Below, piece after piece: positions 1-64,000 of a stretch of 64,000 bases of DNA (positions are counted from its first letter, which is position 1; each line of letters opens with the position of its first letter). Source of the stretch: a virus. Taxonomy: Duplodnaviria > Caudoviricetes. The translations under genes and the position numbers were made by a program. Below the pieces are notes generated by a model. The model saw only the letters and a list, made by a program, of their open reading frames with translations, did no database searches and had not been told where the DNA came from. Location: positions 4,660 to 68,659 of IMG/VR virus record IMGVR_UViG_2862963355_000001; one strand, 5' to 3'.

Positions 1-583
1 CGACGCGCGTGTGGTCGTCGTCGTCCAGGACGCCCTGGTCCACGAGCCCGTCGACGCACGCCTTGAAGCTCGGGTACCAGTTGGCCGGGTCTCTCCTTTG
101 CTGGTCGTCGGGGTGCAGAACGCCGATGATGTGTGCCCGCTCCAGATGCGGCACGCCTCGCGAGGCGGCCCAGGCCGCACGCCGCAGCACCTTGGTGATC
201 TCTGCGCGCCGGTGGTGGTGCAACCGCTGGTTGGAATTGAGGAGCAGCATCCGCGGGGGCATGGCCACCCTGAACTGACGCCCTGGCATCCCGTCGAACC
301 AGTCCGCCATCTCGGCCGCGGGCTTCTGGAGCTGTGGTGTCGCCGGCGGCGTGGCCTCGGCCGGTGCCGCCTCGGGCGCATAGCCGCTCTTTCGCCTGCT
401 GCCCGTTCCAGTGAGAGCCGTCGGGTGCAGGCTGGAGGCGAGGATGAGGCGCTGGCGGGCGCCGGTGGCGGCGTCGGCCACCACGGCGCGCATGTCCCCT
501 TCCTTGTACCGCACGATGCGGATGCGCGCCGTGTCCTGCGGGTGGCAGGCCGCGAAGATGCGGCCGATTCGGATGTGGTTCAT
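1..583 (-). CDS. RusA-like Holliday junction resolvase with an N-terminal extension (3' end truncated by the window)
   Basis: Manual translation from ATG 583, which overlaps the upstream stop: ...LNSNQRLHHHRRAEITKVLR...RRDPANWYPSFKACVDGLVDQGVLDDDDHTRV. Matches the RusA D-x-x-N...K...D-x-L...DD pattern. Not in the ORF track because there is no stop in the window. Confidence 0.7.
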   Translation of the reverse strand, partial: MNHIRIGRIFAACHPQDTARIRIVRYKEGDMRAVVADAATGARQRLILASSLHPTALTGTGSRRKSGYAPEAAPAEATPPATPQLQKPAAEMADWFDGMPGRQFRVAMPPRMLLLNSNQRLHHHRRAEITKVLRRAAWAASRGVPHLERAHIIGVLHPDDQQRRDPANWYPSFKACVDGLVDQGVLDDDDHTRV

Positions 584-804
584 GGGCGTTCCCGGTTCAC
601 CAGTGCGGCCACGGCACGGGCGATGAGGGCGGCTGGCCAGAAAACGATGACAATCGCGAGGTACAGAGCGACTGCGACCGGCTGCAGTTGGGCCGCGAGG
701 CGCAGGAGCGGTTCCTCTTCGAGCAGGGTCGAGATGAAGGCAGTCAAGAAGATGCCTCCGGCGATCCAGCCGAGCAGGAGCAATACAGCGAGCAGTCCAG
801 TCAC
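580..804 (-). CDS. Small two-TM membrane protein
   Basis: GTG start overlapping the upstream stop; two hydrophobic stretches (LLAVLLLLGWIAGGIFL; VAVALYLAIVIVFWPAAL). Confidence 0.6.
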   Translation of the reverse strand: MTGLLAVLLLLGWIAGGIFLTAFISTLLEEEPLLRLAAQLQPVAVALYLAIVIVFWPAALIARAVAALVNRERP

Positions 805-1145
805 GGTTTGGTCTCCCGGTCCGGCTGAACGAGCACGGTTTTCAGCACACCGGCTCGGGCGAGGCGGAGCGCGAGCGAGGCCGCGCGCCCTCTCGGGTGG
901 ACGGCGAACCCCGCGCAGATGGCCGGGGCTTCGGTGCCGAGCGTGTCGTGGCAGACGATGTGACCTTCGTCGGCGACGGCCTTCTTGACCATGCTCGCGA
1001 CTCGCCCGGGATCGAGGTTCATGAGGTTGCCCGGCCGGAAGATGCATGTGGCGCAGCGGTCCGCGCAGACCCGCACGCTCCATGTGGCCGGGTCGGCAAC
1101 GTCGTGGCGCAGCCCGTCAGCTGAGTACGTGGCGGAGGTGTTCAC
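801..1145 (-). CDS. Cys/His-rich hypothetical phage protein, possibly metal-binding
   Basis: CADRCATC...VCH...IC motifs; GTGA overlaps on both sides. Confidence 0.6.
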   Translation of the reverse strand: MNTSATYSADGLRHDVADPATWSVRVCADRCATCIFRPGNLMNLDPGRVASMVKKAVADEGHIVCHDTLGTEAPAICAGFAVHPRGRAASLALRLARAGVLKTVLVQPDRETKP

Positions 1146-1579
1146 CGGCCGGCTCCCGGCGTGGCCGCGAGCACGGCTTCCCCAGTCGCCGCGAGGAGCG
1201 TGTGCATGCACGCGGGCCACAACTCGGGGTCCTTGGAGGTGAAGGCTGCCTGGTAGAGGGCCAGGGCCGTGTCGGTGTCGTTATTGAGAAAGGCGGCGAT
1301 GAAGCGCGCGGCGAATAGGTGGTGGGGCGGGACGGTGTCCTCCGGGCGGGAACCATCGAGGGTCCGGATGCCCCAGAAGGACGTGTGTGTCTGCTGGCCG
1401 TGCATCTTCGTCAGGGCGGCCTTGGCCACCGTGGCGATGCCGCAGGCGACGCCGTACATCATGGAGGGCGTCTGTGTCTGGGCCAGCTCGGCGAGGATCT
1501 GCACGGACTCCTCGTGACGGCCCTCCACCCAGTGGCTGACGGCTTCCCAGACCCGGTCCGATATCTCCTCGTGCGTCAC
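1142..1579 (-). CDS. Hypothetical phage protein
   Basis: 145-aa ORF with normal composition, translationally coupled to its neighbours. Confidence 0.65.
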   Translation of the reverse strand: MTHEEISDRVWEAVSHWVEGRHEESVQILAELAQTQTPSMMYGVACGIATVAKAALTKMHGQQTHTSFWGIRTLDGSRPEDTVPPHHLFAARFIAAFLNNDTDTALALYQAAFTSKDPELWPACMHTLLAATGEAVLAATPGAGR

Positions 1580-1755
1580 TGCGCTGCTCCGTTCTTCGGC
1601 TCGGGGTGATCGGTGGTGGCCAGGTGGTGGAGTGCGGCGGCCAAGGCGCCCGGGGACTGCGGCTGGTGGCCGTGGTAACGCAGCGCCGGCGTGATCACGG
1701 CGCAGTGAGCGTCGGCCTTCGGGGCCGCATACGGGTATTGGTGCAGGGTGGGCAC
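1576..1755 (-). CDS. Small hypothetical protein (59 aa)
   Basis: Manual ORF MPTLHQYPYAAPK...KNGAAQ; fills the gap and its stop overlaps the next start. Confidence 0.35.
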   Translation of the reverse strand: MPTLHQYPYAAPKADAHCAVITPALRYHGHQPQSPGALAAALHHLATTDHPEPKNGAAQ

Positions 1756-1810
1756 TGGGCTCTCCGGGATCAGACGCCGCCCCGGCGGTGGCCGGGGCGG
1801 CGTCGGCAGG

Positions 1811-2143
1811 TCAGGTGCGGGGCGTCTTGGGCGCCTTCTTGATGGCGCTGCCGTGTTGCGGGAGCGCCTTGGTGCCGTCGACCAGGGCCTTGAACGACGC
1901 TCCGGGCCGGAAGCGGACCGCGCGGGTGGCCTGCACCTGCACTCTTTCGCCGGTCTGCGGGTTGCGAGCGAACCGCGCCGGGCGCTCCACAGGCGCGATG
2001 GAGCCGAACCCGGTCACGCGGACGCTCTTGCCGTCGGCGACAGCGCGCACGATGGAGTCGAAGACCGCTTCGACCGCCTCGGCTGCGGCGGCGCGAGAGC
2101 CGAGCTTGGTGGCGACGTCCTCTATGAGGAGGTTCTTATTCAT
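1811..2143 (-). CDS. hup: HU family histone-like DNA-binding protein
   Basis: MNKNLLIEDVATKLG...VTGFGSI...ARNPQTGE...VRFRPG, the HU/IHF signature. Confidence 0.93.
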   Translation of the reverse strand: MNKNLLIEDVATKLGSRAAAAEAVEAVFDSIVRAVADGKSVRVTGFGSIAPVERPARFARNPQTGERVQVQATRAVRFRPGASFKALVDGTKALPQHGSAIKKAPKTPRT

Positions 2144-2187
2144 GGCTTTCCTTGCTGTGAGTTGGGAGATGGGTCGGTGGCCGGACG

Positions 2188-2574
2188 TCAGGCCGCGGGT
2201 TCCTTGAGGGCGAGCGCCCAGTGGTTGGCGGCCGGAGGCACCTGGGCGACGGCCCGGGGCACGTAGGCGACGGCCTCGACGGGGATGTCCGCGTAGTCGC
2301 CGTAGGTGCGGCGGCACAGGTTGCCTTGGGGAGTCGGCGTCGGGTCGGTGTGCGAGTCGGGATCACTGCTGCCGATCAGGTGCGCCCACCGTTCGTAGAC
2401 ACCGTCCTCGGGCTTGTACATGAGCAGCCGAACCCCGGCGCTGTACTCCCCGTTGTCGTGGTGAATGGGGGCGAACTCGATGCGGGGTGCGGGCAGATCG
2501 GGGTTGAGCTGGGCAATGAGCGCCACGGCCGCAACAGGGCCGAGGAGTTCGCGCATCGATCGGTCTTCAAGCAC
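2188..2574 (-). CDS. Hypothetical protein
   Basis: 128-aa co-oriented ORF with protein-like composition. Confidence 0.55.
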   Translation of the reverse strand: MLEDRSMRELLGPVAAVALIAQLNPDLPAPRIEFAPIHHDNGEYSAGVRLLMYKPEDGVYERWAHLIGSSDPDSHTDPTPTPQGNLCRRTYGDYADIPVEAVAYVPRAVAQVPPAANHWALALKEPAA

Positions 2575-2596
2575 GGGGTGTCTCTCCTTCGATGGA

Positions 2597-3049
2597 TCAG
2601 GCGACGTTGGGGAGTTCGAGCTGCTGCGCGTCGTCCTCGGCGTCCAGCGGGTTGGGGCCGGGCTGGTAGAAGGGCTCGCACCGGGGGCACTGCTGCTCGA
2701 CAGCTCGTCGGTGGGCCCGGGACCCGGCGGCGGTGCCGCACGACTTGCGGATCACCGGAGGCGGAAGCTCGGAAGGGTCGGCGTCCGGGAGGGCGTGGAC
2801 GATCACGCCGTTGAGCCAGATCCGGCCGCCGCACACGCCGTCGAACTCGTTCTTGGCCGGGACGACCTGTTTGATGCAGGCGGCCCGGAACGGGCAGCCG
2901 CCGCAGACGTACAGGACGGGTTCGCAGATGGCGACCAGGTCCTTACCTGTCTTCCAGCGGCTGTCGGCTACGGCGAAGTCGGGATCGCCCCAGCACGGGG
3001 CGTGGCCGGTGACGTGGGTACCGGGCAGTGCACTGCGAGATCCGGTCAC
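2597..3049 (-). CDS. WhiB-like Fe-S transcription regulator with a C-terminal Cys/His module
   Basis: C...CGGCPFRAAC (C-x2-C-x5-C) and GVCGG (variant of G[VI]WGG); C-terminal CGT..H..CxxC. Confidence 0.8.
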   Translation of the reverse strand: MTGSRSALPGTHVTGHAPCWGDPDFAVADSRWKTGKDLVAICEPVLYVCGGCPFRAACIKQVVPAKNEFDGVCGGRIWLNGVIVHALPDADPSELPPPVIRKSCGTAAGSRAHRRAVEQQCPRCEPFYQPGPNPLDAEDDAQQLELPNVA

Positions 3050-4542
3050 AGGACGGGCTCCAATCGCTGGCCTATCCACCTGGCGACGTTCACGGAAACC
3101 GCGTTGCCTGCCTGCATGGTCTGTTCAGCCTGGTTGCCGTAGACCACGTACTTCGCAGGGAACCGCTGCCCTTCGAGCTGTTCGCGAGGCTTGAGCATCC
3201 GGAAGTAGCAGTCGTCGATGCTCGGGGCGCTGCGCACGAGGGCGGCCGAGTCGCGGGTGGAAAGGGTGTGGACGGGTTCGGCGGCCGTCTTCACCGCGGC
3301 CTTGCGGTACGGCACGACGAGGGTGTTCCGTGCCCGCTCGGGCACTCGGCTGGCGTGGGTGACCAGGCCGTGGTGATTGCCCTGGGCAGTGACTCCGCTG
3401 AGCGGGTGGCTCGCGGGGCTGGCCGTGGCGTTGTTGCGGTACTCGACGATGAACGGGTCCACCGTCACTAGGGCTTCACTTTCGCGCGTGGTGCGGGTCC
3501 GCAGCGGCACGTCGACGGGGACGGCGTCGGTGTTCCATGAGCCGCCGGTCGGCACCAGGAGCGCGTCACCCTGTTTGGCCGTCCGTGTGGGAAGCGGCCG
3601 GTCCTCGACCGCGTAAGCCCTGTCTCCGCCGTCCTTGCCGTGGGTGAGCGTGATCGAGCTGGGGCGGTAGGGAAACTTGAGGAGGCCCGCGCGGATACGG
3701 TCCATCGTCGTGTCCACGAGGGGCTTCTTGCGGTCGCCGATCCGGGTCCCGAGGTCGTCCCAGTTGATGATGTCGCTGGCCGGGCGGACGTATGGCTCGA
3801 CCATGGCGTGTCGGCAGCGGGTGTTGGGGCAGCGGTAGATGTAGTCGCGCCGGTACTTCCCGATGCGTACGCCTTCGACGTTCCAGGTCTGAATGGCGTG
3901 CACGTCCTCGCCGCAGTCCACGCACGGCGCGAGCGGCCTGGGCTCCAGGTCTGGCTTGCGCATGACCTTGAGGGTGAAGACCACGTACATCCGGTCGCGC
4001 CACTGAGGGGCGCGCAGGTTGACGTCGTCGCCGATGTGCGCGCTGCTGACGCACACGATCTGGTACTGGTAGCCGAGCAGTTCCATGGCTTCGAGCCACT
4101 TCGGGAACAAGATCCAGTCGAGGCCGAACTCGACGACGTTCTCGACGACGATCGCCTTGAATCGTTTGGCCTCGGCGGCGCGTACGACGCACCAGCCGGT
4201 GACGCGGGTCCGTTCGAAGGCGTCCTTGGTGAGGGCCTCCCACTCCTCGCCCTCCTCGAGCAAGTCGAGCAGGTCGATCTGGTTGGTCTCGCGGCGCCGC
4301 CCGCCGGCCGGACTGATCTCGGTGCAGATGACCGATGCCCACAGGACATCGGCGTTGGGCAGGTAGCGCATCGGGAAACCCGAGATGTCGATGCACGCGT
4401 GATCGGCATTGCGGTGATTGGCAGCGTGCGTGTCGATAGCGAGCTGCCAGTGGTTGATGCCGAGGATCAGTTCGTGACCGGCTTCGACAAGCCCGGTGCT
4501 GCTGCCGCCCGCGCCACACAGCAGGTCGATGACTGTGGCCAT
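3046..4542 (-). CDS. DNA (cytosine-5) methyltransferase
   Basis: Motif I DLLCGAGG, catalytic WASVICT, motif VI ENV, motif VIII QWRDR, motif X GNAVS. Confidence 0.9.
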   Translation of the reverse strand: MATVIDLLCGAGGSSTGLVEAGHELILGINHWQLAIDTHAANHRNADHACIDISGFPMRYLPNADVLWASVICTEISPAGGRRRETNQIDLLDLLEEGEEWEALTKDAFERTRVTGWCVVRAAEAKRFKAIVVENVVEFGLDWILFPKWLEAMELLGYQYQIVCVSSAHIGDDVNLRAPQWRDRMYVVFTLKVMRKPDLEPRPLAPCVDCGEDVHAIQTWNVEGVRIGKYRRDYIYRCPNTRCRHAMVEPYVRPASDIINWDDLGTRIGDRKKPLVDTTMDRIRAGLLKFPYRPSSITLTHGKDGGDRAYAVEDRPLPTRTAKQGDALLVPTGGSWNTDAVPVDVPLRTRTTRESEALVTVDPFIVEYRNNATASPASHPLSGVTAQGNHHGLVTHASRVPERARNTLVVPYRKAAVKTAAEPVHTLSTRDSAALVRSAPSIDDCYFRMLKPREQLEGQRFPAKYVVYGNQAEQTMQAGNAVSVNVARWIGQRLEPVL

Positions 4543-4613
4543 GGTGGTGTGCTTCTCCAAGAGGTTTACGGAGCCCGGCCCCGCGTGGTGGCGGGGCCGG
4601 GCGGCAGCCGGGA

Positions 4614-5096
4614 TCAGTGGGTGCGCAGGCCGCCGTGTGCTCTGGCGCGGCGCAGGAAGGCGATCCAGCGCCTCCACGTCGGGTCACCAACGGGCATCTC
4701 GGCGATCTCCACCTGCGGGTGGGCCTCGTAGGTGGCCAGTGCGGCGCTGATCTCGGCGACGGTGACGAGGAAGCCGTCGCTCCAGGCGAGCTTGTACGCC
4801 GGGATCCCGGTGGGATCGGGCTCGGCGGCGTCCGTGACTGCCTGGTACGCGGCCCGGTATTCGGCGATGCGGGTCGCAGTGGCCTGGTCGGGCTTGGCGC
4901 CGGGTTGAAAGTCCTCACGCTTCAACCCGTAGGCGGCAAGCGTCGGGTAGGACGGGATGGGAAGGTCCACGAGCATCCCGAAATTGCTCATCGCGTCGAG
5001 TGTGCGTGGCATGGCGGTAATCGCGAACCGGAAATAGTTTTCGTCACCTTCGGCGGGCTTGCCGTCAGGGGTCTGGATGTAGATGTCGTATCCCAC
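4614..5096 (-). CDS. Hypothetical phage protein
   Basis: 160-aa ORF preceded by the ACCTCTTGGAG start-associated motif. Confidence 0.7.
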   Translation of the reverse strand: MGYDIYIQTPDGKPAEGDENYFRFAITAMPRTLDAMSNFGMLVDLPIPSYPTLAAYGLKREDFQPGAKPDQATATRIAEYRAAYQAVTDAAEPDPTGIPAYKLAWSDGFLVTVAEISAALATYEAHPQVEIAEMPVGDPTWRRWIAFLRRARAHGGLRTH

Positions 5097-5156
5097 GGGG
5101 TTTCTCCAAGAGGTCTGCGGCTGCCCGGCCCGGCGTCAGGCCGGGCCGGGCAGCGT

Positions 5157-5312
5157 TCAGCGGTGGGCGGCGTGTCGGTGGTGCTGTTCGCCGCAGGTGG
5201 TGCATCGCGGGAGCCGGTTACGGGCCTCCCAGCGCAGTTCGTCGACGACGATCACGGCGAGGCCGGCAGCGGCGCCGAGGGCGAGCGCGAGCAACGCGTA
5301 CATGGCGGTCAT
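5157..5312 (-). CDS. Small membrane protein with a C-terminal CxxC/His tail
   Basis: MTAMYALLALALGAAAGLAVIVV...CTTCGEQHHRH; ATGA overlap. Confidence 0.5.
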   Translation of the reverse strand: MTAMYALLALALGAAAGLAVIVVDELRWEARNRLPRCTTCGEQHHRHAAHR

Positions 5313-5527
5313 CGCGTCACCGGCTCGTCGCGCGCCGGGCAGGGCTGCATGAGCTGCATGCAGGCGACCAGCACGGCGTGGGCGTCGTTGGTCTTGAGTG
5401 CGTTGTCCAGCGCGGCCTGGACCTGGGCTCGCTCGTCGGCGTTCTGCACGTGGGCGATCACGCAGTTGCACGGGCGATTGATGGTCTCCTCGGCCGTACG
5501 CGGCTGGCCCGCTTCCGTGCCGGGCAT
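5309..5527 (-). CDS. Small hypothetical protein
   Basis: 72-aa ORF coupled to both neighbours. Confidence 0.5.
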   Translation of the reverse strand: MPGTEAGQPRTAEETINRPCNCVIAHVQNADERAQVQAALDNALKTNDAHAVLVACMQLMQPCPARDEPVTR

Positions 5528-6180
5528 CAGGCGGTGACCTGACCGACGTGGGCGAGGTAGACGGTGGCGACCTCGCAGTTCTTCTCCCAGACCGTGAGCG
5601 GCCAGTCAGTTCCGCCCTGCTCGTGAATGCACCGCCAACCGTTCTGCATCAGGTCGTGGGTGGCGTAGCCGTACTCCTTGACCGCCGCGTGGCGGTCATC
5701 GAAGGGGCCCTGGATGAGCTTGCTGATGGGCTTGTGCTTCTTCGTCACTCCGTCGATCTGGACGGACATGAGGTCGATGAGCCGGGGAGCGAGGTGCCGC
5801 TCGGTGACGAAGGCGGTGATGGCCTGGACGAGGGGGACGACGTTGTTGCCGTGCTGCGAGTGCTCGCCGTCCTCGGTGGAGTTGTAGACCATCTCGTCGA
5901 TGGTCGGGTTGTCCTCGTGGCCGCGCCTGACGTGCCAGCCCTCGACCTTGTTGGGGTCGAGGGGCAGTTCCTCGACCGAGGAGATCCACAGGTGCGATCC
6001 GTCGGTGAGTTGTGCGGTGATGCCGAACATGCCGCCGGAGATTTCGACGTCGGTGACGAGCGGGATGCGACGGAGCGCGGTGATGACCGGCTCGTAGGCG
6101 TTCCACAGCTTGCGCCACAGCGGGTCGTCGGTGTTGTCGTGCACGGGCATCGGGGCCATCTGCGCGAGGTCGTTGCTCAC
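5527..6180 (-). CDS. Hypothetical phage protein
   Basis: GTG start 8 nt downstream of the ACCTCTTGGAG motif; protein-like composition. Confidence 0.7.
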   Translation of the reverse strand: MSNDLAQMAPMPVHDNTDDPLWRKLWNAYEPVITALRRIPLVTDVEISGGMFGITAQLTDGSHLWISSVEELPLDPNKVEGWHVRRGHEDNPTIDEMVYNSTEDGEHSQHGNNVVPLVQAITAFVTERHLAPRLIDLMSVQIDGVTKKHKPISKLIQGPFDDRHAAVKEYGYATHDLMQNGWRCIHEQGGTDWPLTVWEKNCEVATVYLAHVGQVTA

Positions 6181-6260
6181 GTGGTTCTCTCCAAGAGGTC
6201 TTGTGCCGCTCAACAGTACAGAGTTGGGATCTATTTGGAAACGGATTGAAACGACTGCAG

Positions 6261-6689
6261 CTAGCAGCCGGAGGGCCGCCGGCGCTCCCCCCGGGCCCCT
6301 CGGGCAACGGCGGTCAGGACCGCGAGTTCGTCGGCGCGCCCCTTGGCCGCGTCGGCGATGTGCTGCGCCTGGTGGGCGAGGCTGCGCGCCTGCATGAGGG
6401 CGTGGTGGCTGTCGCGGGGGTCGAGGTGGATCTCCGCGCCGCCGAGCTCGTCGAGGAGTTCACCGACGATCTCGTCCCGCACATGCTCGGCATGACCGAG
6501 ACCGTCGAGGGCGCGCTCACGCTCAGCCTGATCCTTGAGGTCGGCGATCTGGATGAGCATGTCCCCGATCCCCTCGGGGTCTTCGCGGTAGAGGTCGGCG
6601 AGGGTGCAGATCTGCTCGTGAGCGGCGGCGCTGCCGTCGAGCACGAGCGCGCCCTTGTGTTCGCGGCGAAGGGTGGGCAGGTAGCTCAT
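6261..6689 (-). CDS. Hypothetical helical protein
   Basis: MSYLPTLRREHK... with a GAAGGA RBS, downstream of a conserved promoter motif. Confidence 0.6.
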   Translation of the reverse strand: MSYLPTLRREHKGALVLDGSAAAHEQICTLADLYREDPEGIGDMLIQIADLKDQAERERALDGLGHAEHVRDEIVGELLDELGGAEIHLDPRDSHHALMQARSLAHQAQHIADAAKGRADELAVLTAVARGARGERRRPSGC

Positions 6690-6731
6690 GTCGTCCTTCC
6701 GGTTCGAGGGAGCCCTTCCCCCTCTTTCCGG

Positions 6732-6747
6732 TTCTATTCTATATGCA
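6732..6747 (-). promoter_or_regulatory. Conserved promoter/operator motif A, copy 1 (minus strand TGCATATAGAATAGAA)
   Basis: Identical 16-mer at 6732, 10646 and 59050; contains a TAGAAT -10 with TGGACA 16 nt upstream. Confidence 0.75.
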
Positions 6748-6792
6748 ATACCAGGGATGTCCAGATTCCTGGCGGAATATTCGTTCGGGCGC

Positions 6793-7773
6793 CTAAGTTT
6801 TTTTCTGCCTGCGGGCCTTGGACTGAAGCACCGCCTCACGCGCAGCCCTGCGGGCGGCCTCCACCGACTCCGGGCGCTCCTCGACCTGTTGGCGGCGACC
6901 GGCCGCATCCTCGTGCCACTCATCCCAGAAACGACCGTGCGCCTGGTGCTCCGCCGCCTTGGCTTCATCCCGCTCCCTCTCACGTCCTGCGCGCGGGTTG
7001 GTACCGCACCCACGGCAGGAGGCAGCAGGGCGCCCACGATGCCTTGCACAGCCCTTCTGTGGCTCCTCGCGATCCGGCGTCGGGGGGCCTGTCGGAGCGG
7101 GCGCGGGCTCCCCTACGGCGTCAGCCGTGGGGGTAGGGGGGAAAGGAAGGACAGAGGAAGAACCAGGAAAGGAAGGGGTTTCACCGCTGGAACCCAGTGG
7201 GTTCCCCCCGTGAAACTCATCGGGTTCCACCGGTGGAACCCGACCCTCTGGCCCCTCCGGGTTCCCCCCGTGGAACCCTGCCTCTTCCTCTGGGTTCCCC
7301 CCGTGGAACCCTGCTCCCACCTGCGGCTTTGCGGCCTTCTGCCGCCGTTCAGCCTCACGGGCTTCGACGTCCTGATACGTCATCGCGGGCTTGGCCGGAG
7401 CCGAACGCACCACCCCGGAGCGGGCTTTGCGGGGGTTCTTGGGGGCGGCCTTGCGCGACTCCGCAGCCGCCTTGAGTTCCGGCGTGGTCGGCGTGGGCGG
7501 TACGCCGAGCGGGAAGACCCGGTAGACCGCAGCGCGGCCCGCCTTACCGGTCTCGACACGTTCGACGAGCCCCTTGGCTATCAGCTCCGTGACGATGGTG
7601 ATGGCGCGCTTGTCGGTCACGCCGACCCAGGCGGCAAGGCGAGTCAGGCCGGGCCGCGCGAGGCGCGTCTCATCGTCGGCGCTGTCCGCGATCTTCATGA
7701 GGGCGAGTTTCTGGCTCTGGCTAAGCACGTCGGGCGGCAAATACGCCGCGGCGATCATCAGTTGGATGGACAC
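6793..7773 (-). CDS. Phage replication initiator-like protein (N-terminal winged HTH)
   Basis: N-terminal HTH (PGLTRLAAWVGVTDKRAITIVTELIAKGLVER), central repeats (FHGGNP x3), C-terminal C-x2-H...CxxC; sits beside the recombination genes. Confidence 0.7.
   Translation of the reverse strand: MSIQLMIAAAYLPPDVLSQSQKLALMKIADSADDETRLARPGLTRLAAWVGVTDKRAITIVTELIAKGLVERVETGKAGRAAVYRVFPLGVPPTPTTPELKAAAESRKAAPKNPRKARSGVVRSAPAKPAMTYQDVEAREAERRQKAAKPQVGAGFHGGNPEEEAGFHGGNPEGPEGRVPPVEPDEFHGGNPLGSSGETPSFPGSSSVLPFPPTPTADAVGEPAPAPTGPPTPDREEPQKGCARHRGRPAASCRGCGTNPRAGRERERDEAKAAEHQAHGRFWDEWHEDAAGRRQQVEERPESVEAARRAAREAVLQSKARRQKKT
7176..7311. repeat. Five 20-bp imperfect palindromes GGGTT(C/T)CNCCNNTG(G/A)AAC(C/T)C; putative replication-origin iterons
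   Basis: Copies at 7176, 7199, 7222 (perfect palindrome GGGTTCCACCGGTGGAACCC), 7259 and 7292, inside the initiator gene and next to a purine-rich tract at ~7131-7175. Confidence 0.75.
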
Positions 7774-7863
7774 GGTTCCCCTTGGGCGGTACGAGCACGG
7801 CGGCAGGACGGGGCGCCCCGCCCGTCGTTCACGGGCGGGGCTGAGAGGTCATGGGTTCCGGGG

Positions 7864-8994
7864 TCAGGCCGGCCCGACGTTGATGACCGGAGCCGTCTTC
7901 TTGCCGGTCTTCCGCCGTGGGACGGGCAACCCCGCCGCCTTGAGGTTCTTGACCATGCGATCCGCGTCCGGCTTCATCGGCACCGGGATGCCGGCGACCT
8001 CGTGGAGGTCGACCATCGCCTCGACGTCGTCCTTCTCCTCGTCGTTCCCGCCGCGCCAGGAAAGCCTGTTGGGTCCGTAGATTCCGGCCGGGGACTGGTC
8101 CAGCTTCTTGCGTGCGAACTTCTTAATCCGGTCGCCCTCGCTGGCGAGTTCGTGTCCCTTCACGTAGTCGATGAGCGCCTGCTCGCGGTCGGCGTCGTTG
8201 TGAATGAGTGCCGTCTGCTCGGGCACGCCCGGAGCTGTCCCCGGCCAGCACAGGGAACGGAACGGGCAGTAGTCGCAGATGGCGTCCAGGCCCGGCCCGT
8301 TGAAGTCGCGCGGCATCTCTTCGGGGTCGCTGGTCTCGCGCACGCGCTCCACCCACCACTGGGCCTCGGCAGCCCGCTGGGGGTCGAAGTCGATCTCCTG
8401 GATGTGCTCCGCGCCGCTGTCGCGGTTGATGAAGCGGAAGCGGATGCGGCCGATGTCCAGTGGCCCCAGGCGGGATAGGTATCGCTGGCCGGGTACGTCC
8501 TCGAACCCCTCCTCGTGCAGCGCGCCCGCGTAGAGGTGGACCTGCCGCAGCTCGGCGGCCGTGGCGCCGTAGCGGAGGACTCGGTCCCACATGTACGTGG
8601 ACTTCGTCTTCACGTCCTCCACGGTGAGCACGTCGGCGGGTATCGCCGGTCTGTGCCGGGCAGGCAGGCGAGCGGCTGTCGTCGCGTCGAGCTGGACGAC
8701 ATCGACGTGCCCCCGGATCAGGTCGTCCTGGACACTCCGCTCAACCAGCCATCCGTACTCCGTGCGCGCCGACTCCAGCAGGCCGTAGTGGATGAACGTG
8801 CCGAGGATCGCGGCGCGCTTGTCGGCGTGATCGGTCGGAGTCACGCCGTGCAGGATGTACGCGGCGCGTCGGCCGCACACGGTGTCGGATGCCCCGAGCT
8901 GGGTCTGAAGAGAGCGGGGGCGGCGGGCGTCGACGTCGTGAGCGGCACCCCAGATGGAGGGCGCGACACCGTCAACGGTGGTGGCTACAGACAT
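7864..8994 (-). CDS. PD-(D/E)XK exonuclease (RecE/Cas4-like phage recombination nuclease)
   Basis: GHVD...VEDVKTK nuclease motif; Cys cluster (N-terminal C, C-terminal CDYCPFRSLC). Confidence 0.8.
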   Translation of the reverse strand: MSVATTVDGVAPSIWGAAHDVDARRPRSLQTQLGASDTVCGRRAAYILHGVTPTDHADKRAAILGTFIHYGLLESARTEYGWLVERSVQDDLIRGHVDVVQLDATTAARLPARHRPAIPADVLTVEDVKTKSTYMWDRVLRYGATAAELRQVHLYAGALHEEGFEDVPGQRYLSRLGPLDIGRIRFRFINRDSGAEHIQEIDFDPQRAAEAQWWVERVRETSDPEEMPRDFNGPGLDAICDYCPFRSLCWPGTAPGVPEQTALIHNDADREQALIDYVKGHELASEGDRIKKFARKKLDQSPAGIYGPNRLSWRGGNDEEKDDVEAMVDLHEVAGIPVPMKPDADRMVKNLKAAGLPVPRRKTGKKTAPVINVGPA

Positions 8995-9025
8995 GGGAGT
9001 TCTCCAAGATGTGAGTGCGGGCCGG

Positions 9026-10117
9026 TCACTGCTCGGCGTCCGCGTCCTGCTCGGCGGCCTTCCGCTTGGCGGCGGCGCGGAGCTTGTCGGCGTCGGTCAG
9101 TGGGCCCTCGCCCATCTCCGAGCGCGGGTTGTCCAGTTCGGCCGCCCTTTGCTCAGCGGCGGCCCGGACAGTGGCGATCTCCTCCCGGCTGAGGCGGTTG
9201 GCCGGGTCCGGGACGGAGCGCCACAGCGCGCCGAGAGCTTCCTTGTCCTTCAGCTCGGCGATGCGGGTAAGCCACGGCTGTACCAGGTCGCCGGCGAGCG
9301 CGGGCATGATGCGCGGCTGGGATTCGACGGAGCAGCCGAGCTTGTTGAAGACCAGGTCCTCGATGCTGAAGTCCCGCAGGGTCAGCGGCTTCTTCTGCTC
9401 CACGCGCATCCGCAGCGACCGGACCTTGATGATCTGCGGGTCAGCGTTGCGCTTCATCCGCACCCAGCAGGTCGAGTCGAAGCCCAGGTCCTTCTGGGCC
9501 GCCACCTTCCACTCGCTCTTGTTCTGGATCGGCTGACCGTTGTCGTCCGTCGCGCTGACCTGCTTACCGCGGGCCAGGACAATGGAGATGCCGGGCAGGG
9601 TGCGTAGCAGGTAGATGATCCTGTTCCACCGCTCCAGGGCGTCGTTCCACAAGTTCCGGCCGATGTCGTAGGCGGCGTCCGGGTCCTCCTGGAGCAGCGC
9701 GCGGTTCTTCCGCGTGCGGCGGCCCCGCTCGTACGTCCAGTTGGTCAGCATCCGCCAGAAGGCCGAGCCGGAGTCGATGGCCAGAACGACCGGAGGTTCC
9801 CCGGCTGCCGCAGCGCGCCGGGCTTCGGCGTGCACGGCCTCGACCTGTTCGAGGATGTCCCGGTAGGTTCCGTCGTGCTCGATGATCAGATAGTTCGCGC
9901 CTTCGATGGCGGCGTATTCGTCGGCCGATCCCTCGTCGAGGTCGATCCAGTACATCTGGCCGATGCGGTCACTGCTGGAGAACTGGGCGGCCGAGTAAGT
10001 CTTGCCAGCGCCTTCCTCGCCCTCGATGAGGAGAAGGGGCCACGGGACGATACCGGTCGGCTTGCGGGTCTTGAGCTTGATGGCAGGCGGCTTTGCGGCG
10101 CCCGCTGGTGCGTTCAC
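9026..10117 (-). CDS. AAA-family ATPase, probable Sak4-like single-strand annealing protein
   Basis: Walker A GEEGAGKT, Walker B LAIDS; adjacent to the exonuclease. Confidence 0.75.
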   Translation of the reverse strand: MNAPAGAAKPPAIKLKTRKPTGIVPWPLLLIEGEEGAGKTYSAAQFSSSDRIGQMYWIDLDEGSADEYAAIEGANYLIIEHDGTYRDILEQVEAVHAEARRAAAAGEPPVVLAIDSGSAFWRMLTNWTYERGRRTRKNRALLQEDPDAAYDIGRNLWNDALERWNRIIYLLRTLPGISIVLARGKQVSATDDNGQPIQNKSEWKVAAQKDLGFDSTCWVRMKRNADPQIIKVRSLRMRVEQKKPLTLRDFSIEDLVFNKLGCSVESQPRIMPALAGDLVQPWLTRIAELKDKEALGALWRSVPDPANRLSREEIATVRAAAEQRAAELDNPRSEMGEGPLTDADKLRAAAKRKAAEQDADAEQ

Positions 10118-10140
10118 GATCTGGCTCCAAGAGGTCGTGG

Positions 10141-10512
10141 TCAGTCCGTGCGCAGAGCGCGGACTTCGAAGAGCGGGGACCACTCCGGGTGTTCGGCCAG
10201 CAGAAGCCGGACGTACCGGGAGCGGTAGTCGTTGTTCAGCGCGAACTCGTCGCCTCGGGTCGCCGCGCCGTACTGGTAGCGCAGGAGCTCGAAGAGCATC
10301 CCGATGCCGATGCGGCCGAACCCCTTCTCCGCGCAGTCGGCGGTCATCCGGGCCAGCGCCCTGAGAACCCAGGGGTTGAGCGCGTGGAACGCCTCGAACC
10401 GCTGCTGGATGGTCAGGTCGCCGACGTCGGCGGGGTGGCGAACGGGCTGGACGGTGCCGAACAACGGCGGCTGTTCGATCAGCAAGGCTCTCCCCTCAGA
10501 GATAGCACTCAC
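10141..10512 (-). CDS. Conserved hypothetical phage protein (true start may be TTG ~10485)
   Basis: FEAFHALNP...FELLRY...LNNDYRSRYVRLL, a phage-type small protein. Confidence 0.65.
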   Translation of the reverse strand: MSAISEGRALLIEQPPLFGTVQPVRHPADVGDLTIQQRFEAFHALNPWVLRALARMTADCAEKGFGRIGIGMLFELLRYQYGAATRGDEFALNNDYRSRYVRLLLAEHPEWSPLFEVRALRTD

Positions 10513-10620
10513 ACTCTGGAGTGTTGGAATCTATCTCCGGATAGGAGGAATGTCGATCGACAACGCCATCGACCCCCGCCGGGCGGCCCCCTGGAAACCT
10601 GCATCTCCACCCCCAAGAAG

Positions 10621-10651
10621 ATAGAAGCGCACCCCCTTGGTGCGCTTCTAT
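10621..10651. promoter_or_regulatory. Perfect 13-bp inverted repeat overlapping the -10/start region of a putative promoter
   Basis: ATAGAAGCGCACC-CCCTT-GGTGCGCTTCTAT. Confidence 0.6.
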
Positions 10652-10661
10652 TCTATATGCA
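10646..10661 (-). promoter_or_regulatory. Conserved promoter/operator motif A, copy 2
   Basis: TTGATC-N17-TAGAAT on the minus strand. Confidence 0.75.
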
Positions 10662-10701
10662 ACTAGGGGTGAGATCAAGAACAAGTCGCCCTGATCTGCG
10701 G

Positions 10702-11289
10702 TTACTTGGCGGGTTGGCGCGCGGCCTTGCCGCGCGGCACGATCTTGGCCCCGGGACCGTCGTAGGTGCCGTCGCGCAGCGCAGCCAGGACCTGTTCGTC
10801 GACCGCCCAGTCCACCCCGCGCGCTCCGGCCTGAAGCGCGGGCACGTCTTCCGCCACCGGCTCAAGGAGCCAGATCGGCGATCCAGACAGGGTGTAGTCG
10901 GCAGGACGGAAGCGGCCCGTGCCGACCGCCTTCCTCAGCAGCGCGCCGGACGGCAACCGAAACAGCGCCACCAGCTCAGCCTGGCCCACCAGCGGCGGAA
11001 GCTGGCCGACCTCCCCGACCCAGTACCCCGGGTCCTGCTCCTTGATCAGTCGCGCAAGCTCGACCTCATTGAGGTGCTTCGTGCGCGGGGTGGTCTGACC
11101 GAAGCCCTTCACGAACTGAAGAAGCCAGTAGGGCGACCCACTGATGATCTTGGCATACCGATAGTCGAGCGTGTGGTCACGGCTGATCCACTGACTGACC
11201 TGGAGCCTCTTCACGTCATACAGCGCGGCGAACTCGGCCCCGCCGGCCAGGTACGGCTTCCTCGCCGCTGGCCTCTGATCCCCTGCCAC
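10702..11289 (-). CDS. Tandem duplicated wHTH-like DNA-binding protein; candidate phage regulator
   Basis: Two similar halves: LAGGAEFAALY...SGSPYWLL and LVGQAELVALF...SGSPIWLL; flanked by copies of a repeated promoter/operator motif. Confidence 0.55.
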   Translation of the reverse strand: MAGDQRPAARKPYLAGGAEFAALYDVKRLQVSQWISRDHTLDYRYAKIISGSPYWLLQFVKGFGQTTPRTKHLNEVELARLIKEQDPGYWVGEVGQLPPLVGQAELVALFRLPSGALLRKAVGTGRFRPADYTLSGSPIWLLEPVAEDVPALQAGARGVDWAVDEQVLAALRDGTYDGPGAKIVPRGKAARQPAK

Positions 11290-11396
11290 TCCATCGCCTC
11301 CCGCTCACGGCACGTCTGCATATAGATTGTAACCAGCGTGGAAGCGGAACCCGTATCCCCCCGGAGACCCGGTAGTGTGGGTGCTTCCAAGAGGTC

Positions 11397-11426
11397 GAAG
11401 GCCCCCGTCGAGAGACGGGGGCCTTC
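11397..11426 (-). terminator. Intrinsic terminator hairpin after the lysis cassette
   Basis: GAAGGCCCCCGTC-GAGA-GACGGGGGCCTTC. Confidence 0.75.
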
Positions 11427-11467
11427 TTCCTGCTTATCGTGGGCTGCTCGGCGTCACGCCGATCTGG

Positions 11468-11722
11468 TCAGGTCCTCGGCAGGGGGAGCTGCGAGCCCTC
11501 ATACTTCGGCGGCCGGGCGTAGCCGAGCAGCCAGCCGAAGCGGGGCGACAGGTGCTCCTCGGCGAAGCGGAAGACCCCGTAGTAGACGAAGATTGCGACG
11601 GGGGTGAGGACGCCGGTGACGGCGGTCGTGTCCAGGTCGAGGCCATGCCGCAGGGCCACCGCGACGAGCCAGCCGACCGCGGCCGGCACTCCGGTGCGCA
11701 AGAGAGACGCGTACAGGTTCAT
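11468..11722 (-). CDS. Putative holin
   Basis: 84 aa, two TM segments, directly downstream of the endolysin. Confidence 0.7.
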   Translation of the reverse strand: MNLYASLLRTGVPAAVGWLVAVALRHGLDLDTTAVTGVLTPVAIFVYYGVFRFAEEHLSPRFGWLLGYARPPKYEGSQLPLPRT

Positions 11723-11752
11723 GATGGTTGGCTCCTTGATGGGGATGGAAGG

Positions 11753-12595
11753 TCAGCCGAAGAGGCGGGCCCAGGTCTGGGGGCCGGCGAAGCCGTCGGC
11801 ATCGGAACCGCTCCACCCCTGAGCTCGCTGGAAGTCGGCGACGTTCAGACGGTCGGCCTCGCCCCAGTCCCGGGAAGGGCCAACGCGGTAGTGCTTGCCG
11901 AACCCGCGGCGGACGAGCTGCTGGCCAAGCAGCAGGATCGACGCGTTCGACTTGCCTGGCCCGAAGGCGCTGCGACCAGGGAAAGGCGGCGCCGGCTTTG
12001 ATGCATGCCCCGAGCTGGGCCACTTCGGCATGGGCCCGGGGTCGTTGTGCTCGTTCTCGGGCACCTGACCATGCGCGTAGTGGCCGCCGCGGGCCTCCCA
12101 GATGCGCTCGCTGCGGTTCGCACTCCAGGTCGGGCTGCCCATCGGCCAGGCGTCGGGAACGCCCCAGCTCCGAGCCCAGGCAATGATCTTGTCGAGGCCC
12201 TTCGCCGGGGTGTCGCGAACGGCCGCGTACGACCGCCCGTTCACCCGGCAGTAGGGGAAGAACAGCGTCTCGACCTGGAGGCAGACTCGGCCCGTGCGGT
12301 TGGTCCTGGTACCGCCGGCGGAGTCAACGACCGACTTCGACCGGCTGTTGGCCGGGTAGAACTGGGCAGTCCGCCCAGTGAACGGATCCCACAACAGGTG
12401 GGGGGCGCAGCTGCTGCCCCCTCCCGTGAAGTACCGGACGAGCTGATCGAAGGGGACGAGATCAGCGGGCTTCTTCGCCGAGGCGTTCTTGTCCCAGGTG
12501 ATGTGCCAGATCACGCGGGGTGCGTACTGGGTGTCGGTCGGTGCGGTGTCTCCGAGCGGATGACGCTCGGCACCAGGCAGCCAGAGATCCGGCAT
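11753..12595 (-). CDS. Endolysin (amidase-type catalytic domain plus peptidoglycan-binding domain)
   Basis: IWHITW...PHLLWD...HGQVPENEHNDPG Zn-amidase pattern; C-terminal FQRAQGW...DGFAGPQTW PG-binding motif. Confidence 0.88.
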   Translation of the reverse strand: MPDLWLPGAERHPLGDTAPTDTQYAPRVIWHITWDKNASAKKPADLVPFDQLVRYFTGGGSSCAPHLLWDPFTGRTAQFYPANSRSKSVVDSAGGTRTNRTGRVCLQVETLFFPYCRVNGRSYAAVRDTPAKGLDKIIAWARSWGVPDAWPMGSPTWSANRSERIWEARGGHYAHGQVPENEHNDPGPMPKWPSSGHASKPAPPFPGRSAFGPGKSNASILLLGQQLVRRGFGKHYRVGPSRDWGEADRLNVADFQRAQGWSGSDADGFAGPQTWARLFG

Positions 12596-12634
12596 GAGGC
12601 GCGTCCTGCTTCTCCCCCGCGCCTTTAAGTGAAT

Positions 12635-12955
12635 TTACAGTCCGAGCAAGCTGACGGAGATGGCGACGACCACACCAACAATCACCGGCGCGACGAGAGC
12701 GGTGAGCGCCAAACGTCGTGCGCTGCGCGTCGCTTCGCGTTCCGCCTCCCAGGTTCGGCCCATGGTCGCGAGCTCGTCCTGGATGGCCTTGATCCGAAGC
12801 TCATCGGTGCGTCGATCGGCTTCGTACTGGATCTTCGTAACCATCTCGGCGAGGCGCGCGCCGAGCTCGGCGAAGTCCGAGCGCAGGTCGTCGCGCAGCT
12901 GCTGCATGGCTCGCAGCAGCTCCCACGGAGTGGGGTCCTGGTTCGGCGCGGTCAC
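12635..12955 (-). CDS. Coiled-coil protein with a C-terminal TM segment; lysis-associated or holin-like
   Basis: Helical body plus ALTALVAPVIVGVVVAISV; precedes the endolysin. Confidence 0.6.
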   Translation of the reverse strand: MTAPNQDPTPWELLRAMQQLRDDLRSDFAELGARLAEMVTKIQYEADRRTDELRIKAIQDELATMGRTWEAEREATRSARRLALTALVAPVIVGVVVAISVSLLGL

Positions 12956-12993
12956 GTGGCTCCTCCGTCAAGGGCCCCACGCCGTAGTTCAGT

Positions 12994-13218
12994 CTAGGAC
13001 GCCCTGGTAGGACCCGAGATCTGCTGGCCGTCGCTGTCGCCGAGCAGGGTCTCGATGGGTTGCCCGCACTGCCCGCACTGGCCGCGGTAGATCGGCGGCT
13101 CCGGATTCTCGTAGTAGAGCCCCGTGAAGGGGATGTTCTCCGCCGGGCATCCCGGAGTGCGGCAGATCGCGGTCAGTTCGACTGACGGCCACTCGGCGAC
13201 GTCGCTGGGGTAGGTCAT
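12994..13218 (-). CDS. Small Zn-ribbon-like protein after the tail fibre
   Basis: CRTPGC...CGQCG; start overlaps the end region of the fibre gene. Confidence 0.5.
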   Translation of the reverse strand: MTYPSDVAEWPSVELTAICRTPGCPAENIPFTGLYYENPEPPIYRGQCGQCGQPIETLLGDSDGQQISGPTRAS

Positions 13219-13223
13219 GCCGT

Positions 13224-14513
13224 TCAGCTCCCGATGATGAGGTACCACACGTTGGTGCTGACGTTGTTGGTGCGGTTCACCCACACGGTCAGTCCGCTCG
13301 CGCTGACGTTGGAGGCGCTGCATTCCGCGACGGTGCCGGGCGCGACGGAGTAGGCGGTCACGAAGGCCCGGTGGACGCTTCCGGCGACGTTCAGCCCGCT
13401 GACGGTGATGGAGGTGGGGGTGTTCGGAGTGGGCGTGATCGTCACGATGCCGGTGACGATGTTCGGGGCCTTCAGCACCCCGTCAGTGAAGGTCATCTGC
13501 CGTGTGCCGCTGTTGACGGTGATTCCGGAGCCCTTGACGATGATTGAGTGGGCTCCTCCCCCAGCCTTGCTGCCACGAGATCCGTAGAGGGTGATCGCTG
13601 AGTCGGCGTTCGGACCGCCGTTCTGCACCGTGGCGTGGGCGTAGCCGTCAGTCTGGTCCGACGGTTCGAGCTTGACCGACCCCTGGCCGTCCATGGCCGG
13701 GGACCGGAGCGTGATGTCGGCACGCGATCCGCCGACGAGGGGTGAGTCCACGGTGATCTGTGGCTGAAGCCAGCTGCCCATGTCGAGGACTCCTGATCTG
13801 ACGCGTCCTGGCGCGATCTCGGCTCTGGACCCGGAGTACATCTCCAACGCGGGCTGGCCATCAGAAGACGCCGGGTTCAGCACAAGCCGCGGCCCAGCCG
13901 TCGCCGTCTGCACCACGGCACCCGTAACCGTCTTGCCGTTCACCGCGTCCGCGTCGAGGTGTTCCGCCCGCACCGAGCCGGCCGCGATATCCCCTCCATC
14001 CGCCAGCCGGGGAGCGGCTACCGCTGCTGTCGACGCGCCGCCCGGTATCCCTGAGGTGTTGACCGCGAGGAGCCTGACCCAGACAGCGTCGTGCCCGTCT
14101 ATCCCCACCGTCGCGGATGCCCCGGATCCGGCTTCGATGGTCGCTACAGGGTTGCGGACGTCAGGTGCCGCGGTGGCGCTCGGCAGGATGTGGACCTGTA
14201 CCCGCGCCAGGTCGAGCGGCGCGAAGGCCGCGTCCGTGAAGCCCCCGTCCCAGGTGACCTTGATAGCTGACAGGCCCGCTTCGACGAGCGGTGCGCTGGG
14301 CGTGGGCGGCGGTGGGCCGTTCACCGCGGTGACGCCGGTCGTGCCGTCCGGTTGCACACCCACGATTCCCGTCAGCGCGCCGTCTCGGTCGTGGACCTCG
14401 ATCGCACCGTCCTCAATGGAGGAGTAGGCGAGCCGCGCAGTGCGGGTGGTCCGGGCGAGCTGCCGTTCGAGTGCGGCCACCCGGGCGGCAAGACGTGCTA
14501 CCTCATTGCTCAT
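13224..14513 (-). CDS. Tail fibre / receptor-binding protein
   Basis: N-terminal coiled coil (MSNEVARLAARVAALERQL), beta-rich Gly/Thr body; last gene of the tail module. Confidence 0.7.
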   Translation of the reverse strand: MSNEVARLAARVAALERQLARTTRTARLAYSSIEDGAIEVHDRDGALTGIVGVQPDGTTGVTAVNGPPPPTPSAPLVEAGLSAIKVTWDGGFTDAAFAPLDLARVQVHILPSATAAPDVRNPVATIEAGSGASATVGIDGHDAVWVRLLAVNTSGIPGGASTAAVAAPRLADGGDIAAGSVRAEHLDADAVNGKTVTGAVVQTATAGPRLVLNPASSDGQPALEMYSGSRAEIAPGRVRSGVLDMGSWLQPQITVDSPLVGGSRADITLRSPAMDGQGSVKLEPSDQTDGYAHATVQNGGPNADSAITLYGSRGSKAGGGAHSIIVKGSGITVNSGTRQMTFTDGVLKAPNIVTGIVTITPTPNTPTSITVSGLNVAGSVHRAFVTAYSVAPGTVAECSASNVSASGLTVWVNRTNNVSTNVWYLIIGS

Positions 14514-15598
14514 GCTCCGCCTCCGTAGGTGAATCGGTCTGCTCGGCGGAGTTGGATCACGGCCTGCTCGCTTTCTCCGGAGCCGGGGTGGATCTGGTAG
14601 GAGACGATTCGGGACCACATGTCGTAGTCGGCCCACTCGTCGTGCACGCGCACTCTGACGTCGTCACCGATCTGCCACGCTCCGATAGGCGCGGTCGGGT
14701 GGTCACGGACGACGATCTCGGTCACCTCGCCTGTCACCTGCCGCGCGATGCGTTCGGTGCGTGCCCTGGCGGTGAGCCGGTCCTCGCCCTTCTCGGAGGC
14801 CACCTCAAGAACGTGCTCCAGGCGCAGGCGGCCGTTTCGAACGGCGTCGATCGCTCGCCGTCGGTTGCGTCCCTCGCCGGCGCCGAGGCCGATCACCACC
14901 TGGGCGGCCTCGTCGGCGTCGTACTCCACTGAAACGGGCTTGATGATGTTGACACCGGATGTGAAGGCGAGGTCCGTACGGCGTGTGCCGAGCCGCGGCC
15001 ATCCGATTCGGATGCGGTGCTGTGGTTTCTCACCAGACCACGCCAGGGTCTCTGTCCATTCGGGCCCGCCCTCAACCTGCACCATGTCGTCAACGACATC
15101 GCCAAGCACCGGCGCCTCCCACCAGTCGACGCTGTACCGGTCGGCGGGAGTTCCGACGGTCACCTTCGACGTGGTGTCGTCCACGACGATCCCCAGGTCG
15201 CCGTCCGGCTGTTCTTGCAGATAGCGCCACACGTCCCGGATGACGTTGCAAGGGTCCTCGTTGACATATGGCCCACGCCCACCGAGGTTGCCGTGCAGGT
15301 CGTGGCGCCGGGCAGCGTAGGAGCCGGGGCCGGCGGCCTCTACCTGGAGTTGGGAGCCCTCGGGGCTGGCACGCCAGACCAATCCACCCCACATCAGACG
15401 CCCGTCACGCTCGACGTACAGCCAGGTGTCTCCGGCGTCGACCTGCTCTCGCACGAGAGTCGCAAGCCGTGGTTCGACGGAGCCGGTGAACGTTCCCGCT
15501 GCCGACAGCGAGGGGCCGAATTCAACGTCTGTCATGGGCAGATCCCAGGCCAGCACGTCGCCGGTCAAGGCGCGGGCTGTGATGTACCGGTAGGCCAT
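14510..15598 (-). CDS. Minor tail protein (baseplate hub/Tal-like)
   Basis: Position after Dit and minor tail; motifs WGG..W and IGDDVRV typical of actinophage minor tail proteins. Confidence 0.7.
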   Translation of the reverse strand: MAYRYITARALTGDVLAWDLPMTDVEFGPSLSAAGTFTGSVEPRLATLVREQVDAGDTWLYVERDGRLMWGGLVWRASPEGSQLQVEAAGPGSYAARRHDLHGNLGGRGPYVNEDPCNVIRDVWRYLQEQPDGDLGIVVDDTTSKVTVGTPADRYSVDWWEAPVLGDVVDDMVQVEGGPEWTETLAWSGEKPQHRIRIGWPRLGTRRTDLAFTSGVNIIKPVSVEYDADEAAQVVIGLGAGEGRNRRRAIDAVRNGRLRLEHVLEVASEKGEDRLTARARTERIARQVTGEVTEIVVRDHPTAPIGAWQIGDDVRVRVHDEWADYDMWSRIVSYQIHPGSGESEQAVIQLRRADRFTYGGGA

Positions 15599-16530
15599 CA
15601 GCGAAGGCCCTCACTGAACTCCACGTCCAGGATGATGGACGTGCCGGTGTCGACACTCAGGTTCCCCGTTTCCTGCTTGTACATGAACGTCTGCAGGTAG
15701 AGCTTCTGCGTCGTTCCGCGCTGGCTCGCCGAGATGCTGATGTTGTCGGCGATGACGACCGTCTGCCGCCGGACCGAGGTTCCCTGGTTGTCATCGATGA
15801 GGGTGTCCTCACCGAAGTCGCTGCCCAGGACAGTCTGCATCTTGGCCCAGATGCTGTTGTCGTACATGCGCAGCCCGGCGATCGTGACAACAACCTTCGC
15901 GGACGTGGCCCACACGGGGATCGACACCTGCCAGGAAGCGGCGGTCGGCCAGGTGTGCCACTTTCCGTCCTGGTACTTCAGCTCAGACAGCGACGATGGA
16001 AAGGAGGTGTACAGCTTGCGGTCCCTGCGCGGGTTCGCTATTCGCCTCAGGTCCGTGATCATGCTGTCGGTGATGGTGGCCGTGTTCGCCGGAATGTTGA
16101 CCCGGGCCAGCGGGATGGCCGAATAGCCTGAGGGCACCACCGTCTGTGTGGAAGACACGCCGGGCACCACTTCGTAGTGACCGATCGCGTCCTTCGCCGG
16201 GTCGAGGGTGCCCTCGTATTCGGGGTCCTCCACTCTGAGGATCAGCAGGTCGTTCCGGGCGCTGCTGCCGGTGGCTGCTATCGGGACGGTGCTGTCGCCC
16301 ACGTTGAACAGGGTGTAAGAACCCTGGGACTTTGAGGTAGCGCCGGTGATGATCGCCGCTCCGTCGCCCACCCGGACTCCAGAGCTCGGCGTGACCAGTT
16401 GCCTCACCTTCAGGTCGTCGCCCTCGATGACGCCTTCGGAGGCACGGGCGAGGTTGCGGGCCATCATGCGCATCACCCGCGCCGAATGGGTGGCGCCGTT
16501 CACCATCAGGGGCGGCTGGATGAGAGCCAT
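15598..16530 (-). CDS. Minor tail protein
   Basis: ARNDLLILRVEDPEY...IPLARV...ITDSMITDLR pattern; position in the tail module. Confidence 0.7.
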   Translation of the reverse strand: MALIQPPLMVNGATHSARVMRMMARNLARASEGVIEGDDLKVRQLVTPSSGVRVGDGAAIITGATSKSQGSYTLFNVGDSTVPIAATGSSARNDLLILRVEDPEYEGTLDPAKDAIGHYEVVPGVSSTQTVVPSGYSAIPLARVNIPANTATITDSMITDLRRIANPRRDRKLYTSFPSSLSELKYQDGKWHTWPTAASWQVSIPVWATSAKVVVTIAGLRMYDNSIWAKMQTVLGSDFGEDTLIDDNQGTSVRRQTVVIADNISISASQRGTTQKLYLQTFMYKQETGNLSVDTGTSIILDVEFSEGLR

Positions 16531-16542
16531 GTCGTGCGTCTC

Positions 16543-17442
16543 CTAAAGAGCGGTGTAGGCGTCGCGCCAGGCGACGATCAAGCGGGTGGAGTTGGTGTAG
16601 TCACTGCCGGTCCACGTGATTTCGCAGCGGCCGGCAGGCAGCCGGAACAGGTCCAGGCGTGAGGAGCGGGTGAGTGCGAACGAAGCGTTCGCACCGTCGT
16701 GGAGCACCCACCGCGTCCCAGGGCGCGTCTCGATGCGCAGCGACTCCCCAGCCTTGATCGAGTAATCGAGTGCGATCGTGCGGCCCGTCTGCTCGCAGAC
16801 GATGCGGGGGTTGCTCACCGGGCCCTGGATCTCCAGTGCCGGCCAGGCCGGTAGGTCACCGTCGTTGAACGCCCATCCGGTGCGCAGCTCGGGGTCCACG
16901 ACGCCTGTGGTGATCGGTGCGACGAGCGGAGCCTTGAAGCCCATAAGGGTCGTGGAGATCGACAGCGGGAGGGAAAGCGTCTGCTCCGGCTCGCCGTGCC
17001 AGCGCGGATCGGTCGCGGCGAACTCCAACGTCACCGGGATCCACCCGAAGTTGACCTTGCTCATGCTGGCCGTCTCCACCCTGCGCACACGCCCGTACAG
17101 GCGACGTGCGCTGTCTCGGCCCGGCCAGCGCATCCGCAGCACGGCCAAGTCTCCGGCGTCCTGGCGAATGGACGGGCTGGACGCGGCCCGATGCAGCGCG
17201 GCCAGAGCATCTGTGGCGGCGGCCGGGTCTCCAGGGGCGGTGATACCTACTTCGAGCGTCACCACGCGCGGCTGGTAGTAGTCCGCGCCCGGGAACGCGC
17301 CGTCATCGCCGGGCAGCTCAACGTCCTGGGTGCGCAGTTCGGGGGTGCCGAGCCCGCTGACCTCCGAGATCCGGTACGGCGTTCCGGGCCCCATGAGGAC
17401 GCCGGCGAAGTCCACTTGCCAGTCCTTGGCGAGGGAGTCCAT
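16543..17442 (-). CDS. Distal tail protein (Dit-like)
   Basis: Immediately after the TMP; FAATDPRW, GPVSNP and WRDAY-type motifs. Confidence 0.75.
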   Translation of the reverse strand: MDSLAKDWQVDFAGVLMGPGTPYRISEVSGLGTPELRTQDVELPGDDGAFPGADYYQPRVVTLEVGITAPGDPAAATDALAALHRAASSPSIRQDAGDLAVLRMRWPGRDSARRLYGRVRRVETASMSKVNFGWIPVTLEFAATDPRWHGEPEQTLSLPLSISTTLMGFKAPLVAPITTGVVDPELRTGWAFNDGDLPAWPALEIQGPVSNPRIVCEQTGRTIALDYSIKAGESLRIETRPGTRWVLHDGANASFALTRSSRLDLFRLPAGRCEITWTGSDYTNSTRLIVAWRDAYTAL

Positions 17443-20400
17443 CAGATCCGCCCTCCCCGCTGGGCATTGCGGAGTCTGCGGTTGATCTCAGCCGCGACCG
17501 TGCGCGCGGAGCCCTCGGTGGCGGTCCCGTTCACAGTGATCGGCATTGAGCCGACCAGCGCCGCGGGCCGTTCGTCTCGCACTACGACCACCTGCACCCC
17601 CTGGGCGGGGCGTGCGTCGACCAGGCGGGTGGGCCCGCTCACTCCGCTGGGCGTGAGCCGGTAGCCGAAGCGCCCGGCCACGTCGCGCAGGACGGCAGTC
17701 GCCGATCCCCGCTGCGCGGCACCGAGCGGGATGAACGCCTCGCCGCGCGTCTCCGGTTCGGCGAACTTGATCAGTCCGCCGGATGTGGCGTAGAGACCAG
17801 GCGTGAGAATGCCGCCGGTCGCGTACGACAGTCCCTTGTTTGCGCGGGTCAAGTCACTGAGGAACTTGGCACCTTTCAAGCCGAGCGCGCTCTTCAGCCG
17901 GGAAAGGCCCAGATTTGCGATCTCGATGATGTGGTCCTCATCGAGTCCCGTGGCCTCGGCTACCGCATGCAGCCCGGTCGTCTTGCTCTTGACCGCGCCG
18001 ATGATGGCCACCAGGTCCGGCAGGCCATCACCGGGCACGGTCTTCATCGCGCCGCGGGCGGCGTCGTTTGCCGCCTTCGCCTTCTTCCTGTCCTTCACCG
18101 CCTGGACAGCGAGATCGGCGGCGTCCTGGTCGCCCTGCTCAGCCAGGTGCTTGGCCAGGTCGCCGAAGCCGCCGACTGCCAGCTTCGCGAGGTTCTGCTC
18201 GAAGACGCTTTGGTCCTTGACGGCTTGGCGGAGCTGCCCGGTGTACTCACCGAGGCTCGCCTTGGACACGGTCGCCAGATCGCGAAGGTCCTTCGCCATG
18301 GACCGCAGGTACTTCGAGCTGCCGGTCGCCATCTTGTGGGTGAGCGAGACACCTTCCTCACCCATCTCCGCCAGGGCAGCTGCGACGTCCTGTCCGGCTC
18401 GGCGCGCCACGGTGTCCAGGTCGTGCCGCCACCGCTTGGCCGTCGAGACCGAGGAGTGGAGCTTCTTGGCGAAAAGGGTGAGGCTGAAGCGCCCCTTCTT
18501 GTCCTGCGAATCGCCTGCGATCCCGGACAGGGAGTACAACGTCGGCAGCCGGTACGCGAATCCCGACAGGCCGCCGTCGGCGTGGTAGCTGACTTCGCCT
18601 CCGAATCGGCGGGCGACCTCTTCGAGGATGCGCTTGGACCTGGCCCGCTTGGCGCCAGCCAGGGGTATATAAGCCTCGCCATGCGTTTCCGGCTCAGCCC
18701 ATACACGCCACGCTCCCCCTGGCGCTATCTGTGCTGTGTGTTCCTCACGGTGCCGGACCCCTCCCTGGGCGTAGAACTCAAGCAGCCCTCCGTCGGCCTG
18801 CCTCTTGGGGGCCTGGATCAAGTCGGGCACACCATTGGCATCTCGGTCCCACGAGCTGCCCTGGATCTTCGCGTAGAAGGGGATGGTGACCGCGGCCGGC
18901 TTGTTGACGCTAACCGTGATCGTCTTTGTGCCGGGTATTCGCCCCACGGAGGCGCCGATGCCATCGAGCTGCGATTGCACCGCGGCCATGTCGCCGGACA
19001 GCAGGGCGCTCGTGAGCGCGGTCGCCGCTTCCGTTCCCTTCGTCTGCGACACCGCGACGATCAGGCTGAGCATCCCGGACCACTCGCTGTTCGACTGAGC
19101 GCCGGCCTTCTTGAACGCGCCAACGACTCCGGCCAGGTCGGGTGCCTTGATCGGCATGTCGGCGCCGTACAGGTAGCTCAGCTGGCTGCGGATCTGCTCG
19201 ACGTCGCCCTTCAGGAATGACTGCGCCAGCGAAGTCGAGGCTTCCTTGCCGTACCGGGCGGACACATCTGCCAGGAGCTTCATGCCCTGTTCGAGCTGTG
19301 CAGAGGCGGCCTTGGGGAGCCGCTTGGCGGCGGCCGACATATCGGCGACGGCCATGTCCCTCATGACCCGTGCGAGCTTGCCGGGGTCGTTCGTGGCCGC
19401 AGCATTCGCCCAGGCGCGCGCGACCTTCTTTCCGTACTTCGCCGAGATCGCGGGCAGCTGCTCCAGGCCGGCGCGGAAGGCGGGGGTGGAGCGGGCCGAC
19501 GACTCGCGGATGATTGATTCGAGCTCGTCGGCGACCTTGCCCTTGCCCTTCTCAAGCTGATTCACAAGCTCGTCGAGGATCGGGGCGGAGTCCGGGCCCA
19601 GTTTCACGAAGTGGTCGGCAAGATCCAGTCGTCCTTCGGCCGCCAGCAGGCCCAGGTTCTTCTGGAAGTCGCGCTGCGCCTTGAGCTGTTTGCGCAGCTC
19701 TTCGACGTAGTCGGCGAGCGATGCCTTGGAGGCGTCAGCGGAGCGTCCGGCCTTCCGGTTGGCTTCGGCGACTCGGTCCTGGGCGGCCTTCCATGCCTTC
19801 GCCGGGTCGACGATCGAGGCGAGGGCCTTGCCCATCGCTTCCATCTCGTCGGTGTACTGGGGCGCCCCGTTCTTGTCTGTCGGCAGGGACTGGGTGATGT
19901 CCCAGGCCCCGATGGCGTCACGCCGGTTTGCTTTGATCTTGTTGTTGACGATGGCCATGTTGGCGGCAAGCTCGTTCTCTTTCTTGACCGCGTCTGACCA
20001 GATCTTGTGCTGCTTGTCGAGGACCTTCTTGGCCCGGTCGAAGCTGACGTCGTAGGTGTAGACGCCGCCACCCATCTCCCACGAGGCGTCCTTGCCTCGT
20101 TGCAGCTCCTCTCGAAGGCTCCGGAGCTTTTCGCCGCCGGAGGTGATGGCGTCGATTGCTGTCGTCACGTCGACGCCGGCGTCCTTGAGTTTCTTGACGT
20201 CATCGCTGTTGGTGAGCTGTTCGGTGAGGGTCCGTAGTCCTGCTCCGTGCTCGCCCTCATCTCGCTCCTTGCGGAGCGCGTCGACCAGTTCCTCTGTCGC
20301 CGCCTTGGCCTTCTGCTTGCTGGCCGAGTACGCCGCGTAGATGCCGATGCCGACTGCCAGCAGAGCGGTGAGCCCCGCGACGGCGATCCCGGCGCCGCTG

Positions 20401-21725
20401 AGGACGGCCGGCAGCGCCGCTCCGCCTGCGCGCGCCGCAGCAAGCTCTGTCCGGAACACGGTGAGCTGCGCGCCGAACTTCAAGAACGCGGCCTTCCCCA
20501 GCAACGCGGCGGCCGAGACCGCGATCAAGATGCCCATCAGCGACTTCACCGGTCCAGGCAGGTCGTTGATCGCGCCGGCCAGCACGTTCAGGTACTCCCC
20601 GACGCCCTGCAGAGCAGGCAGCAGCACCCGCGCCATGTCGATGCCGAGGGCCTGCGCCTGGTTCTGGAACTGCGACCACTGGCCGGCGGTGGTGTCCATT
20701 TGGATCGCGTACGCCTTCTGGGTCGCCCCCGCTCGCTCGACCTCTTGGCTGATGCCCTGGTAGGTGGCGGCGTAGTTCTTGCCGTCCGCCGCGGAGAGCG
20801 CCAGCGCGGCACGCACTGCGCGAATGTCGGTCAGGAGAGGAACCAGCTTTTCGGCACTGCCGCCAGTAGCAGTACGGATCTTCTGCATGACGACGTACAG
20901 GCCGTCCTGCTTGAGGGCAGCTGCCGCCGACTCGTAGCCGAAGCCCTTGATCATCGCTGTCAGGTCTTGGGTGGGCTTCATCATGCGGGTGATCAGCATG
21001 TTCAGCGCGGTCACGCTCTCCGCCGCCGGGATGCCCGACAGGGTCACCGCCGCAAGTGCTGCGCTGATGTCCTCGAACTTGATGTCCGCCGCGGCGGCCA
21101 TCGGCACCACGTCGCCGAGCTGCTGAGCCAGCTCCTCGAAGCTCACGACGCCGTAGTTGACCGTCTGGAACATCGTGTCCATGACGTCGCTGGCCTGCGA
21201 AGCGTCCATGCCGTACGCCTTCATGACGCCGAGCAGGGCGCGGGCGGACGTCTCGGTCGTGGTCAGGCCGGCCGCAGCTCCGCGAGCCGCCACACGAAGG
21301 ATCGTCATTGCGTCCGCGCCGTCGAAACCGGTTGAGACGACCTGGTACAGGCCCTCGGCCAGTTGGTCGGCGGACTGCGGGAGCTGGGTGCTGAGCTCGA
21401 CGATCTGGTCGGTGAAGCGGCTGACGTTGGTGGAGTTGATCTCCTTCGAGATCGTCATCACGTTCGCCATGTGCTTCTCAAGCTCGATGGCGCTGCGCAC
21501 GCCCATGACGAATGCTCCGCCAAGGGCGGCGCCCATGACGGTGAACCCGGTAGCCATCGCCCGGCGGGTCCGATCCGACCTTGCAGCGAGCTGGTTGAGA
21601 TCACCGTCGAGTCGCCGGACCTGTCCGCCGAACGCTGTCACCTGGCCTGCGGCAGTCCGCAGGCCCCCGACCAGACCGGATACACCGGCCTGGACCTGGA
21701 CGTAGAGGGTGTAGGCCCCAGCCAC
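17442..21725 (-). CDS. Tape measure protein (TP901-type N-terminus)
   Basis: 1427-aa Ala-rich helical protein following the tail assembly chaperones. Confidence 0.92.
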   Translation of the reverse strand: MAGAYTLYVQVQAGVSGLVGGLRTAAGQVTAFGGQVRRLDGDLNQLAARSDRTRRAMATGFTVMGAALGGAFVMGVRSAIELEKHMANVMTISKEINSTNVSRFTDQIVELSTQLPQSADQLAEGLYQVVSTGFDGADAMTILRVAARGAAAGLTTTETSARALLGVMKAYGMDASQASDVMDTMFQTVNYGVVSFEELAQQLGDVVPMAAAADIKFEDISAALAAVTLSGIPAAESVTALNMLITRMMKPTQDLTAMIKGFGYESAAAALKQDGLYVVMQKIRTATGGSAEKLVPLLTDIRAVRAALALSAADGKNYAATYQGISQEVERAGATQKAYAIQMDTTAGQWSQFQNQAQALGIDMARVLLPALQGVGEYLNVLAGAINDLPGPVKSLMGILIAVSAAALLGKAAFLKFGAQLTVFRTELAAARAGGAALPAVLSGAGIAVAGLTALLAVGIGIYAAYSASKQKAKAATEELVDALRKERDEGEHGAGLRTLTEQLTNSDDVKKLKDAGVDVTTAIDAITSGGEKLRSLREELQRGKDASWEMGGGVYTYDVSFDRAKKVLDKQHKIWSDAVKKENELAANMAIVNNKIKANRRDAIGAWDITQSLPTDKNGAPQYTDEMEAMGKALASIVDPAKAWKAAQDRVAEANRKAGRSADASKASLADYVEELRKQLKAQRDFQKNLGLLAAEGRLDLADHFVKLGPDSAPILDELVNQLEKGKGKVADELESIIRESSARSTPAFRAGLEQLPAISAKYGKKVARAWANAAATNDPGKLARVMRDMAVADMSAAAKRLPKAASAQLEQGMKLLADVSARYGKEASTSLAQSFLKGDVEQIRSQLSYLYGADMPIKAPDLAGVVGAFKKAGAQSNSEWSGMLSLIVAVSQTKGTEAATALTSALLSGDMAAVQSQLDGIGASVGRIPGTKTITVSVNKPAAVTIPFYAKIQGSSWDRDANGVPDLIQAPKRQADGGLLEFYAQGGVRHREEHTAQIAPGGAWRVWAEPETHGEAYIPLAGAKRARSKRILEEVARRFGGEVSYHADGGLSGFAYRLPTLYSLSGIAGDSQDKKGRFSLTLFAKKLHSSVSTAKRWRHDLDTVARRAGQDVAAALAEMGEEGVSLTHKMATGSSKYLRSMAKDLRDLATVSKASLGEYTGQLRQAVKDQSVFEQNLAKLAVGGFGDLAKHLAEQGDQDAADLAVQAVKDRKKAKAANDAARGAMKTVPGDGLPDLVAIIGAVKSKTTGLHAVAEATGLDEDHIIEIANLGLSRLKSALGLKGAKFLSDLTRANKGLSYATGGILTPGLYATSGGLIKFAEPETRGEAFIPLGAAQRGSATAVLRDVAGRFGYRLTPSGVSGPTRLVDARPAQGVQVVVVRDERPAALVGSMPITVNGTATEGSARTVAAEINRRLRNAQRGGRI

Positions 21726-21728
21726 TGG

Positions 21729-22073
21729 CTATGCCTTCTTTCTGGGCCGTAGCCCGACCTTCACCCCACGCCCCTCCGGACCCTCCGGGACCTGCTCCTG
21801 CTCCATGGCGATCAGCTCGCAGCCGACGCACCGGTGCGTCTCGGTGACGTACGCGAAGCGGTCGCCACCCGCCTGCTCGTCCCACTCCTCCGGCCTGGTC
21901 CCGCACGAGTCGCACACCGTTCGCGAGTAGGCGAGGTAGGCAATGGCCTTTGCACGGTCGAGCGCCGACCAACGCCCGTCTCCCGCCCCGGTGAACTGGC
22001 TGTGCGGGATCCCGTACGAGGCGCAGACCTCCATCTCTGCGCGGAAGCCTGGGTCGGAGGTCAGCCTTTTCCC
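21729..22073 (-). CDS. Tail assembly chaperone, frameshift extension (gpGT-like C-terminal part)
   Basis: The -1 frame from GGGAAAA reads KRLTSDPGFRAEMEVCASY... and stays open to 21729. Confidence 0.7.
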   Translation of the reverse strand, partial: GKRLTSDPGFRAEMEVCASYGIPHSQFTGAGDGRWSALDRAKAIAYLAYSRTVCDSCGTRPEEWDEQAGGDRFAYVTETHRCVGCELIAMEQEQVPEGPEGRGVKVGLRPRKKA

Positions 22074-22670
22074 AGGTCCGCCCTCAGCGTCTGATTGACC
22101 AGCAGGGCGCTGGTGAAAAGGGCTTTCGCCTCAGAGTCCGGCCATGCGTCGAGGAGTTCTTGCGCCTCCTGCTCGCTCATCCCGGGGACCTCTGCCCCTG
22201 ACTGGTCCCGCTCGATGTGGCACGAAGCGATGAGGGCAGCCGGGTAGGTCTCGACGTTGTACTCCATGCCCTGATCCGCCTGCGCCTCCGTCGGCGGGTG
22301 ATCACGCAGGAGCTGTTCCCAGGCAGGCCGCGGCAGAGCGCGGAAGGTCAGGACGACCGTCGCGTCTTCCAGGACACGTTCGGCGGCGTCGAGTCGAAGC
22401 TGCGCGGCGACCACGTCCGGGCGGGCGAGCATCCACTCCTCGCGGTCGGCCTCGGCGATGCCCTGCTCGACGGACTCAGCGCGGGCGGTGGTGCGGGCTT
22501 TCGCCAGCTCCAGGGCGGCGTCGGTGGCGTTCTTCTTCGCCTCGTCGTCGTCGCAAAGCCGCAGGCTGCGCTCTGGCAGCTTGCGTGCCTTGAGCCGGGC
22601 CATCTTGGCGGACCAGTGGGCGTCCCGGGCGACTGCGGCGGCGGGCGGTTCGGTGATAACGGTGGTCATG
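22061..22670 (-). CDS. Tail assembly chaperone (gpG-like)
   Basis: Between tail tube and TMP; ends ...DLGKG* over a slippery heptamer. Confidence 0.75.
22067..22073 (-). other. Programmed -1 ribosomal frameshift site G GGA AAA
   Basis: Canonical XXXYYYZ heptamer one codon before the chaperone stop, with an open -1 frame. Confidence 0.85.
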
Positions 22671-22682
22671 CGGCACCCCCGG

Positions 22683-23177
22683 TCAGACGGTCTTCGCCGG
22701 CACGGCGGCGTCGAGGACCGGTTCGTCGGTGATGCCGAAGGTGACCTTGAACTTGGCGGGCTCGCTGGCCGTGGAGTACGACGGGCTGCGGCTGCCGACG
22801 CGGACGGGGAACACGTCCATCGACTTGGACTGCGGCACATCTCCCTTGCGCAGGATGACGATGAAGCCAATGACGCCCTTGGAGAGCAGGGTCTCGATGG
22901 TGTCGCTGACCTTGTCCTCGTAGAAGGTCAGCGAGCTGTTGTCGGCCTTGTCCTCACCGGGAATGGTGGTGGCGAACGTCGACCCCATGTCCGGGGTGTC
23001 GATGGGGGTGTTCTCCAGCGACCAGCCTTCGACGTCGGAGATGGTGTCCGACAGGTTGGTGGCGTTGGCGGGCGCCAGCTCGGCGCGCGTGGGGATGTTG
23101 TCGTCGGAGGCGATCTTCTGCAGGAAGTAGAAGAGGGTGGTGCCTCGGCGCATGAAACGCTGCTGCGTGGTGGACAC
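22683..23177 (-). CDS. Major tail (tube) protein; start approximate
   Basis: IPTRAEL...TIPGEDKADNSSLTFYED...DVFPVRVGS, an actinophage tail tube pattern. Confidence 0.8.
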   Translation of the reverse strand: MSTTQQRFMRRGTTLFYFLQKIASDDNIPTRAELAPANATNLSDTISDVEGWSLENTPIDTPDMGSTFATTIPGEDKADNSSLTFYEDKVSDTIETLLSKGVIGFIVILRKGDVPQSKSMDVFPVRVGSRSPSYSTASEPAKFKVTFGITDEPVLDAAVPAKTV

Positions 23178-23309
23178 GCGACTCTCACTCTCCGGGGACG
23201 CTGACGGCTCCGGAATGCGGCAGGCCCGTCCCCAACAGATCAAGCTGGGAGTCGGCCCGTACCGAGTAGTCGGGCGTCCGCGATGGGCCTCCGCGGTGAG
23301 GTGAGTCGG

Positions 23310-23744
23310 TTAGCTACTGAGGGTGGTGACCTCGATGGCGAACCGCTGAACGTAACTGTATACGCCGCTGGCGACAGCCACGCCTTCTTCTTTGTCCAGC
23401 TCACGGGACATGACCGCGTAGCCGGTGGCAACGATCGGGTAGGTGTAGCCGAGCGGAGTGCGAGCCAGCATGCCCGATCGGACCTTGTCAGCCATCCACT
23501 CGGCCTGCTCGGCCGTCGTCGCAACTGACGTGATCTGGTAGACGATTCGGGCGTCTGCGCTTGCGTCGCCGAAGGGCGGGCCGTCGCTCGTGGAGCCGAC
23601 GGGATACAGCACGCAGTACGGCGTCGCGGCTCCCGTCGGCAGGCTGCTTGCTGTGGGTGCCGTTCCGTATCCACAGGATCGTCCCGTCGCGGTGCCGAGC
23701 ATCGTCTGAACAGCGAGGCTGAGCACCCGTCCGGATACGGCCAT
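23310..23744 (-). CDS. Tail terminator/completion protein (DUF3168-like)
   Basis: PYCVLYP...YQITSVA..AEQAEWMAD; position before the tail tube. Confidence 0.65.
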   Translation of the reverse strand: MAVSGRVLSLAVQTMLGTATGRSCGYGTAPTASSLPTGAATPYCVLYPVGSTSDGPPFGDASADARIVYQITSVATTAEQAEWMADKVRSGMLARTPLGYTYPIVATGYAVMSRELDKEEGVAVASGVYSYVQRFAIEVTTLSS

Positions 23745-24177
23745 CAGTCACCCACCGCCGCTCCGACAGCTGCCAGGAACGCGGGCCGGATCTGCTCGAC
23801 GGCCGGTCCCACATGGGGAAACGGCGGCTGGTTGTAGATCCGCCCGAGACTGTCTGCTCCGACGAAGCCGTACTCCAGGCGCCGGCTCTGCGGCTTGTTG
23901 GTGCCGACGATCGCCTCAACGTTCAGGCCGCTGGTGCTGAACTCGTGGGTCCATGAGCGACGGTAGTCGCCTGTCGGCGCGTTCGGTCCCGGTCTGCCGC
24001 TGGCATTGGCCTTGATCGCCGTCTCCAGCAGCATGGCGTAGTGCTGCACAACGCTGGCCACCGCCGGGAGCGCGGCTGCCGCGCGAGCATTCAACCGTGC
24101 CGCGATCTGGGGCGCGTTGCTGTAGGCCCCTGCCAACGGGTGGGCGTTCGGGTGCGGATTCTGCGGGGAGGCCATCA
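23744..24177 (-). CDS. HK97 gp10-like neck protein
   Basis: APTGDYRRSW...VGTN..RLEYG...FPHVGPA motif. Confidence 0.75.
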
Positions 24178-24578
24178 GTTCGTCTCCGGGTTCGGGTCGA
24201 ACTCTCCCCGCGCCCACTGCTGGAGCTGTGCGAGCACCGCCTTGGTGAATCCGTACTGGCCGCCTTCGAGGTCAGGGCGGGCGAGGGCCGCCTTCTCCAG
24301 AAGTCCTGCGTCCATAGCCGAAAGGAATGCAGCTGCCGCAGGTCCCGGTTCGTGGGGGACGCCGACCGCGACTCGGGCGAAGCCGTCGAAGTCTGAGCCG
24401 GACTTTCCCCTTGCAAGTTGGATGACCAAGTCGGCTGGCTGACCCGCCAGTTGATGAATGGTGTAGCCGGAAACGACTCGCGAATAGTCGACTCCGCCTA
24501 TCTGTATCGACGCCTTGGTTCCGTCCGTCGTGACCCTCACCTGCTGAAGGCAGGCGGCCGAAGTGTCCGTGATCTCCA
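24175..24578 (-). CDS. Hypothetical protein; start approximate
   Basis: Co-oriented ORF (MEITDTS...) between the secreted protein and the gp10-like gene. Confidence 0.5.
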
Positions 24579-24723
24579 TACGTCGAGCGTAAGCCGGTTC
24601 TCGGACACTCCGATTCGCCTTAGAGCCTGTCCGATGGGTCAGCCACACCGGCCTACGGACGGGACTGAAAGCCCACCGCGTTAAAGCAGCCCGCTGCTGC
24701 TCGCTCCTTAGAAAGCCGAGTTG

Positions 24724-24978
24724 TCAGCAGGACGAGCCCACGCCGTCGAACTGCGCACCCGGGTTGCCCTCCCCATTGAGCGCGTTACCCAACAGACCGT
24801 TGAGGAGCCCGACCTGGCCCAGAATATCGATGTTCAGGTCGTGCGTCTTGCACCAGTGGCCGTGGCGATTGTTGAGCTTGCCGCCGCCCAAGCCGTCATC
24901 AGCAAAGGCACCGCCTGCGGCTCCGATCATGGCAACTACAGCCAGGGCAGACGCGGCGACAGCAGTATGGATGCGCAT
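24724..24978 (-). CDS. Small secreted protein with a signal peptide and two Cys; rodlin/chaplin-like composition
   Basis: GGGAG RBS; MRIHTAVAASALAVVAMIGAAGGAFA|DDG...CKTHDLNIDILGQVGLLNGLLGNALNGEGNPGAQFDGVGSSC. Confidence 0.65.
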   Translation of the reverse strand: MRIHTAVAASALAVVAMIGAAGGAFADDGLGGGKLNNRHGHWCKTHDLNIDILGQVGLLNGLLGNALNGEGNPGAQFDGVGSSC

Positions 24979-25174
24979 GTTCACTCCCATGTGACAGTCC
25001 CGACCCGGCGGTGTCGCCGAGGGCGGCGGCCCGGAGAGTGCCGCCGTACGGGTGAAGATCTCCGACGCAATCGGCCGCAAACGACGGCGAAGCCTGGTTC
25101 CCCCGAACTAGCTAAATCCTCCAGCGCGTCGAATGAAAGGGACCAGGTCACTGACAGCACCCGTCGGACAGGCT

Positions 25175-25600
25175 CTAGGACGGCGGGGTGATCTCGTCCA
25201 GTCGCGTCACACGGACAAGTTCGACGGTTGATGCCTCTGCCGGGTCGAGAACCTGCCAGACACGGCCGCCGGTCGCCGCACTGCCCGAATGCGCGACGGT
25301 CACCTCAACTCGGTCGTACCGGGCTGGCACCGGTGCGCCGAGAGGGGTCAACAACCGGTACCAGGACACCGTGTCGTCGAGCCACTGCTTCCCGATGATC
25401 CCCTCGGCGGTGACCTGACCGTGCCCGGACAGCATGGCGCCGGGCCCCTCATAGACCAGGTCGGCGGGCACCTCCCCGAGAAGCCCGGTGTCGGGGTCGA
25501 GCGCCGGCGTACCCGTCGGCCTGGTCACGCGCACCGTGTCCAAAAGGAGCTTGGCTTCCAGCTCCTTGCGAATCTCCTCCGGATCAATGGCGGTGGTCAC
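25175..25600 (-). CDS. DUF6093-like head-closure protein, paralog 2
   Basis: DTVRVTRP...DPDTG...YEGPG...YRLLTPLGAP. Confidence 0.7.
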   Translation of the reverse strand: MTTAIDPEEIRKELEAKLLLDTVRVTRPTGTPALDPDTGLLGEVPADLVYEGPGAMLSGHGQVTAEGIIGKQWLDDTVSWYRLLTPLGAPVPARYDRVEVTVAHSGSAATGGRVWQVLDPAEASTVELVRVTRLDEITPPS

Positions 25601-26034
25601 GCCACCGTTCCCGACTTCTGGGTGTTCTGGTCAACCCACGTCGTCCGAACGACGCTCAGGGTAGAGGTCTCCCCGATGTCGATCACTCGCCATGTCCGAC
25701 CGATGGCCGACTCGTCTTCGGCTTGCACGACGGTCACGGTGTCCTCGCGGGAGGCGACCGGTGCCGACAACGGAGTCAGCAGTCGGTACCGGGACGGGGT
25801 GTCGTCCACGTACGCCTGCCCGGCGAGGTGCAGGACAACGGAGGGCCCGCCAGTGGGGAAGATCGCGCCTGGGCCTTCGTAGATGGTGACGGGCGGACCG
25901 GGCTCGTACTGCCCTGTGTCCGGGTTGAAGATCGGCTCGCCAGGCCGGTAGATACGGATCTTGTCGGTGAGGATCTTCTTCTCAACGATCGCGCTGACGG
26001 CCCCCAGAGTCAGCCCTTCAGTAGGCACGCTCAT
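25597..26034 (-). CDS. DUF6093-like head-closure protein, paralog 1
   Basis: DKIRIYRP...NPDTG...YEGPG...YRLLTPLSAP. Confidence 0.7.
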   Translation of the reverse strand: MSVPTEGLTLGAVSAIVEKKILTDKIRIYRPGEPIFNPDTGQYEPGPPVTIYEGPGAIFPTGGPSVVLHLAGQAYVDDTPSRYRLLTPLSAPVASREDTVTVVQAEDESAIGRTWRVIDIGETSTLSVVRTTWVDQNTQKSGTVA

Positions 26035-26114
26035 GCATTCGAGCGTAGCCGCGCCCGCCGACAGCCCGGAATCTGTGCCCGGGGTGGTGAAGTCGGCCCG
26101 TCCCCACCACGACG

Positions 26115-27230
26115 TCAGGCACTAGCGGAAGGTGCTGCAGCGCACACGCGGGTGATCACAGACTCGCTGGTGTTGAGGGCGGTGAACAGGTCCCCTCGCA
26201 GGTCTTCGGGAATGGCGCCGGAGCCCAAAGCACACCCCTCGACGATTCTCTGAAGACGGTCTGCCTGCTGGGCGGTCATGTACTCGTGGCAACCAGGGTG
26301 AGACAGCACATCGCGAGCTGCGTAGCCGTCGCCTACCGCGACGGTCTCCTCGACGAGATCTGTGGCAATACGGCTGGCAATCCCCGGACCCTGTCCACCA
26401 GCAAGGTCGATGGCGGACAGCCCCAGCCGTGTGAGGAACACCGCCAGGCCAGCACTTCGCTCCAGGGAACGGTAGAGATCCACCAAGTCGTCGAGAGCAG
26501 TGTCGACCGGCAGGTTCGCCGTCCGCCTGCACAGCACCGTAAGAAGTGCTGCAATCGCGCTCTCCCACGCCTCACCAGGAACGGTGCCACTCAGCAGGAC
26601 CTCAGCCCGTTCGATGTCTCCCGCCGTGATGTGGGCTATGACGGCAACCTGGCGGCCGTCAAGCATCCTGCTGCCGATGCCCTTGTGCCGCTGGACCTGG
26701 GCATGTGCCTCCGCCCACATGTCGGCGCTGGCCAGGGCGCGCGTACCGTCGGCCAGCAGTACGGTCCACAGCCATTGATGCAGCTTGCGGCGGTCCTCGT
26801 TCGCCCCGGTGACGCGCTCAAAGGACACCTCGTTCCCGTCGATCGTGACGGCCGTGCCGGACGTCACCGCTCGGTACATCGAGTCGAGAAGAGCAAAGCC
26901 ACCGCCTCCGTCGCCGGAACGGATCAGCAGCCGCGCGAGGTTGACCAGGGGCTCCAGGCTGAACCGGGCGACCTGCGCGCCCAGGGGCTGGGTGCGCAGG
27001 TACGCCACGGCGTGACGCCAGCACAGAGTTCGGGCCAGGTCCGGAACGGCACAGTCGCTGGCGAGCAGGGCCGCCTTGTTGAAGGCGGCAGATGCTGGGG
27101 CCAGCCGGCCGGTGCGCTCGGCCTCCCGTGCAAGGCCGCCGATCTCCTGAACTCGATCAACGAGGGGCGAACAGGCAGGCCGAGGCCGGGCGACCAGCGG
27201 AAAACGCCGCACTATCTGGCTGGCGTCCAT
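26115..27230 (-). CDS. Unknown alpha-helical (TPR-like) protein coupled to the lanthipeptide operon
   Basis: ATG 1 nt after the FxlM stop; RRFPLVARPRP...AFNKAALLASDC...LEPLVNLARL. Confidence 0.7.
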   Translation of the reverse strand: MDASQIVRRFPLVARPRPACSPLVDRVQEIGGLAREAERTGRLAPASAAFNKAALLASDCAVPDLARTLCWRHAVAYLRTQPLGAQVARFSLEPLVNLARLLIRSGDGGGGFALLDSMYRAVTSGTAVTIDGNEVSFERVTGANEDRRKLHQWLWTVLLADGTRALASADMWAEAHAQVQRHKGIGSRMLDGRQVAVIAHITAGDIERAEVLLSGTVPGEAWESAIAALLTVLCRRTANLPVDTALDDLVDLYRSLERSAGLAVFLTRLGLSAIDLAGGQGPGIASRIATDLVEETVAVGDGYAARDVLSHPGCHEYMTAQQADRLQRIVEGCALGSGAIPEDLRGDLFTALNTSESVITRVCAAAPSASA

Positions 27231-27231
27231 C

Positions 27232-29352
27232 TCACTGCCACTCGATGACGATCCGGTTGAGGGCATTGTCGAACGCGAATCGTCCCGGCGCCGAGGCCGG
27301 CGGTGCACCATCGAGATTCTGGACTTCGAAGGCCACGTTGCGCTCGCGGAAACCGCGATTCCATACGCCCATCTCTTCGGCCACCCGATCGGCGAGCTCC
27401 TTGCCTGCCGGACCGTGGCCGATGGCTCCCGCCTCGTACAACTGCCCGCCGTCCTCGGCAAGACCAGCCTTCCGCAGCGTGAGGTAGGCGAAGCTGCTTT
27501 GTTCCGCCACCGCCATGGGCCGGAACCCGTCGGCCAGGTTGCTGGCCCCGGCGCCGTTACGATCGACTTCCATCCGGCTGAGGGCGTTGTCCAGGCTGCA
27601 CGACAGCCAGAGCCACATGTACTCCGGCGACTCAGACCCCCGGAACGTCACGCCCGACCACGCTTCGGTTCCCGGCTGGTCGAGCACGCCGCGCAGCGCC
27701 TCGTCCGCCTTCTGCTCCTGGTTGAACTGGAGCTTGACTGCGCCGTCGTCGGTCAGTGCGACAAGGCGCCGCGGGTCATCAGCTACCCCTGCCCGCAGCG
27801 GCATGAACGTGCACATCGCACTGCGGACGCTACGCCAGCGGCCATCTGCGTCCCGCTCGAAGGCGACAGCACGCGAGACGCTGCCCCGCAGCCGGAGAGG
27901 CACGACGAGGCGGCCGTCGGGCGCGAGCTGGTCGAGCCAGGCCGACGGGATCCCGTGAGCACCAACGGTCGCGACGATCCGGTCGTAGGGAGCGCCCTCC
28001 AGGTGGCCGACCGCGCCGTCTCCGAGGATTACGGTCACGACGTCGGCGAATCCGGCTTCTTCGACGGCCGCTTGGGCGTTGTCCACGAGGTCCTGGTCCA
28101 CGTCGATCGTGTATACGTGCCCCTCTTCACCGACCAGACGTCCCATGGTCGAGGCGAACAGGCCGCTGCCGGCACCGCCTTCCAGGATCCTCATGCCCGG
28201 CTTTGCTTCGGTGAGTTCCAGCATGAGGGCGTTGACCGACGGCTGGGAGACGGCGCTGATGGACGCACCGGAGCTGTCGAACTTGGTGTGGACCGGGGTG
28301 TCGGCGTACGCCTCTTCGAGGGTGGCGCCAGGCTTCGACTGGCGTACGAACACGTGTCGAGGTACTGCCCGAAGAGCGGCTTCGATGTCGTCGCTGTGCA
28401 CGCGTCCATCGGCCTTGAGCTGGTCGACCAGCTTGTTGCGGAGGTTCTCGGCAGCGGTGTTGTCGTTGATCGTGTCGGTATCCACGCCGGTGAGGCTAGT
28501 GGCATCAGCGGCCGTGCCTGATGCAGACGCGGCGGATTCGCTCGTTCCCATGACTACCTCTTTCGCCAGGTTTGACAAGGTGCTTTGGTCCTCACTGCTG
28601 AGGCCCAATCGGTTCCAGTGGAAGATCAGGTGGTGGGCGAGTACCGCTCGAAATCCGCGTTCCAGCCGTCCAAGGCGGTGGAGGCGAGCGAGCCGCTGCC
28701 CTGCCCACTCGAACGTGGCAAGCCAGTCGGCCAGTCCCGTCAACGAGCCTCCGTCGACGAGCCTGCTGGTGGCGCTGACATCGACGGTCATGAGCTGTCG
28801 CACAGCCTTCGCGGCCCGGTCGGACACGGGCGCGACCGCCGTGCCTTGTCGCTCAGCGGCCACCCTCGCCCATACGTCGCCCTGCTCGAAACGATCCAGG
28901 CCCGCGGAGCGCATGAGAACGCTGAACAGCAAGATCGCCAGCTCGCGCCGTCCCAGGCCCGGCGCCTCGGGGACTTCCCGCACAGCGGCGGCGAATTCGA
29001 GGATGTGGCGACTGTCGTGGTGAAACAGCTCGTGGGCCAGCTTCATCCCGGCGGCGCCACCGAATGCCACCGCCTCCGGCTCGTAGATCCCCACCGTCCA
29101 CTCGCTGACTAAGCCCTCGGCCCGCAGGCGTTCCAAGAGGCTGTCCAGGCGTGTGGAAGCCCGATCGTCAGTGGGCTCATACCGGATCCGCCAGCACGGG
29201 AATTTGCGCAGGAACGACCACTGCACGATCTCGCCCTCCGCTGCACCGACCTCAAGCTCGGGCAGAAGGTGTTCGGCGGCGAGCTGTTCAGAGTCCGGCC
29301 AGGTGGCGAACTGGACGAGGCGCTGCGGCCACTCGTCAGGTGCCATATTCAC
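27232..29352 (-). CDS. fxlM: FxlM-type O-methyltransferase (PIMT/PCMT-like) fused to an N-terminal SpaB_C/thiopeptide-type elimination domain
   Basis: N-terminal WSFLRKFPCWRIRY...IYEPEAVAFGG...HHLIFHWNRLG; C-terminal VPRHVF...ILEGGAGSG...YDRIVATVG...GRLVVP. Confidence 0.88.
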   Translation of the reverse strand: MNMAPDEWPQRLVQFATWPDSEQLAAEHLLPELEVGAAEGEIVQWSFLRKFPCWRIRYEPTDDRASTRLDSLLERLRAEGLVSEWTVGIYEPEAVAFGGAAGMKLAHELFHHDSRHILEFAAAVREVPEAPGLGRRELAILLFSVLMRSAGLDRFEQGDVWARVAAERQGTAVAPVSDRAAKAVRQLMTVDVSATSRLVDGGSLTGLADWLATFEWAGQRLARLHRLGRLERGFRAVLAHHLIFHWNRLGLSSEDQSTLSNLAKEVVMGTSESAASASGTAADATSLTGVDTDTINDNTAAENLRNKLVDQLKADGRVHSDDIEAALRAVPRHVFVRQSKPGATLEEAYADTPVHTKFDSSGASISAVSQPSVNALMLELTEAKPGMRILEGGAGSGLFASTMGRLVGEEGHVYTIDVDQDLVDNAQAAVEEAGFADVVTVILGDGAVGHLEGAPYDRIVATVGAHGIPSAWLDQLAPDGRLVVPLRLRGSVSRAVAFERDADGRWRSVRSAMCTFMPLRAGVADDPRRLVALTDDGAVKLQFNQEQKADEALRGVLDQPGTEAWSGVTFRGSESPEYMWLWLSCSLDNALSRMEVDRNGAGASNLADGFRPMAVAEQSSFAYLTLRKAGLAEDGGQLYEAGAIGHGPAGKELADRVAEEMGVWNRGFRERNVAFEVQNLDGAPPASAPGRFAFDNALNRIVIEWQ

Positions 29353-29373
29353 TGTTGCCTCTCTTCGTACGGG

Positions 29374-30645
29374 TCAGTTGATCAAGAAGCATGTGTCCCA
29401 GCCGGATATGGGGGGCGTGCCTGTCTGCGTCGCGTGCAGAGCGAGAGCCACGCCGGCTGCGCCTTCGAGCAGTCCGATGTCGCCGGGCCCGTTCGGCGGC
29501 CGAAGAAGCGATGTGGCCAGAGCAACTGGCTCGACGTGTGTGATGGGAGCGAGCAGGCGAGGCAGCTGCTCGGCGAGGACGGGCTTGATCGCGTCCGCCG
29601 CCATGCTCCGCGTGATGTGCGCCAGCCCCGCAAATCCGTGACAGATGGAGTGATCTCCGGTCGCTTGCAGCTGTTCCGGATCTGTCATCGCGTGTGCCAT
29701 GGCGCTCTCGGCCATCTGTTGCCGCTCTGTGTCGCCCGTCGCGATTCCAGCGAGTTGCAAAGCTCGGGCGATGCCCGCTGTTCCGTAGCACCAGCTCGGG
29801 CGTGAGGGGCCGTTGCCGGCATCGCCGTAGCGAAGCTGCTCTCGGGTGATCCAGTAGGGCCACCAGGGTCCGGCCGGTCCGTCCTGACGCCATCGATCCA
29901 GCCATGCGCAGATCCGGCTGATTGCCTCGGCCTGTCCGTCGACAGTGACACCGCGCCGTGCGGCAATCGACAGAAGAGCCAGTGGGCCACCGATGCCGTG
30001 TGCTACCCCCGTGTTGGCGTGGCCTTGAGGGAATTCCGGTGACGGCTTGCCGGAGGGGGCCAGGTCGCACCACCAACCGGGTACGAGCTCGCCGGAGCTT
30101 TCGATCGGTTCGGTGAGCCGGACCAGGTAGGAAAGGACAGCTCGGGTCAGGTCGACTTGGCCCTCGCGCCTGAGCAGAAGAGCACCGAGGCCGCTCAGGC
30201 CGCGGATGGTGTCGAACTCCGCCAGCGCGGGCAGCTGCCCACGGTCCATTCGGAGATGTGCACGCTCCAGCCGGTGACGCGTCATGTTCTCGATGTGCCG
30301 GTCGAGGGTGTCCAGGGCGCGGGCATACCGCTCGGGCCGGTCTGCCGCCGCGGCGTTCAGAGCGAAGGCGAGCGCGGGGGCGCCGTAGTAGAGGTGACCG
30401 TCCACGCCGCCGACGGCTGGGGCTTCAGCGGCGCAGGTGAGCCAGTCGTGAGCGAGCTTCCACGACGCGATGCCGGAGCGGGCCCGCTCGACGTGTAAGA
30501 GAGCGACGCCTGCGGCGCCGTACGCCAGAGACTGCGGAAACCAGCCCTGTGTGAGTTCAAGCCCGCGCACATCGGCCGGTGAAGCCAAGCGATCGGCGAT
30601 GGCGTCGGCTGCTGCCTGCACCCTGAGGTCTGACGTCTCGCTCAT
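29374..30645 (-). CDS. lanC: Lanthionine synthetase LanC (cyclase)
   Basis: GVAHGIGG, SWCYG and SICHG Zn-ligand motifs, GLLEGAAG. Confidence 0.95.
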   Translation of the reverse strand: MSETSDLRVQAAADAIADRLASPADVRGLELTQGWFPQSLAYGAAGVALLHVERARSGIASWKLAHDWLTCAAEAPAVGGVDGHLYYGAPALAFALNAAAADRPERYARALDTLDRHIENMTRHRLERAHLRMDRGQLPALAEFDTIRGLSGLGALLLRREGQVDLTRAVLSYLVRLTEPIESSGELVPGWWCDLAPSGKPSPEFPQGHANTGVAHGIGGPLALLSIAARRGVTVDGQAEAISRICAWLDRWRQDGPAGPWWPYWITREQLRYGDAGNGPSRPSWCYGTAGIARALQLAGIATGDTERQQMAESAMAHAMTDPEQLQATGDHSICHGFAGLAHITRSMAADAIKPVLAEQLPRLLAPITHVEPVALATSLLRPPNGPGDIGLLEGAAGVALALHATQTGTPPISGWDTCFLIN

Positions 30646-33600
30646 GAATGCCGCGCTTTCCAGGCGAGCGCAGCGGCCCGAGCCAGCCTCAGGCAGGTGC
30701 GCTCGTCGTCTTTGTCGATGCCGGCGGCTCGGATGTGGTGGCCATGGAGGAGCGAATCAAGGATGGTGTCGGGGTTCACGTCCTCGGCCTGGCGCAATAG
30801 CTCCCGATACTGGCCCAGGGCACGGTCGCGGGCTGCCCACTGGGCGTACATCGTCTCTCCACCGGGGGCTGCACGGAGCCCGGCCCAGTTGTCCGAGGGA
30901 TCAGCCAGCCGTACCGCCTCTGCGAGCACGTGTCGATCCAGCGGTTCGGAAGCGTGAATCTTGCCGTACCTGATCATCCAGTCCATGCCCTCGCGCGAGC
31001 CGCCGGAGAAGGCCACCGCAATGGCTATGAGGTTGCTGGCTGCGAGGACCTGCGGGTGGGGGCCGCCTGGTAGGGCGAACTGTTGGGCAAGGCAGCGTGA
31101 GTCGGCGGCGAAGACGGCCTCGACGGCTTGCATGGCTGCCCCGCGTCCCCACCTTCCGGTCTCGGGGTAGGAGGTGGCGAATTGCAGGTCGCTGAGCAAG
31201 CCGTCCTCACGAAGACCATCCGCCCACCTGCTGATCCACGCGGCGGCCTGACCGAAGGCTGCGGGGTCAGGAAGAGCAACCCTCAGGCGAATGTGCGGGC
31301 GCGGGTCGCGGTACCGCATGTACCACCATGCTGGCGGCTGGTCCCATTGCGCGAGGAGCTGCGGGAGGTAGTGGCCCAGGATCTCTGGCTGCCGCTCGTT
31401 GTGCCCGTACAGCTTGGCCATAAGCCATTCGGATCCGCCGGGCAGGCGCCCGTGGCCACGTCCAATGAGGCGGGAAGCGGAGACAGCTGGTGCGGCGGGC
31501 CACTGCGGGGGAACGGCTGCCGTCATCGGAACGGTGATCTCGTGGGCATGGCCACTGAACCAGGTGCTGGTGCCCTGGGGGGCTTCGGCGAGCACCGCGC
31601 GCTCGGAAACGTCCAGGTGCGAGCGCAGGAGTTCGAGGTGTGCGCTGTGCCCGAGGTCCAAGTGCAGAAGTCGGTCGCCCTCGGTCAGGTAGACCGACTT
31701 CGGGAGCCGGCGTTGCTCTGCCCACCTTTGCAGCTCCTCGCGCCACTCTTTCCACGGAGCAGCGCGGCTGGGCAGTTCGGAGCGCGTCAGTCGCCACCTG
31801 GCCGGCGAGAGGACCGTTCGGCCGTAGCGCAGGCGCGGAAGGAACGGGAGCCGATCAGCAATTCCCCACGTGAAGCCGGTGACGACGGCGGCCTGCGCTT
31901 TGCCGATCTCGCTGAGGAACCGGGCCAAGGGCGGGGTGTGTGTTCGCAGGTCGAGAGCGTGTAGTGCGTAGGCGTCCACTCGGGCCTTTCGGGATACCGA
32001 AGCCAGGTAGAGGCGACGTCGGTCGCAGCCCACTGCGAGATCGCTCAGCGGAATCACGCTCGGGCCGGCTGGTCGGTGTTCCGCCACGCTGATGATCTCG
32101 GGGGCCAATGCGGGCGCGCGGGTTACGTGGGCGTCGCTCGGGTCGAGCGGTGCAAAGGAGAGCTGGGCCAGCCGCGTACCGGGATCGGTCGTCGGCAGTT
32201 GCGCGATTTCACGGGCTGCTCGGGCTCGATCAGATTCGTCCAGCAAACCGATGAAGCGACCGGACAGGGTACCGACGCCGCGGGAGGCACTGATGACAGA
32301 GAGCGTGAAGTCGCCGCTGTCGAGTGCGTGGACCGACTCGGCGTGAAGTTGGAACCGCAGCTCGAAGTGAGGAGGGATCTGCAGCCTCTTTCGGTCCCCA
32401 AGCTGTAGCTCGGTGATCGTTTGCTCATCGAGCTGGACCTCGTCGCGACCGTCGAGCGCGGCGCTTTGGGCCAGGGCAAGAAGCTGGTGGTCGCGCGTGC
32501 TCGCCAGCCCTTCCGGCTCGGGCTCTCCATCGAGGTATCCAGCGGGGAACCCAAGACCGATGTCGGGGTCAACGACGTCCCGGAGCGGGACGAGGGAGCC
32601 GATGCCGTACCGCTCAAAGAATCTGTTGTGGTATTCCTTCCACGCCGCAGTGCCGAACGGCCAGGCAGTCAGCTGCGCCAATGCCGTCGCTGCCGATTCG
32701 GCTTCACGGCGAACCTCCCGCGGGAGGGTGAGTGAGCAGTCCACGCGCAGGTCCACCGCCAGGGGCTGAGAGGCGACGGCGCTCACGTCCGTCATCAGGC
32801 CCCGCAGCTCGGCGCGCAGACACCGGCTGGCGGGACCGGTGCCTACCTGGCTGTGCTCGTTCATGCGACGGCGAACAGAGCGGAGACGACCAACGATCTC
32901 ACTGGCCTCAGGCACGTCTTCGATACGGGCCGCTTCCACCTGATCCATGAGGTGAGCGAAGGCGTCGAACGTGGTCGACGGCGCATGGAGGCTGGTGATC
33001 AGGGCTCCGTGTTCCACCAAGGTCTCGATGAGGGGAGCAATCTTGCCTGCTGCCTTGGGGAACTCGGCGGCCACCTTCTCCACCAGCTCGTCGTAGCGGA
33101 CCGGCGCTCGGGCAGCTTCGACCGCTACCCGGACTGGTGCGGTGTACCTCAGGCGCGCCTCGGCCACGGCACCACCTTCCACGGGGCGACGCCGGGGCGG
33201 GTATGGAACGACCAGCCGGTTGCCCCGTAAGAACACCGCTGCATTTGCCATGAGCGGTAGCCGACACAGCACCTCCGGCACGGCTTCCAGCTGGCCGATG
33301 ACGTCACTGAGCCAGGCGGAATCAGCACGGGCAAGGGCACGGTGCCGTTCGCCCCAACGAACCGCGGTCTCGGCGCCGAATTCGGCCGGCGCCACACCAG
33401 CGAACAGTCCGAAAGGTGTGGCCCGACTCGTCATCCGCATCACGTATCGGATCACGGACAGAACCGTTCGGCGCACCTGCCGTACGTCCAGGCGCGCGTC
33501 GGAGCACACCGCTCCCACCTGCTGTGCAAGGTCCGGGCTCGCCAGCTCGATCGCTTCGGCAACCGCGGACAACGCCCAGACTTCTGCCAGCCATTCGCGC

Positions 33601-33734
33601 CACCGCTGCACCTGTCCGGGCGAATCGTCAGCCATGTCCGGCCAGGCTGGCAGGTCCAGTTCGGACCAACAGGCGGCTCGTACGAGCACCGACTGACCAC
33701 ACCGATACAGCTGTCGGCTACGTCTCGAAGCCAT
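30642..33734 (-). CDS. lanB: Class I lanthipeptide dehydratase LanB (full length)
   Basis: 1030 aa; RATPFGLFAG, KLYG, WWYMRYRDPRPHIRLR, SYPETGRWG. Confidence 0.95.
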   Translation of the reverse strand: MASRRSRQLYRCGQSVLVRAACWSELDLPAWPDMADDSPGQVQRWREWLAEVWALSAVAEAIELASPDLAQQVGAVCSDARLDVRQVRRTVLSVIRYVMRMTSRATPFGLFAGVAPAEFGAETAVRWGERHRALARADSAWLSDVIGQLEAVPEVLCRLPLMANAAVFLRGNRLVVPYPPRRRPVEGGAVAEARLRYTAPVRVAVEAARAPVRYDELVEKVAAEFPKAAGKIAPLIETLVEHGALITSLHAPSTTFDAFAHLMDQVEAARIEDVPEASEIVGRLRSVRRRMNEHSQVGTGPASRCLRAELRGLMTDVSAVASQPLAVDLRVDCSLTLPREVRREAESAATALAQLTAWPFGTAAWKEYHNRFFERYGIGSLVPLRDVVDPDIGLGFPAGYLDGEPEPEGLASTRDHQLLALAQSAALDGRDEVQLDEQTITELQLGDRKRLQIPPHFELRFQLHAESVHALDSGDFTLSVISASRGVGTLSGRFIGLLDESDRARAAREIAQLPTTDPGTRLAQLSFAPLDPSDAHVTRAPALAPEIISVAEHRPAGPSVIPLSDLAVGCDRRRLYLASVSRKARVDAYALHALDLRTHTPPLARFLSEIGKAQAAVVTGFTWGIADRLPFLPRLRYGRTVLSPARWRLTRSELPSRAAPWKEWREELQRWAEQRRLPKSVYLTEGDRLLHLDLGHSAHLELLRSHLDVSERAVLAEAPQGTSTWFSGHAHEITVPMTAAVPPQWPAAPAVSASRLIGRGHGRLPGGSEWLMAKLYGHNERQPEILGHYLPQLLAQWDQPPAWWYMRYRDPRPHIRLRVALPDPAAFGQAAAWISRWADGLREDGLLSDLQFATSYPETGRWGRGAAMQAVEAVFAADSRCLAQQFALPGGPHPQVLAASNLIAIAVAFSGGSREGMDWMIRYGKIHASEPLDRHVLAEAVRLADPSDNWAGLRAAPGGETMYAQWAARDRALGQYRELLRQAEDVNPDTILDSLLHGHHIRAAGIDKDDERTCLRLARAAALAWKARHS

Positions 33735-33825
33735 GTGCTCCCTCCCTCGTAAGCCCTTCAGCCAGGTGCCGGTTCGGGCAGCGGCGTACCACTGCCCGAA
33801 CCGGCATGGACTAGCGCCCCTGTGG

Positions 33826-33972
33826 TCAGGCCACCTTGGTGGCGCACGCGCTGGGGCACGAGCTGCCGCAGCCGTCGTCCGTCAGCACGATCAGCCGACC
33901 GTCATCGACGCCGGACTCCAGAACGCTGACGTCCAGGTCGAACTCGTCCTTCATCTCCACTTTCATCTCCAC
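33826..33972 (-). CDS. lanA: FxLD-family lanthipeptide precursor 2 (48 aa)
   Basis: GGAGG RBS; MEMKVEMKDEFDLDVSVLESGVDDGRLIVLTDDGCGSSCPSACATKVA; not in the ORF track. Confidence 0.92.
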   Translation of the reverse strand: MEMKVEMKDEFDLDVSVLESGVDDGRLIVLTDDGCGSSCPSACATKVA

Positions 33973-34089
33973 GGGGTTTCCTCCAAGGGTTGAGGCCGAT
34001 CCGAAGGTTCGGCTCGGTGAGCCGGTTCCGCCGTCGCCGACGGCGCCCAGAACACGTTGGCGTCGGTCCTGGGAGTTCGAGGTGTTGCG

Positions 34090-34263
34090 TCAGGCAGCGT
34101 TGCTGACACACGAGGTGCCGCAAGTGCTCCCACAACCACCGTCGGAGGCCGCGAGTTCGATGGTGGTCTTACCGGCGTCCAAGACGGTGATGTCCAGATC
34201 GAACGGGTCCTGAGCGACGGCGCCGGTGGACTCCGGCTGCCCTTCCAGCGTGCTGAGCATCAT
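34090..34263 (-). CDS. lanA: FxLD-family lanthipeptide precursor 1 (57 aa)
   Basis: GGAGG RBS; MMLSTLEGQPESTGAVAQDPFDLDITVLDAGKTTIELAASDGGCGSTCGTSCVSNAA; not in the ORF track. Confidence 0.92.
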   Translation of the reverse strand: MMLSTLEGQPESTGAVAQDPFDLDITVLDAGKTTIELAASDGGCGSTCGTSCVSNAA

Positions 34264-34470
34264 GGTGATACCTCCGTTGACTGGTCGAGACGATCTTGCG
34301 GTGTTGCAGATAGCCGGTCAGGCCCTGGAGCGTAGTGAGATAGCCACACGGCCCAGGCAGTTCCGGCCACCGGTCCGAGGTGCCATGCACCACGTGCTGG
34401 AGCGTGCGGGGCCGCTTCCCCCGGACCGGGGTTCAGGTATGCCGCCGACGCTCACCGCGGCGGCCGTCGT

Positions 34471-35391
34471 TCATGCCACAGCCAATTCGAGCTGGTGGTT
34501 GAGCACGTCCGAGAGGATGTCGGCGTCGAGCGTGAGGCGGACAACGTGGTGATCCGAGTCCGCCTCCGGGACCTCGATCACGTCAACGCCGACCACAGTT
34601 CCAAGCAGGTCGCTCGTGGCGTAGATGCGGTCGATGCGTGAGTCCGGACCGTGGGTCTCGCAACCGTTGACCGTGCGAGAAAGCGCCTTCGCGCTCCCAT
34701 CCCGCGTGTTCGCCCAATGGCGCGCGACATCCTCCAGCCCCGCCGTGCGCAGCGCCTCGTCCGGGCGGGTGTCCATGACGCGCCTGCCGCCGGGCCCAAC
34801 GAAGGACCGGTGCAAGCGGTGCGGCCGGTCGGCTATGGCCTTCAGTTCCGGCAGGGCGACGTCTCCCTCTACACCCGGTGAGGGGTACGAGTTGTTGTCC
34901 CCAGCGAGGAGAGCTGGCATCCGCACGGTCTCGCCGTCGGCCGTCGTCCACGTCTTGTCGGCCCAGACCGTGAGCCATTCGGCCTCGGCGAGCCGGGTGG
35001 TCGGGGAGGCGTAGTTCAGGTGGTACGAGGCCACCGCGATCGGCATGGATCGACTGCCCGCCGGCGTGAACCGCAAAGTCATGGCTGTCGGAGGCAGCAC
35101 CCACATCGGGCCGGTCTGCGGCCACTCTCTCAGCGGCTGGAACTTGCGGGGGTCGGCGAACACCGCAGTGCACGCCCGCGGGCCCAGCCAGCCGCGCAGG
35201 CCGAGGACATCCTCCAGCTCGTACATGATCTCGTTGCCGTTGGTGTCCGCTCCCCACATCTCCTGCCGGAGGACGAGGTGCGGATTGAGGGATGCAAGCA
35301 ACTCGTGCGCCCGGAGCCTCTTCGCTGCAATGCCCGCACCATTGCGCTCGAAGTTCCAGGACAGGACGGTAATTTGGGACTTCCGGTTCAT
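34471..35391 (-). CDS. Endonuclease/exonuclease/phosphatase (EEP) family protein B
   Basis: SWNFE, RQE, YHL, GDNNS, RIDRIY, SDH motifs. Confidence 0.88.
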   Translation of the reverse strand: MNRKSQITVLSWNFERNGAGIAAKRLRAHELLASLNPHLVLRQEMWGADTNGNEIMYELEDVLGLRGWLGPRACTAVFADPRKFQPLREWPQTGPMWVLPPTAMTLRFTPAGSRSMPIAVASYHLNYASPTTRLAEAEWLTVWADKTWTTADGETVRMPALLAGDNNSYPSPGVEGDVALPELKAIADRPHRLHRSFVGPGGRRVMDTRPDEALRTAGLEDVARHWANTRDGSAKALSRTVNGCETHGPDSRIDRIYATSDLLGTVVGVDVIEVPEADSDHHVVRLTLDADILSDVLNHQLELAVA

Positions 35392-35409
35392 TGGTGGTCG
35401 CCTCCCGAG

Positions 35410-36336
35410 TTAGGCAGCCGTGGCGGCGCTGGGTGCCAGTGCGCGGCGCACACCGGAGAGGCTGAAGGTGGCCACGACAGGACAGTGATCGGACGCTTCA
35501 CGGATCTCGTCGTTGACGATGACCTCCAGGCTCGTCAGGGCCTGGGCGACCTGCGGCGTGGCGTAGATCCGGTCGATGCGCTGCATCTCGCCTTGGTCCC
35601 TGCGCCACAGGGACGCGGTCGGAGAGAGCGCGCCGGGCTGGCGCAGCCGCGTTGCGGCGTACTGCCCCAACTCGACGAACACCGGAGGTCGGCCGTGGTG
35701 TGTACCGGCGAGGATGTGATCCGGGCGCGTGTCGGAAACGCGCTGCCCATCCCGGTCGACCGTGCGGTGCTCGAAGTGACTGCGATCCTCCACCTCGTCC
35801 CAGTCCGGGAGGAAGGCCGCCTCATCCTCACTGTGCGGATAGGAGTTGCAGTCGCCACCGATGATCGCCGCCATCCCGGGCTTGCCCAGGGTGGTCAACC
35901 GCCGCGCCTCGTTGACTCGCCGGTCGGGGTCGAAGGAGCAGAGGTGGAACGACGCGAGACTCAGCTTTGTCTGGGCACCCTTCAGCCGCACGACAGGGTT
36001 GCAGATGGGATGCCACATGCCGGTCGCGTGCTCGTAGAACTCGGTCGGCTCGCACAGGCCCGGATCGGTGTAGACGCCAGTCGCGTTCGCGGACTCCGGT
36101 GTGGCGCTGGCGAGGAACGCGGCGTGGCCTCCCAGACGAGCGGCCTCAGCCCACACCGCGCGCCTGCCGTACATGTCCGCGCGGGTCAGCTCCTGGCGCA
36201 GCAGCACATGGGGGTTGAGAGCAGCAAGGACCTCCATGGCGAGATGCCAGCGTTCGTCCGAGCCATCACGGCCGGTGCCGTTGTGCTCGACATTCCACGA
36301 GACCACGCGGAAGGCATCGTCATCGGACTTACTCAA
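35410..36336 (-). CDS. Endonuclease/exonuclease/phosphatase (EEP) family protein A
   Basis: SWNVE, RQE, FHL, GDCNS, RIDRIY, SDH motifs. Confidence 0.88.
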   Translation of the reverse strand: MSKSDDDAFRVVSWNVEHNGTGRDGSDERWHLAMEVLAALNPHVLLRQELTRADMYGRRAVWAEAARLGGHAAFLASATPESANATGVYTDPGLCEPTEFYEHATGMWHPICNPVVRLKGAQTKLSLASFHLCSFDPDRRVNEARRLTTLGKPGMAAIIGGDCNSYPHSEDEAAFLPDWDEVEDRSHFEHRTVDRDGQRVSDTRPDHILAGTHHGRPPVFVELGQYAATRLRQPGALSPTASLWRRDQGEMQRIDRIYATPQVAQALTSLEVIVNDEIREASDHCPVVATFSLSGVRRALAPSAATAA

Positions 36337-36396
36337 GGAGTCCCCCTCAAGGTGGATTGATGAAGGCGGTCAGCAAGCAAGGCGGAGGAAGCGAGG

Positions 36397-37083
36397 TCAA
36401 GAGCGAGCAGCCGCGACCTCCCGTTCGAGATCGACGACAGTGACACCGCGCAGCTCGCGTACGAGTTGAGACGCCAGGAACCACGGCCTGAGCAGACGCT
36501 CCTTGTACGACAAGGGCCGATCCGCTTCCTCGTCGCTGACCTTCACGGGCACGGGCCGCATGTCGGGGCCGGTGGTGTAGAGAGTGCCGACCACTCCGTA
36601 CAGACGCGGTACGCGCACCCGAATCACCACAGCCCCGGCCCTCACCAAGTGGCCACACTGCTCGACCGCAACCACAGCGCAATCAAGGCAGAGAGGCGGC
36701 TGCCAGGTAAGGGCGCCCTCTGGCCAATCCGACTTCACGGAATCATCTGGCCTCGTTGCCAGGAACAGGTAGCCGCTGGCGGTCCGGCTGGCCGGCTGGA
36801 CGACGCACACCTGGCACCGGAGCCCCTGCATCGCCTCCCGCTGCCGAGACGGATGGACCTCCCGCCATCGCGGAGAGCCGACGGGCCAGCCGTCCTCGCG
36901 ATTCTGGGAGCACCGGGCCCAGAGGACCCCTTGATCGTCCCGATCCCTGGGGCCCTCGTCCAGGTAACAGAGCCCTCCGCCACCGGGGCGAAGGCCGAGC
37001 ATCGCGGCCGAGTCCGGATCCTCGCCCCGCCGAGCGGTGACGTAGGGGACGACGGAAGACCACGGCATCAGAGGAGTAGTCAT
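36397..37083 (-). CDS. Hypothetical Cys-motif (CQVC...CLDC...C) protein
   Basis: 228-aa ORF coupled to the DUF5999-like gene. Confidence 0.7.
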   Translation of the reverse strand: MTTPLMPWSSVVPYVTARRGEDPDSAAMLGLRPGGGGLCYLDEGPRDRDDQGVLWARCSQNREDGWPVGSPRWREVHPSRQREAMQGLRCQVCVVQPASRTASGYLFLATRPDDSVKSDWPEGALTWQPPLCLDCAVVAVEQCGHLVRAGAVVIRVRVPRLYGVVGTLYTTGPDMRPVPVKVSDEEADRPLSYKERLLRPWFLASQLVRELRGVTVVDLEREVAAARS

Positions 37084-37330
37084 GCCGCAGCCCGCGCATC
37101 GATCGAGAGCGAACGATGCGGCTGGATGATCCGGCCGTCCGGCAGCAGCTCACCGGTGTCCTCGAAGAGCAGGACACCGTTACACAGCAGGCTCCAGCCC
37201 TGCTCAGGGTGGCAGGCCACGGGATGTGCTGCCTCCCGGTCAGTGGCCTCCGCGGCGGGGCAGGCGGGGCGGTGCTGACAACGTGGGTACGCGTCCGGCT
37301 TACGGAATGCCGGTGGCGTGGCGCGTTTTG
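37080..37330 (-). CDS. DUF5999-like small Cys/His protein; start uncertain
   Basis: CQHRPACP...HPEQGWSLLCNGVLLFEDTGELLPDG. Confidence 0.7.
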
Positions 37331-37617
37331 AGCTGGCTCGCACGGCAAGTTGGCCTTTCATCGCTGGGCTGACAGCACTGGGCGTGGCTACCGGCCGCCG
37401 CTCTCCGCGTAAGGAGCGGCGGCCGGGGCCCGGCTCCCTGCGCCGACGGGGACGGCGTACCCACCAGGGAGCGGGCCGCTTCCTCCGCTCTGACCATCCC
37501 GGGACCAGGCCGTGCCCGTGTCGGCGAGCGCAGCGGTCGCTACGGGAGGCGGAGGAAGCCATCTGCGGTCATCTCGGCGCGGGGACAGCGATCCGGCCGC
37601 GCGGAGATGACCTGTTC

Positions 37618-37821
37618 TTAGGGGCCGAGGTGAACGACGTACTGGTAGGTGAGCCAGCCGACGACACCGATGGTGAAGGAACCGATCACGGCGGCCTGGC
37701 CGAGGCCGAATCCAGTGCTGCCGATCGCCTTGTCGTGGTTACGAAGGAGCGTCTGGTAGGGGTGCCTGATCGCCCAGCGCAGGCGCGGCAATCGGCGTTT
37801 CCTTCGGTGCGCGGCACTCAT
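37618..37821 (-). CDS. Small membrane protein
   Basis: MSAAHRRKRRL... basic N-terminus with a C-terminal TM segment. Confidence 0.45.
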   Translation of the reverse strand: MSAAHRRKRRLPRLRWAIRHPYQTLLRNHDKAIGSTGFGLGQAAVIGSFTIGVVGWLTYQYVVHLGP

Positions 37822-37894
37822 GATCGCCTCCCCCACTTCGAGCCGAAGAGTGCGAGGAGTCCGAACACGGCCACAACGCCTAAGCCGATGGACG

Positions 37895-38110
37895 TCACGA
37901 CACTCGCTCCTCGCTGGTGAGGACGCGGTGCAGGCGGCGCCAGGTCCGGGGAGCGTCCGGGACGTGGAAGAAGTCGGGTGCGCGCTCCTCCAGCTCGTGT
38001 CGCGCGTCGAGCTGTTCCATCGCCTGCTGAGGCGTACGGACCGGCAAGGGTACGTACGCGGTGTCCGGCTGAATGATCCGGGACGTGGTATCGCGGCGTC
38101 CCTCAAGCAT
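37895..38110 (-). CDS. Small hypothetical protein
   Basis: GGAGG RBS; first gene divergent from the XRE regulator. Confidence 0.5.
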   Translation of the reverse strand: MLEGRRDTTSRIIQPDTAYVPLPVRTPQQAMEQLDARHELEERAPDFFHVPDAPRTWRRLHRVLTSEERVS

Positions 38111-38488
38111 GGGTTGCCTCCACGGTGTTGGTTTGATGTGCCGGCTGCCAGTCGCATGGCACGTGGGTGAGGAATCGGAGCCGGAGCGCAGCCGCGCTCA
38201 TCGGACAGGGACGGATCTTCTTCTCCGCCACCCACGCGAACCGCACTGCACGGCGCGCTCCGGCCGCCGGCGCGGGCTCGCCTCCCCCAGGAGATCGCCC
38301 CCCGCCGACACAACTACGTTGGCGCTTATGCGGGTTCATCGGCAACCGAATCTGCGGTGAATATTCAACTGAAGACACATTGGTATATGCCGAGATCCGC
38401 ACAAGGGGCTGCGGGGCCCGCACACGGGATGCCACACTCTGCGCACACCAGCAGGTGATCCGCACAGCGGTATGGGGAGGGCGCACAA

Positions 38489-39385
38489 GTGGCAGCGAAG
38501 CGTGGGGCAACCGGACGACGTCTGGAACTCGGGCTCCAGCTCCGGCAGATGCGGGAAAGCATCGTCATGAAGACCGGCAAGCCGATGACGCGCAAGGCCG
38601 CCGTCACCGGCACAAAGCTCTCCGAGGCCGCGCTACAGCGCATCGAGACAGGCGCCCTGAACTTCCGGAACGTCGGTGACCTACGCAAGTTGCTGGACAA
38701 GTACGGCGTCACGGACGAGGAGGTCATCGAGACCCTTGTCGAACTGAACCGCGACTCGTCGAACCAGGACTGGGTGACCCGCTACCGCAGAGTCATGCAG
38801 GCCGGTATGCCGACCTTCGTGGGAGTCGAGTCGGAGGCGCGGGAGATCCGCGTGTACCAACCGACGGCAGTCCATGGCCTGTTGCAGACCGAGGGTTATG
38901 CTCAGGCCATATTCGACATCGGGAAGCCGGTCGAGGAGACCACCACGGAGTTCTGCCGCCAGAACGTCGCACTTCGCATGGAGCGCAAGGAGAGGGTCCT
39001 ACGGCGAGAGCCCGATCCGGTCAAGCTGTGGGTGATCCTGGGTGAGGCGGCGCTGCGCCACATCGTTGGGGACGTAGAGGTGATGCGTGAGCAGTACGAA
39101 GAGATCACGAAGCTGGCTGCACTCGATCATGTAGCGATTCAAGTGCTCCCCCTCGCCGGCCGGGGCTACCGCGCATCCCACGACTTCGCCATCCTCGACC
39201 TTGGCGATGGTCTGCCACCGATGGTGCAGATCGACACCGCCTGGGGTGCCGTCTCGACCTCCGACAAGCCACGCGAGGTCGATAGGTTCAAGCGCCGATT
39301 CGACACGATGATGTCCTCGGCGCTCCCGCCAGAGGACACCGCCGAGTTCATGCAACGACTAGACCGAGAGTTGAAGAGCCATTAA
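38489..39385 (+). CDS. XRE-family HTH regulator with a DUF5753 domain (Scr1/WhiJ-like)
   Basis: RRLELGLQLRQMRE...LQRIETG; VHGLLQTEGYA; WVILGEAALR. Confidence 0.9.
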   Translation: MAAKRGATGRRLELGLQLRQMRESIVMKTGKPMTRKAAVTGTKLSEAALQRIETGALNFRNVGDLRKLLDKYGVTDEEVIETLVELNRDSSNQDWVTRYRRVMQAGMPTFVGVESEAREIRVYQPTAVHGLLQTEGYAQAIFDIGKPVEETTTEFCRQNVALRMERKERVLRREPDPVKLWVILGEAALRHIVGDVEVMREQYEEITKLAALDHVAIQVLPLAGRGYRASHDFAILDLGDGLPPMVQIDTAWGAVSTSDKPREVDRFKRRFDTMMSSALPPEDTAEFMQRLDRELKSH

Positions 39386-39392
39386 CACTCAC

Positions 39393-39611
39393 ATGCACCA
39401 CCCCACGGCCCCTGAACTGGCGCCCGAGAGCGCCTGGTACAAGTCGTCGTACAGCAGCGGCGACACGGGCAACTGCATCGAGATTGTCAACCTGAGCAGT
39501 CAGATCGGCATCCGCGACTCCAAAGACACGAGCGGACCGGCGCTCGTCGTGTCGACTGCCGCGTGGTCGTCGTTCGTAGACCTCGTGCGTTCAGGTGATG
39601 TCGACCTGTAG
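39393..39611 (+). CDS. DUF397 domain protein (Scr2-like partner)
   Basis: WYKSSYS...GNCIEI...IRDSKD...GPAL...AWSSF. Confidence 0.92.
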   Translation: MHHPTAPELAPESAWYKSSYSSGDTGNCIEIVNLSSQIGIRDSKDTSGPALVVSTAAWSSFVDLVRSGDVDL

Positions 39612-39620
39612 TCATGGCAC

Positions 39621-39659
39621 GGAGTGGTCCTCCCCAGGGGATTTGGGGAGGACCACTCC
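39621..39659. terminator. Bidirectional terminator hairpin between DUF397 and the minor capsid gene
   Basis: GGAGTGGTCCTCCCCA-GGGGATT-TGGGGAGGACCACTCC. Confidence 0.8.
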
Positions 39660-39697
39660 GCGTCTGCGCTTCACCTGACGTACGGGTCCGACAATCG

Positions 39698-40570
39698 TCA
39701 GGTCGCAGGTGGAGCGTACGCATGTTCTGACCTCTTGTCCCCATCGCTGCGCTGCCGCGGTAGCTGGACATCCGGCCTGGGGCCGAAGGCCCGTCGACAG
39801 CGGGGATGCGAGATGGGCCACTCTGCTGCGTCCTCGACGGCGCGGAGCGTTCCGGCCGCCTTATCCGCGTCCTGGTGAGAAGTCCACCCGCAGTCGGAGC
39901 CGTCGAAGACCTCAACGAAGCTGACACCGGCCTGACGAGACCTGTTGAGGGTGCCCGCGTTATAGGCGACGGCCGACTTCGCGAGCGTGGCGGCCTCGGC
40001 CCATGCCCGCACCGGGACGCGGGCTCCGTTGCGGTAGATGACGTGCGTCAGCTTGTGCTTCGCGGCGAGCCGGTTCGCGAGGTTCTTCGCGGCCCGCTTC
40101 GCGGTCATGTTGCCCGCTGCCAGCAGTGGCACTTCGCGGCGAGCAGCCTGCCGCACTGCCCGGTAGAACTGGCTGGCCATCCGTTCGGCTTCCTCGGAGC
40201 GGCGCAGGAAGTCGGCGTAGGAGTCTGCTGCGAGCGACTGCAGTGCGTCACGGTGGAACGTGGTCCAGGTGAAGGTCACGCCCAGGGCCTCGGCAGCCGT
40301 CCGCCCGCCCTCTTCGTACAGATGAGGGAGCTGCCGCTGTACGAACTGCCGGGCCTCTTGATCCACGCGCTGCCGGAAGTCCCTGATCGCCTGCTTGAAC
40401 TCCTCCAGAGTCGCCAGGGTGTAGGGAGTACGCGGATTGTCCGCGAACTTGGCGATCACCTCCCGCTGTTTGGCCTCCAGGCGCTGCCAGGCGTCCTCGA
40501 GTACGGCTGCGACGCGGCGCGCGATCTCATCGGGGTCGCCGGGTATCAGTGGCGGCCACTCGTACGGCAT
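39698..40570 (-). CDS. Phage minor capsid protein (MuF-like)
   Basis: VEVFDGSDCGW...PISHPRCRR C-terminal motif. Confidence 0.75.
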   Translation of the reverse strand: MPYEWPPLIPGDPDEIARRVAAVLEDAWQRLEAKQREVIAKFADNPRTPYTLATLEEFKQAIRDFRQRVDQEARQFVQRQLPHLYEEGGRTAAEALGVTFTWTTFHRDALQSLAADSYADFLRRSEEAERMASQFYRAVRQAARREVPLLAAGNMTAKRAAKNLANRLAAKHKLTHVIYRNGARVPVRAWAEAATLAKSAVAYNAGTLNRSRQAGVSFVEVFDGSDCGWTSHQDADKAAGTLRAVEDAAEWPISHPRCRRAFGPRPDVQLPRQRSDGDKRSEHAYAPPAT

Positions 40571-40577
40571 AGCCGCT

Positions 40578-40904
40578 CTACCTTGTACGCCGAGACGGCA
40601 GGAGCGGCGCGGTGACCAGGTCGGCGCTGGCCTCTCCTGCCGCCGGATCATCCGGGGCGACGAGTTCAGTGAGGCCCGTGATCTGGCGCTCCAGTCCGGC
40701 AAGGTTGTTGCTCTGATCGATAGTGACCACGCCGTCAACGGTCATGCGCAGCGGTTCAGCGAGCAGCTTGGCACGGCGTTCGGCAAGAACCTCTGCGGCG
40801 ACCGCGCGGGCTCGTCCGAGTCGGGCGTAGCGGGCGGCGAGGTCTTGTTCGTCCGTGGCGGTGCCGAGCTGCGCCCGGAGCCAGGCGAGGAGGATCGGGT
40901 CCAT
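40578..40904 (-). CDS. Putative head-tail adaptor
   Basis: Small helical protein after the capsid genes. Confidence 0.5.
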   Translation of the reverse strand: MDPILLAWLRAQLGTATDEQDLAARYARLGRARAVAAEVLAERRAKLLAEPLRMTVDGVVTIDQSNNLAGLERQITGLTELVAPDDPAAGEASADLVTAPLLPSRRTR

Positions 40905-40975
40905 CAGTGCTCCTGGATGGCCGTGGCCCGCCCCCACCAAGGCGGGGCGGGGACGGGCTGAGGTGTCGTGTGCTC

Positions 40976-41269
40976 TTACTCGTCGGCGTCGGCGGCCTTC
41001 CTGCGCCGCCTCGGTGCCGGCGCCGTCGGTTCGGGCTCGGGCTCGGGCTCGGGCGGCGCGGTAAAGCCGAAGGGCTTCTGCTCGTCCTTCTTCGGCTCGT
41101 CCGGCTCGGACTCCTCCGGGCCGGGCGACGGCTCGTCGTTCTCCCAGGCATCCGGATTGGTGATCTCGGCGGCCAGGTCGTCGTCAGGCTCGTCACCCGG
41201 CTCCAGCACGATCCACTCGCGCGAAGTCGGGTGCTGGACGTGGACGGCGGTGGCGAGGCGGCGACCCAT
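40976..41269 (-). CDS. Small capsid-associated protein with a low-complexity PE-rich tail
   Basis: Directly after the major capsid gene. Confidence 0.55.
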   Translation of the reverse strand: MGRRLATAVHVQHPTSREWIVLEPGDEPDDDLAAEITNPDAWENDEPSPGPEESEPDEPKKDEQKPFGFTAPPEPEPEPEPTAPAPRRRRKAADADE

Positions 41270-42324
41270 CAGATCACCTTGGCCACGATGTGAGCGTCCG
41301 GCGTGTGCAGCACGGGCATGCCGACCGCCGCACCCTTGGTCCAGATCTGAACGGGGTCATCCTGAGCGCCGCGGGTGATGATGATGCCCGGACGGTCCTC
41401 CTTGGTAATCTCCGGGTTCGTCCCGCGCGAGAGCGCCAGGCCCTCGGCAGTCACACCGAAGATCGTCTGCCCCCACTTCGTACGGTCCGGCGGCAGCATG
41501 ATCCACCGGTCCTCCGGGAGCACCTTGGTCTGGACACCGTCGACACGCACCTGCCCCTTGTAGAAGGTGATCGGGGGCAGGCCGTAGTTGTCGCGGACCA
41601 CATTGATCTGCTGCGGGGTGAGCGTCGCGGTCGGAGTGTTCGACGGGTTCACCGAGCCGTAGTAGGCGGCGCGGTAGGCATTGTTTGCGGCGAGGAAGCT
41701 GTACGCCTTCCGGCTGGTGACCACCATGTCGGGGAACGGAGCGCCCCGGTCATCGAGGTATTGGATCCACGCCAGCTCGTCCTTGATTGGGTCCGAGGTG
41801 GGGTCCGACCACAGCTTGGGCGCGGTCGGCAGGTTGCCCGCCGGCACGCCCCAGTCGACCTCGATCGTCAGGCCGTTCTCCGCGTTGAGCGAGAACCTCC
41901 CGTCCACCAGGACGTCGCCCCACGCGAGTTCGACACGGGAGCGGATCGCCTCGACATGCCGCTCGGTGTCGTCGTACAGCAGCTCGATCAGCCGGTCCTC
42001 GTCCGCGCCGCGGGACGCCTCCAGCAGCACCTGCTCCTGCTCGCCGACGAGCAGCTTCTGTCCGAGCGGTGGCAGCATGCCCTCGCGGGTGGTCTGCCAC
42101 GCCTCGCGGGTCGCGAACGGCACGCTGGCGTCGAACGCGCGGTACTTGGCGACGTTGACGTACCGGCCGTTGTCCTTGACCCGCCACTTCACCTCGTCCT
42201 GCTCCAGCGTCGGGATGATCCCGCCGTCCTTGGTGAGCAGGTGGTCCTTCTGTGACGGGATGGCGCGGGCGAATGTCGTGAGGTCGCGGGCGGCGACGTT
42301 CTTGATCAGGTCCTGAATGGTCAT
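41269..42324 (-). CDS. Major capsid protein (lambda gpE-like)
   Basis: 351 aa; DWGVP..N...W; follows scaffold and decoration genes. Confidence 0.88.
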   Translation of the reverse strand: MTIQDLIKNVAARDLTTFARAIPSQKDHLLTKDGGIIPTLEQDEVKWRVKDNGRYVNVAKYRAFDASVPFATREAWQTTREGMLPPLGQKLLVGEQEQVLLEASRGADEDRLIELLYDDTERHVEAIRSRVELAWGDVLVDGRFSLNAENGLTIEVDWGVPAGNLPTAPKLWSDPTSDPIKDELAWIQYLDDRGAPFPDMVVTSRKAYSFLAANNAYRAAYYGSVNPSNTPTATLTPQQINVVRDNYGLPPITFYKGQVRVDGVQTKVLPEDRWIMLPPDRTKWGQTIFGVTAEGLALSRGTNPEITKEDRPGIIITRGAQDDPVQIWTKGAAVGMPVLHTPDAHIVAKVI

Positions 42325-42337
42325 CGTCGGCCGCCTC

Positions 42338-42757
42338 TCACACGTACCGGATCTGCGGACCGGTCACCGACGGGGTGACCTTGGTGGTGTCGATGCCGCC
42401 AGGGACCTTCGCGGCCACGACGACTCCGTGCCACAGCAGTGCGGCAGGGACCTTCGTTGCGGTCGGCGCGAACAGCACCTCGGCGAAGACGTGACCGGCG
42501 AGGCTCTGGCGGCCGTCGGTCGCCGTCGGATCGAAGGCTCCGTACAGGCCGCTCGCGGTGATCTTGCCGACGGGTACGCCGGACAGCACCCGGCTATACG
42601 GCTGGTTGGTGTCGGCCGACGCGGCGGTGTGCGTGCCGGCGGTCAGCTTCGAGATGTCGAGCGTGATGGTCTCGGTGGAGTCGGTGCCGTGCAGCGCCGC
42701 GAGCCAGGCCCGGTCGGCGGTGTACGAGGTCGACGTGGTGATGGGCTGGAGTGTCAC
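42338..42757 (-). CDS. Head decoration protein (gpD-like)
   Basis: SGVPVGKITASGLYG..D...DGRQ motif; between scaffold and MCP. Confidence 0.8.
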   Translation of the reverse strand: MTLQPITTSTSYTADRAWLAALHGTDSTETITLDISKLTAGTHTAASADTNQPYSRVLSGVPVGKITASGLYGAFDPTATDGRQSLAGHVFAEVLFAPTATKVPAALLWHGVVVAAKVPGGIDTTKVTPSVTGPQIRYV

Positions 42758-42906
42758 AGCCGTCCTCCCGTGGACGTGAAGCGAATCGGATTCGCGCACT
42801 CACCTGGTGGTGGCGCCGTCCACGGGAGGAGTGAGGGGCGTGGTCCCCATGTCCGGCTATCCCGCCGGTGGGGTCATGGTGTGCGCCATGACGTCGCTGA
42901 ACCTGG

Positions 42907-43596
42907 TCAGTCGGAGGTGATGAAGCCCCGACGCCGAGCCATTTCCAGCCCGGCCGCGCCGGGCTTGGGCGGCACGCCGCCACGGGACGGCGGCCCGCCG
43001 GCGGGAGATCCGCCAGGAGCGGGCGGTGTGGTCTCGCGGGTCTGGCCGAACAGCTCCGGTCGCCGCTCCTTCAACTGCTCGGCAGCCGCGGCGACTGCGT
43101 CCTCGTCGACATCGGGCTGGTCGTCAAGGGCCCGGTCGATGAGGAGTACTGCGTCGCTGAGGTCGTCTCCGGCTGCGCCAAGTCCGGCGAGAGCCGCACG
43201 TCGGATGGCGGCGCGCTCCCTGGCTGCGGCCTGGGCCTCGCGAGCCTCAGCCGCCCTCAGCTTCTCCTCGGCGGCCTGCTCTCGGCGTTCCACCTCCGAC
43301 AGCGCGGCCTGTTCGGCGTCGCGCTTCGTGGTGATGAACTCGGTCAGCGCCTCGGAGTTGTCGAAGCCGAGATCGCCAAGCAGCTTCTTCACGGCTGCGC
43401 GTCCGCCCTGCGTCTTTTCGCGGGCCAGCAGCCGAGACAGATCCTCCTGCGAGACGGCACCGCCCGGTGCCCCACCGTCGCCTTCGGGCTCGTTGGAGTC
43501 ATTCTCCAGGGAAGCTCCGAGGATCGGGTAGATCGGTCGCCCGTCACGGCGGCGCCCGAGCGGCACAAAGGGGTTAGGGAGCGAAGGGCGCGTCAT
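42907..43596 (-). CDS. Capsid scaffolding protein
   Basis: Acidic coiled coil with a Gly/Pro tail; precedes decoration and MCP. Confidence 0.7.
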   Translation of the reverse strand: MTRPSLPNPFVPLGRRRDGRPIYPILGASLENDSNEPEGDGGAPGGAVSQEDLSRLLAREKTQGGRAAVKKLLGDLGFDNSEALTEFITTKRDAEQAALSEVERREQAAEEKLRAAEAREAQAAARERAAIRRAALAGLGAAGDDLSDAVLLIDRALDDQPDVDEDAVAAAAEQLKERRPELFGQTRETTPPAPGGSPAGGPPSRGGVPPKPGAAGLEMARRRGFITSD

Positions 43597-43736
43597 GCGT
43601 GAACCATCCACAGGTCTCCAGCGCCCCCACGCCGATGATCAGTCTAGCGATCTGCTGGACGGGGCTGCTTCCTGATGCACTCGGCAGCGCACGTCGGGCG
43701 AAGCCCGTGATACCGGGCTCGAGCGGATGGTTCCCA

Positions 43737-44711
43737 TCACGCTTCCGGAAGAGGAGTAATGGCATGCACGATTGTGGCAGCGTGATCACAAGCGGCCCGA
43801 ACTTCGGCCCATGTGGGTCGCACCCCCGCATGAGCAGCCCGATTCCTGACGTTGGCGAGTTGCGCGCCAAGCTTGTTCTTGGACACACCTGGATCCGCGC
43901 CCAGCTCCGTACAAAGGCTGTGCAGATTCATCAGTCCATTAACACCCTTGATCACCTCATCGATGAATGACGCACCTATGCCCCTGGAGGTGAGTTCGCG
44001 AGTGATGTAGCCACCCATCGCCACCTCGACGGCCGTGGCCGCATCAACAACTGCTTTGCGGGGCATGGCCCCAATCTTCGCCTCCACAGCTTCGAGCAGC
44101 GTGCGGTGCTCAGGCGGGAGCAACTCCCCATCAGACGCACGTCGCATCGCACCCGCAACTTGGTCTCGATTGAGGGGCCTTGGCCAAACATATACACCGC
44201 GTTCCCTCGGCCCGTTGCTAACTACCTCCCCTTGATCGTCCACGACGTGAACAGCGGAAGGGCGGTACGGGTCGAAGTCCTGCATCGGCTCACCACTCCA
44301 CGCACAGGCCCATTCCTGGAAGATGCGGAACCACGTGAAGAACTTGTTACCGAGATCACGAACAGGCTCTTCCAGCAGGTCCTGTTCATGTTCGAGGATC
44401 GGCGAGATGGCTACTGCCTCGACATAGCAGATGCGTTGCGTGCTGCGATACCCCCACGCATCCGTGGAGGTGCGCAGCAGGGCCTTGGGCAGAGCCTCGC
44501 CGGTCACGTCAGGCGGAGCGATAAGTCGGTCCAGCCGCCCAAGGCGGTCAGGGGGTGGGGTGAACTGGGCTTCACCTTCGAGGACGGGAAGAGTAACCGT
44601 GACTTGGTGTCTTCCGATCGTCACGTCAAAGGCAAGACCCAGCACCTCCACATCAACGGGTACAGGGCGCGGGAACTGAGCTATGCCGGGGTACCGGTGG
44701 TGGGACGACAT
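43737..44711 (-). CDS. HEPN-domain protein (ApeA-like architecture); candidate anti-phage RNase
   Basis: C-terminal AVVDAATAVE...VRNRAAH (R-x4-H); visibly lower GC than the flanks. Confidence 0.65.
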   Translation of the reverse strand: MSSHHRYPGIAQFPRPVPVDVEVLGLAFDVTIGRHQVTVTLPVLEGEAQFTPPPDRLGRLDRLIAPPDVTGEALPKALLRTSTDAWGYRSTQRICYVEAVAISPILEHEQDLLEEPVRDLGNKFFTWFRIFQEWACAWSGEPMQDFDPYRPSAVHVVDDQGEVVSNGPRERGVYVWPRPLNRDQVAGAMRRASDGELLPPEHRTLLEAVEAKIGAMPRKAVVDAATAVEVAMGGYITRELTSRGIGASFIDEVIKGVNGLMNLHSLCTELGADPGVSKNKLGAQLANVRNRAAHAGVRPTWAEVRAACDHAATIVHAITPLPEA

Positions 44712-44762
44712 GCACTCGATTATCCGATGCGCAGCCACCGTCAGGCTCAGAGTTCCCTCAAC

Positions 44763-46595
44763 TCACTCACCACGCGCTCCGGCTGGAATCATGGACGTGC
44801 TCGGCAGCTCCGGGGCGGGCTCGGGCAGCCCCAGGTATTCACGAACAGCGGCATTGTCTCCGGTGGCGTCGGCGAGTCGCGCAGCAGCATCGAAGGCGCG
44901 GGCCTGGATTCGCTCGATCTCCGCCTGAGCGTCATCGATGGGATACCCAGCATCGATCAGCATTCGGACGCCGGTCTCGACGGACAGCACACCGGCGCCC
45001 ACGCCCTTGACCACCTCGTCGAGAACGGCAGCACGGTCGGTGGGGGTGTGCGGCCCCCACATCAAGCGGGCGGGCAGAGACTCCCCCGCGGGCCAGCCCT
45101 CGGCCTGCCCGGCCTGATGCAGTCGCTGGACCATGCGCAGCAGGATGACGTACTTGTGGTTGCGAGCCAGGCGCATAGCCGCGACCAAGGAGTCCAGCGG
45201 GCCGAGGGCCAGCTGTAGGGCGTAGCCGGATGGCAGGGCTGTTGGGTCGAGCGTGCCCAGGCCGGCCGCCGTGAGGCGGCTGTTCGCGGCGATCCGGTCG
45301 AGGATGTGGTCGACGCGGGCGCGCAGCTCGGCGAGTTGGGCGGAGGTGTCCAGGACGTCCATGCGCCCGTTGTCGTTGAGCTGCCAGACCGTCCCGGCCC
45401 TGACCTTAACCGGGAGAGGCTGGCCGGTGGCGCGGTCGATGGGAAGCCGTGCCCCGGCCAGGCCGATGATCGGCGAGCCGGTGGTGGCTGATGCTCCGGA
45501 GCTGTCGGTGTCGGTGGCGGACAGCTCGTCCAGGGCCTGGAGGACGGTGGCGACGGTGGGCTTGCCCCAGTGCTCGCCGCTGGCCGGGATGGAGTTGGTG
45601 ACGTGGACGAGGGGAATGAAGTCCACCATCAGGTCGAGCCGGTCGAGGACTTCACCGTCTGATCGGACCCGGTAGGTGGCCTTGTGCATGGGCAAGTCGT
45701 AGAGGAAGTCGGCGTACTTGAGGTCGTCCAACTCCCATTCGGCATCGGTGAGGTAGCACGTCCAAGGGGTCGGACGACCCGGTGCCCACGGGTAGGTGCG
45801 GGTGATCACGCCGGCGTCGCCATTGAGAGAGTCGCCCCTGCTGAGGACTGGCTCGCCGTCGTCGGCGTAGATGTACTCGCGCACGGCATTGCCGTTCTTC
45901 GCTGTGCCGCGTCGGCTGGCGGGGGCGATCGGGCCCAGTTCGTAGGTGACGCGGCGGAGCCTGGCTTTCAGGCCGCGCCGCTTGTCCTCCGGCAGCTCCC
46001 AGGCCAGATGGACACGCATGGGGAACTCGGCGCCATCCTGCTCGCCGTCCTCAGGCCACTCCGGGAAGTACAGGCCCGGATCCCACGTGCGCAGCAGCAC
46101 GCGGCCCTTCGCCGGCTCCCAGGCAAGGCTGTAAACCGCGTCGCCCAGCAGGATCGCGGTCCGCTCCGCCTGCTGGATGCGCAGGGGCAACAGCTCCTTC
46201 TCCGCCCACGCCCTCAAATTGTTCTGTACCGCCAGTGCCATGGCGGCCTCGTCCGTGGGTTCGTCATCAGCATGCTCCGCACCTGCGACCGTGATGGTTT
46301 GCTCGGAGCCGAGGAGGTAGCCGAGCGCAGTGTCGACGAGCTTCGAGGCGTCGCCGAGTTCGCGCCGCTCGGTGCCGGCTTCGTCGTCGCCGGTTATCGC
46401 GGCGACCTGGCCGGCCTGGTTGGAGTCGTACGCGGCCAGCAGACGGTACGCGGCGAGGCGCCGCAGGTCCTCGTCGGGAACCCAGGATGAGGTCAGCTCC
46501 GCCCAGGCGTTGCGTCCCGGTCGGCGTGGATCGGCCATGACTGGCTTGTAGTCCAGCCAGCTCCAGACGTCGGTGATCAGCTCACGCAGGCCCAC
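44763..46595 (-). CDS. Portal protein
   Basis: 610 aa, downstream of TerL and upstream of the scaffold; FIPLVHVTN...HWG motif. Confidence 0.78.
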   Translation of the reverse strand: MGLRELITDVWSWLDYKPVMADPRRPGRNAWAELTSSWVPDEDLRRLAAYRLLAAYDSNQAGQVAAITGDDEAGTERRELGDASKLVDTALGYLLGSEQTITVAGAEHADDEPTDEAAMALAVQNNLRAWAEKELLPLRIQQAERTAILLGDAVYSLAWEPAKGRVLLRTWDPGLYFPEWPEDGEQDGAEFPMRVHLAWELPEDKRRGLKARLRRVTYELGPIAPASRRGTAKNGNAVREYIYADDGEPVLSRGDSLNGDAGVITRTYPWAPGRPTPWTCYLTDAEWELDDLKYADFLYDLPMHKATYRVRSDGEVLDRLDLMVDFIPLVHVTNSIPASGEHWGKPTVATVLQALDELSATDTDSSGASATTGSPIIGLAGARLPIDRATGQPLPVKVRAGTVWQLNDNGRMDVLDTSAQLAELRARVDHILDRIAANSRLTAAGLGTLDPTALPSGYALQLALGPLDSLVAAMRLARNHKYVILLRMVQRLHQAGQAEGWPAGESLPARLMWGPHTPTDRAAVLDEVVKGVGAGVLSVETGVRMLIDAGYPIDDAQAEIERIQARAFDAAARLADATGDNAAVREYLGLPEPAPELPSTSMIPAGARGE

Positions 46596-46831
46596 TGTGC
46601 CCCTCCAGGCAGTCGGCCCCGCGCCGCAGGCAACACCCTACGTGCCCGATGCCCACCCCCCAAGGCCGTACATAACGACTCGATAACACCTAGGGCGGGT
46701 GCACAGGATCTTTTGCGGGGCTTTCGACGCATAAGCGCAGTTCAAGTAACCGCGTTCTTCAGGTGATGACCCGAGGTCACCCTCTTTCATCACGGTGACT
46801 GCGCTAGCCTTCATGGCACGGGAGGTGGACG

Positions 46832-47737
46832 GTGACCAAGGATGAGCTGAAGGTAGGCGAGGTAGTAGCGCGGCGCGATCTGCACGCGCGCTTCGGCGGT
46901 ACCCCTCAAGGCGGCATCTCACCGTCGACCCAGTCTCAGATGGTGATGGTCTTCGTCACCGAGCGACCAAGCCCGAATGACATCACGGGGTGGGGGGAGG
47001 ACGGAACCTTCCACTTCTCGGGCGCCGGCATGCACGGCGACCAGGAGATGACACGGGGGAACCTGGCACTGCTGCGCCATAAGGAGCAGGGCCGCGCGGT
47101 GCACCTGTTCCACCAGCTCCGCAGGCATTCAGACGAACCAGGCCGGTTCTATCGCCACCTGGGCCGCTTCGAGGTCGACTCTGAGCAGCCGTACTACATC
47201 GCGGACGCACCGGACGCGAACGGCGACCTCCGGACTGTGATCGTCTTCCGGCTACGGCCGGTAGGAGCTACCGTCCCCGAGGGCCCCCGCTTGCCGGTCA
47301 CTCCGTTGACTGAAACACGCATCACCAAGGCACCCGAGATCACCGTTGCCCGTGTCCGCCGTCAGCCTCAGGAATCCCCGACCGACATCCTCCGACGCTT
47401 GACCGGGGACTACGCGAACCACCTGCACGGTCTCGGACGCGAGGTCGTCAGCGCACAGGTACGGGTGAAGGGCGAAACCAGAATTGCCCGCGTCGATCTT
47501 CTGGACGCCACCGAGAACAGACTCATCGAGGTGAAACACAACACCACCCGGCAGTCAGTTCGAAGTGCGATCGGCACCCTCATGGACTACCGCCGCTTCT
47601 TCCACCCGACCCCCACCCTCACGCTGCTCGTGCCCGCAGCTCCGAGAGAGGACCTGCTCGACCTCTGCGCGTCCCTGTGCATTGAGGTCGTATGGCCGAA
47701 CTATGGGGGTGAAGGCTTCACGTCGACCCATGACTAA
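46832..47737 (+). CDS. SRA-like domain plus PD-(D/E)XK nuclease; putative modification-dependent (type IV) restriction endonuclease
   Basis: N-terminal RFGGTPQGGI...GW..DG.FHFSGAG..GDQ...GNLAL; C-terminal VDLLD...LIEVK...AIGTLMDY. Confidence 0.65.
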   Translation: MTKDELKVGEVVARRDLHARFGGTPQGGISPSTQSQMVMVFVTERPSPNDITGWGEDGTFHFSGAGMHGDQEMTRGNLALLRHKEQGRAVHLFHQLRRHSDEPGRFYRHLGRFEVDSEQPYYIADAPDANGDLRTVIVFRLRPVGATVPEGPRLPVTPLTETRITKAPEITVARVRRQPQESPTDILRRLTGDYANHLHGLGREVVSAQVRVKGETRIARVDLLDATENRLIEVKHNTTRQSVRSAIGTLMDYRRFFHPTPTLTLLVPAAPREDLLDLCASLCIEVVWPNYGGEGFTSTHD

Positions 47738-47862
47738 CGGCTGAGGCAGTACGCGCACTGCAATGCGCCGCCGCCCCAGCCGCCGTCTGGTTACCACAGG
47801 GGTCCTAGTCGCTGTGAGTAACCGTGTGCCCTTGTCCAGCAAAGAACAGGAGCTACTCCATT

Positions 47863-48039
47863 ATGTGCGAAAACAACGCCGTCCCCGAAGTCAGCAACGG
47901 CCACGACGCCACCGCGGCCCGAATCTACGGGCTCGCCCTGGTGGCCGGCGCGCTGCTGATCGTCTTCGGGGACACCAGCCCGGTCGAAGCGTCGGGATTC
48001 GTGTCCCCGTTCCTGGTCATGTTCGAGCAGCGGCGATAG
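47863..48039 (+). CDS. Small membrane protein
   Basis: AGGAG RBS; IYGLALVAGALLIVFG TM segment. Confidence 0.55.
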   Translation: MCENNAVPEVSNGHDATAARIYGLALVAGALLIVFGDTSPVEASGFVSPFLVMFEQRR

Positions 48040-48045
48040 CTAGCC

Positions 48046-48077
48046 GGTGGCGGTCGCTCCAGGGGGACGACCGCCAC
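48046..48077. terminator. Hairpin between convergent genes
   Basis: GGTGGCGGTCG-N10-CGACCGCCACC. Confidence 0.65.
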
Positions 48078-48117
48078 CCTGCCCGAGGCAGATCACGCCG
48101 TCGGTTCACACCACGAA

Positions 48118-48498
48118 CTACGGCCTCTTCCCGGCGACCTCAGCCACAGCCTCGTCATAGCCGGGCATGCCCGGCGCCGGGAATGAGGAGCACGCGGAGA
48201 GGAAGCCGACTCGGTCGCCTGCGCTCTGCTCGTGCTCACCGAGCTGATCCCATCGGTCGGCACACTCCTTCTCGCTCGGGCTGGAGTAGGAAGGTGCTGC
48301 ACCGCTGGCGATCTTCTGGCGCTGCATGGCCAGCCCTTCGCGGCGCCCGAGCCGGTACGTCTCGCGTACTCGGTCAAGATGGGCGACGCGCTGCACCTCT
48401 TGGCTCGGCTTCTCAGCCTTGGACGAACAGCCCGTGAGGCACGCAGCGGCGATGGCTGCGGTGCACAGGGCTGTGGCCCAACTCCCCCTGATCCCCAT
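48118..48498 (-). CDS. Lipoprotein
   Basis: Signal peptide with an LTGC lipobox; two further Cys. Confidence 0.65.
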   Translation of the reverse strand: MGIRGSWATALCTAAIAAACLTGCSSKAEKPSQEVQRVAHLDRVRETYRLGRREGLAMQRQKIASGAAPSYSSPSEKECADRWDQLGEHEQSAGDRVGFLSACSSFPAPGMPGYDEAVAEVAGKRP

Positions 48499-49044
48499 GC
48501 CCGGAGGCTAGCAGCGCGGCAGCACCCAGTAGTCGTCCACAGCACAAGGCTGATTAGCCGCAGAGTTCGCGAAAGCTGCCACGATACGGAGGTGCAGTGC
48601 ATAGGGTCGGCTTGCTACTACTGTGGGTCACCCATCCCGCTCGCCCGTTCATGAGTTCGGGCATGTCCTCTACGCCTTAACGGTGAAGGGAGAGTGTGGT
48701 GGGAGAGCACGCCAAGCCGAAGCGGAGGCAGCTGACTGGCCGCCGAGTCTGGTTACTCATCCAGATCGCGGTCTGGCTGAGCAGCCACTTCGGCGACCAG
48801 TAGCCGGGCTGGGCATCGGCCGTTCTCGACTGGCATCTTGGCGGCCGGTGCCCGCATCTCGCGGGTGGTGCTCACTCCACAGGGGTCACCCCCTGGTGGG
48901 GTAGCCCCTGCCGAGCATAGCGGGATGACGCGTAAAACTTGCCTCCTGTGAAGAACACGTACTCACGTGAGTATGTGGCCGTCCACTGCGCGGCTATGGG
49001 CCGTTTCTTCATGGGGCCGTTTTACTGTCAGCAGGCCAGCCGAT

Positions 49045-50583
49045 TCAGCGGCGCCCGTCGAAGCGGTCGTCGTCGATGTCGGATGGCAGGGTGTCCAGTT
49101 GATCCGGGTCGGCTAGTTCGGTCAGCCCATGCACCGCGGCGTCCATCCGGTCCGGGCTATCCATTCCCTCGACCCAGGTGACCATCTGGTCCTCCAGTTC
49201 GCTGTATTCGCCGACGTGGTGGACGAGCTGCTGTTCGTAAAGCTGTGCCACCGGTGCCGCGCGCAGGCGCTTGCCCACCTTGGCAGTGACTTCCAGGATC
49301 ATCGGCATGAGCAGTCCCTTGGTGACGCCTTCGCGGCGTAGTTGCTCCCATGCCTGCGTGACGATCTGGCGGGCCATGTCCCCGCCGTAGTTCTTCTCCA
49401 CCACGATGGCGTCGGCCTTGAGTTCGAGGGCGAGTCGGCAGGCGGCAAGGCCCCAGTCGTTGGCGCCCATGGAGCCTGACCGGTCGGCGAGGACGTAGAG
49501 CTGCCGGTCGAAGTCCCGGCCCACGCCGATGACGCCGGTCTCGTCGCCGACGGTGGACTCTCCGCCGGCGGGGTCGACTGCCACGACGATGCGCGCCATG
49601 TCGATGCCGGAGAACTGGACGGCGTTGATGCGGGCGGTGTCGATCCACCCGCGCTTCCACACGCCTCCCTCGGCCGGGCGGGGCTTTTGCATGTAGAGGG
49701 CGCCCCAGACCCGTTCGCCGACACGCTTACGGGTTCGGGCGTGGTGGGCTGCGTCGAATCGCTGGGGCCACAGCGGCTCGCCGGGTGCCCGGCCGAGCGG
49801 GTCATCGGGGCTGTCGGCAAGGGCCGGGAGGTCGATGACGCGCCATGCGTCTCGCTCGGTGGCGAGGATGCGCCCGGCGAGATCGTCCTCGTGCCAGCGC
49901 GTCTGGATCAGGCAGATGGCTCCGGTGGGTTCGAGTCGGGTCTGTATTACGGAGGTCCACCAGTCCCAGGCGCGTTTGCGCATGGTCGGCGAGTCCGCAT
50001 CGGCCATGTCCTTGACCGGGTCGTCCACGATGGCGATGTGGGCGCCGCGTCCGGTGAGGCCGCCTCCGATGCCCGCAGCGAGGAGCCCGCCTTCGCCGCC
50101 GACGATGTCGAAGCGGTTGGCGGCCTTGCTGCCGGCCGCGAGCTGGATGCCGAGGTCGTCGCCCCAGGTGTAGATGGCGTCCCTGATCCATCGGCCGTGG
50201 TCGTCGGCCAGGTCGGCGGAGTAGCTGGCGATCATCATGCGGTGGCCGGGGTTGCGCCTCAGGTACCAGAGCGGAGCCCAGCGGGAGGCGCGTCGGCTCT
50301 TGCCGTGCCGCGGGGGCATCGTGAGCATGACCCGGTCGCACCGCCCCTCGGCCATGTCGATGAACGCGCGGTCGATCAGGTCCAGGTGCGGTGCCTGCAT
50401 CTCTCGCCCGCCGGTGAGGACGGCGGCGAGCGCGCCTGGCGAGCGGTCCATGGCCAACTGACGCTCCGCGCGTGCCAGCTCGGCCCGTAGCGTCGGGGAG
50501 GCGGACCGGGCGATGGCACGGCGTTGGGCTGGCGGCAGCGTCTTGTAGTGGGCGATGACGCTCTCGTTGTCCCGGGGCCTCAT
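49045..50583 (-). CDS. terL: Terminase large subunit
   Basis: PPRHGKS Walker A, IVDDP Walker B, VDPA nuclease motif, PDRMDA. Confidence 0.95.
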   Translation of the reverse strand: MRPRDNESVIAHYKTLPPAQRRAIARSASPTLRAELARAERQLAMDRSPGALAAVLTGGREMQAPHLDLIDRAFIDMAEGRCDRVMLTMPPRHGKSRRASRWAPLWYLRRNPGHRMMIASYSADLADDHGRWIRDAIYTWGDDLGIQLAAGSKAANRFDIVGGEGGLLAAGIGGGLTGRGAHIAIVDDPVKDMADADSPTMRKRAWDWWTSVIQTRLEPTGAICLIQTRWHEDDLAGRILATERDAWRVIDLPALADSPDDPLGRAPGEPLWPQRFDAAHHARTRKRVGERVWGALYMQKPRPAEGGVWKRGWIDTARINAVQFSGIDMARIVVAVDPAGGESTVGDETGVIGVGRDFDRQLYVLADRSGSMGANDWGLAACRLALELKADAIVVEKNYGGDMARQIVTQAWEQLRREGVTKGLLMPMILEVTAKVGKRLRAAPVAQLYEQQLVHHVGEYSELEDQMVTWVEGMDSPDRMDAAVHGLTELADPDQLDTLPSDIDDDRFDGRR

Positions 50584-51131
50584 TCGGCGTCCGGGTCGGT
50601 CAGGGCGATCAGCGCGTCGAGTTCGTCGGCGGTGACGTTCTCGATCTGCACCGGCCCGCCGTCGGGGCCGGACAGCTCCGTCCTGACGGGCATGTCGAGG
50701 CCGAGCAGGCGGGCGCGCCGCTCCATGATCCGCAGGGTTCGGTCGATGGCCGCGAGATCCTGGTCCCGGACGGCCTTCTTGTAGGCGACGAAGAACAGCC
50801 GGTCGAGCCGGTCGGCTTCAAGCTCGCGCAGCTCGTCAACGTCGTCGTTTAGCTCGGCGCGGCGGTCGGCGAGTGCTGTGCGGACGTCCCGGCAGGCGGC
50901 GTGGATCAGGGCCTCGTCGGTGGGCGGGTCCTGGTTCTTGCGGTACCGCTCGATGCCGTAGCCCTGGGGGTAGGCGATGCCGTCAGAGTTCGCGGTCGGG
51001 TCGGCAGCCAGCTTGCGGGCGATCGTCAGCCAGTCCACGCCGGCGAGTCGTAGGTCGATGGCGTCCGAGCGGCGGCGCGCGATGGCCGCACGCGCGGCTT
51101 TGTCGGGGCGTCCCACGGCGGGGTCCTCCAC
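50580..51131 (-). CDS. Terminase small subunit-like HTH protein
   Basis: Coupled upstream of TerL; LRIMERRARLLGLD...ELSGPDGGP. Confidence 0.75.
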   Translation of the reverse strand: MEDPAVGRPDKAARAAIARRRSDAIDLRLAGVDWLTIARKLAADPTANSDGIAYPQGYGIERYRKNQDPPTDEALIHAACRDVRTALADRRAELNDDVDELRELEADRLDRLFFVAYKKAVRDQDLAAIDRTLRIMERRARLLGLDMPVRTELSGPDGGPVQIENVTADELDALIALTDPDAE

Positions 51132-51549
51132 AGCTCGGGTGCGCCCCCGCGCCCGTCACCATGATCGCACTTGGCATCAGTTGCGGGACTCCCCCGTACG
51201 CTCTGCTGCAGTTCGCGCGGACTCCCGCCAACTCGCCCCGGATTGGGTACAGTTCTGTACGCAGCGGGGTCTGAGCCATCAGGTCCCCGCTGTCTACGAT
51301 GACAAGTGCGTTTGCCGGGAGCCTGGAACCGACGTCCCAGGTAGGCCGGGGCTTGCCGCCCAGGCCGTGTTCCGCACAGAGCGATGCTGTAAGGAGAGCC
51401 CGTCTCAGGTTGCGCTAGCACCGCACCATCTGAGTTCTGAGCGTCGGCAGGACCTCAGCTGACCACACGCATGTGCGTGGTGGTCGAGCTGAGGTCTGCC
51501 TATCGGCCACCTTGGTTCGACCGCCCGACAGGGAATGGGATTTGAACCG

Positions 51550-51714
51550 GTGGACTCCGCCATCCTGTGGCTTCTTGGCGCCTCGGGTGTACTGGCCGTG
51601 GCCTTGTTCGTGATCAAGGGACTCCTCGACCAGGTGCCCGACATCGCCGAGTCTTGGCATCGAGCCAAGCACGCTGTCCGCGGTCAGGACAGGTCCGACG
51701 GCGACGATTCGTGA
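51550..51714 (+). CDS. Small single-TM protein (54 aa)
   Basis: Manual ORF MDSAILWLLGASGVLAVALFVIKGLLDQVPD...; opposite strand to the operon. Confidence 0.45.
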   Translation: MDSAILWLLGASGVLAVALFVIKGLLDQVPDIAESWHRAKHAVRGQDRSDGDDS

Positions 51715-51753
51715 TGCCGGGGGCGGGTCGTTGGCACCCCAGCGCCCCGTTCC

Positions 51754-52266
51754 TCAGATCAGCGACATCTGCTCACCCTCTTCGGGCTTCTGGGGGCGTA
51801 CATACTCAGGCGGCGCGTCGGGCGCATCGCGCTCGGTGCGCAGCCACCAAGCGAACTGGTAGTTGCGGCAGGTGCGAAAGCGGACCGAGTTCCGACGCGG
51901 CTCTTCCGCAGGAATGCTGTGCTCGCCCCATCCAGTGATGGGGCGAGCATTACCGAGGCGCACGTGCAGACCCGGCACAAGGGCGGGCCCCTCCCACTCT
52001 TCTCCGGGTGCGCCTTCGAATGCCAGGTGGGCGTTCTGGCTCCAGTTCCAGGGGTTGGGCAGCGCGCACAGGTACCAGGCCAGCGGCGGGTTGTTCGGCG
52101 GGAGTTCAACGGTCTGGTGCCGGCGACGGACATCCACTCGGGGACGCTCGGGCTGGCCGAAGCTGCGCAGGCAGTGCTGGTCGAGAGCTACGTGCCGCAC
52201 GCCGGCCAGCCACATGATGTGGTACCGACTTCGCGATTCAATTTGGACCTGTATTCGCTGCAACAC
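51754..52266 (-). CDS. Unknown Trp/His/Cys-rich protein in the ParB-methyltransferase cassette
   Basis: 170-aa ORF starting 19 nt after the ParB-MTase stop. Confidence 0.65.
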   Translation of the reverse strand: MLQRIQVQIESRSRYHIMWLAGVRHVALDQHCLRSFGQPERPRVDVRRRHQTVELPPNNPPLAWYLCALPNPWNWSQNAHLAFEGAPGEEWEGPALVPGLHVRLGNARPITGWGEHSIPAEEPRRNSVRFRTCRNYQFAWWLRTERDAPDAPPEYVRPQKPEEGEQMSLI

Positions 52267-52284
52267 GCGCTCCCCACACTCTTC

Positions 52285-53730
52285 TCAATTGGCGAGAGAT
52301 TCATTTCTCTCTACTACCAATTTTATCAAATTTCCCACCAATTCCAGATGCCTGTCATGGCGGAAGCCATTCGGATAAGGCATATTGAATTCCTCTTCGA
52401 ATGCCTTCTCGTATTCCTCTTTGGGGAGCGGGATCGGGCGGCGACATGTGGCTTTGAGGTTGGACCCGCTGAGGTCGCTGACCTGCACGTCCTTGAAGTA
52501 CCGGCGGAGCAGCGGCTCCAGCGTTTCAGGCGTGTGGAAGCGGAGCTTCTGCCACTTCCCCTTGACGAAGTTCATCTCCACGTTGTCTTCGTCGAGGAAG
52601 CTCATCTTCGTCGTCGCCGTCTGGGAGGTGACGCGTTTGGCCTGCTCGTCGCGCAGTTCGCGGGCCAGGTTGCGCGTGCCGAGGCACACCACTCCGTCGG
52701 CGGCGCACAGAGCGTTGACCGTGGTCATGACCCAGTGCTGGTAGTCGAGCGAGGTGGTGGCGTTGATGACGGAGTCGAGGACGACGACGTCGTACAGGCC
52801 GTTCGCCTGGATGTCCTTGTCGATGTCGCGGATCATGCCGACGACGGCCCGGATGTCGACGGCGTACGAGCCGTCCCGGCAGCGGTAGGGCTCGTAGTCG
52901 TGGATGTTGAAGCCCTTTGCGCGCAGGTGCTTGGCGTAGTCGCCGTATCCGGCGCCGAAGTCCACGACGCGGTGCGTGGGCTTCAGCCAAGGGGTGACGA
53001 GCTGGTCCCATGTTTCGGAGCCGTAGGCGAGCTTCCCCGCCTTGGCCTTGGAGGAGAACTGCCTGAGCCTCTTGGGCTGGACGATGTGCTGGTTCCAGAC
53101 GGGTGCCTTGTTCTCGATGGCGGTCCAGTCGTAGACGCCGTACTCACCAGTGAGATCGGCGTGGAGCTGGGCGGCGTCGGCGGAGGACACAGTCCAGGCA
53201 AGGACGTCGAAGCGCGAGAACGAGGCGACGACGGCGTACTCGGCGTTGAGGACGATGCGGCCCTGGTCATCGATGACGACGCTGCCCCAGGGGCCATGGC
53301 CGGCGGTCATATGGCCGATGGCGTTGACGAAGGAGAGGTTCTTGCGTTCGGTGACGCGGATGGATTGCCACGGTATCCAGGACCAGGCGCCGATCTCGCC
53401 GGGCTCGGCGTAGACGACGCTGGCCTCGGTCTCCACGCGGTTGTGGAGGAGGTTGAATTGGATCTCGTCCTGCAACCTGACCTTGGTGCCGAGCATGACT
53501 GCGGGGGTGTGGGTGAGGCCGATGGCCTTGAGTCCCTTGGTCCTCTGGTGACCTGCGACAAGGGTGCCGTCCGCGTTGAGGATGACCGGCTTGACGACGC
53601 CGTGGCGGCGCAGCGATGCCTGGAGCCGGACGAAGGCCGTCTCGCTGAGGCGGCGCGGGTTGTAGTCGGCGGGGCGCAGTTGGTCGAGCGGGTACGCCTC
53701 GTGGAAGGTGGTGGTGGGTGCCTTGCTCAT
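52285..53730 (-). CDS. ParB/Srx-fold (duplicated) fused to a class I SAM-dependent methyltransferase
   Basis: YNPR...VAGHQR ParB_N; degenerate second repeat; VVDFGAGYG SAM motif, YDVVVLDSVIN. Confidence 0.8.
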   Translation of the reverse strand: MSKAPTTTFHEAYPLDQLRPADYNPRRLSETAFVRLQASLRRHGVVKPVILNADGTLVAGHQRTKGLKAIGLTHTPAVMLGTKVRLQDEIQFNLLHNRVETEASVVYAEPGEIGAWSWIPWQSIRVTERKNLSFVNAIGHMTAGHGPWGSVVIDDQGRIVLNAEYAVVASFSRFDVLAWTVSSADAAQLHADLTGEYGVYDWTAIENKAPVWNQHIVQPKRLRQFSSKAKAGKLAYGSETWDQLVTPWLKPTHRVVDFGAGYGDYAKHLRAKGFNIHDYEPYRCRDGSYAVDIRAVVGMIRDIDKDIQANGLYDVVVLDSVINATTSLDYQHWVMTTVNALCAADGVVCLGTRNLARELRDEQAKRVTSQTATTKMSFLDEDNVEMNFVKGKWQKLRFHTPETLEPLLRRYFKDVQVSDLSGSNLKATCRRPIPLPKEEYEKAFEEEFNMPYPNGFRHDRHLELVGNLIKLVVERNESLAN

Positions 53731-54389
53731 GCGGGTTCGCCCTCCTGGTGGGCTTCCTGAAGGACGTGCCAGCCGAAGCCGAGGTCACTGTTGGTGTCGT
53801 CGACGAACTTCGTGTAGATGGCGTTGAGGGCTTCGACTTCTTCGGAGGTGATCCGCACTCGCTTGGACTCCCACTGGAGGTAGCCCCACTGGAGGTAGTC
53901 GACCGTGGCGGCAGCTCCGGTGCCCGCGCCGTCCGATGTCAGCTCCAGTGTCTCGGGGAGTGAGGTGTCGTCCAGGAGTCGGTCGACGCTCTCGCGGTCG
54001 TATCCCGTACCCGCGAGGTCGGGGATCTCGGAGAGGACTTCGGCGAGCAGGGCGCTGTCGTACCCGGCGAGGTCGTTGGTCCGGTTGTCGACGATGACGA
54101 TGCGGGCAGCCGCATCGTCATCGACATCGACCCAGGTGACGGCGATCTGGTTCCAGCCGAGCTGCTGGGCAGCGGCGTGTGTGTGGTTGCCTGCCAGGAT
54201 CTCGTTGAGCCGGCCGGTGAACGTGCCCTTGTTGACGACGATGGCCCTGTACTGGCCGTTGACGGTCAGCGATTCCGCGATGGAGGGGATGTCGCCGCTG
54301 CGGGGGTTTCGGTGGTACGGCGTGAGATCCCCGATGGGGACGGCGAGCGGCAGGAGCTGTTCGGGGATATTGGCGGGCGTCGGGGTCAC
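53727..54389 (-). CDS. ParB/Srx N-terminal domain protein
   Basis: NPRSGD..IAESL..NGQYRAIVV...ILAGNHT..AA..LGW; ATGA-coupled to the next gene. Confidence 0.85.
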   Translation of the reverse strand: MTPTPANIPEQLLPLAVPIGDLTPYHRNPRSGDIPSIAESLTVNGQYRAIVVNKGTFTGRLNEILAGNHTHAAAQQLGWNQIAVTWVDVDDDAAARIVIVDNRTNDLAGYDSALLAEVLSEIPDLAGTGYDRESVDRLLDDTSLPETLELTSDGAGTGAAATVDYLQWGYLQWESKRVRITSEEVEALNAIYTKFVDDTNSDLGFGWHVLQEAHQEGEPA

Positions 54390-54481
54390 GGGGCGTCCCT
54401 TGTGTAGGCCGTTCCCCGCGCCCTACGACATCAGCCTATGGGATCTCGTCTGCCCGAGGCTCCGCGACTGGCGATGTCCCT

Positions 54482-54655
54482 TTACCCGCGACCTGAGCGG
54501 TTCGACCCGGCCCCGGCCGTCGCAAGCTTCTCCTGTTGGGCAGCGAGCCGCTCCCGCAGTCGCTCAAGCTCGGCCTCTGAGGCACCGAGCTGCGCCTTGT
54601 ACTTGATGTACTCCGGATCTACCTCGTCGACCGGAGGAAGGTCAACTCTACGCAT
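54482..54655 (-). CDS. Small coiled-coil protein (57 aa)
   Basis: Manual ORF MRRVDLPPVDEVDPEYIKYKAQLGASEAELERLRERLAAQQEKL...; overlaps the upstream stop. Confidence 0.45.
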   Translation of the reverse strand: MRRVDLPPVDEVDPEYIKYKAQLGASEAELERLRERLAAQQEKLATAGAGSNRSGRG

Positions 54656-55562
54656 CTCGCCCTCCTCGACGCACGAGTTCCTGGATGTGACCAGCTGCAG
54701 TGTTCAATGCACCTGCAATCGGACCATTGAGATCAACATCAACTGGCCGCCCGCGGCGCGGCCTGACGTCTGCCGAGAGTACACCGACAACGTGGCGGTT
54801 TCTAGGATCTCGAATGGGCCAGGTCACGAGGTAATGATAGTGCTCGACATCCCGGAACTCGCTTAGAGTCATCCTCCATCGCTCATTGTTATCAATGCGG
54901 TTCCACAGCCAGGAATCGACCCTGGCGCGCCAGCGCGTCGACCCCGTGATCTTTCTCCCCCGGGAAGATCGCGCGAACCACTGGCCCATCGGAGATTTCA
55001 CAATTCTCCCTATTCTCGACTTGGGGTCAACAACCCCTGCGGCCCGCTTCGATTCCCAGTCCACACGCAGGTCGGCACAGATCTGCTGCCAATTTTCAGC
55101 AAGTGCTTCCTTCCTCGCCCAAGTGGTCCCTATCGGCCCGTGATCGTAGCGATAAAATGCTGCACCCAAATTTTGATCATCTCGATCAATGCCAATGAAT
55201 GAAACCGGACGAAGGCGGGCTCTAAGCCAAGTTGGCCATCGGCTTGCCACGTGCACGAAGACGCCAGATCTGCGCCAGTCGGCATTCGCATGCTCCACTA
55301 GCCCAAGGAGCACGACCCCCATCTCCTGCCGCATTCGCGCATCTCTTTGGCGAGCCTCCCGCACTCTCTTTGCAAGCCCCATCTGCCGCCAGAAGGGTTC
55401 AAAAGCTGTAGCCGCCAACCCGAGAGCAAGCGTCACCATGAGAATCGCTTGGTGCTGTGGCCACCAGCCCTCTGGGTAATTCGCAAGCGCCAGCATTCCG
55501 GCACTCAGGAAAACACCCACCAGAATGTTCTTGACTGCGGTATACGACACCAGAGAATTCAC
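54648..55562 (-). CDS. Two-TM membrane protein with a soluble GAF-like C-terminal region (moron)
   Basis: Two N-terminal TMs; GPIGTTW...LVTWPI...VGVLSAD GAF-like pattern; visibly AT-richer DNA. Confidence 0.55.
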   Translation of the reverse strand: MNSLVSYTAVKNILVGVFLSAGMLALANYPEGWWPQHQAILMVTLALGLAATAFEPFWRQMGLAKRVREARQRDARMRQEMGVVLLGLVEHANADWRRSGVFVHVASRWPTWLRARLRPVSFIGIDRDDQNLGAAFYRYDHGPIGTTWARKEALAENWQQICADLRVDWESKRAAGVVDPKSRIGRIVKSPMGQWFARSSRGRKITGSTRWRARVDSWLWNRIDNNERWRMTLSEFRDVEHYHYLVTWPIRDPRNRHVVGVLSADVRPRRGRPVDVDLNGPIAGALNTAAGHIQELVRRGGRDA

Positions 55563-55815
55563 CTCCAGCGACGCAAGGGTGGGACCACAACAACACCCTT
55601 CGCCTCAATGCCTACTGTAACGCAGGCTACATTGGCCGCATCTCCAGAAGATCCCCGGGACGGGCCGGTACACAGGAAGGAGACAGGAGGAGATTAGCGG
55701 TTATTGCAGCCGCAGATTCCGGTTGGTTGACACCATGCCTCACAAGCACCGCACCACTCGGCTCCCGGCACGGGCACAACACGGCGGTCCGCACTCTCTG
55801 ACCCCTGGCTTTCTG

Positions 55816-56025
55816 TCATGCCGATGCTCTCCTCAGTCTTTTGGGTGCCATGGCCGCTTCGATCTCCGCGCAATGTCGCTCCGCTTCGAGATCCGGCCCT
55901 CGTCGAACCTTGAGGTCGGGGTCGCGTTCGATGAGGGCGTTGATCGGCGGGCCGTCACGCTCGACGAGGAGGCGCAGGTACAGCTCGCGGTCCGCTGGAT
56001 CCCCTTTGAAGTCCTCTGCGTTCAT
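55816..56025 (-). CDS. Small hypothetical protein
   Basis: AGGAG RBS; MNAEDFKGDP... Confidence 0.5.
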   Translation of the reverse strand: MNAEDFKGDPADRELYLRLLVERDGPPINALIERDPDLKVRRGPDLEAERHCAEIEAAMAPKRLRRASA

Positions 56026-56256
56026 GGCGCTCCTGAGTGCACGGGGACCCGCCCCCGTGGGCGAGGGCGGGTCCGGGCGTGATCGTGGACGTGGCGGCAT
56101 CCCGGGTGGCTTCACGTCGGCGCGGAGCCGGTGCCTGGCGGGTAGGGCGCGGGGGATTGGCCACCCGCCAGGCACCGAAGGGGATGCCGCATGCCACGGC
56201 ATGTTGGTGGGCCGGTTCCTCGGCTGCGGCCGTTCCCTCCAACGAGATAGACCGTA

Positions 56257-57195
56257 TCACTCTTGAGTGTTGGGATCTATTTTGCGCGAAGAGTGGTCCC
56301 GCCCGTCATGCGGCGCTCCGTAGCCGAGCCCGTCGAGAGGCGCTGTTCCGTGAGCGGTCGGTTCGTCCGTGAGGAACAGGTCCTGCTGCACCGCGCGGGA
56401 CTGAGCGGTGAAGTCCTCGGGCCTGAGCGTGATCTGTCGCATGCCGCGAGGGGGAGCCACGTCGCGGACCGGGATGACCGCGATCACAGTGGCCACCCCT
56501 ACCGCCGGGAACGCGTCTGCGGGCAGCTCCCACAGGGTTCCCCGCGCCTCCCAGATCTGGGCGAGGAAGTCATTGGTCCTGTGATCGCCCCGGTAAGTGA
56601 GGCTGCCGTACATGATCGCGACGAGGAGGCCGCCGGGCTGGATGAAGCGCAGCGCCCGCTCCACGTGCCGGATGTCCTGGCGTCCGGCAAACGGGGGGTT
56701 CATGATGACGCGCTGGTAGCGGCGCTGCACCGGCACGCTGAAGAAGTCGGCGTTCGTGACCTGCCGGGCGTACCCGCCGGCGCGGATGTGCTCGGCGCGG
56801 GCGGTGTCGAGTTCGACGCAGTCCACGATGGCCCCGCGGGCGGCGACGGCTTCGGCGATGGCGCCGCGCCCCGCCGAGGGCTCCAGCACCTCGCATCCAG
56901 TTTCGAGTTCGGCCAGGTCCAGGATGCGTTCGACCGTGGGCTCCGGCGTCGGGTAGAACCCCCGGTCGACATCGGTGATCACCTCGCCCGTGGCGAGCAG
57001 CCCGGCTATGGCGTCGGCGGCGTCGATGGTGAAGATGTGGGCCTTCTTGTAGCGGTGCCAGACGCCGCCCACCGTGTGAAGGGCGAGGTTGACGCGCTCG
57101 TACAGGTTGCGTTCGAGCTGGCCGTTCAGGCGGAGCGCCGGGCCGTCGACCGTGGCCGCGCGGAGGACGTCGAGAACGTCGGGATCTATCTGCAT
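56257..57195 (-). CDS. Amino (N6A/N4C)-type DNA methyltransferase
   Basis: FYPTP, LEPSAGRGAI SAM motif, IMNPPF catalytic motif. Confidence 0.85.
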   Translation of the reverse strand: MQIDPDVLDVLRAATVDGPALRLNGQLERNLYERVNLALHTVGGVWHRYKKAHIFTIDAADAIAGLLATGEVITDVDRGFYPTPEPTVERILDLAELETGCEVLEPSAGRGAIAEAVAARGAIVDCVELDTARAEHIRAGGYARQVTNADFFSVPVQRRYQRVIMNPPFAGRQDIRHVERALRFIQPGGLLVAIMYGSLTYRGDHRTNDFLAQIWEARGTLWELPADAFPAVGVATVIAVIPVRDVAPPRGMRQITLRPEDFTAQSRAVQQDLFLTDEPTAHGTAPLDGLGYGAPHDGRDHSSRKIDPNTQE

Positions 57196-57210
57196 GGTTG
57201 GGTCTCCTGA

Positions 57211-57462
57211 TCAGGCGTACTGGGTGCAGTTGGCGGCGAGCGGATGGCCCTTGTGGTCCGCGCAGACGGCGTCCCCCGTCGCAGGGTCCGTGCCGCCGTC
57301 ACACAGCTCGCACACCCAGTAGCCGCAGACGACGCAGATCGCGGAGGCGAGCTGGTTGTGGGTGTCGGCCAGGTCGGCGTCGCAGCGGCGACAGATCTCG
57401 GGCGGCAGGGTGCCGTCTTCCGGCCAGGTCTTGAGGCCGTTGATGCGCTCGGGCCGCTTCAT
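57211..57462 (-). CDS. Small zinc-finger protein
   Basis: CRRC...CVVCGYWVCELC...CADH. Confidence 0.6.
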   Translation of the reverse strand: MKRPERINGLKTWPEDGTLPPEICRRCDADLADTHNQLASAICVVCGYWVCELCDGGTDPATGDAVCADHKGHPLAANCTQYA

Positions 57463-57794
57463 ACGGTCTGCCCCTCAGCCTCGTTCGTGGCGCCGGCGAC
57501 GAGCAGCGCCGCTTCGAGTTCCACCAGGCGCGCCGCGACCATGACGGGGAAGCGGACGTAGACGGAACCACCGGCCTGGTTGAGGAGTTCGGCTGCGGCG
57601 AGGAAGGTCGTGTTGCTGGCCTCGTTCAGAGCCTGCGGGTCGTTGTCGCGGCGAGCCTTGACCAGATGCTGCGCGGCCTCCCGAACGAGCTGGGCGGCGT
57701 CGGAGTCGTACTCCTCAAGGGCGTTGGCCGTGGCCGGCACCCCCTCGAACAGGTTGCGATTGATGTTGCGCATGGCGCGGATGTCGTTCATCAC
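57459..57794 (-). CDS. Hypothetical helical protein
   Basis: 111-aa ORF coupled to the zinc-finger gene. Confidence 0.55.
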   Translation of the reverse strand: MMNDIRAMRNINRNLFEGVPATANALEEYDSDAAQLVREAAQHLVKARRDNDPQALNEASNTTFLAAAELLNQAGGSVYVRFPVMVAARLVELEAALLVAGATNEAEGQTV

Positions 57795-57853
57795 TGTGGT
57801 CTCCGGGTGGAAAGAGGGGGCGGCCCGCTGGGGGCCGCCCCGGGATGGATCGT

Positions 57854-58999
57854 TCAGGCCGCGATGGCAACCGGCTCGGCCTCGGCGTCGCCCGCCTCCG
57901 GTTCCGGGGCGCTCTCCTGCTCCGTGTCGTCAGCCGCCTCGGCCTGCGGGGCGGTGGACCCCGCCTCCGCGTCCGTCTCCGAAGTAGCGTCGGCGGTCGG
58001 CTCGGCGGCGGGCTCCAGGCTGGCGAGCGCGGCATCGGCCTCCGCGACCAGGTCGGGGGCAGCCGCCGCGGGGTTGACCATGATCTCGCTGGCGTCGGCG
58101 TGCGCCTTAGCTTGACGGAGCTGGAAGCGGGCCTTCTGGACGAAGTTGGCGACCCGGTCCATCTGCTCCAGCCGCTTGCCCACCTGCCCCTCCAGGGCGC
58201 GGGCCAGCTCCATCGGGTCGGCCTTGCCGATGCTGTCCAGCAGCTCGCACATACGCTCGATCTCGTCGAGGTCGCTCTGGGTCTTGGCCTGTGTCCGGCT
58301 GCGCTGGGCCTTCTCCTCGGGTGTCATCTCCTTGACGTCGACCATGGAGTCCTGCTTGGCGGCCTTCTCCTGCTTGCGCATGGCGTAGGCGATGTGGACG
58401 AGCTGGTTGTCGCTCTTGTCGCCCTTCTTCCAGTCCTCGAAGACAGCCTTCTGGTTGTCCCGGGACAGGGCGGCGATCTGGACGGCGGCCTGAGTGCCGA
58501 TGTGCCCGAGGTCGACAGCCGTCTGGATCTCGGGGCGCAGGGCGAGCAGTGCCAGGCGCTGGTTGACGTACTGGACCGACTTGGAGAAGGTCTTCGCGAC
58601 GCTGGGGACTTGGTCGGGGTCGCCGTCGTACTCGTCATCCAGGACCCGCTTGAAGCCGCGCGCCTCCTCCAGCGGGAGCATGTCCTCGCGGTTCAGGTTC
58701 TCGGCCATAGCCTTCTTGAAGGACTCCATGTAGCTGATCTCGGCGTCGCCCTCGGCCAGGAGGATCTTCGTCTCGATGGTGATGTTGCCCGCCAGCCCGT
58801 TGGCGCGGAACCGGCGCTCCCCAGCGACCAGCTCGTACCCGCCCTCCTCGACCTTGCGGACGACGATCGGCTGGAGGAGGCCGTGCTCCTTGATCGAGTC
58901 GGCCAGCTCAGACAGGGCCTCCTCACTGAAGGTCTCGCGGGGCTGGTTCGGGTTGCGTCGGATCTGACGCATCTTCAGGGTCGCGTACTTGTGCGGCAT
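57854..58999 (-). CDS. ParB/RepB/Spo0J family protein
   Basis: NPNQPRETF..L.EL..SI...GLLQPIVVR...VAGERRFRA, ENLNRED, HTH. Confidence 0.92.
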   Translation of the reverse strand: MPHKYATLKMRQIRRNPNQPRETFSEEALSELADSIKEHGLLQPIVVRKVEEGGYELVAGERRFRANGLAGNITIETKILLAEGDAEISYMESFKKAMAENLNREDMLPLEEARGFKRVLDDEYDGDPDQVPSVAKTFSKSVQYVNQRLALLALRPEIQTAVDLGHIGTQAAVQIAALSRDNQKAVFEDWKKGDKSDNQLVHIAYAMRKQEKAAKQDSMVDVKEMTPEEKAQRSRTQAKTQSDLDEIERMCELLDSIGKADPMELARALEGQVGKRLEQMDRVANFVQKARFQLRQAKAHADASEIMVNPAAAAPDLVAEADAALASLEPAAEPTADATSETDAEAGSTAPQAEAADDTEQESAPEPEAGDAEAEPVAIAA

Positions 59000-59049
59000 T
59001 TGGGGCTCCAAGAGGTCGGTGGGGGCTTCTCCCTCCCCCTTCCTTGCGG

Positions 59050-59065
59050 TTCTATTCTATATGCA
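59050..59065 (-). promoter_or_regulatory. Conserved promoter/operator motif A, copy 3 (upstream of parB)
   Basis: TGGACC-N17-TAGAAT on the minus strand. Confidence 0.75.
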
Positions 59066-59660
59066 TTCAGAGTGAGGGTCCATGATTTTCGAGAAGTTTT
59101 TGCAGGTCAAACACCTAGGTGCGGACCCCGACGGGGCCCGCACCTAATAAACCTTCGCCAGTCAGCCCGCAGCCACCAGGCCAGCTACCTCACGCTGCTC
59201 GACTCCGCGCTCAACCCGCCCGGGGTCGACCACCGATAGGGCGCCGAGCACTTCACGTGCGACCCCTGCGTCCAGATGGACATTCGGTACGCCCCCAGAC
59301 TCCTTCAGCCGGGCCAGTACGCGCTCCAGCTCGATCCCCACCCCGATCCTCCCCGTGCTCCAGCACCCACCCGCAAGAGGGCACTTTTAGATCCCCACGC
59401 AGACGAGTTCGAGGCACACATGTGGCGGCCTGGGGGTGCCGGTCACAATCTCGCAGCCTGGCAGGCGGGTGAGGGGTGACGACCACATGTGAGTGCTTGA
59501 TCTACGTCTACCGTGATCCTGCTTTCAGATACTCCTAATGTCAATCAACCTAGACATTAGACTGCCTTGCGAGTCACCGTCGCCGCGAAGTACATCGAAA
59601 ATGCGCCAATTCTCGACACCGGCCCCGGCCGGGCCACCCCACTGAGGAGTAGCCAGCACC

Positions 59661-60188
59661 ATGCCGCTTGGCCCGGACACCCCACTGTCCAGCAAACTCG
59701 CCGTATTGCTCGGCAGGAAGCGCGGGACAGATGGGAAGACCCCAAGCACACGCGCCATCGCTGCCGCCACAGCCGAGACTCCCGGCGGAAAGCCAGCGAT
59801 GACACACCAAGTCGTGAACGAGCTGCTGAACGGGGTCAAGTCCAACCCATCGACCTCCCAACTCATGGGCCTCGCACGCGCGCTTGAGTGTCCGGCGGCC
59901 TACTTGCTTCCCGGCTACAACGGTTTGACCTCTCTATCGGTCTACGAGGAGCACCACGACGCCCGCGAGGCGCTTCGACTTGTCCATGACCTGGGCGAAG
60001 CTGGAGCTGCCGAACTCCTGGAGGCGGCGCGTGAGATCCGACTGCGGCACGGCGGCAGCGACCTCACCGTCCCAGAAGTTCCCGATCCGCTACCGCCTGC
60101 CGCCGAACCTCCGCGGCCAGGCCGGCGGAGGCGACTCAGCTTCACCGAAGCAGCGGAACGGGCCGTCTCTGATCTGGAAGGAAATTGA
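59661..60188 (+). CDS. XRE/EspR-like HTH regulator
   Basis: GAGGAG RBS; STRAIAAA...HQVVNELLNGVKSNPS...LARAL. Confidence 0.7.
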   Translation: MPLGPDTPLSSKLAVLLGRKRGTDGKTPSTRAIAAATAETPGGKPAMTHQVVNELLNGVKSNPSTSQLMGLARALECPAAYLLPGYNGLTSLSVYEEHHDAREALRLVHDLGEAGAAELLEAAREIRLRHGGSDLTVPEVPDPLPPAAEPPRPGRRRRLSFTEAAERAVSDLEGN

Positions 60189-60192
60189 ACGA

Positions 60193-60969
60193 ATGGACGG
60201 CATCGTCTTCGGTTTGTGCGCACTGGTTTGCATAGCCGGTACCGCGCTCTCCGGCCGGGAAGCCTGGCGGCAGAGGGCCCGAGCCGAGTACCGCGTCGCT
60301 CGGTTCACGCGCACCGTGGCCTTCGGCGTATGCGGCGTAGGCGTCCTTCTCGCCGTGCCCACGGTCGAAAACCTCGTCGAGTCCATGACCGGCATGAACA
60401 ACGCAGCCAAGCTCGGGGCCCACATCTGCGCCGTCCTGTGGTGCGGCAGCCTACAGCTCATGCTCGTGGACTGGTCGTACAACCAGGACGTCCTCAAGGC
60501 CAGCCTCTACGCGCGCATCGCCTTCGGCGTGTGCGTCCTTATGGCGATGCTGCCGCTGTTCGTCGAGACGAGCGGTGAGAGCATCGAATTCACCACCGAA
60601 TACGCCGCAGCTCCTGGTGTCACCGTGTACCTCATGGTCTACCTGGGGTACGTGGCGATCACCTGCGGCGAGATCGCATTCCTCTGCTCCGGGATGGCTC
60701 TGTCCGCCCGACGGAGCGGCCACATCTGGACAGCCAGCGGGCTGGCTGTGTCGGCGACGGCAGCATTGTTCGGTGTCGCTTACGCCGCCAGCAAGGGGTC
60801 ATACCTGGTGATGCACTACCTGGGTCACCCCTGGCCGCTGCGTTACGAAGAGGTCGTCTCGCCCTTGCTGGCCGGTCTCGCCGTGATCGCGCTCATCACG
60901 GGCCTGACGATGGCCATGGTCGGAAGGCGAATCGCAGCCCGGAAGGCGGTCGGTTCAACCGCCGTCTGA
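60193..60969 (+). CDS. Multi-pass membrane protein, MAB_1171c-like
   Basis: About seven TM segments, directly after the HTH gene. Confidence 0.65.
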   Translation: MDGIVFGLCALVCIAGTALSGREAWRQRARAEYRVARFTRTVAFGVCGVGVLLAVPTVENLVESMTGMNNAAKLGAHICAVLWCGSLQLMLVDWSYNQDVLKASLYARIAFGVCVLMAMLPLFVETSGESIEFTTEYAAAPGVTVYLMVYLGYVAITCGEIAFLCSGMALSARRSGHIWTASGLAVSATAALFGVAYAASKGSYLVMHYLGHPWPLRYEEVVSPLLAGLAVIALITGLTMAMVGRRIAARKAVGSTAV

Positions 60970-61917
60970 CACGCGGGACAGCTTGCGCCAGTGGAGGACG
61001 ACTCGGCCTGGCTCGACGGTGCGTACGCCGCGGGCACTCGCGGGGAAAACCTCCACCTTCTTCAAGAGCAGCCTCGTAATGGCCCTCTTCGATGAGTGCG
61101 GTGCCGTGTTCCACCACCTGACGAGGTCTTTGGCGCTGCCCAGCGAGAAGTTCGCCATCTGCTCTGCGTATCGAATTCGCGAGCGGATGTCCTTGAGGTT
61201 TGCGGTGATCTCACCGTCGGCGGTTACGAACGCGTCGCTGCTGATCTGGCGCTTGCCATAGAGGGTGGCCGCCTCCGTCCGGCGCCCTTCCAGGTCCTTT
61301 GCCTCTGCCTCCAGCTTCTTCACCTCCGCCCGCACGGCTACTCGGGCAGCCTGGATCTGGTCCCGGATGCCGGGCTTGAGGAGTTCAGCCACGACGTACT
61401 CGCCGACGTAGTTCTCCAACAGCTCGGCGTCCATACGGACCTCGCCGCAACCGCCCCGCCCTTGCTTGCTCTTCGGGCGGCAGCGGTAGCCCGGCGTACC
61501 TGCGTTCGTACGAGCGCCCTGGAGAGCTTGCGTGCACTTACCGCACTGACTGGCTCCGTCCACCAGTAGGTAGTCGTACGGCGCGTCTGCGTCCGCCGTC
61601 TTCCGGCTCTTGTCCCGCTCCTGGAGGGCCTCGAACTCCTCGCGTGTGATGGCGCCGGGGTGGCCGGCGTCGACGAGCTCGCCGTTCTCGTCATAGCGCA
61701 GACCGGCGATGGCCGGGTTGCGGAAGAGACGCCCAACAGAGGCGTCCTTCCATTCCCCGCCCAGCGTTCCCCGGTAGCCCTCGCCGTTCGCCCACAAGGC
61801 GATGTCGGCGTTCGATTGACCGGCCAGCGCCCGGCTCACCATTTGCCGAAGCGGATCCACTTCGTCATCACGCAGTCGCTGACGCGACTGGTCGTCGAAC
61901 CCGTAGAGCCGTGGCAT
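60955..61917 (-). CDS. Serine-recombinase C-terminal domains (recombinase, Zn ribbon, coiled coil) without the catalytic resolvase domain
   Basis: IALWAN..G..G..G.EW...V..LFRNP.IAG; CGKC...YRC...GC; no Y-x-R-x-S N-terminal motif. Confidence 0.75.
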   Translation of the reverse strand: MPRLYGFDDQSRQRLRDDEVDPLRQMVSRALAGQSNADIALWANGEGYRGTLGGEWKDASVGRLFRNPAIAGLRYDENGELVDAGHPGAITREEFEALQERDKSRKTADADAPYDYLLVDGASQCGKCTQALQGARTNAGTPGYRCRPKSKQGRGGCGEVRMDAELLENYVGEYVVAELLKPGIRDQIQAARVAVRAEVKKLEAEAKDLEGRRTEAATLYGKRQISSDAFVTADGEITANLKDIRSRIRYAEQMANFSLGSAKDLVRWWNTAPHSSKRAITRLLLKKVEVFPASARGVRTVEPGRVVLHWRKLSRVSDGG

Positions 61918-62027
61918 GCGGTCGTCCGTTCTTCTCGTGCTCCGTAGCCGCCCGATCCTAGGCCACAGCCCTGTGGCCGGGCTGAGGATCCTTGAGGAGA
62001 TCGGGTACGCCAATGGCTACGGAATGA

Positions 62028-62279
62028 TCACTGCGCCGGTGGGGTAACCCCGAGCACTCGCCAAAGCGCAGCCGTAGGGATCTTCACCGTGCTGCCCAGC
62101 GTGAGGGTCTGCACAGGGAAAGACCCCGTCTTGATCAAGCTGTAAGCCTTGTGCACACCGATCCCGAGCGCCCGCGCAGCCGTCGTGACGTTCACGGTCG
62201 GCGGCAGCGCGAGCAGTTCCTCCAGAGTCATCGCGCCAGCCCTGGAATCCGTAGCTGCTGAAGCGTCCTTCGTTGTCAT
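62028..62279 (-). CDS. xis: Excisionase (AlpA/MerR-type HTH)
   Basis: LLALPPTVNVTTAARALGIG..KAYSLI..G.FP; divergent from the integrase. Confidence 0.8.
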   Translation of the reverse strand: MTTKDASAATDSRAGAMTLEELLALPPTVNVTTAARALGIGVHKAYSLIKTGSFPVQTLTLGSTVKIPTAALWRVLGVTPPAQ

Positions 62280-62416
62280 TCCCGTTGTCGCGTTCTCCCC
62301 CGCGCCAACGTGATTTAAGGATACGCCAACACTGGAGTGTTGGGGCAAGATGGAGCATCGGTTCGACAAGGACCGACACAGAAGCTCCACAACCGAAGGC
62401 CACGAAGGGGATATTC

Positions 62417-64000
62417 GTGTTCAACCCCAGCTACCAGCGGCGCTGCGCGTGCCAAGAGCCCCTGGTCGAGGACGATGGCACTCCGATACTCGACAAGGGC
62501 GGCAAGCCGAAGCTGCGCAAGCTCGGCGCCGAGTGCCCGAAGCTCACGCAGAAGGGGCACGGCACCTGGTACTTCTACTTCGAGCTCGAAGCCGGCGAGG
62601 GCGGTAGGCGCCAGCGGGTGCGGCGAGGCGGGTTCGCCACGAAGGACGAGGCGAAGGCCAAGGCGGCCGAGGTCTACCGCGACGTCATTGGCGGCGCCGA
62701 CGTCCTCAGCAACACCACCGTCGGGGAGGACCTGCGCACCTGGCTCAAGAGGAAGAGAAGCCTGGCCCGCACCACCCGGCACGGGTACGAGGAGCACATC
62801 ACGCTCTACCTCGAACCGCACCTCGGGCACATCAAGCGGCGTGACCTCAAGCTGCGGCACGTCGAGGCGATGTACGACGCGATCGAGCGGGAGAACGCCG
62901 AGCGGCTGATCCACCACGCCAAGGTCATCGAATTGCAGGAAGCCCGCGATGCCGCCTACACGGCCTGGGTCCGGGCCGCGGGGAAGAAGGAGGAGCGGCG
63001 CACCACGCGCCGGGCCTACCTCGACGCCAACGCCGCGCTCCGAGAGGGCCGCAAGGGCAAGCGGAAGATCACCAGTGCCGCGACGATGCACCGCATCAAC
63101 GCCACCCTCAGCTCGTTCCTGGGCAGCGGCATCAAGCGCGGCGAGTACGCGACCAACTGGGCCGCGATGGTCGAGCTGCCGGCAGTCAAGCGGCCCAAGG
63201 CCCTGGTGTGGACACCCGAGCGCGTCGAAGAGTGGAAGCGCACGGGCAAGAAGCCCAGTCCCGTCATGGTCTGGACACCCGAGCAGACCGGCGAATTCCT
63301 CGACTTCGTGAACGACGACCGGCTCTGCGCTATGTGGCACGCGTTCATTTTCCGTGGCCCTCGGCGCGGCGAGATGTGCGCTCTGCCCTGGCCGGAGGTC
63401 AGCTTGACCGGCTCGTGGTTCCGCATCTCGGCGCAGATCGTCGAAATCGCCTACCGGCAGTACGACGAGGCCCCCAAGCAGGACAGCGTGCGGACGGTCA
63501 CGCTCGACTCCCAGACTCGCGAGCTGTGGCGCGCGTGGCGGCTCACGCAGGACGAGGAACGCGAGCAGTGGTCCGGTGAGGAAGCCTGGGTCGAGAGCAA
63601 TCGGGTCTGGACTCACGAGAACGGCGAGCCCCTGCACCCCGACTGGATCAGTCGGCGGTTCAACCGACTGGTCGAGCTGTCAGGGCTGCCCCCGATCCGC
63701 CTGCACGACACGCGTCACCTGTCGGCAACGCTGGCGCTGTTGGGCAAGGCTGACATCAAGGTCGTCCAAGAACGGCTGGGCCACAGCTCACGGCAGATCA
63801 CCTCGGACACGTACACCAGCGTGCTGCCTCAGCTCTTGACGGCTGAGGCGGAGTCCACGAGCGCGGTCGTGCCCCGGCCTCAGAAGGCAGGTCCGGAACC
63901 GAAGGAGCCGTCCCAGCCGGACGACCAGGACGAGACCTCGGAGGCGGGCCCGGAGGCCGACGGCGAAGGCCCGGACGAGGGATTGCGTCCCGCCGCGTGA
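62417..64000 (+). CDS. int: Tyrosine integrase
   Basis: Arm-binding N-terminus (RRGGFATK.EA); catalytic R (GPRRGE), HxxR (LHDTRH), LGHS and Y (DTY). Confidence 0.95.
   Translation: MFNPSYQRRCACQEPLVEDDGTPILDKGGKPKLRKLGAECPKLTQKGHGTWYFYFELEAGEGGRRQRVRRGGFATKDEAKAKAAEVYRDVIGGADVLSNTTVGEDLRTWLKRKRSLARTTRHGYEEHITLYLEPHLGHIKRRDLKLRHVEAMYDAIERENAERLIHHAKVIELQEARDAAYTAWVRAAGKKEERRTTRRAYLDANAALREGRKGKRKITSAATMHRINATLSSFLGSGIKRGEYATNWAAMVELPAVKRPKALVWTPERVEEWKRTGKKPSPVMVWTPEQTGEFLDFVNDDRLCAMWHAFIFRGPRRGEMCALPWPEVSLTGSWFRISAQIVEIAYRQYDEAPKQDSVRTVTLDSQTRELWRAWRLTQDEEREQWSGEEAWVESNRVWTHENGEPLHPDWISRRFNRLVELSGLPPIRLHDTRHLSATLALLGKADIKVVQERLGHSSRQITSDTYTSVLPQLLTAEAESTSAVVPRPQKAGPEPKEPSQPDDQDETSEAGPEADGEGPDEGLRPAA

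Follow-up and report, generated by a model that had tools for sequence, protein, structure and literature searches.

Which of the genes that interrupt the structural operon of a Streptomyces prophage act together, and to what end? In the window analysed here (the whole 64,000-nt stretch of DNA), a preliminary description had noted lanthipeptide genes preceded by two putative nuclease genes and followed by a gene for a helical protein, and had proposed that all of them form one intracellular defence unit. We examined the setting of these genes, their identity and their occurrence in related genomes.

The cargo lies in a variable slot of a Streptomyces prophage

The window is filled with structural, replication and integrase genes and is part of a ∼72-kb (71.9-kb) Streptomyces prophage, which is integrated in tRNA-Met and flanked by 47-bp perfect direct repeats (att), one copy lying within the tRNA-Met. 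Terminase, portal, major capsid, tail and integrase genes are found together with the att repeats, and IMG/VR holds a near-identical element as a 68-kb viral contig (97-99% identity, matching architecture). The element is a temperate siphovirus-type Streptomyces prophage and apparently intact. On the head side the cargo is flanked by the genes for TerL, portal, scaffold, decoration, major head and minor head proteins, and on the tail side by two DUF6093/phrog_13779 genes followed by tail completion, major tail, tape measure and Dit genes. Judged only by their position, the DUF6093 genes may be 'head-closure' genes, as they had been called. We found that the cargo exceeds the block at 26115-36336 and extends to 39611, adding phrog_30088, DUF5999, small ORFs and a divergent XRE/DUF397 pair. 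The borders and the added genes are:

39698-40738, minus strand: minor head protein (phrog_37388 and phrog_4611), last conserved head gene and left border of the slot; 42 related loci
38489-39611, plus strand: XRE (HTH_31 and DUF5753) and DUF397 pair, divergent to the cargo
36397-37562, minus strand: phrog_30088 (228 aa) and DUF5999 protein, conserved neighbours in related prophages
25175-26034, minus strand: two DUF6093/phrog_13779 genes, with which conservation resumes beyond the slot; tail completion, major tail and tape measure come next

In related prophages, phrog_30088 and DUF5999 come immediately before either lanA or the EEP pair, on the 5' side. The XRE/DUF397 pair is probably a local regulator of the cargo; its homologs adjoin EEP genes at three further loci.

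We compared 34 related prophage loci whose sequence extends 8 kb or more beyond the minor head gene on its downstream side; lanthivirin genes occupy the slot in 12 of them. The LanB proteins of these 12 loci are only 36-48% identical to LanB of the window, the head proteins 85-98%. Other related prophages have type I R-M or a PD-T4-6-like kinase in the same head-tail slot. Because related prophages fill it with lanthivirin clusters, type I R-M and kinases, the head-to-neck/tail slot is a hypervariable defence hotspot, a setting into which the previously suggested role in superinfection exclusion fits. The P2/P4 hotspots of E. coli are comparable: there, too, interchangeable defence cargo occupies a constant position flanked by conserved phage genes. 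The slot of the window differs from these in that it lies between the head and the neck/tail genes and belongs to a siphovirus-type prophage of Streptomyces, and in that the cargo of its lineage is rich in biosynthetic cassettes resembling chemical defences and in WhiJ-type regulators.

The lan genes make up a complete lanthivirin cluster

Gene calls and domains bear out the described run of eight co-oriented, tightly spaced genes between head and neck/tail genes:

35410-36336, minus strand: EEP-A (308 aa; PF03372, E=1.4e-5, 25.4 bits, borderline at a cut-off of 24.5)
34471-35391, minus strand: EEP-B (306 aa; PF03372, 22.5 bits, slightly under the cut-off of 24.5)
34090-34263, minus strand: lanA1, 57-aa FxLD precursor (TIGR04363, 38.9 bits, cut-off 30)
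33826-33972, minus strand: lanA2, 48-aa FxLD precursor (TIGR04363, 50.2 bits, cut-off 30)
30642-33734, minus strand: LanB (PF04738, Lant_dehydr_N, E=1e-218; PF14028, Lant_dehydr_C, E=2e-40)
29374-30645, minus strand: LanC, lanthionine cyclase (PF05147, LANC_like, E=2e-49), 4-nt overlap with LanB
27232-29352, minus strand: LanS_A, LphDE/CoiS_A type (706 aa; PF14028 and PF01135, PCMT)
26115-27230, minus strand: LanH/CoiH/LvnF homolog (371 aa), beginning 1 nt past the LanS_A stop

The start of lanA1 is preceded by GGAGG, 8 nt upstream, and its product combines an FDLD leader with the core S-D-G-G-C...C...C, a variant of the lanthivirin motif. The core of lanA2, T-D-D-G-C-G-S-S-C-P-S-A-C, fits the motif TxDxCxxxCxxxC exactly; an A-ring of the type T-D-D/N-G-C has been described in the lanthivirin literature. 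LanB is predicted to be a full-length class I dehydratase that has both the glutamylation and the glutamate-elimination domain. LanS_A scores 420 bits against TIGR04364 ('methyltransferase, FxLD system'; cut-off 320) and, with domain functions following those described for CoiS_A, would join a second glutamyl-lyase (SpaB_C) domain to an O-methyltransferase of the isoaspartyl type.

The 371-aa protein had been regarded as a helical partner in the defence unit; instead, it is best read as a biosynthetic enzyme. It has at least 1445 homologs of ∼370 aa in actinobacteria, and D59, N97 and R100 are invariant across 24 of these homologs. Asp59, Asn97 and Arg100 of the catalytic pocket have been reported as essential in CoiH, whose published function is the formation of a methyllanthionine sulfoxide; the residues of the two proteins correspond by residue number. 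The protein is predicted to be the tailoring enzyme LanH/CoiH/LvnF, oxidising the first methyllanthionine to the sulfoxide. A role as effector or immunity protein was considered and ruled out, as LanH is a sulfoxide-forming biosynthetic enzyme.

With LanB and LanC, the fused PF14028/PF01135 protein, the LanH residues, the FxLD leader and the TxDxCxxxCxxxC core all found, the lan genes constitute a complete lanthivirin cluster of the coi/lyd type. Lanthivirins, first named 'lanthiphages', are a published family of intracellular anti-phage defences without an exporter (Shomar et al., bioRxiv 10.1101/2024.06.26.600839; Chen, Zhu and van der Donk, bioRxiv 10.64898/2026.08.26.747419); the family named in the preliminary description is real and its features are present here. 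According to the lanthivirin preprint, the accessory genes are rare outside the 'defensive clade' of LanC, and by these genes the LanC of the window would be placed in that clade of the published cyclase tree. Phage defence by the cluster of the window would follow through family membership only, and the assumed intracellular product agrees, by analogy, with the exporter-less action of the family. Domain and profile searches of all ORFs between 26115 and 39611 detected neither an ABC transporter nor a protease or a LanI/LanFEG domain, as had been stated for the shorter block.

The window shares LanB, LanC, the SpaB_C/PCMT fusion (LphDE/CoiS_A) and LanH (LphF/LvnF/CoiH) with lanthivirins such as the coi cluster of S. 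coelicolor, and also has in common with them the two FxLD precursors, the TxDxCxxxCxxxC core, the absence of an exporter, the actinobacterial host and the frequent location on prophages. Lanthivirins are enriched on prophages, and their carriage by Streptomyces prophages has been reported before, as has the location of class I lanthipeptide clusters on prophages. Unlike the described lanthivirins, the cluster of the window is found within a prophage morphogenesis operon and has two EEP genes ahead of it. An EEP or phosphatase accessory is absent from the main text of both lanthivirin preprints, while the final published paper may list one. The HMMs of PADLOC-DB v2 (E<=0.01), a 2023 library that predates the description of lanthivirins, gave no match for EEP-A, EEP-B, phrog_30088, DUF5999, XRE or LanH.

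The EEP pair shows a generic phosphoesterase fold

The AF2 model of EEP-A (pLDDT 92) has the four-layer alpha/beta sandwich of the EEP superfamily with its catalytic Asn, Glu, Asp-x-Asn, Asp and Asp-His; the corresponding residues N15, E49, H131, D162, N164, D255, D283 and H284 are conserved. EEP-A is thus predicted to be a Mg-dependent, cytoplasmic phosphoesterase of the endonuclease/exonuclease/phosphatase fold. EEP-B is a paralog of EEP-A (∼32% identity) that keeps all catalytic residues and belongs to a distinct 'B-type' clade, whose members adjoin another EEP gene. The fold of EEP-A is about as close to AP endonucleases and Tdp2 as to nocturnin and a sugar phosphatase (Z 22-25.5, rmsd 2.7-3.0 Å, ∼230-240 residues), with nucleases, NADPH phosphatase and sugar phosphatase all within Z 22.4-25.5, and sequence matches to ExoIII and Tdp2 are marginal (E ∼2e-4). 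As the fold is generic and fits nucleases and phosphatases equally, the earlier label 'nuclease' is unproven, and the model of the fold does not allow the substrate class to be inferred. Tdp2, ExoIII/AP endonucleases, nocturnin, CNOT6L and the mannosyl-6-phosphatase Bt3783 have the same fold and catalytic constellation (Asn/Glu/His/Asp-x-Asn/Asp/Asp-His) as the EEPs of the window, but the latter are only 12-22% identical to solved EEP structures and their family has a conserved insert of its own at ∼165-250 (D184, H187, R191, G197, R199). This family comprises ∼106 clusters, nearly all from Streptomyces, and no characterised member.

The EEP genes are separable from the lan genes but recur beside them

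A cluster of S. lydicus (L099) lacks exactly the 1,925 bp (34471-36395) that encode EEP-A and EEP-B in the window; the alignment shows 84% and 94.7% identity on the two sides of a clean 1,925-bp gap. The identities of its orthologs to the window are 96% for LanA1, 98% for LanA2, 96% for LanB, 96% for LanC, 93% for LanS_A and 82% for LanH. The two loci share the upstream XRE, DUF5999 and phrog_30088 genes and differ downstream, where S. lydicus has IS and regulator genes and the window phage neck/tail genes. LydA1, LydA2 and LydH, which Chen et al. tested, probably come from this S. lydicus cluster. Furthermore, the lanthivirin clusters of 12 related prophages are without EEPs, and two genomes (G105, G039) contain EEP remnants beside intact lan genes. 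The 'lan-adjacent' label is scattered over the EEP tree, with 10 changes for 10 rows. We conclude from these comparisons that the EEP genes are most likely a non-obligatory, separable part of the cassette.

The preliminary description had named co-occurrence of EEP and FxLD genes elsewhere as its own test, and such co-occurrence was found. About ten Streptomyces loci have EEP genes directly 5' of or within lanthivirin operons, and the adjacency is seen in ∼11 of the 59 EEP-bearing Streptomyces genomes, far above chance. Mostly the EEPs are positioned immediately 5' of lanA on the same strand; in a single case (L046) an EEP gene is embedded in the lan operon with a 4-nt overlap. The lanthivirin clusters preceded by EEPs are of three architectures (the window, L033, L031/L102). 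The recurrent 5' placement together with an adjacency above chance points to some functional tie beyond co-travel, which counts against the two-module reading given below. Most lanthivirin loci are without an EEP, as only about 10% of the LanH loci (401 genomes) have one. The same EEP lineage (65-83% identity) also heads radical SAM cassettes with thymidylate kinase and NUDIX genes (L095, L100) as well as cassettes with TauD, UDPGDH and a GT4 'conflict' glycosyltransferase (L034, L096), and at many other EEP loci no biosynthetic genes are evident nearby.

Two probable modules in one slot

We consider it likely that the hypervariable prophage defence slot holds two separable cargo modules, a lanthivirin cluster and an EEP cassette. 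In the first (26115-34263), LanB and LanC would dehydrate and cyclise the two FxLD precursors, LanS_A would contribute a second glutamyl-lyase activity and Asp O-methylation, and LanH would turn the first methyllanthionine into its sulfoxide. By analogy with tested members of the family, the peptides may be retained in the cell, where they would keep superinfecting phages from carrying out their transcription programme, whereby the lysogen would be protected. The second module (34471-36395) would be a mobile two-gene cassette of EEP phosphoesterases with intact catalytic residues, gained or lost exactly between the phrog_30088 stop codon and the lanA1 promoter region. It would be dispensable for making the peptide and is most likely autonomous or an optional booster, acting on a phosphoester, perhaps a nucleic-acid end.

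An unlikely alternative sees in the EEP pair a facultative partner of chemical-defence cassettes of any kind, be they lanthivirin, viperin-like radical SAM or sugar-nucleotide cassettes. As a phosphodiesterase it could destroy phage nucleic acid already stalled by the accompanying small molecule; otherwise, the EEPs could clean blocked host nucleic-acid ends and thus serve self-protection. Such a partnership is supported by the finding that a single EEP lineage borders three or more types of biosynthetic cassettes on their 5' side, by the consistent position and strand, by the EEP gene inside the operon in L046 and by the retention of all catalytic residues in both paralogs. Against it stand the low share of LanH loci with EEPs, their absence from the closest ortholog in S. 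lydicus, the decay of EEP remnants beside intact lan genes and the many EEP loci without a biosynthetic neighbour; moreover, the fold is uninformative on the substrate and the pVip match is weak and confined to the N-terminal half.

It is very improbable that peptides, both EEPs and the helical protein form a single obligatory intracellular defence machine, as initially envisaged. The co-oriented, closely spaced genes and the recurrent EEP-lan adjacency would suit such a machine, but the helical protein, LanH, is a tailoring enzyme, the EEP indel relative to the 96%-identical S. lydicus cluster is exact, 12 sister prophages have lan genes without EEPs, and five published lanthivirin systems protect with the lan genes alone; the inclusion of the EEPs in one functional unit is weakened accordingly. 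Still more doubtful, in our view, is secretion of the peptides as antibacterial or morphogenetic lanthipeptides, by a transporter encoded elsewhere, to aid the lysogen in competition. Most characterised class I lanthipeptides are secreted, an ABC transporter is close by in 18% of lanthivirin loci, and in the relative L046 an ABC ATPase gene follows LanH. The 13.6-kb cargo, in contrast, includes no transporter, leader protease or immunity gene, and for the tested lanthivirins spent medium was inactive, no toxicity was seen and adsorption was unaffected.

Taken together, the locus is a further member or variant of the known lanthivirin system with a modestly novel EEP accessory lead. The advance is incremental, as a prophage-borne, exporter-less defensive lanthipeptide has been described before. 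Lanthivirins themselves were recognised only recently as a chemical defence against phages. Since the EEP family tracks several biosynthetic defence-like cassettes, it is a candidate accessory or stand-alone defence gene. We also entertain, with little confidence, the idea that transcription-targeting chemical defences have in the Streptomyces-restricted EEP pair a portable companion, swapped with them as two-part systems in the prophage morphogenesis slot. About one third of the members of this widespread Streptomyces prophage lineage carry some lanthivirin clade in the structural-operon slot, and the lineage lends itself to work on chemical immunity conferred by prophages and on how a prophage evades its own cargo. 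Window and S. lydicus form a natural pair of near-identical clusters with and without the 1.9-kb EEP cassette, and the contribution of the EEPs is therefore directly testable.

Gene content of the block

The window is high-GC Streptomyces DNA (genome G000, contig C17), and according to the ORF listing and codon-position GC the eight genes of the block at 26115-36336 are co-oriented on the minus strand. They are listed here together with a regulator pair that is divergent from the cargo operon.

Features of the cargo region (window coordinates, strand, assignment and its basis)
35410-36336, minus: EEP-A, a phosphoesterase of the endonuclease/exonuclease/phosphatase fold, PF03372 (ORF and Pfam)
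34471-35391, minus: EEP-B, a second protein of this fold (ORF and Pfam)
34090-34263, minus: lanA1, passing the curated NCBIfam FxLD-lanthipeptide model
33826-33972, minus: lanA2, passing the same curated model
30642-33734, minus: LanB (Pfam/NCBIfam)
29374-30645, minus: LanC (Pfam/NCBIfam)
27232-29352, minus: LanS_A, a SpaB_C and PCMT fusion passing NCBIfam 'methyltransferase, FxLD system'
26115-27230, minus: 371-aa protein, putative LanH (homolog family)
38489-39611, plus: XRE (HTH_31+DUF5753) and DUF397 pair

Neither Pfam nor NCBIfam detected a transporter, protease or immunity domain across the 13.6-kb cargo region (26115-39611), and PHROGs and Pfam place the block within a tailed-phage structural operon, with TerS/TerL, portal, scaffold, decoration, major head and minor head genes upstream and two DUF6093 genes, tail completion, major tail, tape measure and Dit genes downstream. 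The domain assignments, the structural-gene flanks and this lack of transporter, protease and immunity domains confirm the preliminary description, which had reported a co-oriented EEP/lan run without exporter, protease or immunity gene among phage structural genes. Two antisense ORFs, 26286-27248(+) and 35020-36360(+), were treated as shadow ORFs of LanH and the EEP genes in high-GC DNA; codon-position GC by itself does not separate 26286-27248(+) from LanH, whose frame we preferred because it has a homolog family. An extended, 448-aa start of LanH was dropped, as the ATG at 27230 sits 1 nt past the upstream stop and matches the homolog length. Scanning 25900-39800 for promoter and terminator consensus sequences gave nothing exceeding the shuffled background, a GC-rich hairpin past the end of EEP-B is no more stably folded than shuffled sequence (z=0.19), and a PADLOC search with the EEPs, phrog_30088 and DUF5999 (the genes 5' of the EEP pair), XRE and LanH returned no matches. 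Homologs of XRE adjoin EEP genes in three of the compared loci (L040, L043 and L048), and the XRE/DUF397 pair may be a regulator of the cargo.

The prophage element

A 47-bp perfect direct repeat is located on C17 at 306239-306285 and 378066-378112 (window -7702 and 64125-64171, slightly beyond the window ends), its right copy lying inside a tRNA-Met gene beside the tyrosine integrase. The two copies are likely attL and attR of a prophage, whose extent of 71.9 kb follows from the repeat at both ends. Besides the structural genes the element carries replication, methylase, ParB-like, serine-recombinase-like and tyrosine integrase genes (the latter at window 62273-64000+). A near-identical strain is the source of a 68-kb viral contig in IMG/VR that represents this element too, with gene order kept and 97-99% identity. 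In INPHARED, no Streptomyces phage record with the block was found by megablast of the 11.6-kb block or tblastn of LanB; the matches were limited to distant LanB-like genes of Staphylococcus and Streptococcus phages. Judged by its capsid, ZL12 is the nearest isolated phage (46% identity), and the annotation of its head-to-tail interval contains no comparable cargo block.

Some further features of the element deserve mention. At 51754-59011, upstream of the terminase genes, the element encodes three proteins with a ParB_N domain, one of them as a fusion with a methyltransferase, as well as more methyltransferases; a C5 cytosine methylase is encoded at 3046-4677. An inverted 301-aa ORF without significant Pfam match lies between terminase and portal (46832-47737, plus strand), and a 1.15-kb stretch between scaffold and portal (43611-44763) was left uncalled by the gene-calling heuristic; both had been flagged earlier as SRA-like, HEPN-like cargo. 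Further moron slots within the structural operon seem likely.

The lanthivirin cluster and LanH

A family of class I lanthipeptide clusters from actinobacteria, more than 2000 in number, has been described, first as 'lanthiphages' and since renamed lanthivirins (Shomar et al., bioRxiv 10.1101/2024.06.26.600839; Chen, Zhu and van der Donk, bioRxiv 10.64898/2026.08.26.747419), so that the name used in the preliminary description belongs to a real, published family. These clusters encode LanB, LanC, PF14028 and PF01135 accessory domains, often fused, and a hypothetical TPR-like LphF; their core motif is TxDxCxxxCxxxC, few transporters are found nearby, and they are enriched in defence islands, prophages and plasmids. 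They protect native and heterologous hosts from phages; spent medium is inactive, adsorption is unaffected and the late transcription of the phage is altered. That Streptomyces prophages can carry class I lanthipeptide clusters was known from a 2023 survey. The LanA2 core of the window (T-D-D-G-C-G-S-S-C-P-S-A-C) fits the motif exactly, and judged by sequence the lan module is best seen as a bona fide lanthivirin cluster.

The 'helical gene' encodes a member of a family with at least 1445 actinobacterial proteins of ~370 aa, taken here to be LanH/CoiH/LvnF. These enzymes have recently been shown to convert the first methyllanthionine into its sulfoxide, with Asp59, Asn97 and Arg100 reported as essential. 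The window protein has D59, N97 and R100, which are invariant across 24 diverse homologs (the comparison with CoiH, from the S. coelicolor cluster, being by residue number). Owing to this family membership and the conserved residues, LanH is predicted to be a tailoring enzyme and not a receptor, effector or immunity protein, instead of the functional partner in a defence unit for which it had been taken.

A variable cargo slot in related prophages

To survey the slot, i.e. the variable cargo region between head and tail genes, the minor head protein was scanned against species-representative genomes. We recovered 42 related prophage loci, with head proteins mostly 85-98% identical to those of the window and hypervariable sequence downstream of the minor head gene. 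Lanthivirin genes occur in 12 of those 34 loci whose sequence continues for 8 kb or more 3' of this gene. Since LanB of these 12 sister prophages is just 36-48% identical to the window LanB and at least two architectures are present, different lanthivirin clades have been swapped at one prophage position. Other occupants, as called, like the genes of the other compared loci, by a simple GC3 heuristic by which small genes may be missed or mis-started, are type I R-M systems (L059 and L072; in L072, 11161-17588, HsdM scores 778 bits to the PADLOC MTase_I model and is accompanied by HsdR), a Ser/Thr kinase matching the PADLOC PD-T4-6 and mad6 models (L074, 7071-8519, and L076), WhiJ-type regulator sets (XRE, DUF397, HATPase_c_2), TrmO_N and TPR pairs, an amino-acid permease and biosynthetic-looking cassettes. 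The slot is a defence and cargo hotspot within the morphogenesis operon, and this status supports a putative superinfection-exclusion role for the cargo.

The EEP pair and its relation to the lanthivirin genes

The paralogs EEP-A and EEP-B both retain all canonical EEP catalytic residues, and the AF2 model of EEP-A is confident (pLDDT 92). Its fold matches a mannosyl-6-phosphatase, AP endonucleases, nocturnin, Tdp2, ExoIII and CNOT6L alike (Z 22.4-25.5), so that structure comparison does not tell EEP substrates apart, and the sequence-profile matches to ExoIII and Tdp2 are marginal. The earlier label 'nuclease' is thus plausible but not a finding. The family is small: clustering at 90% identity leaves ~106 clusters, which come almost entirely from Streptomyces and carry generic annotations throughout; a class-level search gave 4 weak matches in ~287 non-Streptomyces Actinomycetes.

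The preliminary description had proposed that peptides, two nucleases and helical protein form one functional unit, and had named co-occurrence elsewhere as a check. Such co-occurrence is found: among 401 Streptomyces species genomes, 59 contain EEP-A relatives and 88 LanH, and in 9 genomes EEP and LanH lie within ~12 kb on the same contig, compared to ~0.1 genomes expected by rough arithmetic (23 genomes with both genes; a 24-kb target in ~9 Mb), a significance that is overstated because related genomes are not independent. In two further genomes LanH-less lanthivirin clusters adjoin EEPs. Among the loci examined the position is also recurrent, with the EEP co-directional and immediately 5' of lanA in the window, L031/L102, L033, L042, L048 and L050; the EEP of L046 is instead flanked by LanC and the SpaB_C gene and has a 4-nt overlap with the latter. 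Nevertheless, a single obligatory machine is unlikely. An orthologous cluster in S. lydicus (L099, the probable published 'Lyd' cluster) is 96% identical to the window in LanA1, 98% in LanA2, 96% in LanB, 96% in LanC, 93% in LanS_A and 82% in LanH, and has the same upstream genes (XRE, DUF5999 and phrog_30088), but lacks exactly EEP-A and EEP-B: both flanks align around a clean 1,925-bp gap, with the TGA of phrog_30088 on one side of the junction and that of EEP-B on the other. The 12 sister prophages with lan genes all lack an EEP, phrog_30088 directly abutting lanA there, and published lanthivirin systems are protective with the lan genes alone expressed. EEP remnants lie beside intact lan genes in two genomes (G105 and G039). 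In a maximum-likelihood EEP tree the 10 rows labelled 'lan-adjacent' require 10 changes, which does not improve on shuffled labels, and the nearest relative of each lan-adjacent EEP is non-lan-adjacent.

EEP pairs 65-83% identical to that of the window also sit 5' of non-lanthivirin cassettes, a further point against an obligatory tie. In L034 (S. djakartensis, 5998-12437; also L068) and L096 (9989-17882; also L073) the pair stands ahead of genes for a TauD-like dioxygenase, a UDP-glucose/GDP-mannose dehydrogenase fusion of 735 aa and an uncharacterised protein of 444-461 aa, joined in L096 by a glycosyltransferase matching 'GT4 in conflict systems'; this cassette occupies the same prophage slot. 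In L100 (S. inhibens CP084681, 10001-15353) and L095 (IMG/VR, 10001-14727) an EEP-A 82-83% identical to that of the window precedes a radical-SAM enzyme with a weak match to prokaryotic viperin (pVip) models, followed in L100 by thymidylate kinase, a sulfatase-like phosphodiesterase and NUDIX, possibly a nucleotide-analogue defence cassette. Taken together, the block is most readily understood as a pair of modules travelling in the same slots, a lanthivirin cluster and an EEP cassette that is portable. Their recurrent adjacency, always in specific positions, leaves room for an optional functional synergy; that the EEP pair is a companion of several chemical-defence cassettes is a tentative idea that we regard as rather doubtful.

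The neighbourhoods of some EEP genes contain additional sets. In a second S. lydicus strain (L102, 9045-20927) DUF5999, phrog_30088, EEP-A and EEP-B precede a lanthivirin cluster whose PCMT and SpaB_C genes are separate, after which follows a UvrD-helicase and AAA_15/AAA_21 pair, Gabija-like in appearance. In L031 (G244 C1), EEP-A (13197-13961) is shortened to 254 aa; a fragment some 5.2 kb away (G244:C1:1407675-1407803) matches its initial ~47 codons, and the gene appears to be split by an insertion with two large ORFs. In the cvn8 paper on S. coelicolor, the genes that separate cvn8 from the lan cluster are left unnamed. Conservon-like sets (a sensor-kinase-like protein and three small genes) are found within a few kb of the EEP genes of L042 (13583-18663) and L044 (43-4736), in L042 also near a lanthivirin cluster, an arrangement reminiscent of the reported regulation of the S. 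coelicolor cluster by Cvn8.

What the first reader, a model, noticed from the sequence alone, without database searches (positions are those of the whole stretch)
33826..34263. Two divergent FxLD precursor peptides missed by the ORF track, each with an Asp-Gly next to the first ring
Both have GGAGG RBSs and FDLD leaders (EFDLDVSVL, PFDLDITVL). The cores differ: TDDGCGSSCPSACATKVA and ASDGGCGSTCGTSCVSNAA, each with three Cys. Both carry Asp-Gly, the context favoured for aspartimide formation by PIMT-like enzymes. Two different substrates for one LanBC/FxlM set suggest a two-component product or broader target range. The start of precursor 2 also has a 12-nt tandem duplication (MEMK-VEMK).
Basis: partly seen in the sequence, partly recalled or inferred. 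Interest (0 to 1): 0.7.

Follow-up and report, generated by a model that had tools for sequence, protein, structure and literature searches.

The report
Two lanthipeptide precursor genes, coi-type operon
The two small genes are real precursor peptides of a well-described Streptomyces lanthipeptide operon (the coi / "lanthivirin" anti-phage family), here carried by a prophage. Having two different precursors is a known minority arrangement, and one of them lacks the aspartate that the family's methyltransferase normally modifies.

Summary
Observation confirmed. Two minus-strand ORFs, A1 (34263..34090, 57 aa) and A2 (33972..33826, 48 aa, GTG start), each have GGAGG 7 nt upstream. Both pass NCBIfam TIGR04363 (FxLD lanthipeptide). 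They head an operon of LanB, LanC, a glutamyl-lyase/PIMT-methyltransferase fusion (TIGR04364) and a LanH/CoiH homologue.

This is the published coi / lanthiphage / lanthivirin family, whose S. coelicolor cluster has three precursors. The scan has met this family on other genomes and judged it ordinary.

In 46 loci (45 related ones plus the window) the precursors form a conserved ordered array: p1 (A1 type), p2 (A2 type) and often p3 (CoiA1 type). All 36 p1-bearing loci have a TDDGC partner next door.

- A2 carries the invariant T-D-D-G-C A-ring, so published coi chemistry should transfer to it.
- A1 is S-D-G-G-C. The canonical second Asp is Gly, and its remaining Asp varies or is lost in other p1 copies. 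Several p1 genes are decaying.

A true two-component product is therefore not supported. A second, differently tailored product is more likely. The 12-nt duplication is real but probably neutral. "Missed by the ORF track" reflects only a length threshold. The cassette sits among prophage morphogenesis genes. New member of a known kind; modest interest.

The parts
34090..34263 (-). lanA1 (p1-type FxLD precursor, 57 aa). Leader ends ...PFDLDITVLDAGKTTIELA(A). Core is SDGGCGSTCGTSCVSNAA. Predicted rings are S1-C5, T8-C13 and S15-C9.
   Evidence: ORF. TIGR04363 scores 38.9 bits against a cut-off of 30. Orthologues are named 'FxLD family lanthipeptide' by NCBI. It is the first gene in 35 of the 36 p1-bearing loci; the order is reversed in L085. 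The ring map is by register with mCoiA1 (PMC9486935).
34271..34275 (-). Shine-Dalgarno GGAGG of lanA1, 7 nt before the ATG
   Evidence: Read from the sequence.
33826..33972 (-). lanA2 (p2-type FxLD precursor, 48 aa from GTG). It has a short N-terminal leader. Core is TDDGCGSSCPSACATKVA. Predicted rings are T1-C5, S8-C13 and T15-C9. The canonical Asp is D3, followed by Gly.
   Evidence: ORF. TIGR04363 scores 50.2 bits. It is identical in IMG/VR contig L044. In L045 the first codon is ATG instead of GTG. It matches the published motif TXDXCXXXCXXXC (bioRxiv 10.1101/2024.06.26.600839).
33980..33984 (-). Shine-Dalgarno GGAGG of lanA2, 7 nt before the GTG
   Evidence: Read from the sequence.
33949..33972 (-). 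In-frame 12-nt tandem duplication (GTGGAGATGAAA GTGGAGATGAAG). It adds four residues (VEMK) to the N-terminus of the lanA2 leader.
   Evidence: It matches at 11 of 12 bases. There are 3 such repeats in the window against 0.23 expected. It is shared with L044 and L045 but absent from more distant p2 orthologues, which start M-x-x-D-E-FDLD.
33762..33809 (-). GC-rich RNA hairpin (18-21 bp stem) between the lanA2 stop and the lanB ribosome-binding site. It is probably an attenuator or transcript-stabilising element that sets the precursor-to-enzyme ratio.
   Evidence: MFE -57.9 kcal/mol, z = -5.6, and 0 of 200 shuffles fold as well. A 9-26 bp hairpin of different sequence lies after the last precursor in all 45 related loci. 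No significant structure lies between A1 and A2 (z = -1.15).
30642..33734 (-). lanB, full-length class I dehydratase (1030 aa)
   Evidence: Pfam Lant_dehydr_N at 1.4e-218 and Lant_dehydr_C at 1.7e-40.
29374..30645 (-). lanC, lanthionine cyclase (423 aa)
   Evidence: Pfam LANC_like at 1.9e-49. It is 97% identical to the copy in IMG/VR contig L044.
27232..29352 (-). CoiSA-like fusion (706 aa): N-terminal second glutamyl-lyase domain plus C-terminal PIMT-type O-methyltransferase (FxlM / LanSA / LphDE)
   Evidence: Pfam Lant_dehydr_C covers residues 21-265 and PCMT covers 305-520. TIGR04364 scores 420 bits against a cut-off of 320.
26115..27230 (-). LanH/CoiH (LphF/LvnF) homologue, last gene of the operon. 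The published family function is oxidation of the A-ring methyllanthionine to a sulfoxide.
   Evidence: It has no Pfam, NCBIfam or PHROG match. It is 43-59% identical to the fourth gene of 40 coi-like loci, and 86-95% in L044 and L045. The function is taken from bioRxiv 10.64898/2026.08.26.747419.

Best explanation
A1 and A2 are two paralogous, co-transcribed precursor genes of a coi-type class I lanthipeptide operon. This family is also called FxLD, 'lanthimiditide', or 'lanthiphage/lanthivirin'. In this genome the operon is a cargo cassette inside a Streptomyces prophage.

Shown here:

- Both genes are real, conserved and ordered. A1 belongs to the p1 lineage and A2 to the p2 lineage of a recurrent p1-p2-(p3) array.
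- One LanB, one LanC, one glutamyl-lyase/methyltransferase fusion and one LanH follow them.
- A conserved hairpin separates the precursors from the enzyme genes.

Inferred from published work on CoiA1 and OlvA:

- LanB glutamylates Ser/Thr at core positions 1, 8 and 15.
- The two lyase domains eliminate glutamate. The fused one makes the E-isomer at Thr15.
- LanC closes three rings: C5 to 1, C13 to 8, and C9 to 15.
- For A2 (A-ring T-D-D-G-C), LanH should oxidise the A-ring thioether to a sulfoxide. The methyltransferase should methylate the second Asp, which is followed by Gly, giving aspartimide and then isoAsp.
- A1 should adopt the same ring topology but with Lan-MeLan-Lan instead of MeLan-Lan-MeLan. 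Its A-ring is S-D-G-G-C and lacks the canonical Asp, so it most likely gives a second product that is tailored differently or less.
- By family analogy, the products act inside the lysogen against infecting phages and are not secreted antibiotics.
For: - Gene reality: HMM scores lie above the cut-offs. Both have GGAGG plus a 7-nt spacer. Rough dN/dS is about 0.45 for p1 and 0.37-0.5 for p2. A GTG/ATG swap occurs at the predicted A2 start in L045.
- Operon content.
- Conserved array: the census of 46 loci (window included) gives p1-p2-p3 in 27, p1-p2 in 7, p2 only in 6, p2-p3 in 3, and other orders in 3. All 36 p1-bearing loci have an adjacent TDDGC peptide.
- Ring residues among unique sequences: p2 and p3 have Thr1 and Asp-Asp in 47 of 47, and Thr15 in 44 of 47. 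p1 has Ser1 in 25 of 27, Gly3 in 23 of 27, Thr8 in 27 of 27 and Ser15 in 27 of 27.
- Hairpin.
- Prophage context: tape measure, Dit, tail tube and capsid E by Pfam. Terminase, portal and integrase by PHROGs. The same element appears as an IMG/VR viral contig at 96.6% identity.
- Literature: ring pattern and lyase roles in PMC9486935. Three coi precursors, LanH sulfoxide and 'second Asp' methylation in bioRxiv 10.64898/2026.08.26.747419. Anti-phage function, the motif TXDXCXXXCXXXC and enrichment on prophages in bioRxiv 10.1101/2024.06.26.600839. Asp usually followed by Gly in PMC13001092.
Against: - No chemistry or phenotype was measured for this cluster.
- All published biochemistry is on CoiA1 (p3 type) or OlvA. 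Neither a p1-type nor a p2-type peptide has been characterised in the papers I could read.
- The window's enzymes are only about 55% (LanB), 68% (LanC), 56% (fusion) and 48% (LanH) identical to the bulk of the multi-precursor clusters, so specificity may differ.
- The methyltransferase might accept Asp2-Gly3 of A1.
- The mature form is unknown even for coi (leader removal, final mass).
- The loci were retrieved with A1-type patterns, so architecture frequencies are biased towards p1-bearing clusters.
Confidence: 0.85

Rival explanations
1. Two-component system. The A1 and A2 products are obligate partners that act only, or synergistically, together, as in two-peptide lantibiotics.
For: - p1-type peptides were never found alone. 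All 36 p1-bearing loci have a TDDGC-type gene next door.
- The pairing also occurs, in reversed order, in a Pseudonocardiaceae MAG (L085).
- p1 keeps a distinct, conserved scaffold (Ser1, Gly3, Thr8, Ser15).
- Both genes lie upstream of the same hairpin, so they are made together.
Against: - The dependence is one-sided. p2 and/or p3 occur without p1 in 10 loci.
- p1 is broken or ring-defective in at least 6 species (Ser1 to Tyr, Cys5 to Ser, Cys5 to Phe, Cys9 to Arg, a GC insertion, and a frameshifted remnant in L083). Their p2 and p3 are mostly intact; the exception is L083, whose p3 has also lost a Cys.
- p1 evolves faster than p3 (rough dN/dS 0.45 against 0.19; p2 about 0.4-0.5).
- There is one LanB/LanC set and the same predicted ring topology. 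Known two-peptide lantibiotics instead have two dedicated LanM enzymes and two different folds.
- Published heterologous anti-phage constructs of this family are described as carrying 'the precursor lanthipeptide gene', in the singular (bioRxiv 10.1101/2024.06.26.600839, methods).
Confidence: 0.1
2. A1 is a redundant paralogue drifting towards loss. It is still translated and perhaps cyclised but contributes nothing. A2 alone gives the active product.
For: - p1 has been damaged independently in several species.
- p1 lacks the canonical Asp, and its remaining Asp is Ala or Glu in some orthologues.
- p1 has a higher rough dN/dS than p3 and is comparable to p2.
Against: - 31 of 36 p1 copies keep all ring-forming residues.
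- Thr8 and Ser15 are invariant and Gly-Gly is nearly so. That is a pattern of a different constraint, not of no constraint.
- dN/dS is well below 1.
- In the window and its two close relatives, A1 is intact with a strong RBS. It shows 2 synonymous changes against 1 conservative change between the window and L044.
Confidence: 0.12
3. The peptides are conventional secreted lantibiotics that kill competing bacteria, and the prophage carries them as a competition weapon for its host.
For: Class I lanthipeptides with FxLD leaders include many antibiotics. Prophages often carry bacteriocins.
Against: - The co-oriented block 26115-36336 contains only the lan genes and two EEP-family genes. I found no LanT/ABC exporter, LanP protease or LanFEG/LanI immunity gene among them.
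- The cores lack the lipid II-binding motifs named in PMC7268733.
- The family's tested members protect the producing cell against phages, and no secreted product could be isolated (bioRxiv 10.1101/2024.06.26.600839; 10.64898/2026.08.26.747419).
Confidence: 0.04

Closest known systems
coi cluster of Streptomyces coelicolor A3(2) (CoiA1-3, CoiB, CoiC, CoiSA, CoiH), also called lanthiphage_Sco or lanthivirin
   Same: - The gene order is the same: several precursors, then LanB, LanC, a glutamyl-lyase/methyltransferase fusion, and LanH.
- The leaders are FDLD type.
- A2 has the same A-ring (T-D-D-G-C) and the same spacing of Ser/Thr and Cys as CoiA1.
- No exporter or protease is present.
- Several precursors share one enzyme set.
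   Different: - The window has two precursors, not three. It lacks a CoiA1-type (p3, ...TDDGCKP[ST]C...) gene.
- A2 is the short-leader p2 type, with a shifted Pro (GSSCPSAC against GSTCSSPC) and a 4-residue leader duplication.
- The enzymes are only about 48-70% identical to those of the main multi-precursor clade.
- The cassette lies inside a prophage structural module.
olv cluster / OlvA(BCSA) of Streptomyces olivaceus (lanthimiditide; NMR structure 6PQF)
   Same: It is a class I FxLD precursor. A PIMT-type methyltransferase acts on an A-ring Asp after cyclisation, giving aspartimide and then isoAsp.
   Different: - Olv has a stand-alone methyltransferase without the extra lyase domain, and it has no LanH.
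- Olv has an additional N-terminal Lan ring.
- Olv differs in MeLan stereochemistry (PMC9486935).
Two-peptide lantibiotics (lacticin 3147, haloduracin; class II)
   Same: Two different precursor genes lie side by side in one operon.
   Different: - Those systems use two dedicated LanM synthetases.
- They give structurally unlike alpha and beta peptides, have export and immunity genes, and show demonstrated synergy.
- None of these features is present or shown here.

Membership tests
FxLD family lanthipeptide precursor (NCBIfam TIGR04363) | Profile score above the curated cut-off of 30 bits | tested here: met
   A2 scores 50.2 bits and A1 scores 38.9 bits. The six-frame genome search gave the same result.
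FxLD family lanthipeptide precursor (NCBIfam TIGR04363) | F-x-L-D leader motif and a Cys-rich C-terminal core, encoded next to LanB, LanC and an FxLD-system methyltransferase | tested here: met
   FDLD is present in both peptides, each with three Cys. LanB, LanC and TIGR04364 (420 bits against a cut-off of 320) lie directly downstream.
coi-type / lanthiphage (lanthivirin) BGC | LphB + LphC + LphDE (fused PF14028 and PF01135) + LphF/LanH | tested here: met
   The fourth gene is homologous to the fourth gene of 40 coi-like loci. I did not compare it directly with CoiH itself.
coi-type / lanthiphage (lanthivirin) BGC | Core motif T-X-D-X-C-X3-C-X3-C, reported in 57% of family cores | tested here: met
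   A2 (TDDGCGSSCPSAC) fits exactly. A1 (SDGGCGSTCGTSC) keeps the Ser/Cys spacing but has Gly at the Asp position.
coi-type / lanthiphage (lanthivirin) BGC | Confers resistance to phages on the producing cell | not testable with these tools
   The prophage location agrees with the published enrichment on prophages, but it is not a functional test.
Lanthimiditide (aspartimide/isoAsp lanthipeptide, OlvA type) | PIMT-homologous O-methyltransferase encoded in the cluster | tested here: met
   PF01135 at 4e-43, and TIGR04364 above its cut-off.
Lanthimiditide (aspartimide/isoAsp lanthipeptide, OlvA type) | Conserved Asp at the third position of the A-ring (the 'second Asp' of T-D-D-G-C), usually followed by Gly | tested here: inconclusive
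   - Met for A2: D3-G4.
- Not met for A1: position 3 is Gly, and its Asp sits at position 2.
- Among unique p1 sequences, position 2 is Asp in 22, Ala in 3 and Glu in 1 of 27.
- All 21 FxLD peptides outside the tandem array listed from the genus sample have Asp at position 3.
Lanthimiditide (aspartimide/isoAsp lanthipeptide, OlvA type) | Observed methylation, aspartimide or isoAsp in the product | not testable with these tools
   This needs mass spectrometry or NMR.
Two-peptide (two-component) lantibiotic | Two dedicated modification enzymes and two structurally different peptides | tested here: not met
   There is a single LanB and a single LanC. Both cores have the same Ser/Thr-Cys register.
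Two-peptide (two-component) lantibiotic | Mutual dependence or synergy of the two peptides | tested here: inconclusive
   Comparative data only. p1 is never found without a partner (36 of 36 loci), but p2/p3 occur without p1 in 10 loci and p1 decays in at least 6. The activity test was not possible.

The most novel reading that the evidence does not exclude
The p1 lineage (A-ring S-D-G-G-C, Lan-MeLan-Lan, no canonical Asp) is a distinct functional class of lanthivirin. It escapes Asp methylation, and perhaps A-ring sulfoxidation. It is kept beside canonical TDDGC peptides because it widens or changes the range of phages blocked, or modulates the activity of the canonical peptide. On this reading, a prophage carrying p1+p2 delivers a two-specificity chemical defence to its lysogen.
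Probability: 0.2. Interest if true: 0.55.

Novelty: new member of a known kind. Interest (0 to 1): 0.3.

Why it matters
The family is among the most common lanthipeptide clusters in Actinobacteria and was recently linked to anti-phage defence. The structure of its active product and the role of its tailoring steps are still open.

This locus adds no new kind of system, but the comparison made here yields a usable natural experiment. Within one operon, one precursor (A2) keeps the invariant T-D-D-G-C ring that the methyltransferase and LanH act on. Its neighbour (A1) keeps the rings but not the Asp, and not the Thr-derived A and C rings. Testing the two peptides separately would show whether the Asp/isoAsp and sulfoxide modifications are needed for activity.

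The prophage location also gives a concrete case of a phage carrying such a cassette in its morphogenesis module. The cassette borders are defined at about 26100 and 34477.

Tried and rejected
I therefore could not inspect the neighbourhoods of the eight A1-like database proteins directly. A genome-contig scan replaced that step.
- A sequence search of the PDB with A2 gave no hit, so OlvA/6PQF was not retrieved.
- No isolated phage in the INPHARED collection carries the cluster. The only LanC hit was a 23%-identical Staphylococcus phage gene, and the precursor DNA had no match.
- Acedo et al. 2019 (PMC6812601) and Zhang et al. 2015 (PMC4475899) are not held. The OlvA sequence and the first description of the coi precursors were taken second-hand from later papers.
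- No paper in the library mentions CoiA2 or CoiA3 by name. The mapping of p1 and p2 to those names is therefore not established. Only CoiA1 = p3 type could be matched, through its printed leader.
- The consensus promoter/terminator scan of 33600-34600 found nothing. The hairpin lacks a U-tract, and Streptomyces promoters are not covered by that scan.
- My first regex census missed divergent p1 copies. It was replaced by an HMM census.
- A first parse of ring positions was mis-anchored and was redone.
- I considered and rejected a third, degenerate precursor between A2 and lanB. Only 91 nt lie there, and the hairpin fills them.

Full report
**1. The observation**

On the minus strand there are two small ORFs.
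- A1 runs 34263..34090 and encodes 57 aa. It starts at ATG and ends ...ELAASDGGCGSTCGTSCVSNAA.
- A2 runs 33972..33826 and encodes 48 aa. It starts at GTG and ends ...LIVLTDDGCGSSCPSACATKVA.

Each start codon is preceded by GGAGG and a 7-nt spacer. Both peptides contain FDLD and three Cys. BLASTP aligns them at 41% identity. In that alignment Ser matches Thr, Asp matches the first Asp, and Gly matches the second Asp of the first ring.

Both pass the curated cut-off of NCBIfam TIGR04363, 'FxLD family lanthipeptide', at 38.9 and 50.2 bits against 30. A six-frame search finds exactly these two in the 8.3-Mb genome.

The 12-nt tandem duplication at the start of A2 is real, at 11 of 12 bases. It is one of three such repeats in the window, against 0.23 expected.

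**2. Surroundings**

Directly downstream on the same strand lie four genes.
- A full-length LanB (33734..30642).
- LanC (30645..29374).
- A 706-aa fusion of a second Lant_dehydr_C (glutamyl-lyase) domain with a PCMT-type O-methyltransferase. It matches TIGR04364 'methyltransferase, FxLD system' at 420 bits against a cut-off of 320.
- A protein with no Pfam, NCBIfam or PHROG match (27230..26115).

Between the A2 stop and the lanB ribosome-binding site lies an 18-21-bp GC-rich hairpin (about 33762-33809, z = -5.6). The A1-A2 spacer has no significant structure.

The whole block sits inside a prophage.
- Terminase, portal and capsid E genes lie on one side.
- DUF6093, tail tube, tape measure and Dit genes lie on the other.
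- An integrase gene lies at the window end.

**3. What it is**

The gene set is the published coi type of class I lanthipeptide cluster. It comprises CoiA, CoiB, CoiC, CoiSA (the lyase-methyltransferase fusion) and CoiH (PMC9486935).

Shomar et al. named the family 'lanthiphages', later 'lanthivirins', and showed it protects the producing Streptomyces against phages. They reported that the family is enriched on prophages and plasmids, and that 57% of cores have the motif TXDXCXXXCXXXC. They also reported that 67 of about 2064 clusters have several precursor genes with distinct core variants (bioRxiv 10.1101/2024.06.26.600839).

A 2026 preprint adds three points (bioRxiv 10.64898/2026.08.26.747419).
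- The coi cluster encodes three precursors, CoiA1-3.
- CoiH/LanH oxidises the A-ring methyllanthionine to a sulfoxide.
- The methyltransferase domain is expected to methylate the second Asp of the A-ring.

A 2026 review notes that the conserved Asp is typically followed by Gly (PMC13001092). For mCoiA1 the rings are Cys47 to Dhb43, Cys55 to Dhb50 and Cys51 to (E)-Dhb57. In core numbering these are C5-1, C13-8 and C9-15.

Both window peptives keep this register.
- A2 has T1, C5, S8, C9, C13 and T15.
- A1 has S1, C5, T8, C9, C13 and S15.

**4. Related sequences**

*Genus sample.* Of 200 other sampled genomes of the genus, 69 have an FxLD peptide. Only three of them, plus the window's own genome, have tandem arrays.

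*Close relatives.* An IMG/VR viral contig (L044) carries the same prophage and cluster at 96.6% nucleotide identity. Its A2 is identical, and its A1 differs by two synonymous changes and one Ala-to-Val change.

*Database proteins.* Only eight 90%-identity clusters of A1-like proteins exist among 5.8 billion. NCBI names them 'FxLD family lanthipeptide'. Standard annotation therefore does call these genes.

*Species-representative genomes.* A scan with an A1-type alignment returned 42 loci. Nearly all are Streptomyces. Nearly all encode the same LanB-LanC-fusion-LanH operon; the exceptions are two short contigs, and two loci where no LanH match was found.

*Census.* An HMM census of 46 loci, the window included, shows a fixed order. 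The three types are:
- p1, the A1 type, with core A-S-D-G-G-C...
- p2, the A2 type, with a short M-x-x-D-E-FDLD leader and ...LTDDGCGSTCSSPCATNVA.
- p3, ...LTDDGCKP(S/T)C.GSCATNVA.

The p3 leader equals the printed CoiA1 leader apart from one residue.

The architectures are:

| Architecture | Loci |
|---|---|
| p1-p2-p3 | 27 |
| p1-p2 (window, L044, L045 and four others) | 7 |
| p2 only | 6 |
| p2-p3 | 3 |
| p2-p2 | 1 |
| p1-p3 | 1 |
| p2-p1 (a Pseudonocardiaceae MAG) | 1 |

These frequencies are biased by the query. The statement that all 36 p1-bearing loci have an adjacent TDDGC peptide is not.

A hairpin of different sequence follows the last precursor in every locus. It is therefore a conserved structural element, and the precursors form one transcriptional unit ahead of it.

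**5. The two peptides are not equivalent**

Counts below are among unique sequences.

| Position | p2 and p3 | p1 |
|---|---|---|
| 1 | Thr 47/47 | Ser 25/27 |
| 2 | Asp 47/47 | Asp 22, Ala 3, Glu 1, Gly 1 |
| 3 | Asp 47/47 | Gly 23/27 |
| 8 | Thr 32, Ser 14, Ile 1 | Thr 27/27 |
| 15 | Thr 44/47 | Ser 27/27 |

All 21 FxLD peptides outside the tandem array that I listed from the genus sample also have Asp at position 3.

The Asp-Gly of A1 is thus one residue away from the canonical site. It is not conserved in its own lineage.

Several p1 genes are damaged while their p2 and p3 are mostly intact. The exception is L083, whose p3 has also lost a Cys. The damage includes:
- Ser1 to Tyr
- Cys5 to Ser, and Cys5 to Phe
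- Cys9 to Arg
- a two-residue insertion
- a frameshifted remnant in L083

Rough Nei-Gojobori dN/dS is about 0.45 for p1, 0.37-0.5 for p2 and 0.19 for p3. These sequences are short and the pairs are not independent. The numbers show only that all three are under purifying selection, and that p1 and p2 are less constrained than p3.

**6. Mechanism**

Steps shown here:
- Gene reality and operon structure.
- The conserved precursor array.
- The hairpin.
- The register of ring-forming residues.
- The prophage location.

Steps inferred from the cited biochemistry:
- Glutamylation and elimination by LanB and the fused lyase.
- Three rings closed by LanC.
- For A2, A-ring sulfoxide formation by LanH and methylation of D3, leading to aspartimide or isoAsp.

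For A1 I infer the same topology with Lan-MeLan-Lan. It probably receives no canonical Asp modification. This is a prediction, not a result.

The anti-phage role is by family analogy. It fits the lack of exporter, protease and immunity genes in the block, and the prophage location.

**7. The duplication**

The unit GTGGAGATGAAR occurs twice. The first GTG is 7 nt from GGAGG. L045 has ATG at that codon, which supports it as the start. More distant p2 genes have a single M-x-x-D-E-FDLD start.

The duplication adds four residues to a leader segment whose length varies greatly in the family. It is most simply neutral.

**8. Cassette borders (in passing)**

Against L045, homology at 93% runs from 26100 to 34477 and then breaks. 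The two EEP-family genes and the next gene upstream are replaced in L045. L060 has a p1-p2-p3 cluster in the same slot of a more distant prophage.

**9. Verdict**

It is wrong in treating the two Asp-Gly pairs as equivalent. The two-component idea is unsupported.

The system is a new member of a known, common family. Earlier reports of this scan reached the same verdict for coi-type clusters on other genomes.

The only mildly new points are the systematic p1 scaffold without the canonical Asp and the defined prophage cassette.

Noticed in passing
window 26100-34477: The lan operon behaves as a discrete cassette. Homology to Streptomyces sp. NPDC048637 (L045) at 93% starts just after the LanH stop. 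It ends at the stop of the upstream EEP gene and includes about 210 nt upstream of A1, which may hold its own promoter.
   Followed up: partly
window 34471-37116 compared with L045:8510-9784: In L045, an unrelated stretch of about 1.3 kb replaces the two tandem Exo_endo_phos (EEP) genes and the next gene upstream. An EEP homologue also sits directly upstream of the precursors in L043, L060, L069 and L075, so the EEP-lan association recurs but is not obligatory.
   Followed up: partly
window 15598-26121 and 41269-64000: Prophage modules flank the cassette. Dit, tape measure, tail tube and two DUF6093 genes lie on one side. Capsid E, portal, large terminase, ParB-like genes and an integrase (62255-64000) lie on the other. 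A near-identical element is listed as IMG/VR contig IMGVR_UViG_2684623024_000001 (68 kb).
   Followed up: partly
L060 (Streptomyces sp. NPDC005898): A p1-p2-p3 coi-type cluster lies between a capsid-E homologue (about 75% nucleotide identity) and a DUF6093 homologue, with one EEP gene upstream. This is the same cargo slot in a more distant prophage.
   Followed up: no
L045:5144-5543 and 5519-8512 compared with window 40094-43248: L045 lacks the stretch of the window that holds the major capsid gene. That copy of the element looks like a deleted prophage remnant that still keeps the lanthipeptide cassette.
   Followed up: no
L046, L064, L065, L071, L074, L083: The p1 precursor genes have been damaged independently: Ser1 to Tyr, Cys5 to Ser, Cys9 to Arg, Cys5 to Phe together with FDLD to FDLG, a Gly-Cys insertion, and a frameshifted remnant. 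They sit next to p2/p3 genes that are mostly intact; in L083 the p3 has also lost a Cys.
   Followed up: partly
L085 (Pseudonocardiaceae MAG) 7272-7817: A TDDGC-type and an SDGGC-type precursor are also paired outside Streptomyces. Here the order is reversed and the leaders are divergent (FDLR and FDLS).
   Followed up: no
L055, about 100 nt after p3: The 3' arm of the post-precursor hairpin (CACCGCGCGGGCTGG) is repeated three times in tandem. This is a small local expansion of the attenuator region.
   Followed up: no
window 26115-34263: The lan genes did not pass a GC3 filter of more than 0.80 that most flanking phage genes passed. This hints at a somewhat different codon composition for the cassette. 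I did not quantify it further.
   Followed up: no

Follow-up and report, generated by a model that had tools for sequence, protein, structure and literature searches.

What does a small set of genes built from ParB folds and a methyltransferase do just ahead of the terminase genes of a Streptomyces prophage, and does it modify phage DNA in concert with packaging? The preliminary description of the 64,000-nucleotide stretch analyzed here (the window) had proposed a candidate packaging-coupled DNA modification system composed of a ParB protein, a double-ParB-methyltransferase fusion, and an unknown protein. The three genes are real and form one cassette, with all three located on the minus strand (Table 1). 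As described, the small ParB and fusion genes are ATGA-coupled: the ATG of the fusion overlaps the TGA of the small ParB gene, with AGGAGG upstream. The third gene has a GTG start, a GGGGAG ribosome-binding site, and about 100 homologues, and is therefore a real gene; its product is rich in Trp, His, and Cys, as first noted (8, 7, and 3 residues, respectively). A megablast search of the region against phages returned no match.

Table 1. Positions in the window of the cassette, its domains, and other genes discussed in the text.
Feature	Position	Strand	Basis
Small stand-alone ParB-fold protein, 220 aa	53727..54389	(-)	ParB_N and PHROG 723 matches
ParB/pseudo-ParB/methyltransferase fusion, 481 aa	52285-53730	(-)	
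Fusion domain 1, residues 1-101: intact ParB-CTPase fold	53428..53730	(-)	Motifs and VIA-align
Fusion domain 2, residues 102-236: degenerate ParB-like fold	53023..53427	(-)	Model secondary structure and hhalign
Fusion domain 3, residues 237-481 plus stop codon: class I SAM methyltransferase (Methyltransf_23)	52285..53022	(-)	Pfam, motifs, structure comparison
Third core gene, 170 aa: beta-sandwich plus C-terminal helix	51754..52266	(-)	
TerS-like gene	50580-51131		Position and size only
TerL	49045-50583		Confirmed by profile matches
Separate 385-aa ParB	57854-59011		HTH_ParB match present

Both ParB-like regions proposed for the fusion are borne out. The first scored 26.1 bits against ParB_N, just below the cut-off of 26.3, and all 42 aligned homologues match this family. 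It carries DYNPR, AGHQR, and a box III-like E-x2-FNLxHN motif, and the model of residues 2-101 superposes on CTPgammaS/CDP-bound and apo ParB N domains with Z of 12.2-12.8 and rmsd of 1.9-2.3 Å in VIA-align (Z 12.8 and 1.9 Å over 91 residues for a CTPgammaS-bound ParB). The family shows no variation at R26, R63, and N93, which belong to the nucleotide pocket, and NTP binding by this fold is predicted from their retention. In the structure model of residues 102-236, the order of strands and helices matches ParB_N, and profile-profile comparison (hhalign) aligned residues 28-73 with residues 131-175 at E 2.4e-5 and a probability of 75% when a 135-sequence alignment was used (an earlier 42-sequence alignment gave E 0.048). 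This middle domain also matched the small-ParB family in hhalign (E 5.8e-4); it lacks the NPR and GxxR motifs, and direct HMM searches on it gave no significant matches.

The small ParB protein scored 24.4 bits against ParB_N (cut-off 26.3) and matched PHROG 723, "ParB-like partition protein," at E 1.4e-50. In its box II (AGNHT) the customary Arg is absent; this arginine is missing from the Streptomycetaceae small ParB proteins, an observation that counts against a DNA-writing complex. HTH_ParB matched neither the small ParB nor the fusion, whereas the separate 385-aa ParB does match. Because this domain is absent after ParB_N, a canonical ParABS-type ParB was ruled out for both proteins.

The C-terminal domain of the fusion matches Methyltransf_23 with 38.9 bits (cut-off 27), as do 41 of 42 homologues. 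Across all 42, the motifs D257-F-G-x-G261 and L318-D-S-V-x-N323 are invariant, and the domain also carries YEP and a conserved C-terminal EFNMxYP..H..H helix. The DFGAGYG and DSVIN motifs were therefore correctly recognized at the outset, the latter as a non-canonical replacement of DPPY. That reading holds insofar as the domain is not a canonical DNA amino-methyltransferase, but the family-invariant L318-D-S-V-I-N323 at the motif IV position is an ordinary Methyltransf_11/23 strand-4 motif and not a mutated DPPY. A DNA amino-methyltransferase acting on adenine N6 or cytosine N4 was rejected since the motif IV sequence (D/N/S)PP(Y/F/W) is absent. A C5-cytosine methyltransferase, including CmoX, was likewise rejected since the domain has neither the catalytic P-C (or SPPC) motif nor a DNA_methylase profile match (no PF00145 match, no Pro-Cys motif after strand 4). 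No DNA methyltransferase fold occurs in the top 50 structural matches listed, and the Pfam matches listed for the 42 homologues (E up to 0.1) include no DNA-methyltransferase family; the latter weighs against a DNA writer. The same can be said of the canonical C5 and N6 (NPPF) methyltransferases that the prophage already encodes.

The fusion of ParB with Methyltransf_23 is not new. It is collinear with PHROG 5475 (E 5.8e-71; protein residues 10-457 on profile positions 3-441 of 458), a family already catalogued by Hocher, Le, and co-workers (PNAS 2025; PMC12704722), whose account of the ParB-CTPase/Methyltransf_23 (PF13489) fusion describes it as enriched in phages and prophages and of unknown function. 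The family comprises at least 190 clusters (50% identity) at E 1e-30 or better, the best 150 being mostly 450-500 aa long. What is new here is the third protein as a core partner of the fusion, not a Streptomyces oddity. This protein adjoins the fusion in 62 of the 76 viral loci retrieved via the fusion, which range in GC content from 0.29 to 0.71, and it remains adjacent even where its gene lies on the opposite strand. Conversely, 73 of 79 loci retrieved via the third protein contain the methyltransferase fusion, and five of the six exceptions end at a contig edge. Ten of 200 other Streptomyces species carry the fusion, each with the third gene within ~45 nt. An apparent restriction of the third protein to Streptomycetaceae in a word-indexed search was overturned by an HMM search. 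The small ParB paralogue always precedes the fusion: of 65 evaluable viral loci, 63 have it immediately upstream and the remaining two have it ~300 nt or less away. The three genes are thus a self-contained, widely distributed phage module. No protein joining the fusion with the small ParB or the third protein (a Rosetta-stone arrangement) was found among the retrieved homologues, and two loci of enterobacterial GC content had no nucleotide match in E. coli genomes. In the cultured relatives, Yersinia and Bacteroides phages, the third gene is absent within 5 kb, which tempers the case for a DNA-writing complex that includes it.

Beyond the module itself, terminases are the only gene families that recur (51 clustered loci, 31 locus groups), and in most phages the module is found shortly ahead of terS/terL. 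This position could reflect an accessory role in packaging or DNA processing, in which the ParB-like domains would serve as NTP-regulated nickases or as pac/cos binders aiding terminase and the methyltransferase domain would be regulatory or vestigial; furthermore, a DNA-nicking activity has been reported for ParB domains joined to methyltransferases (Bce_0392, as cited in PMC5512222). We consider such a role improbable. The SAM-binding and strand-4 residues are invariant in more than 40 homologues, which argues that the domain is selected as an enzyme, and in other phages the module precedes terminases of at least four unrelated families. Within the window, the cassette does lie before TerS and TerL, as "directly upstream of the terminases" implied, but 620 bp separate the third gene from the TerS-like gene, and this gap holds a convergent, opposite-strand ORF for a 59-aa membrane protein and a strong hairpin. 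The pre-terS slot of the module is, in addition, that of ordinary ParB-N6 methyltransferases. Given this separation from terS, the variety of terminases, and the shared slot, the terminase link is therefore positional, and coupling of the module to packaging is not supported.

The third protein was modeled confidently as a beta-sandwich with a C-terminal helix. All three of its Cys residues are invariant, the full invariant set being W19, H31, C32, Y65, C67, N78, H80, A82, C133, R134, and N135. It had no match in Pfam, PHROGs, or PADLOC families, no sequence match in PDB, and no usable match in the ESM Atlas. Foldseek returned nothing from PDB at E 0.001 or better, a wide VIA-align search found only C2-like sandwiches (Z 5.2, below background), and BFVD held only two uncharacterized members of the family; isoelectric points were uninformative. 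No relative with a known function or solved structure was found in these sequence and model comparisons. Calling the protein unknown was accurate in that respect but missed its place as the conserved core partner of the fusion.

This modeled fold is new here, as are the genomic associations of the domain. Outside the module, the domain is fused to a NucS_C-like nuclease and DUF5655 directly behind McrB-McrC, is present in a second island holding McrBC and GmrSD, and is fused to SplB-type (PA0069/Rv2578c-type) radical SAM enzymes. The fusion evidence comes from four lineages, and the two McrBC-island loci belong to related Methanobrevibacter genomes, which limits how far it can be carried toward a DNA writer; the fused proteins P0364, P0365, and P0367 had no match in PDB. 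These fusions point to a putative DNA-binding, possibly mark-reading, role. The domain resembles the type IV readers (SRA, EVE, and the McrB N-terminal domain) in being fused to a PD-(D/E)XK-type nuclease by McrBC and in lying beside GmrSD, but it has no sequence or fold similarity to them. It is conceivable, though rather unlikely, that this Cys/His beta-sandwich of 150-170 aa is a new DNA-modification reader or target-recognition domain common to phage writers, the McrBC-linked NucS-like nuclease, and SplB-type radical SAM enzymes. The module would then write a methyl mark other than m6A, m4C, or m5C (e.g., on a ring nitrogen), and hosts would have captured the phage reader to attack marked DNA.

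The nearest structures to the methyltransferase domain in VIA-align were METTL6 (Z 13.6), toxoflavin N-methyltransferase (13.3), Trm9 (12.7), and GNMT (12.2), which are effectively tied, and the best Foldseek matches were NDP-sugar C-methyltransferases. On sequence and model, the domain resembles small-molecule and tRNA N-methyltransferases and not DNA amino- or C5-methyltransferases; that its nearest structures are tRNA and small-molecule enzymes counts against a DNA writer. The module could instead act on free nucleotides or other small molecules, in which case the ParB/Srx fold would take up NTP either as substrate or as an allosteric ligand, like sulfiredoxin and SerK, and the enzyme would modify the nucleotide pool or an immune signal, or consume SAM, as an anti-defense measure. 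Consistent with this, small-molecule N-, C-, and O-methyltransferases, nucleotide-sugar C-methyltransferases among them, are the nearest structures, LDSVxN is a motif of the kind seen in small-molecule enzymes, and ParB-CTPase folds are described in PMC12704722 as binding ATP, CTP, or GTP, with some being enzymes. Nevertheless, we regard a small-molecule enzyme as unlikely: three ParB folds are hard to reconcile with action on a soluble metabolite, the genomic slot is that of ParB-N6 DNA methyltransferases, and the tightly linked partner domain occurs elsewhere in type IV restriction islands and in fusions with nucleases and with SplB-type radical SAM enzymes.

Alternatively, the enzyme may methylate RNA (tRNA or rRNA) or protein, retuning host translation or modifying a protein of the virion or of packaging; the ParB folds would then be NTP-dependent switches. 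The top VIA-align matches, METTL6 (tRNA m3C), Trm9, and CmoM, and the lack of a DNA-methyltransferase motif in the enzyme would fit such a target. However, many unrelated class I enzymes score as high as these three (12-16% identity), the known contexts of the partner domain are all DNA-centered, and no RNA-binding domain was detected by Pfam in the fusion or its 42 homologues, which leaves an RNA or protein target quite unlikely.

A DNA-directed role is the best reading of the module because it combines three ParB folds with a partner domain that repeatedly accompanies DNA enzymes and type IV restriction; this part of the original proposal stands, while packaging coupling does not. As the most likely function, we tentatively propose, on sequence and structural models and with less than even confidence, a DNA-modification complex that is loaded through ParB and deposits a non-canonical methyl mark. 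This writer would be made before packaging. The ParB fold carrying R26, R63, and N93 would bind NTP and load or hold the enzyme on phage DNA, while the degenerate ParB fold and the small ParB would provide partner faces that replace the canonical ParB homodimer. The class I domain would then take the methyl group of SAM and place it on DNA at a site that is not adenine N6, cytosine N4, or cytosine C5, with the third protein as a DNA-binding or target-recognizing (possibly mark-reading) subunit, and the resulting mark may shield phage DNA from host nucleases.

The cofactor of this putative writer is likely plain SAM rather than carboxy-SAM, since the genome lacks CmoA. TIGR00740 matched neither the 100%-complete genome nor five related phage records (8 of 14 control genomes were matched), and no CmoA-sized family recurs in the 51 clustered loci (31 locus groups), so that carboxymethyl transfer from carboxy-SAM in place of methyl transfer is very improbable.

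Phage DNA modifications drive an arms race with restriction systems and are a source of enzymes for biotechnology. If the mark is non-canonical, the module would contribute a new reader domain as well as a new phage DNA modification. The fusion is among the commonest phage ParB fusions; its occurrence in a fixed three-gene set, a catalytic domain resembling no DNA-methyltransferase type among the matches listed, and a partner domain also present in type IV restriction islands make this catalogue entry testable.

The module shares features with several known systems. In the CmoA-CmoX-CmoY system (PMC12783734), ParBc proteins accompany CmoX, but CmoX is a C5-methyltransferase homologue and the genome here lacks CmoA. 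In the 5mYOX systems (PNAS 2026; PMC13229309), a stand-alone ParB-like protein without an HTH is likewise required beside a phage DNA-modifying enzyme, activating a DNA thymine dioxygenase, and mutations in its nucleotide pocket did not abolish the activating role. The enzyme there is a TET/JBP dioxygenase and not a methyltransferase; Tet_JBP (PF12851) had no match in the genome here, nor in the control genomes.

The ParB-CTPase/Methyltransf_23 proteins of PMC12704722 (PHROG 5475) have the same architecture, belong to the same family, and are also (pro)phage-borne, and related fusions of ParB with SAM methyltransferases are noted there to bind ATP. In its passages on this protein, that study considers the fusion by itself and refers to the domain as a "predicted DNA methyltransferase"; those passages do not mention the degenerate second ParB fold, the small ParB paralogue, or the third Cys/His protein. 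The fusions of ParB with N6/N4 methyltransferases (PHROG 498, Bce_0392 of B. cereus as cited in PMC5512222, and Streptococcus Javan phages) similarly place an N-terminal ParB on a SAM enzyme, occupy the last early-region slot before terS, and have homologous ParB parts. Their catalytic domain is PF01555 with (D/N/S)PP(Y/F), whereas that of the module described here is Methyltransf_23 with LDSVxN, accompanied by an additional pseudo-ParB domain and by two partner genes.

The small ParB, the fusion and the third protein are encoded by a conserved module of which the 170-aa third protein is a core part, and this is our main new result. A profile HMM of the third protein recognized the ORF right after the fusion in 62 of the 76 viral loci fetched via the fusion (E 1e-30 to 1e-73); in the reverse search, the methyltransferase was present in 73 of the 79 loci fetched via the third protein, with five of the other six stopping at a contig edge. 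The third gene was on the opposite strand yet adjacent to the fusion in five loci. Among 200 other Streptomyces species, ten had the fusion, always with the third gene within ~45 nt (10/10), and one further genome had a third-gene fragment and no fusion. Of 65 evaluable loci, 63 had the small ParB paralogue directly upstream of the fusion; in the remaining two it was ~300 nt off. Terminases apart, no gene family recurred when the module loci were clustered (51 loci, 31 locus groups). On a 92-member tree of the fusion, with half of the members fetched via the third gene and thus carrying it by construction, the cases without it (including Yersinia and Bacteroides phages) were scattered, forcing at least five changes; to judge from these sequences, the third gene appears to be ancestral and to have been lost sporadically. 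In another Streptomyces genome (G077, contig 3, 30735-32148), the fusion gene, next to the third gene, is broken into two pieces that overlap (profile positions 2-267 and 262-465), probably by a frameshift.

The window comes from a Streptomyces genome of 8.3 Mb, where it is a stretch of contig 17, and the cassette belongs to a prophage. The preliminary description put the cassette directly upstream of the terminases and read it as a candidate packaging-coupled system; the position needs correcting and the coupling is not supported. A 620-bp gap, containing a convergent 59-aa ORF and a hairpin, separates the cassette from terS. Seven closely related prophage loci keep the ORF in the same place (37-72% identity), which makes it a probable gene of the moron kind; the hairpin, whose sequence is not conserved in related loci, may be a bidirectional terminator. 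Not only is the cassette unjoined to terS here, but the large terminases that follow the module across phages belong to at least four families (Terminase_6N, GpA, Terminase_3 and TerL_ATPase), and the same slot is filled in Streptococcus phage Javan29 by an ordinary ParB-N6 methyltransferase. The association is positional (the end of the early region), not mechanistic, and a packaging accessory, in keeping with this placement, is improbable. The TerS-like gene itself is a putative small terminase, judged on size, position and terL overlap; its sole match, PHROG 645, is labelled 'RNase E', which looks like a mis-annotation. Given its canonical motif, the 312-aa NPPF protein is an ordinary amino-methyltransferase present besides the cassette. 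Its best PHROG matches are domains within giant polyvalent phage/plasmid proteins; PADLOC 'mad2' is a further match.

Features of the window and of other loci carrying the third domain (L162, L163, L166 and L168 are fetched homologous loci)
Feature	Position	Strand	Remarks
Canonical ParB with HTH	57854-59011	-	ParB_N 88.9 bits + HTH_ParB; integrated prophage
Two small ORFs	between canonical ParB and NPPF-type methyltransferase	-	
NPPF-type methyltransferase, 312 aa	56257-57195	-	canonical NPPF motif
Two-TM protein	54648-55562	-	
Small ParB, 220 aa	53727-54389	-	PHROG 723, E 1.4e-50
Fusion, 481 aa		-	Methyltransf_23 + ParB_N; full-length PHROG 5475 match
Third protein ORF, 170 aa		-	GTG start; ~100 homologues
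59-aa ORF, one predicted membrane helix	51535-51714	+	convergent to cassette, in gap before terS
Hairpin	51435-51510		between cassette and terS; -45.5 kcal/mol, z -7.2, 10-nt perfect outer arms
TerS-like gene	50580-51131	-	size, position, overlap with terL
TerL	49045-50583	-	Terminase_6N/6C; PHROG 38 at E 4e-106
Third domain + PA0069/Rv2578c-type radical SAM, 494-501 aa	L162 1447-2949; L163 4969-6471		metagenome contigs, GC 0.65
Archaeal defence island, Methanobrevibacter	L166 3353-8239		McrB-like, McrC, then third domain-NucS_C-like nuclease-DUF5655 gene
Archaeal defence island with stand-alone third domain, second Methanobrevibacter genome	L168 1171-7447		among McrC, McrB-like, GmrSD, EEP nuclease, PLD-helicase

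The domains themselves had been read correctly. The small ParB is a ParB-fold protein by its PHROG match, with a Pfam ParB_N score (24.4 bits) slightly below cut-off, and it is ATGA-coupled to the fusion, its TGA overlapping the ATG of the latter, upstream of which is an AGGAGG. For the intact ParB_N of the fusion the score is 26.1 bits (cut-off 26.3); in the confident AlphaFold model (pLDDT 89, pTM 0.85), superposition of residues 2-101 on ParB N domains, both nucleotide-bound and apo, gives Z 12.2-12.8 and rmsd 1.9-2.3 A. R26, R63 and N93 of this fold are invariant among homologues. The proposed degenerate second copy is real: residues 102-236 of the model show the same strand/helix order as ParB_N, and in a 135-sequence alignment this middle domain matches both domain 1 (E 2.4e-5, probability 75%), paired as originally suggested, and the small-ParB family (E 5.8e-4). 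Its NPR and GxxR motifs are lost. At residues ~75-80, small ParBs of Streptomycetaceae have AGNHT instead of GxxR (AGH(T/A/G)R in distant family members) and so are without the box II arginine, the one contacting nucleotide phosphates in canonical ParB.

The fusion matches Methyltransf_23 above the Pfam cut-off and belongs over its full length to PHROG 5475 (annotated 'unknown function'; E 5.8e-71). This family is large and uniform: it comprises at least 190 clusters (50% identity) at E 1e-30 or better, mostly 450-500 aa long among the best 150 clusters listed, and is found in viral contigs spanning GC 0.26 to 0.71 as well as in Bacteroides, Yersinia, Escherichia and Brochothrix phages. A 2025 ParB-CTPase survey counts Methyltransf_23 (PF13489) among the commonest fused domains in phages, reports prophage enrichment of such fusions, terms the domain a predicted DNA methyltransferase, and describes expression of one phage and one bacterial member of the class (PMC12704722); no further paper in the literature searched names ParB together with PF13489. 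The fusion therefore belongs to a catalogued yet uncharacterised family, whose architecture is already known.

Both DFGAG and LDSVxN are present in the methyltransferase domain and invariant across 42 homologues. DSVIN, taken at first for a non-canonical substitute, does occupy the DPPY position; enzymes of the Methyltransf_11/23 type usually carry this motif at strand 4, and it is no mutated DPPY. The 42 homologues match Methyltransf_23, _11, _31 and _12, with no DNA-methyltransferase family among the Pfam hits listed at E up to 0.1. Among the solved structures listed, those ranked closest are class I enzymes whose substrates are small molecules or tRNA: Foldseek favors the NDP-sugar C3-methyltransferases TcaB9, KijD1 and MtmC (E ~5e-7), while the top VIA-align matches, METTL6 (Z 13.6), toxoflavin N-methyltransferase (13.3), Trm9 (12.7) and GNMT (12.2), are all tied, at 12-16% identity. 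The fold argues against amino-methyltransferase and C5 mechanisms and points to no single substrate. A nucleotide or small-molecule substrate, consistent with the sugar and toxoflavin enzymes, seems unlikely, and RNA or protein, consistent with the tRNA enzymes, somewhat more so; the company of the third domain elsewhere argues for DNA instead. Carboxymethyl transfer is hardly credible: CmoA (TIGR00740) has no match in the complete genome or five related phage records, although control genomes do respond, and the 51 clustered loci (31 locus groups) share no recurrent family of CmoA size. The window therefore carries a CmoA-free form of the cassette, and the partner of the fusion is the Cys/His protein.

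That 170-aa protein is the product of a real gene, its start codon lying behind GGGGAG. Its very confident model (pLDDT 93) is a beta-sandwich with a C-terminal helix, and W19, H31, C32, Y65, C67, N78, H80, A82, C133, R134 and N135 are invariant in 32 diverse members, the three Cys and two His forming a probable metal or active site. No relative was found in Pfam, PHROG, PADLOC, PDB sequences or the ESM Atlas, fold searches gave no significant match (best Z 5.2), and BFVD matches were two uncharacterised family members. In three homologous loci (L036 6486-7652, L037 6486-7148 and L038 6474-7151), all of one actinobacterial sub-clade, the protein has a long proline-rich C-terminal extension that brings it to 221-389 aa.

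A profile search for longer carriers of the third domain found three fused forms, with every invariant residue kept. The first joins it to radical SAM domains (PA0069 / Rv2578c / 'mobile pair B' type; NCBIfam E 1e-18 to 1e-21) that belong to the SplB-like 'DNA photolyase' group; those of L162 and L163 have an unusual C-x6-C-x3-C cluster motif and neighbours with no family match. In the second, it is N-terminal in a 412-aa Methanobrevibacter protein whose remainder resembles a NucS_C endonuclease plus DUF5655 (Pfam 1.6e-6; Atlas score 0.94 for this part, a lead only), and in the third it is C-terminal in a Termitinemataceae protein. The 412-aa protein is encoded immediately behind McrB-like and McrC genes, and in a second Methanobrevibacter genome a stand-alone copy of the domain has McrC, McrB-like and GmrSD genes around it. 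The ParB-methyltransferase is absent from all these loci. Such neighbours and fusions are typical of DNA-binding or modification-reading domains, and they are the strongest, though indirect, argument for the phage module acting on DNA.

We show here to which family the fusion belongs, that the three genes are linked, how the domains fold and that DNA-methyltransferase motifs are lacking. The preliminary description stands as observation and, packaging coupling apart, is partly supported as interpretation: we favor DNA modification tentatively, at a little under even chances. If the module does modify DNA, the active ParB fold of the fusion would bind NTP, with the pseudo-ParB domain and small ParB as its partner faces, and keep the enzyme on DNA; the third protein may provide DNA or target recognition, and a non-canonical methyl mark could be put on DNA ahead of packaging. 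The fixed three-gene module and the partner domain linked to type IV restriction are new here, both being undescribed in the literature searched; partnerships between ParB and modification enzymes have a precedent in a phage DNA dioxygenase whose activator is a ParB-like protein (PMC13229309).
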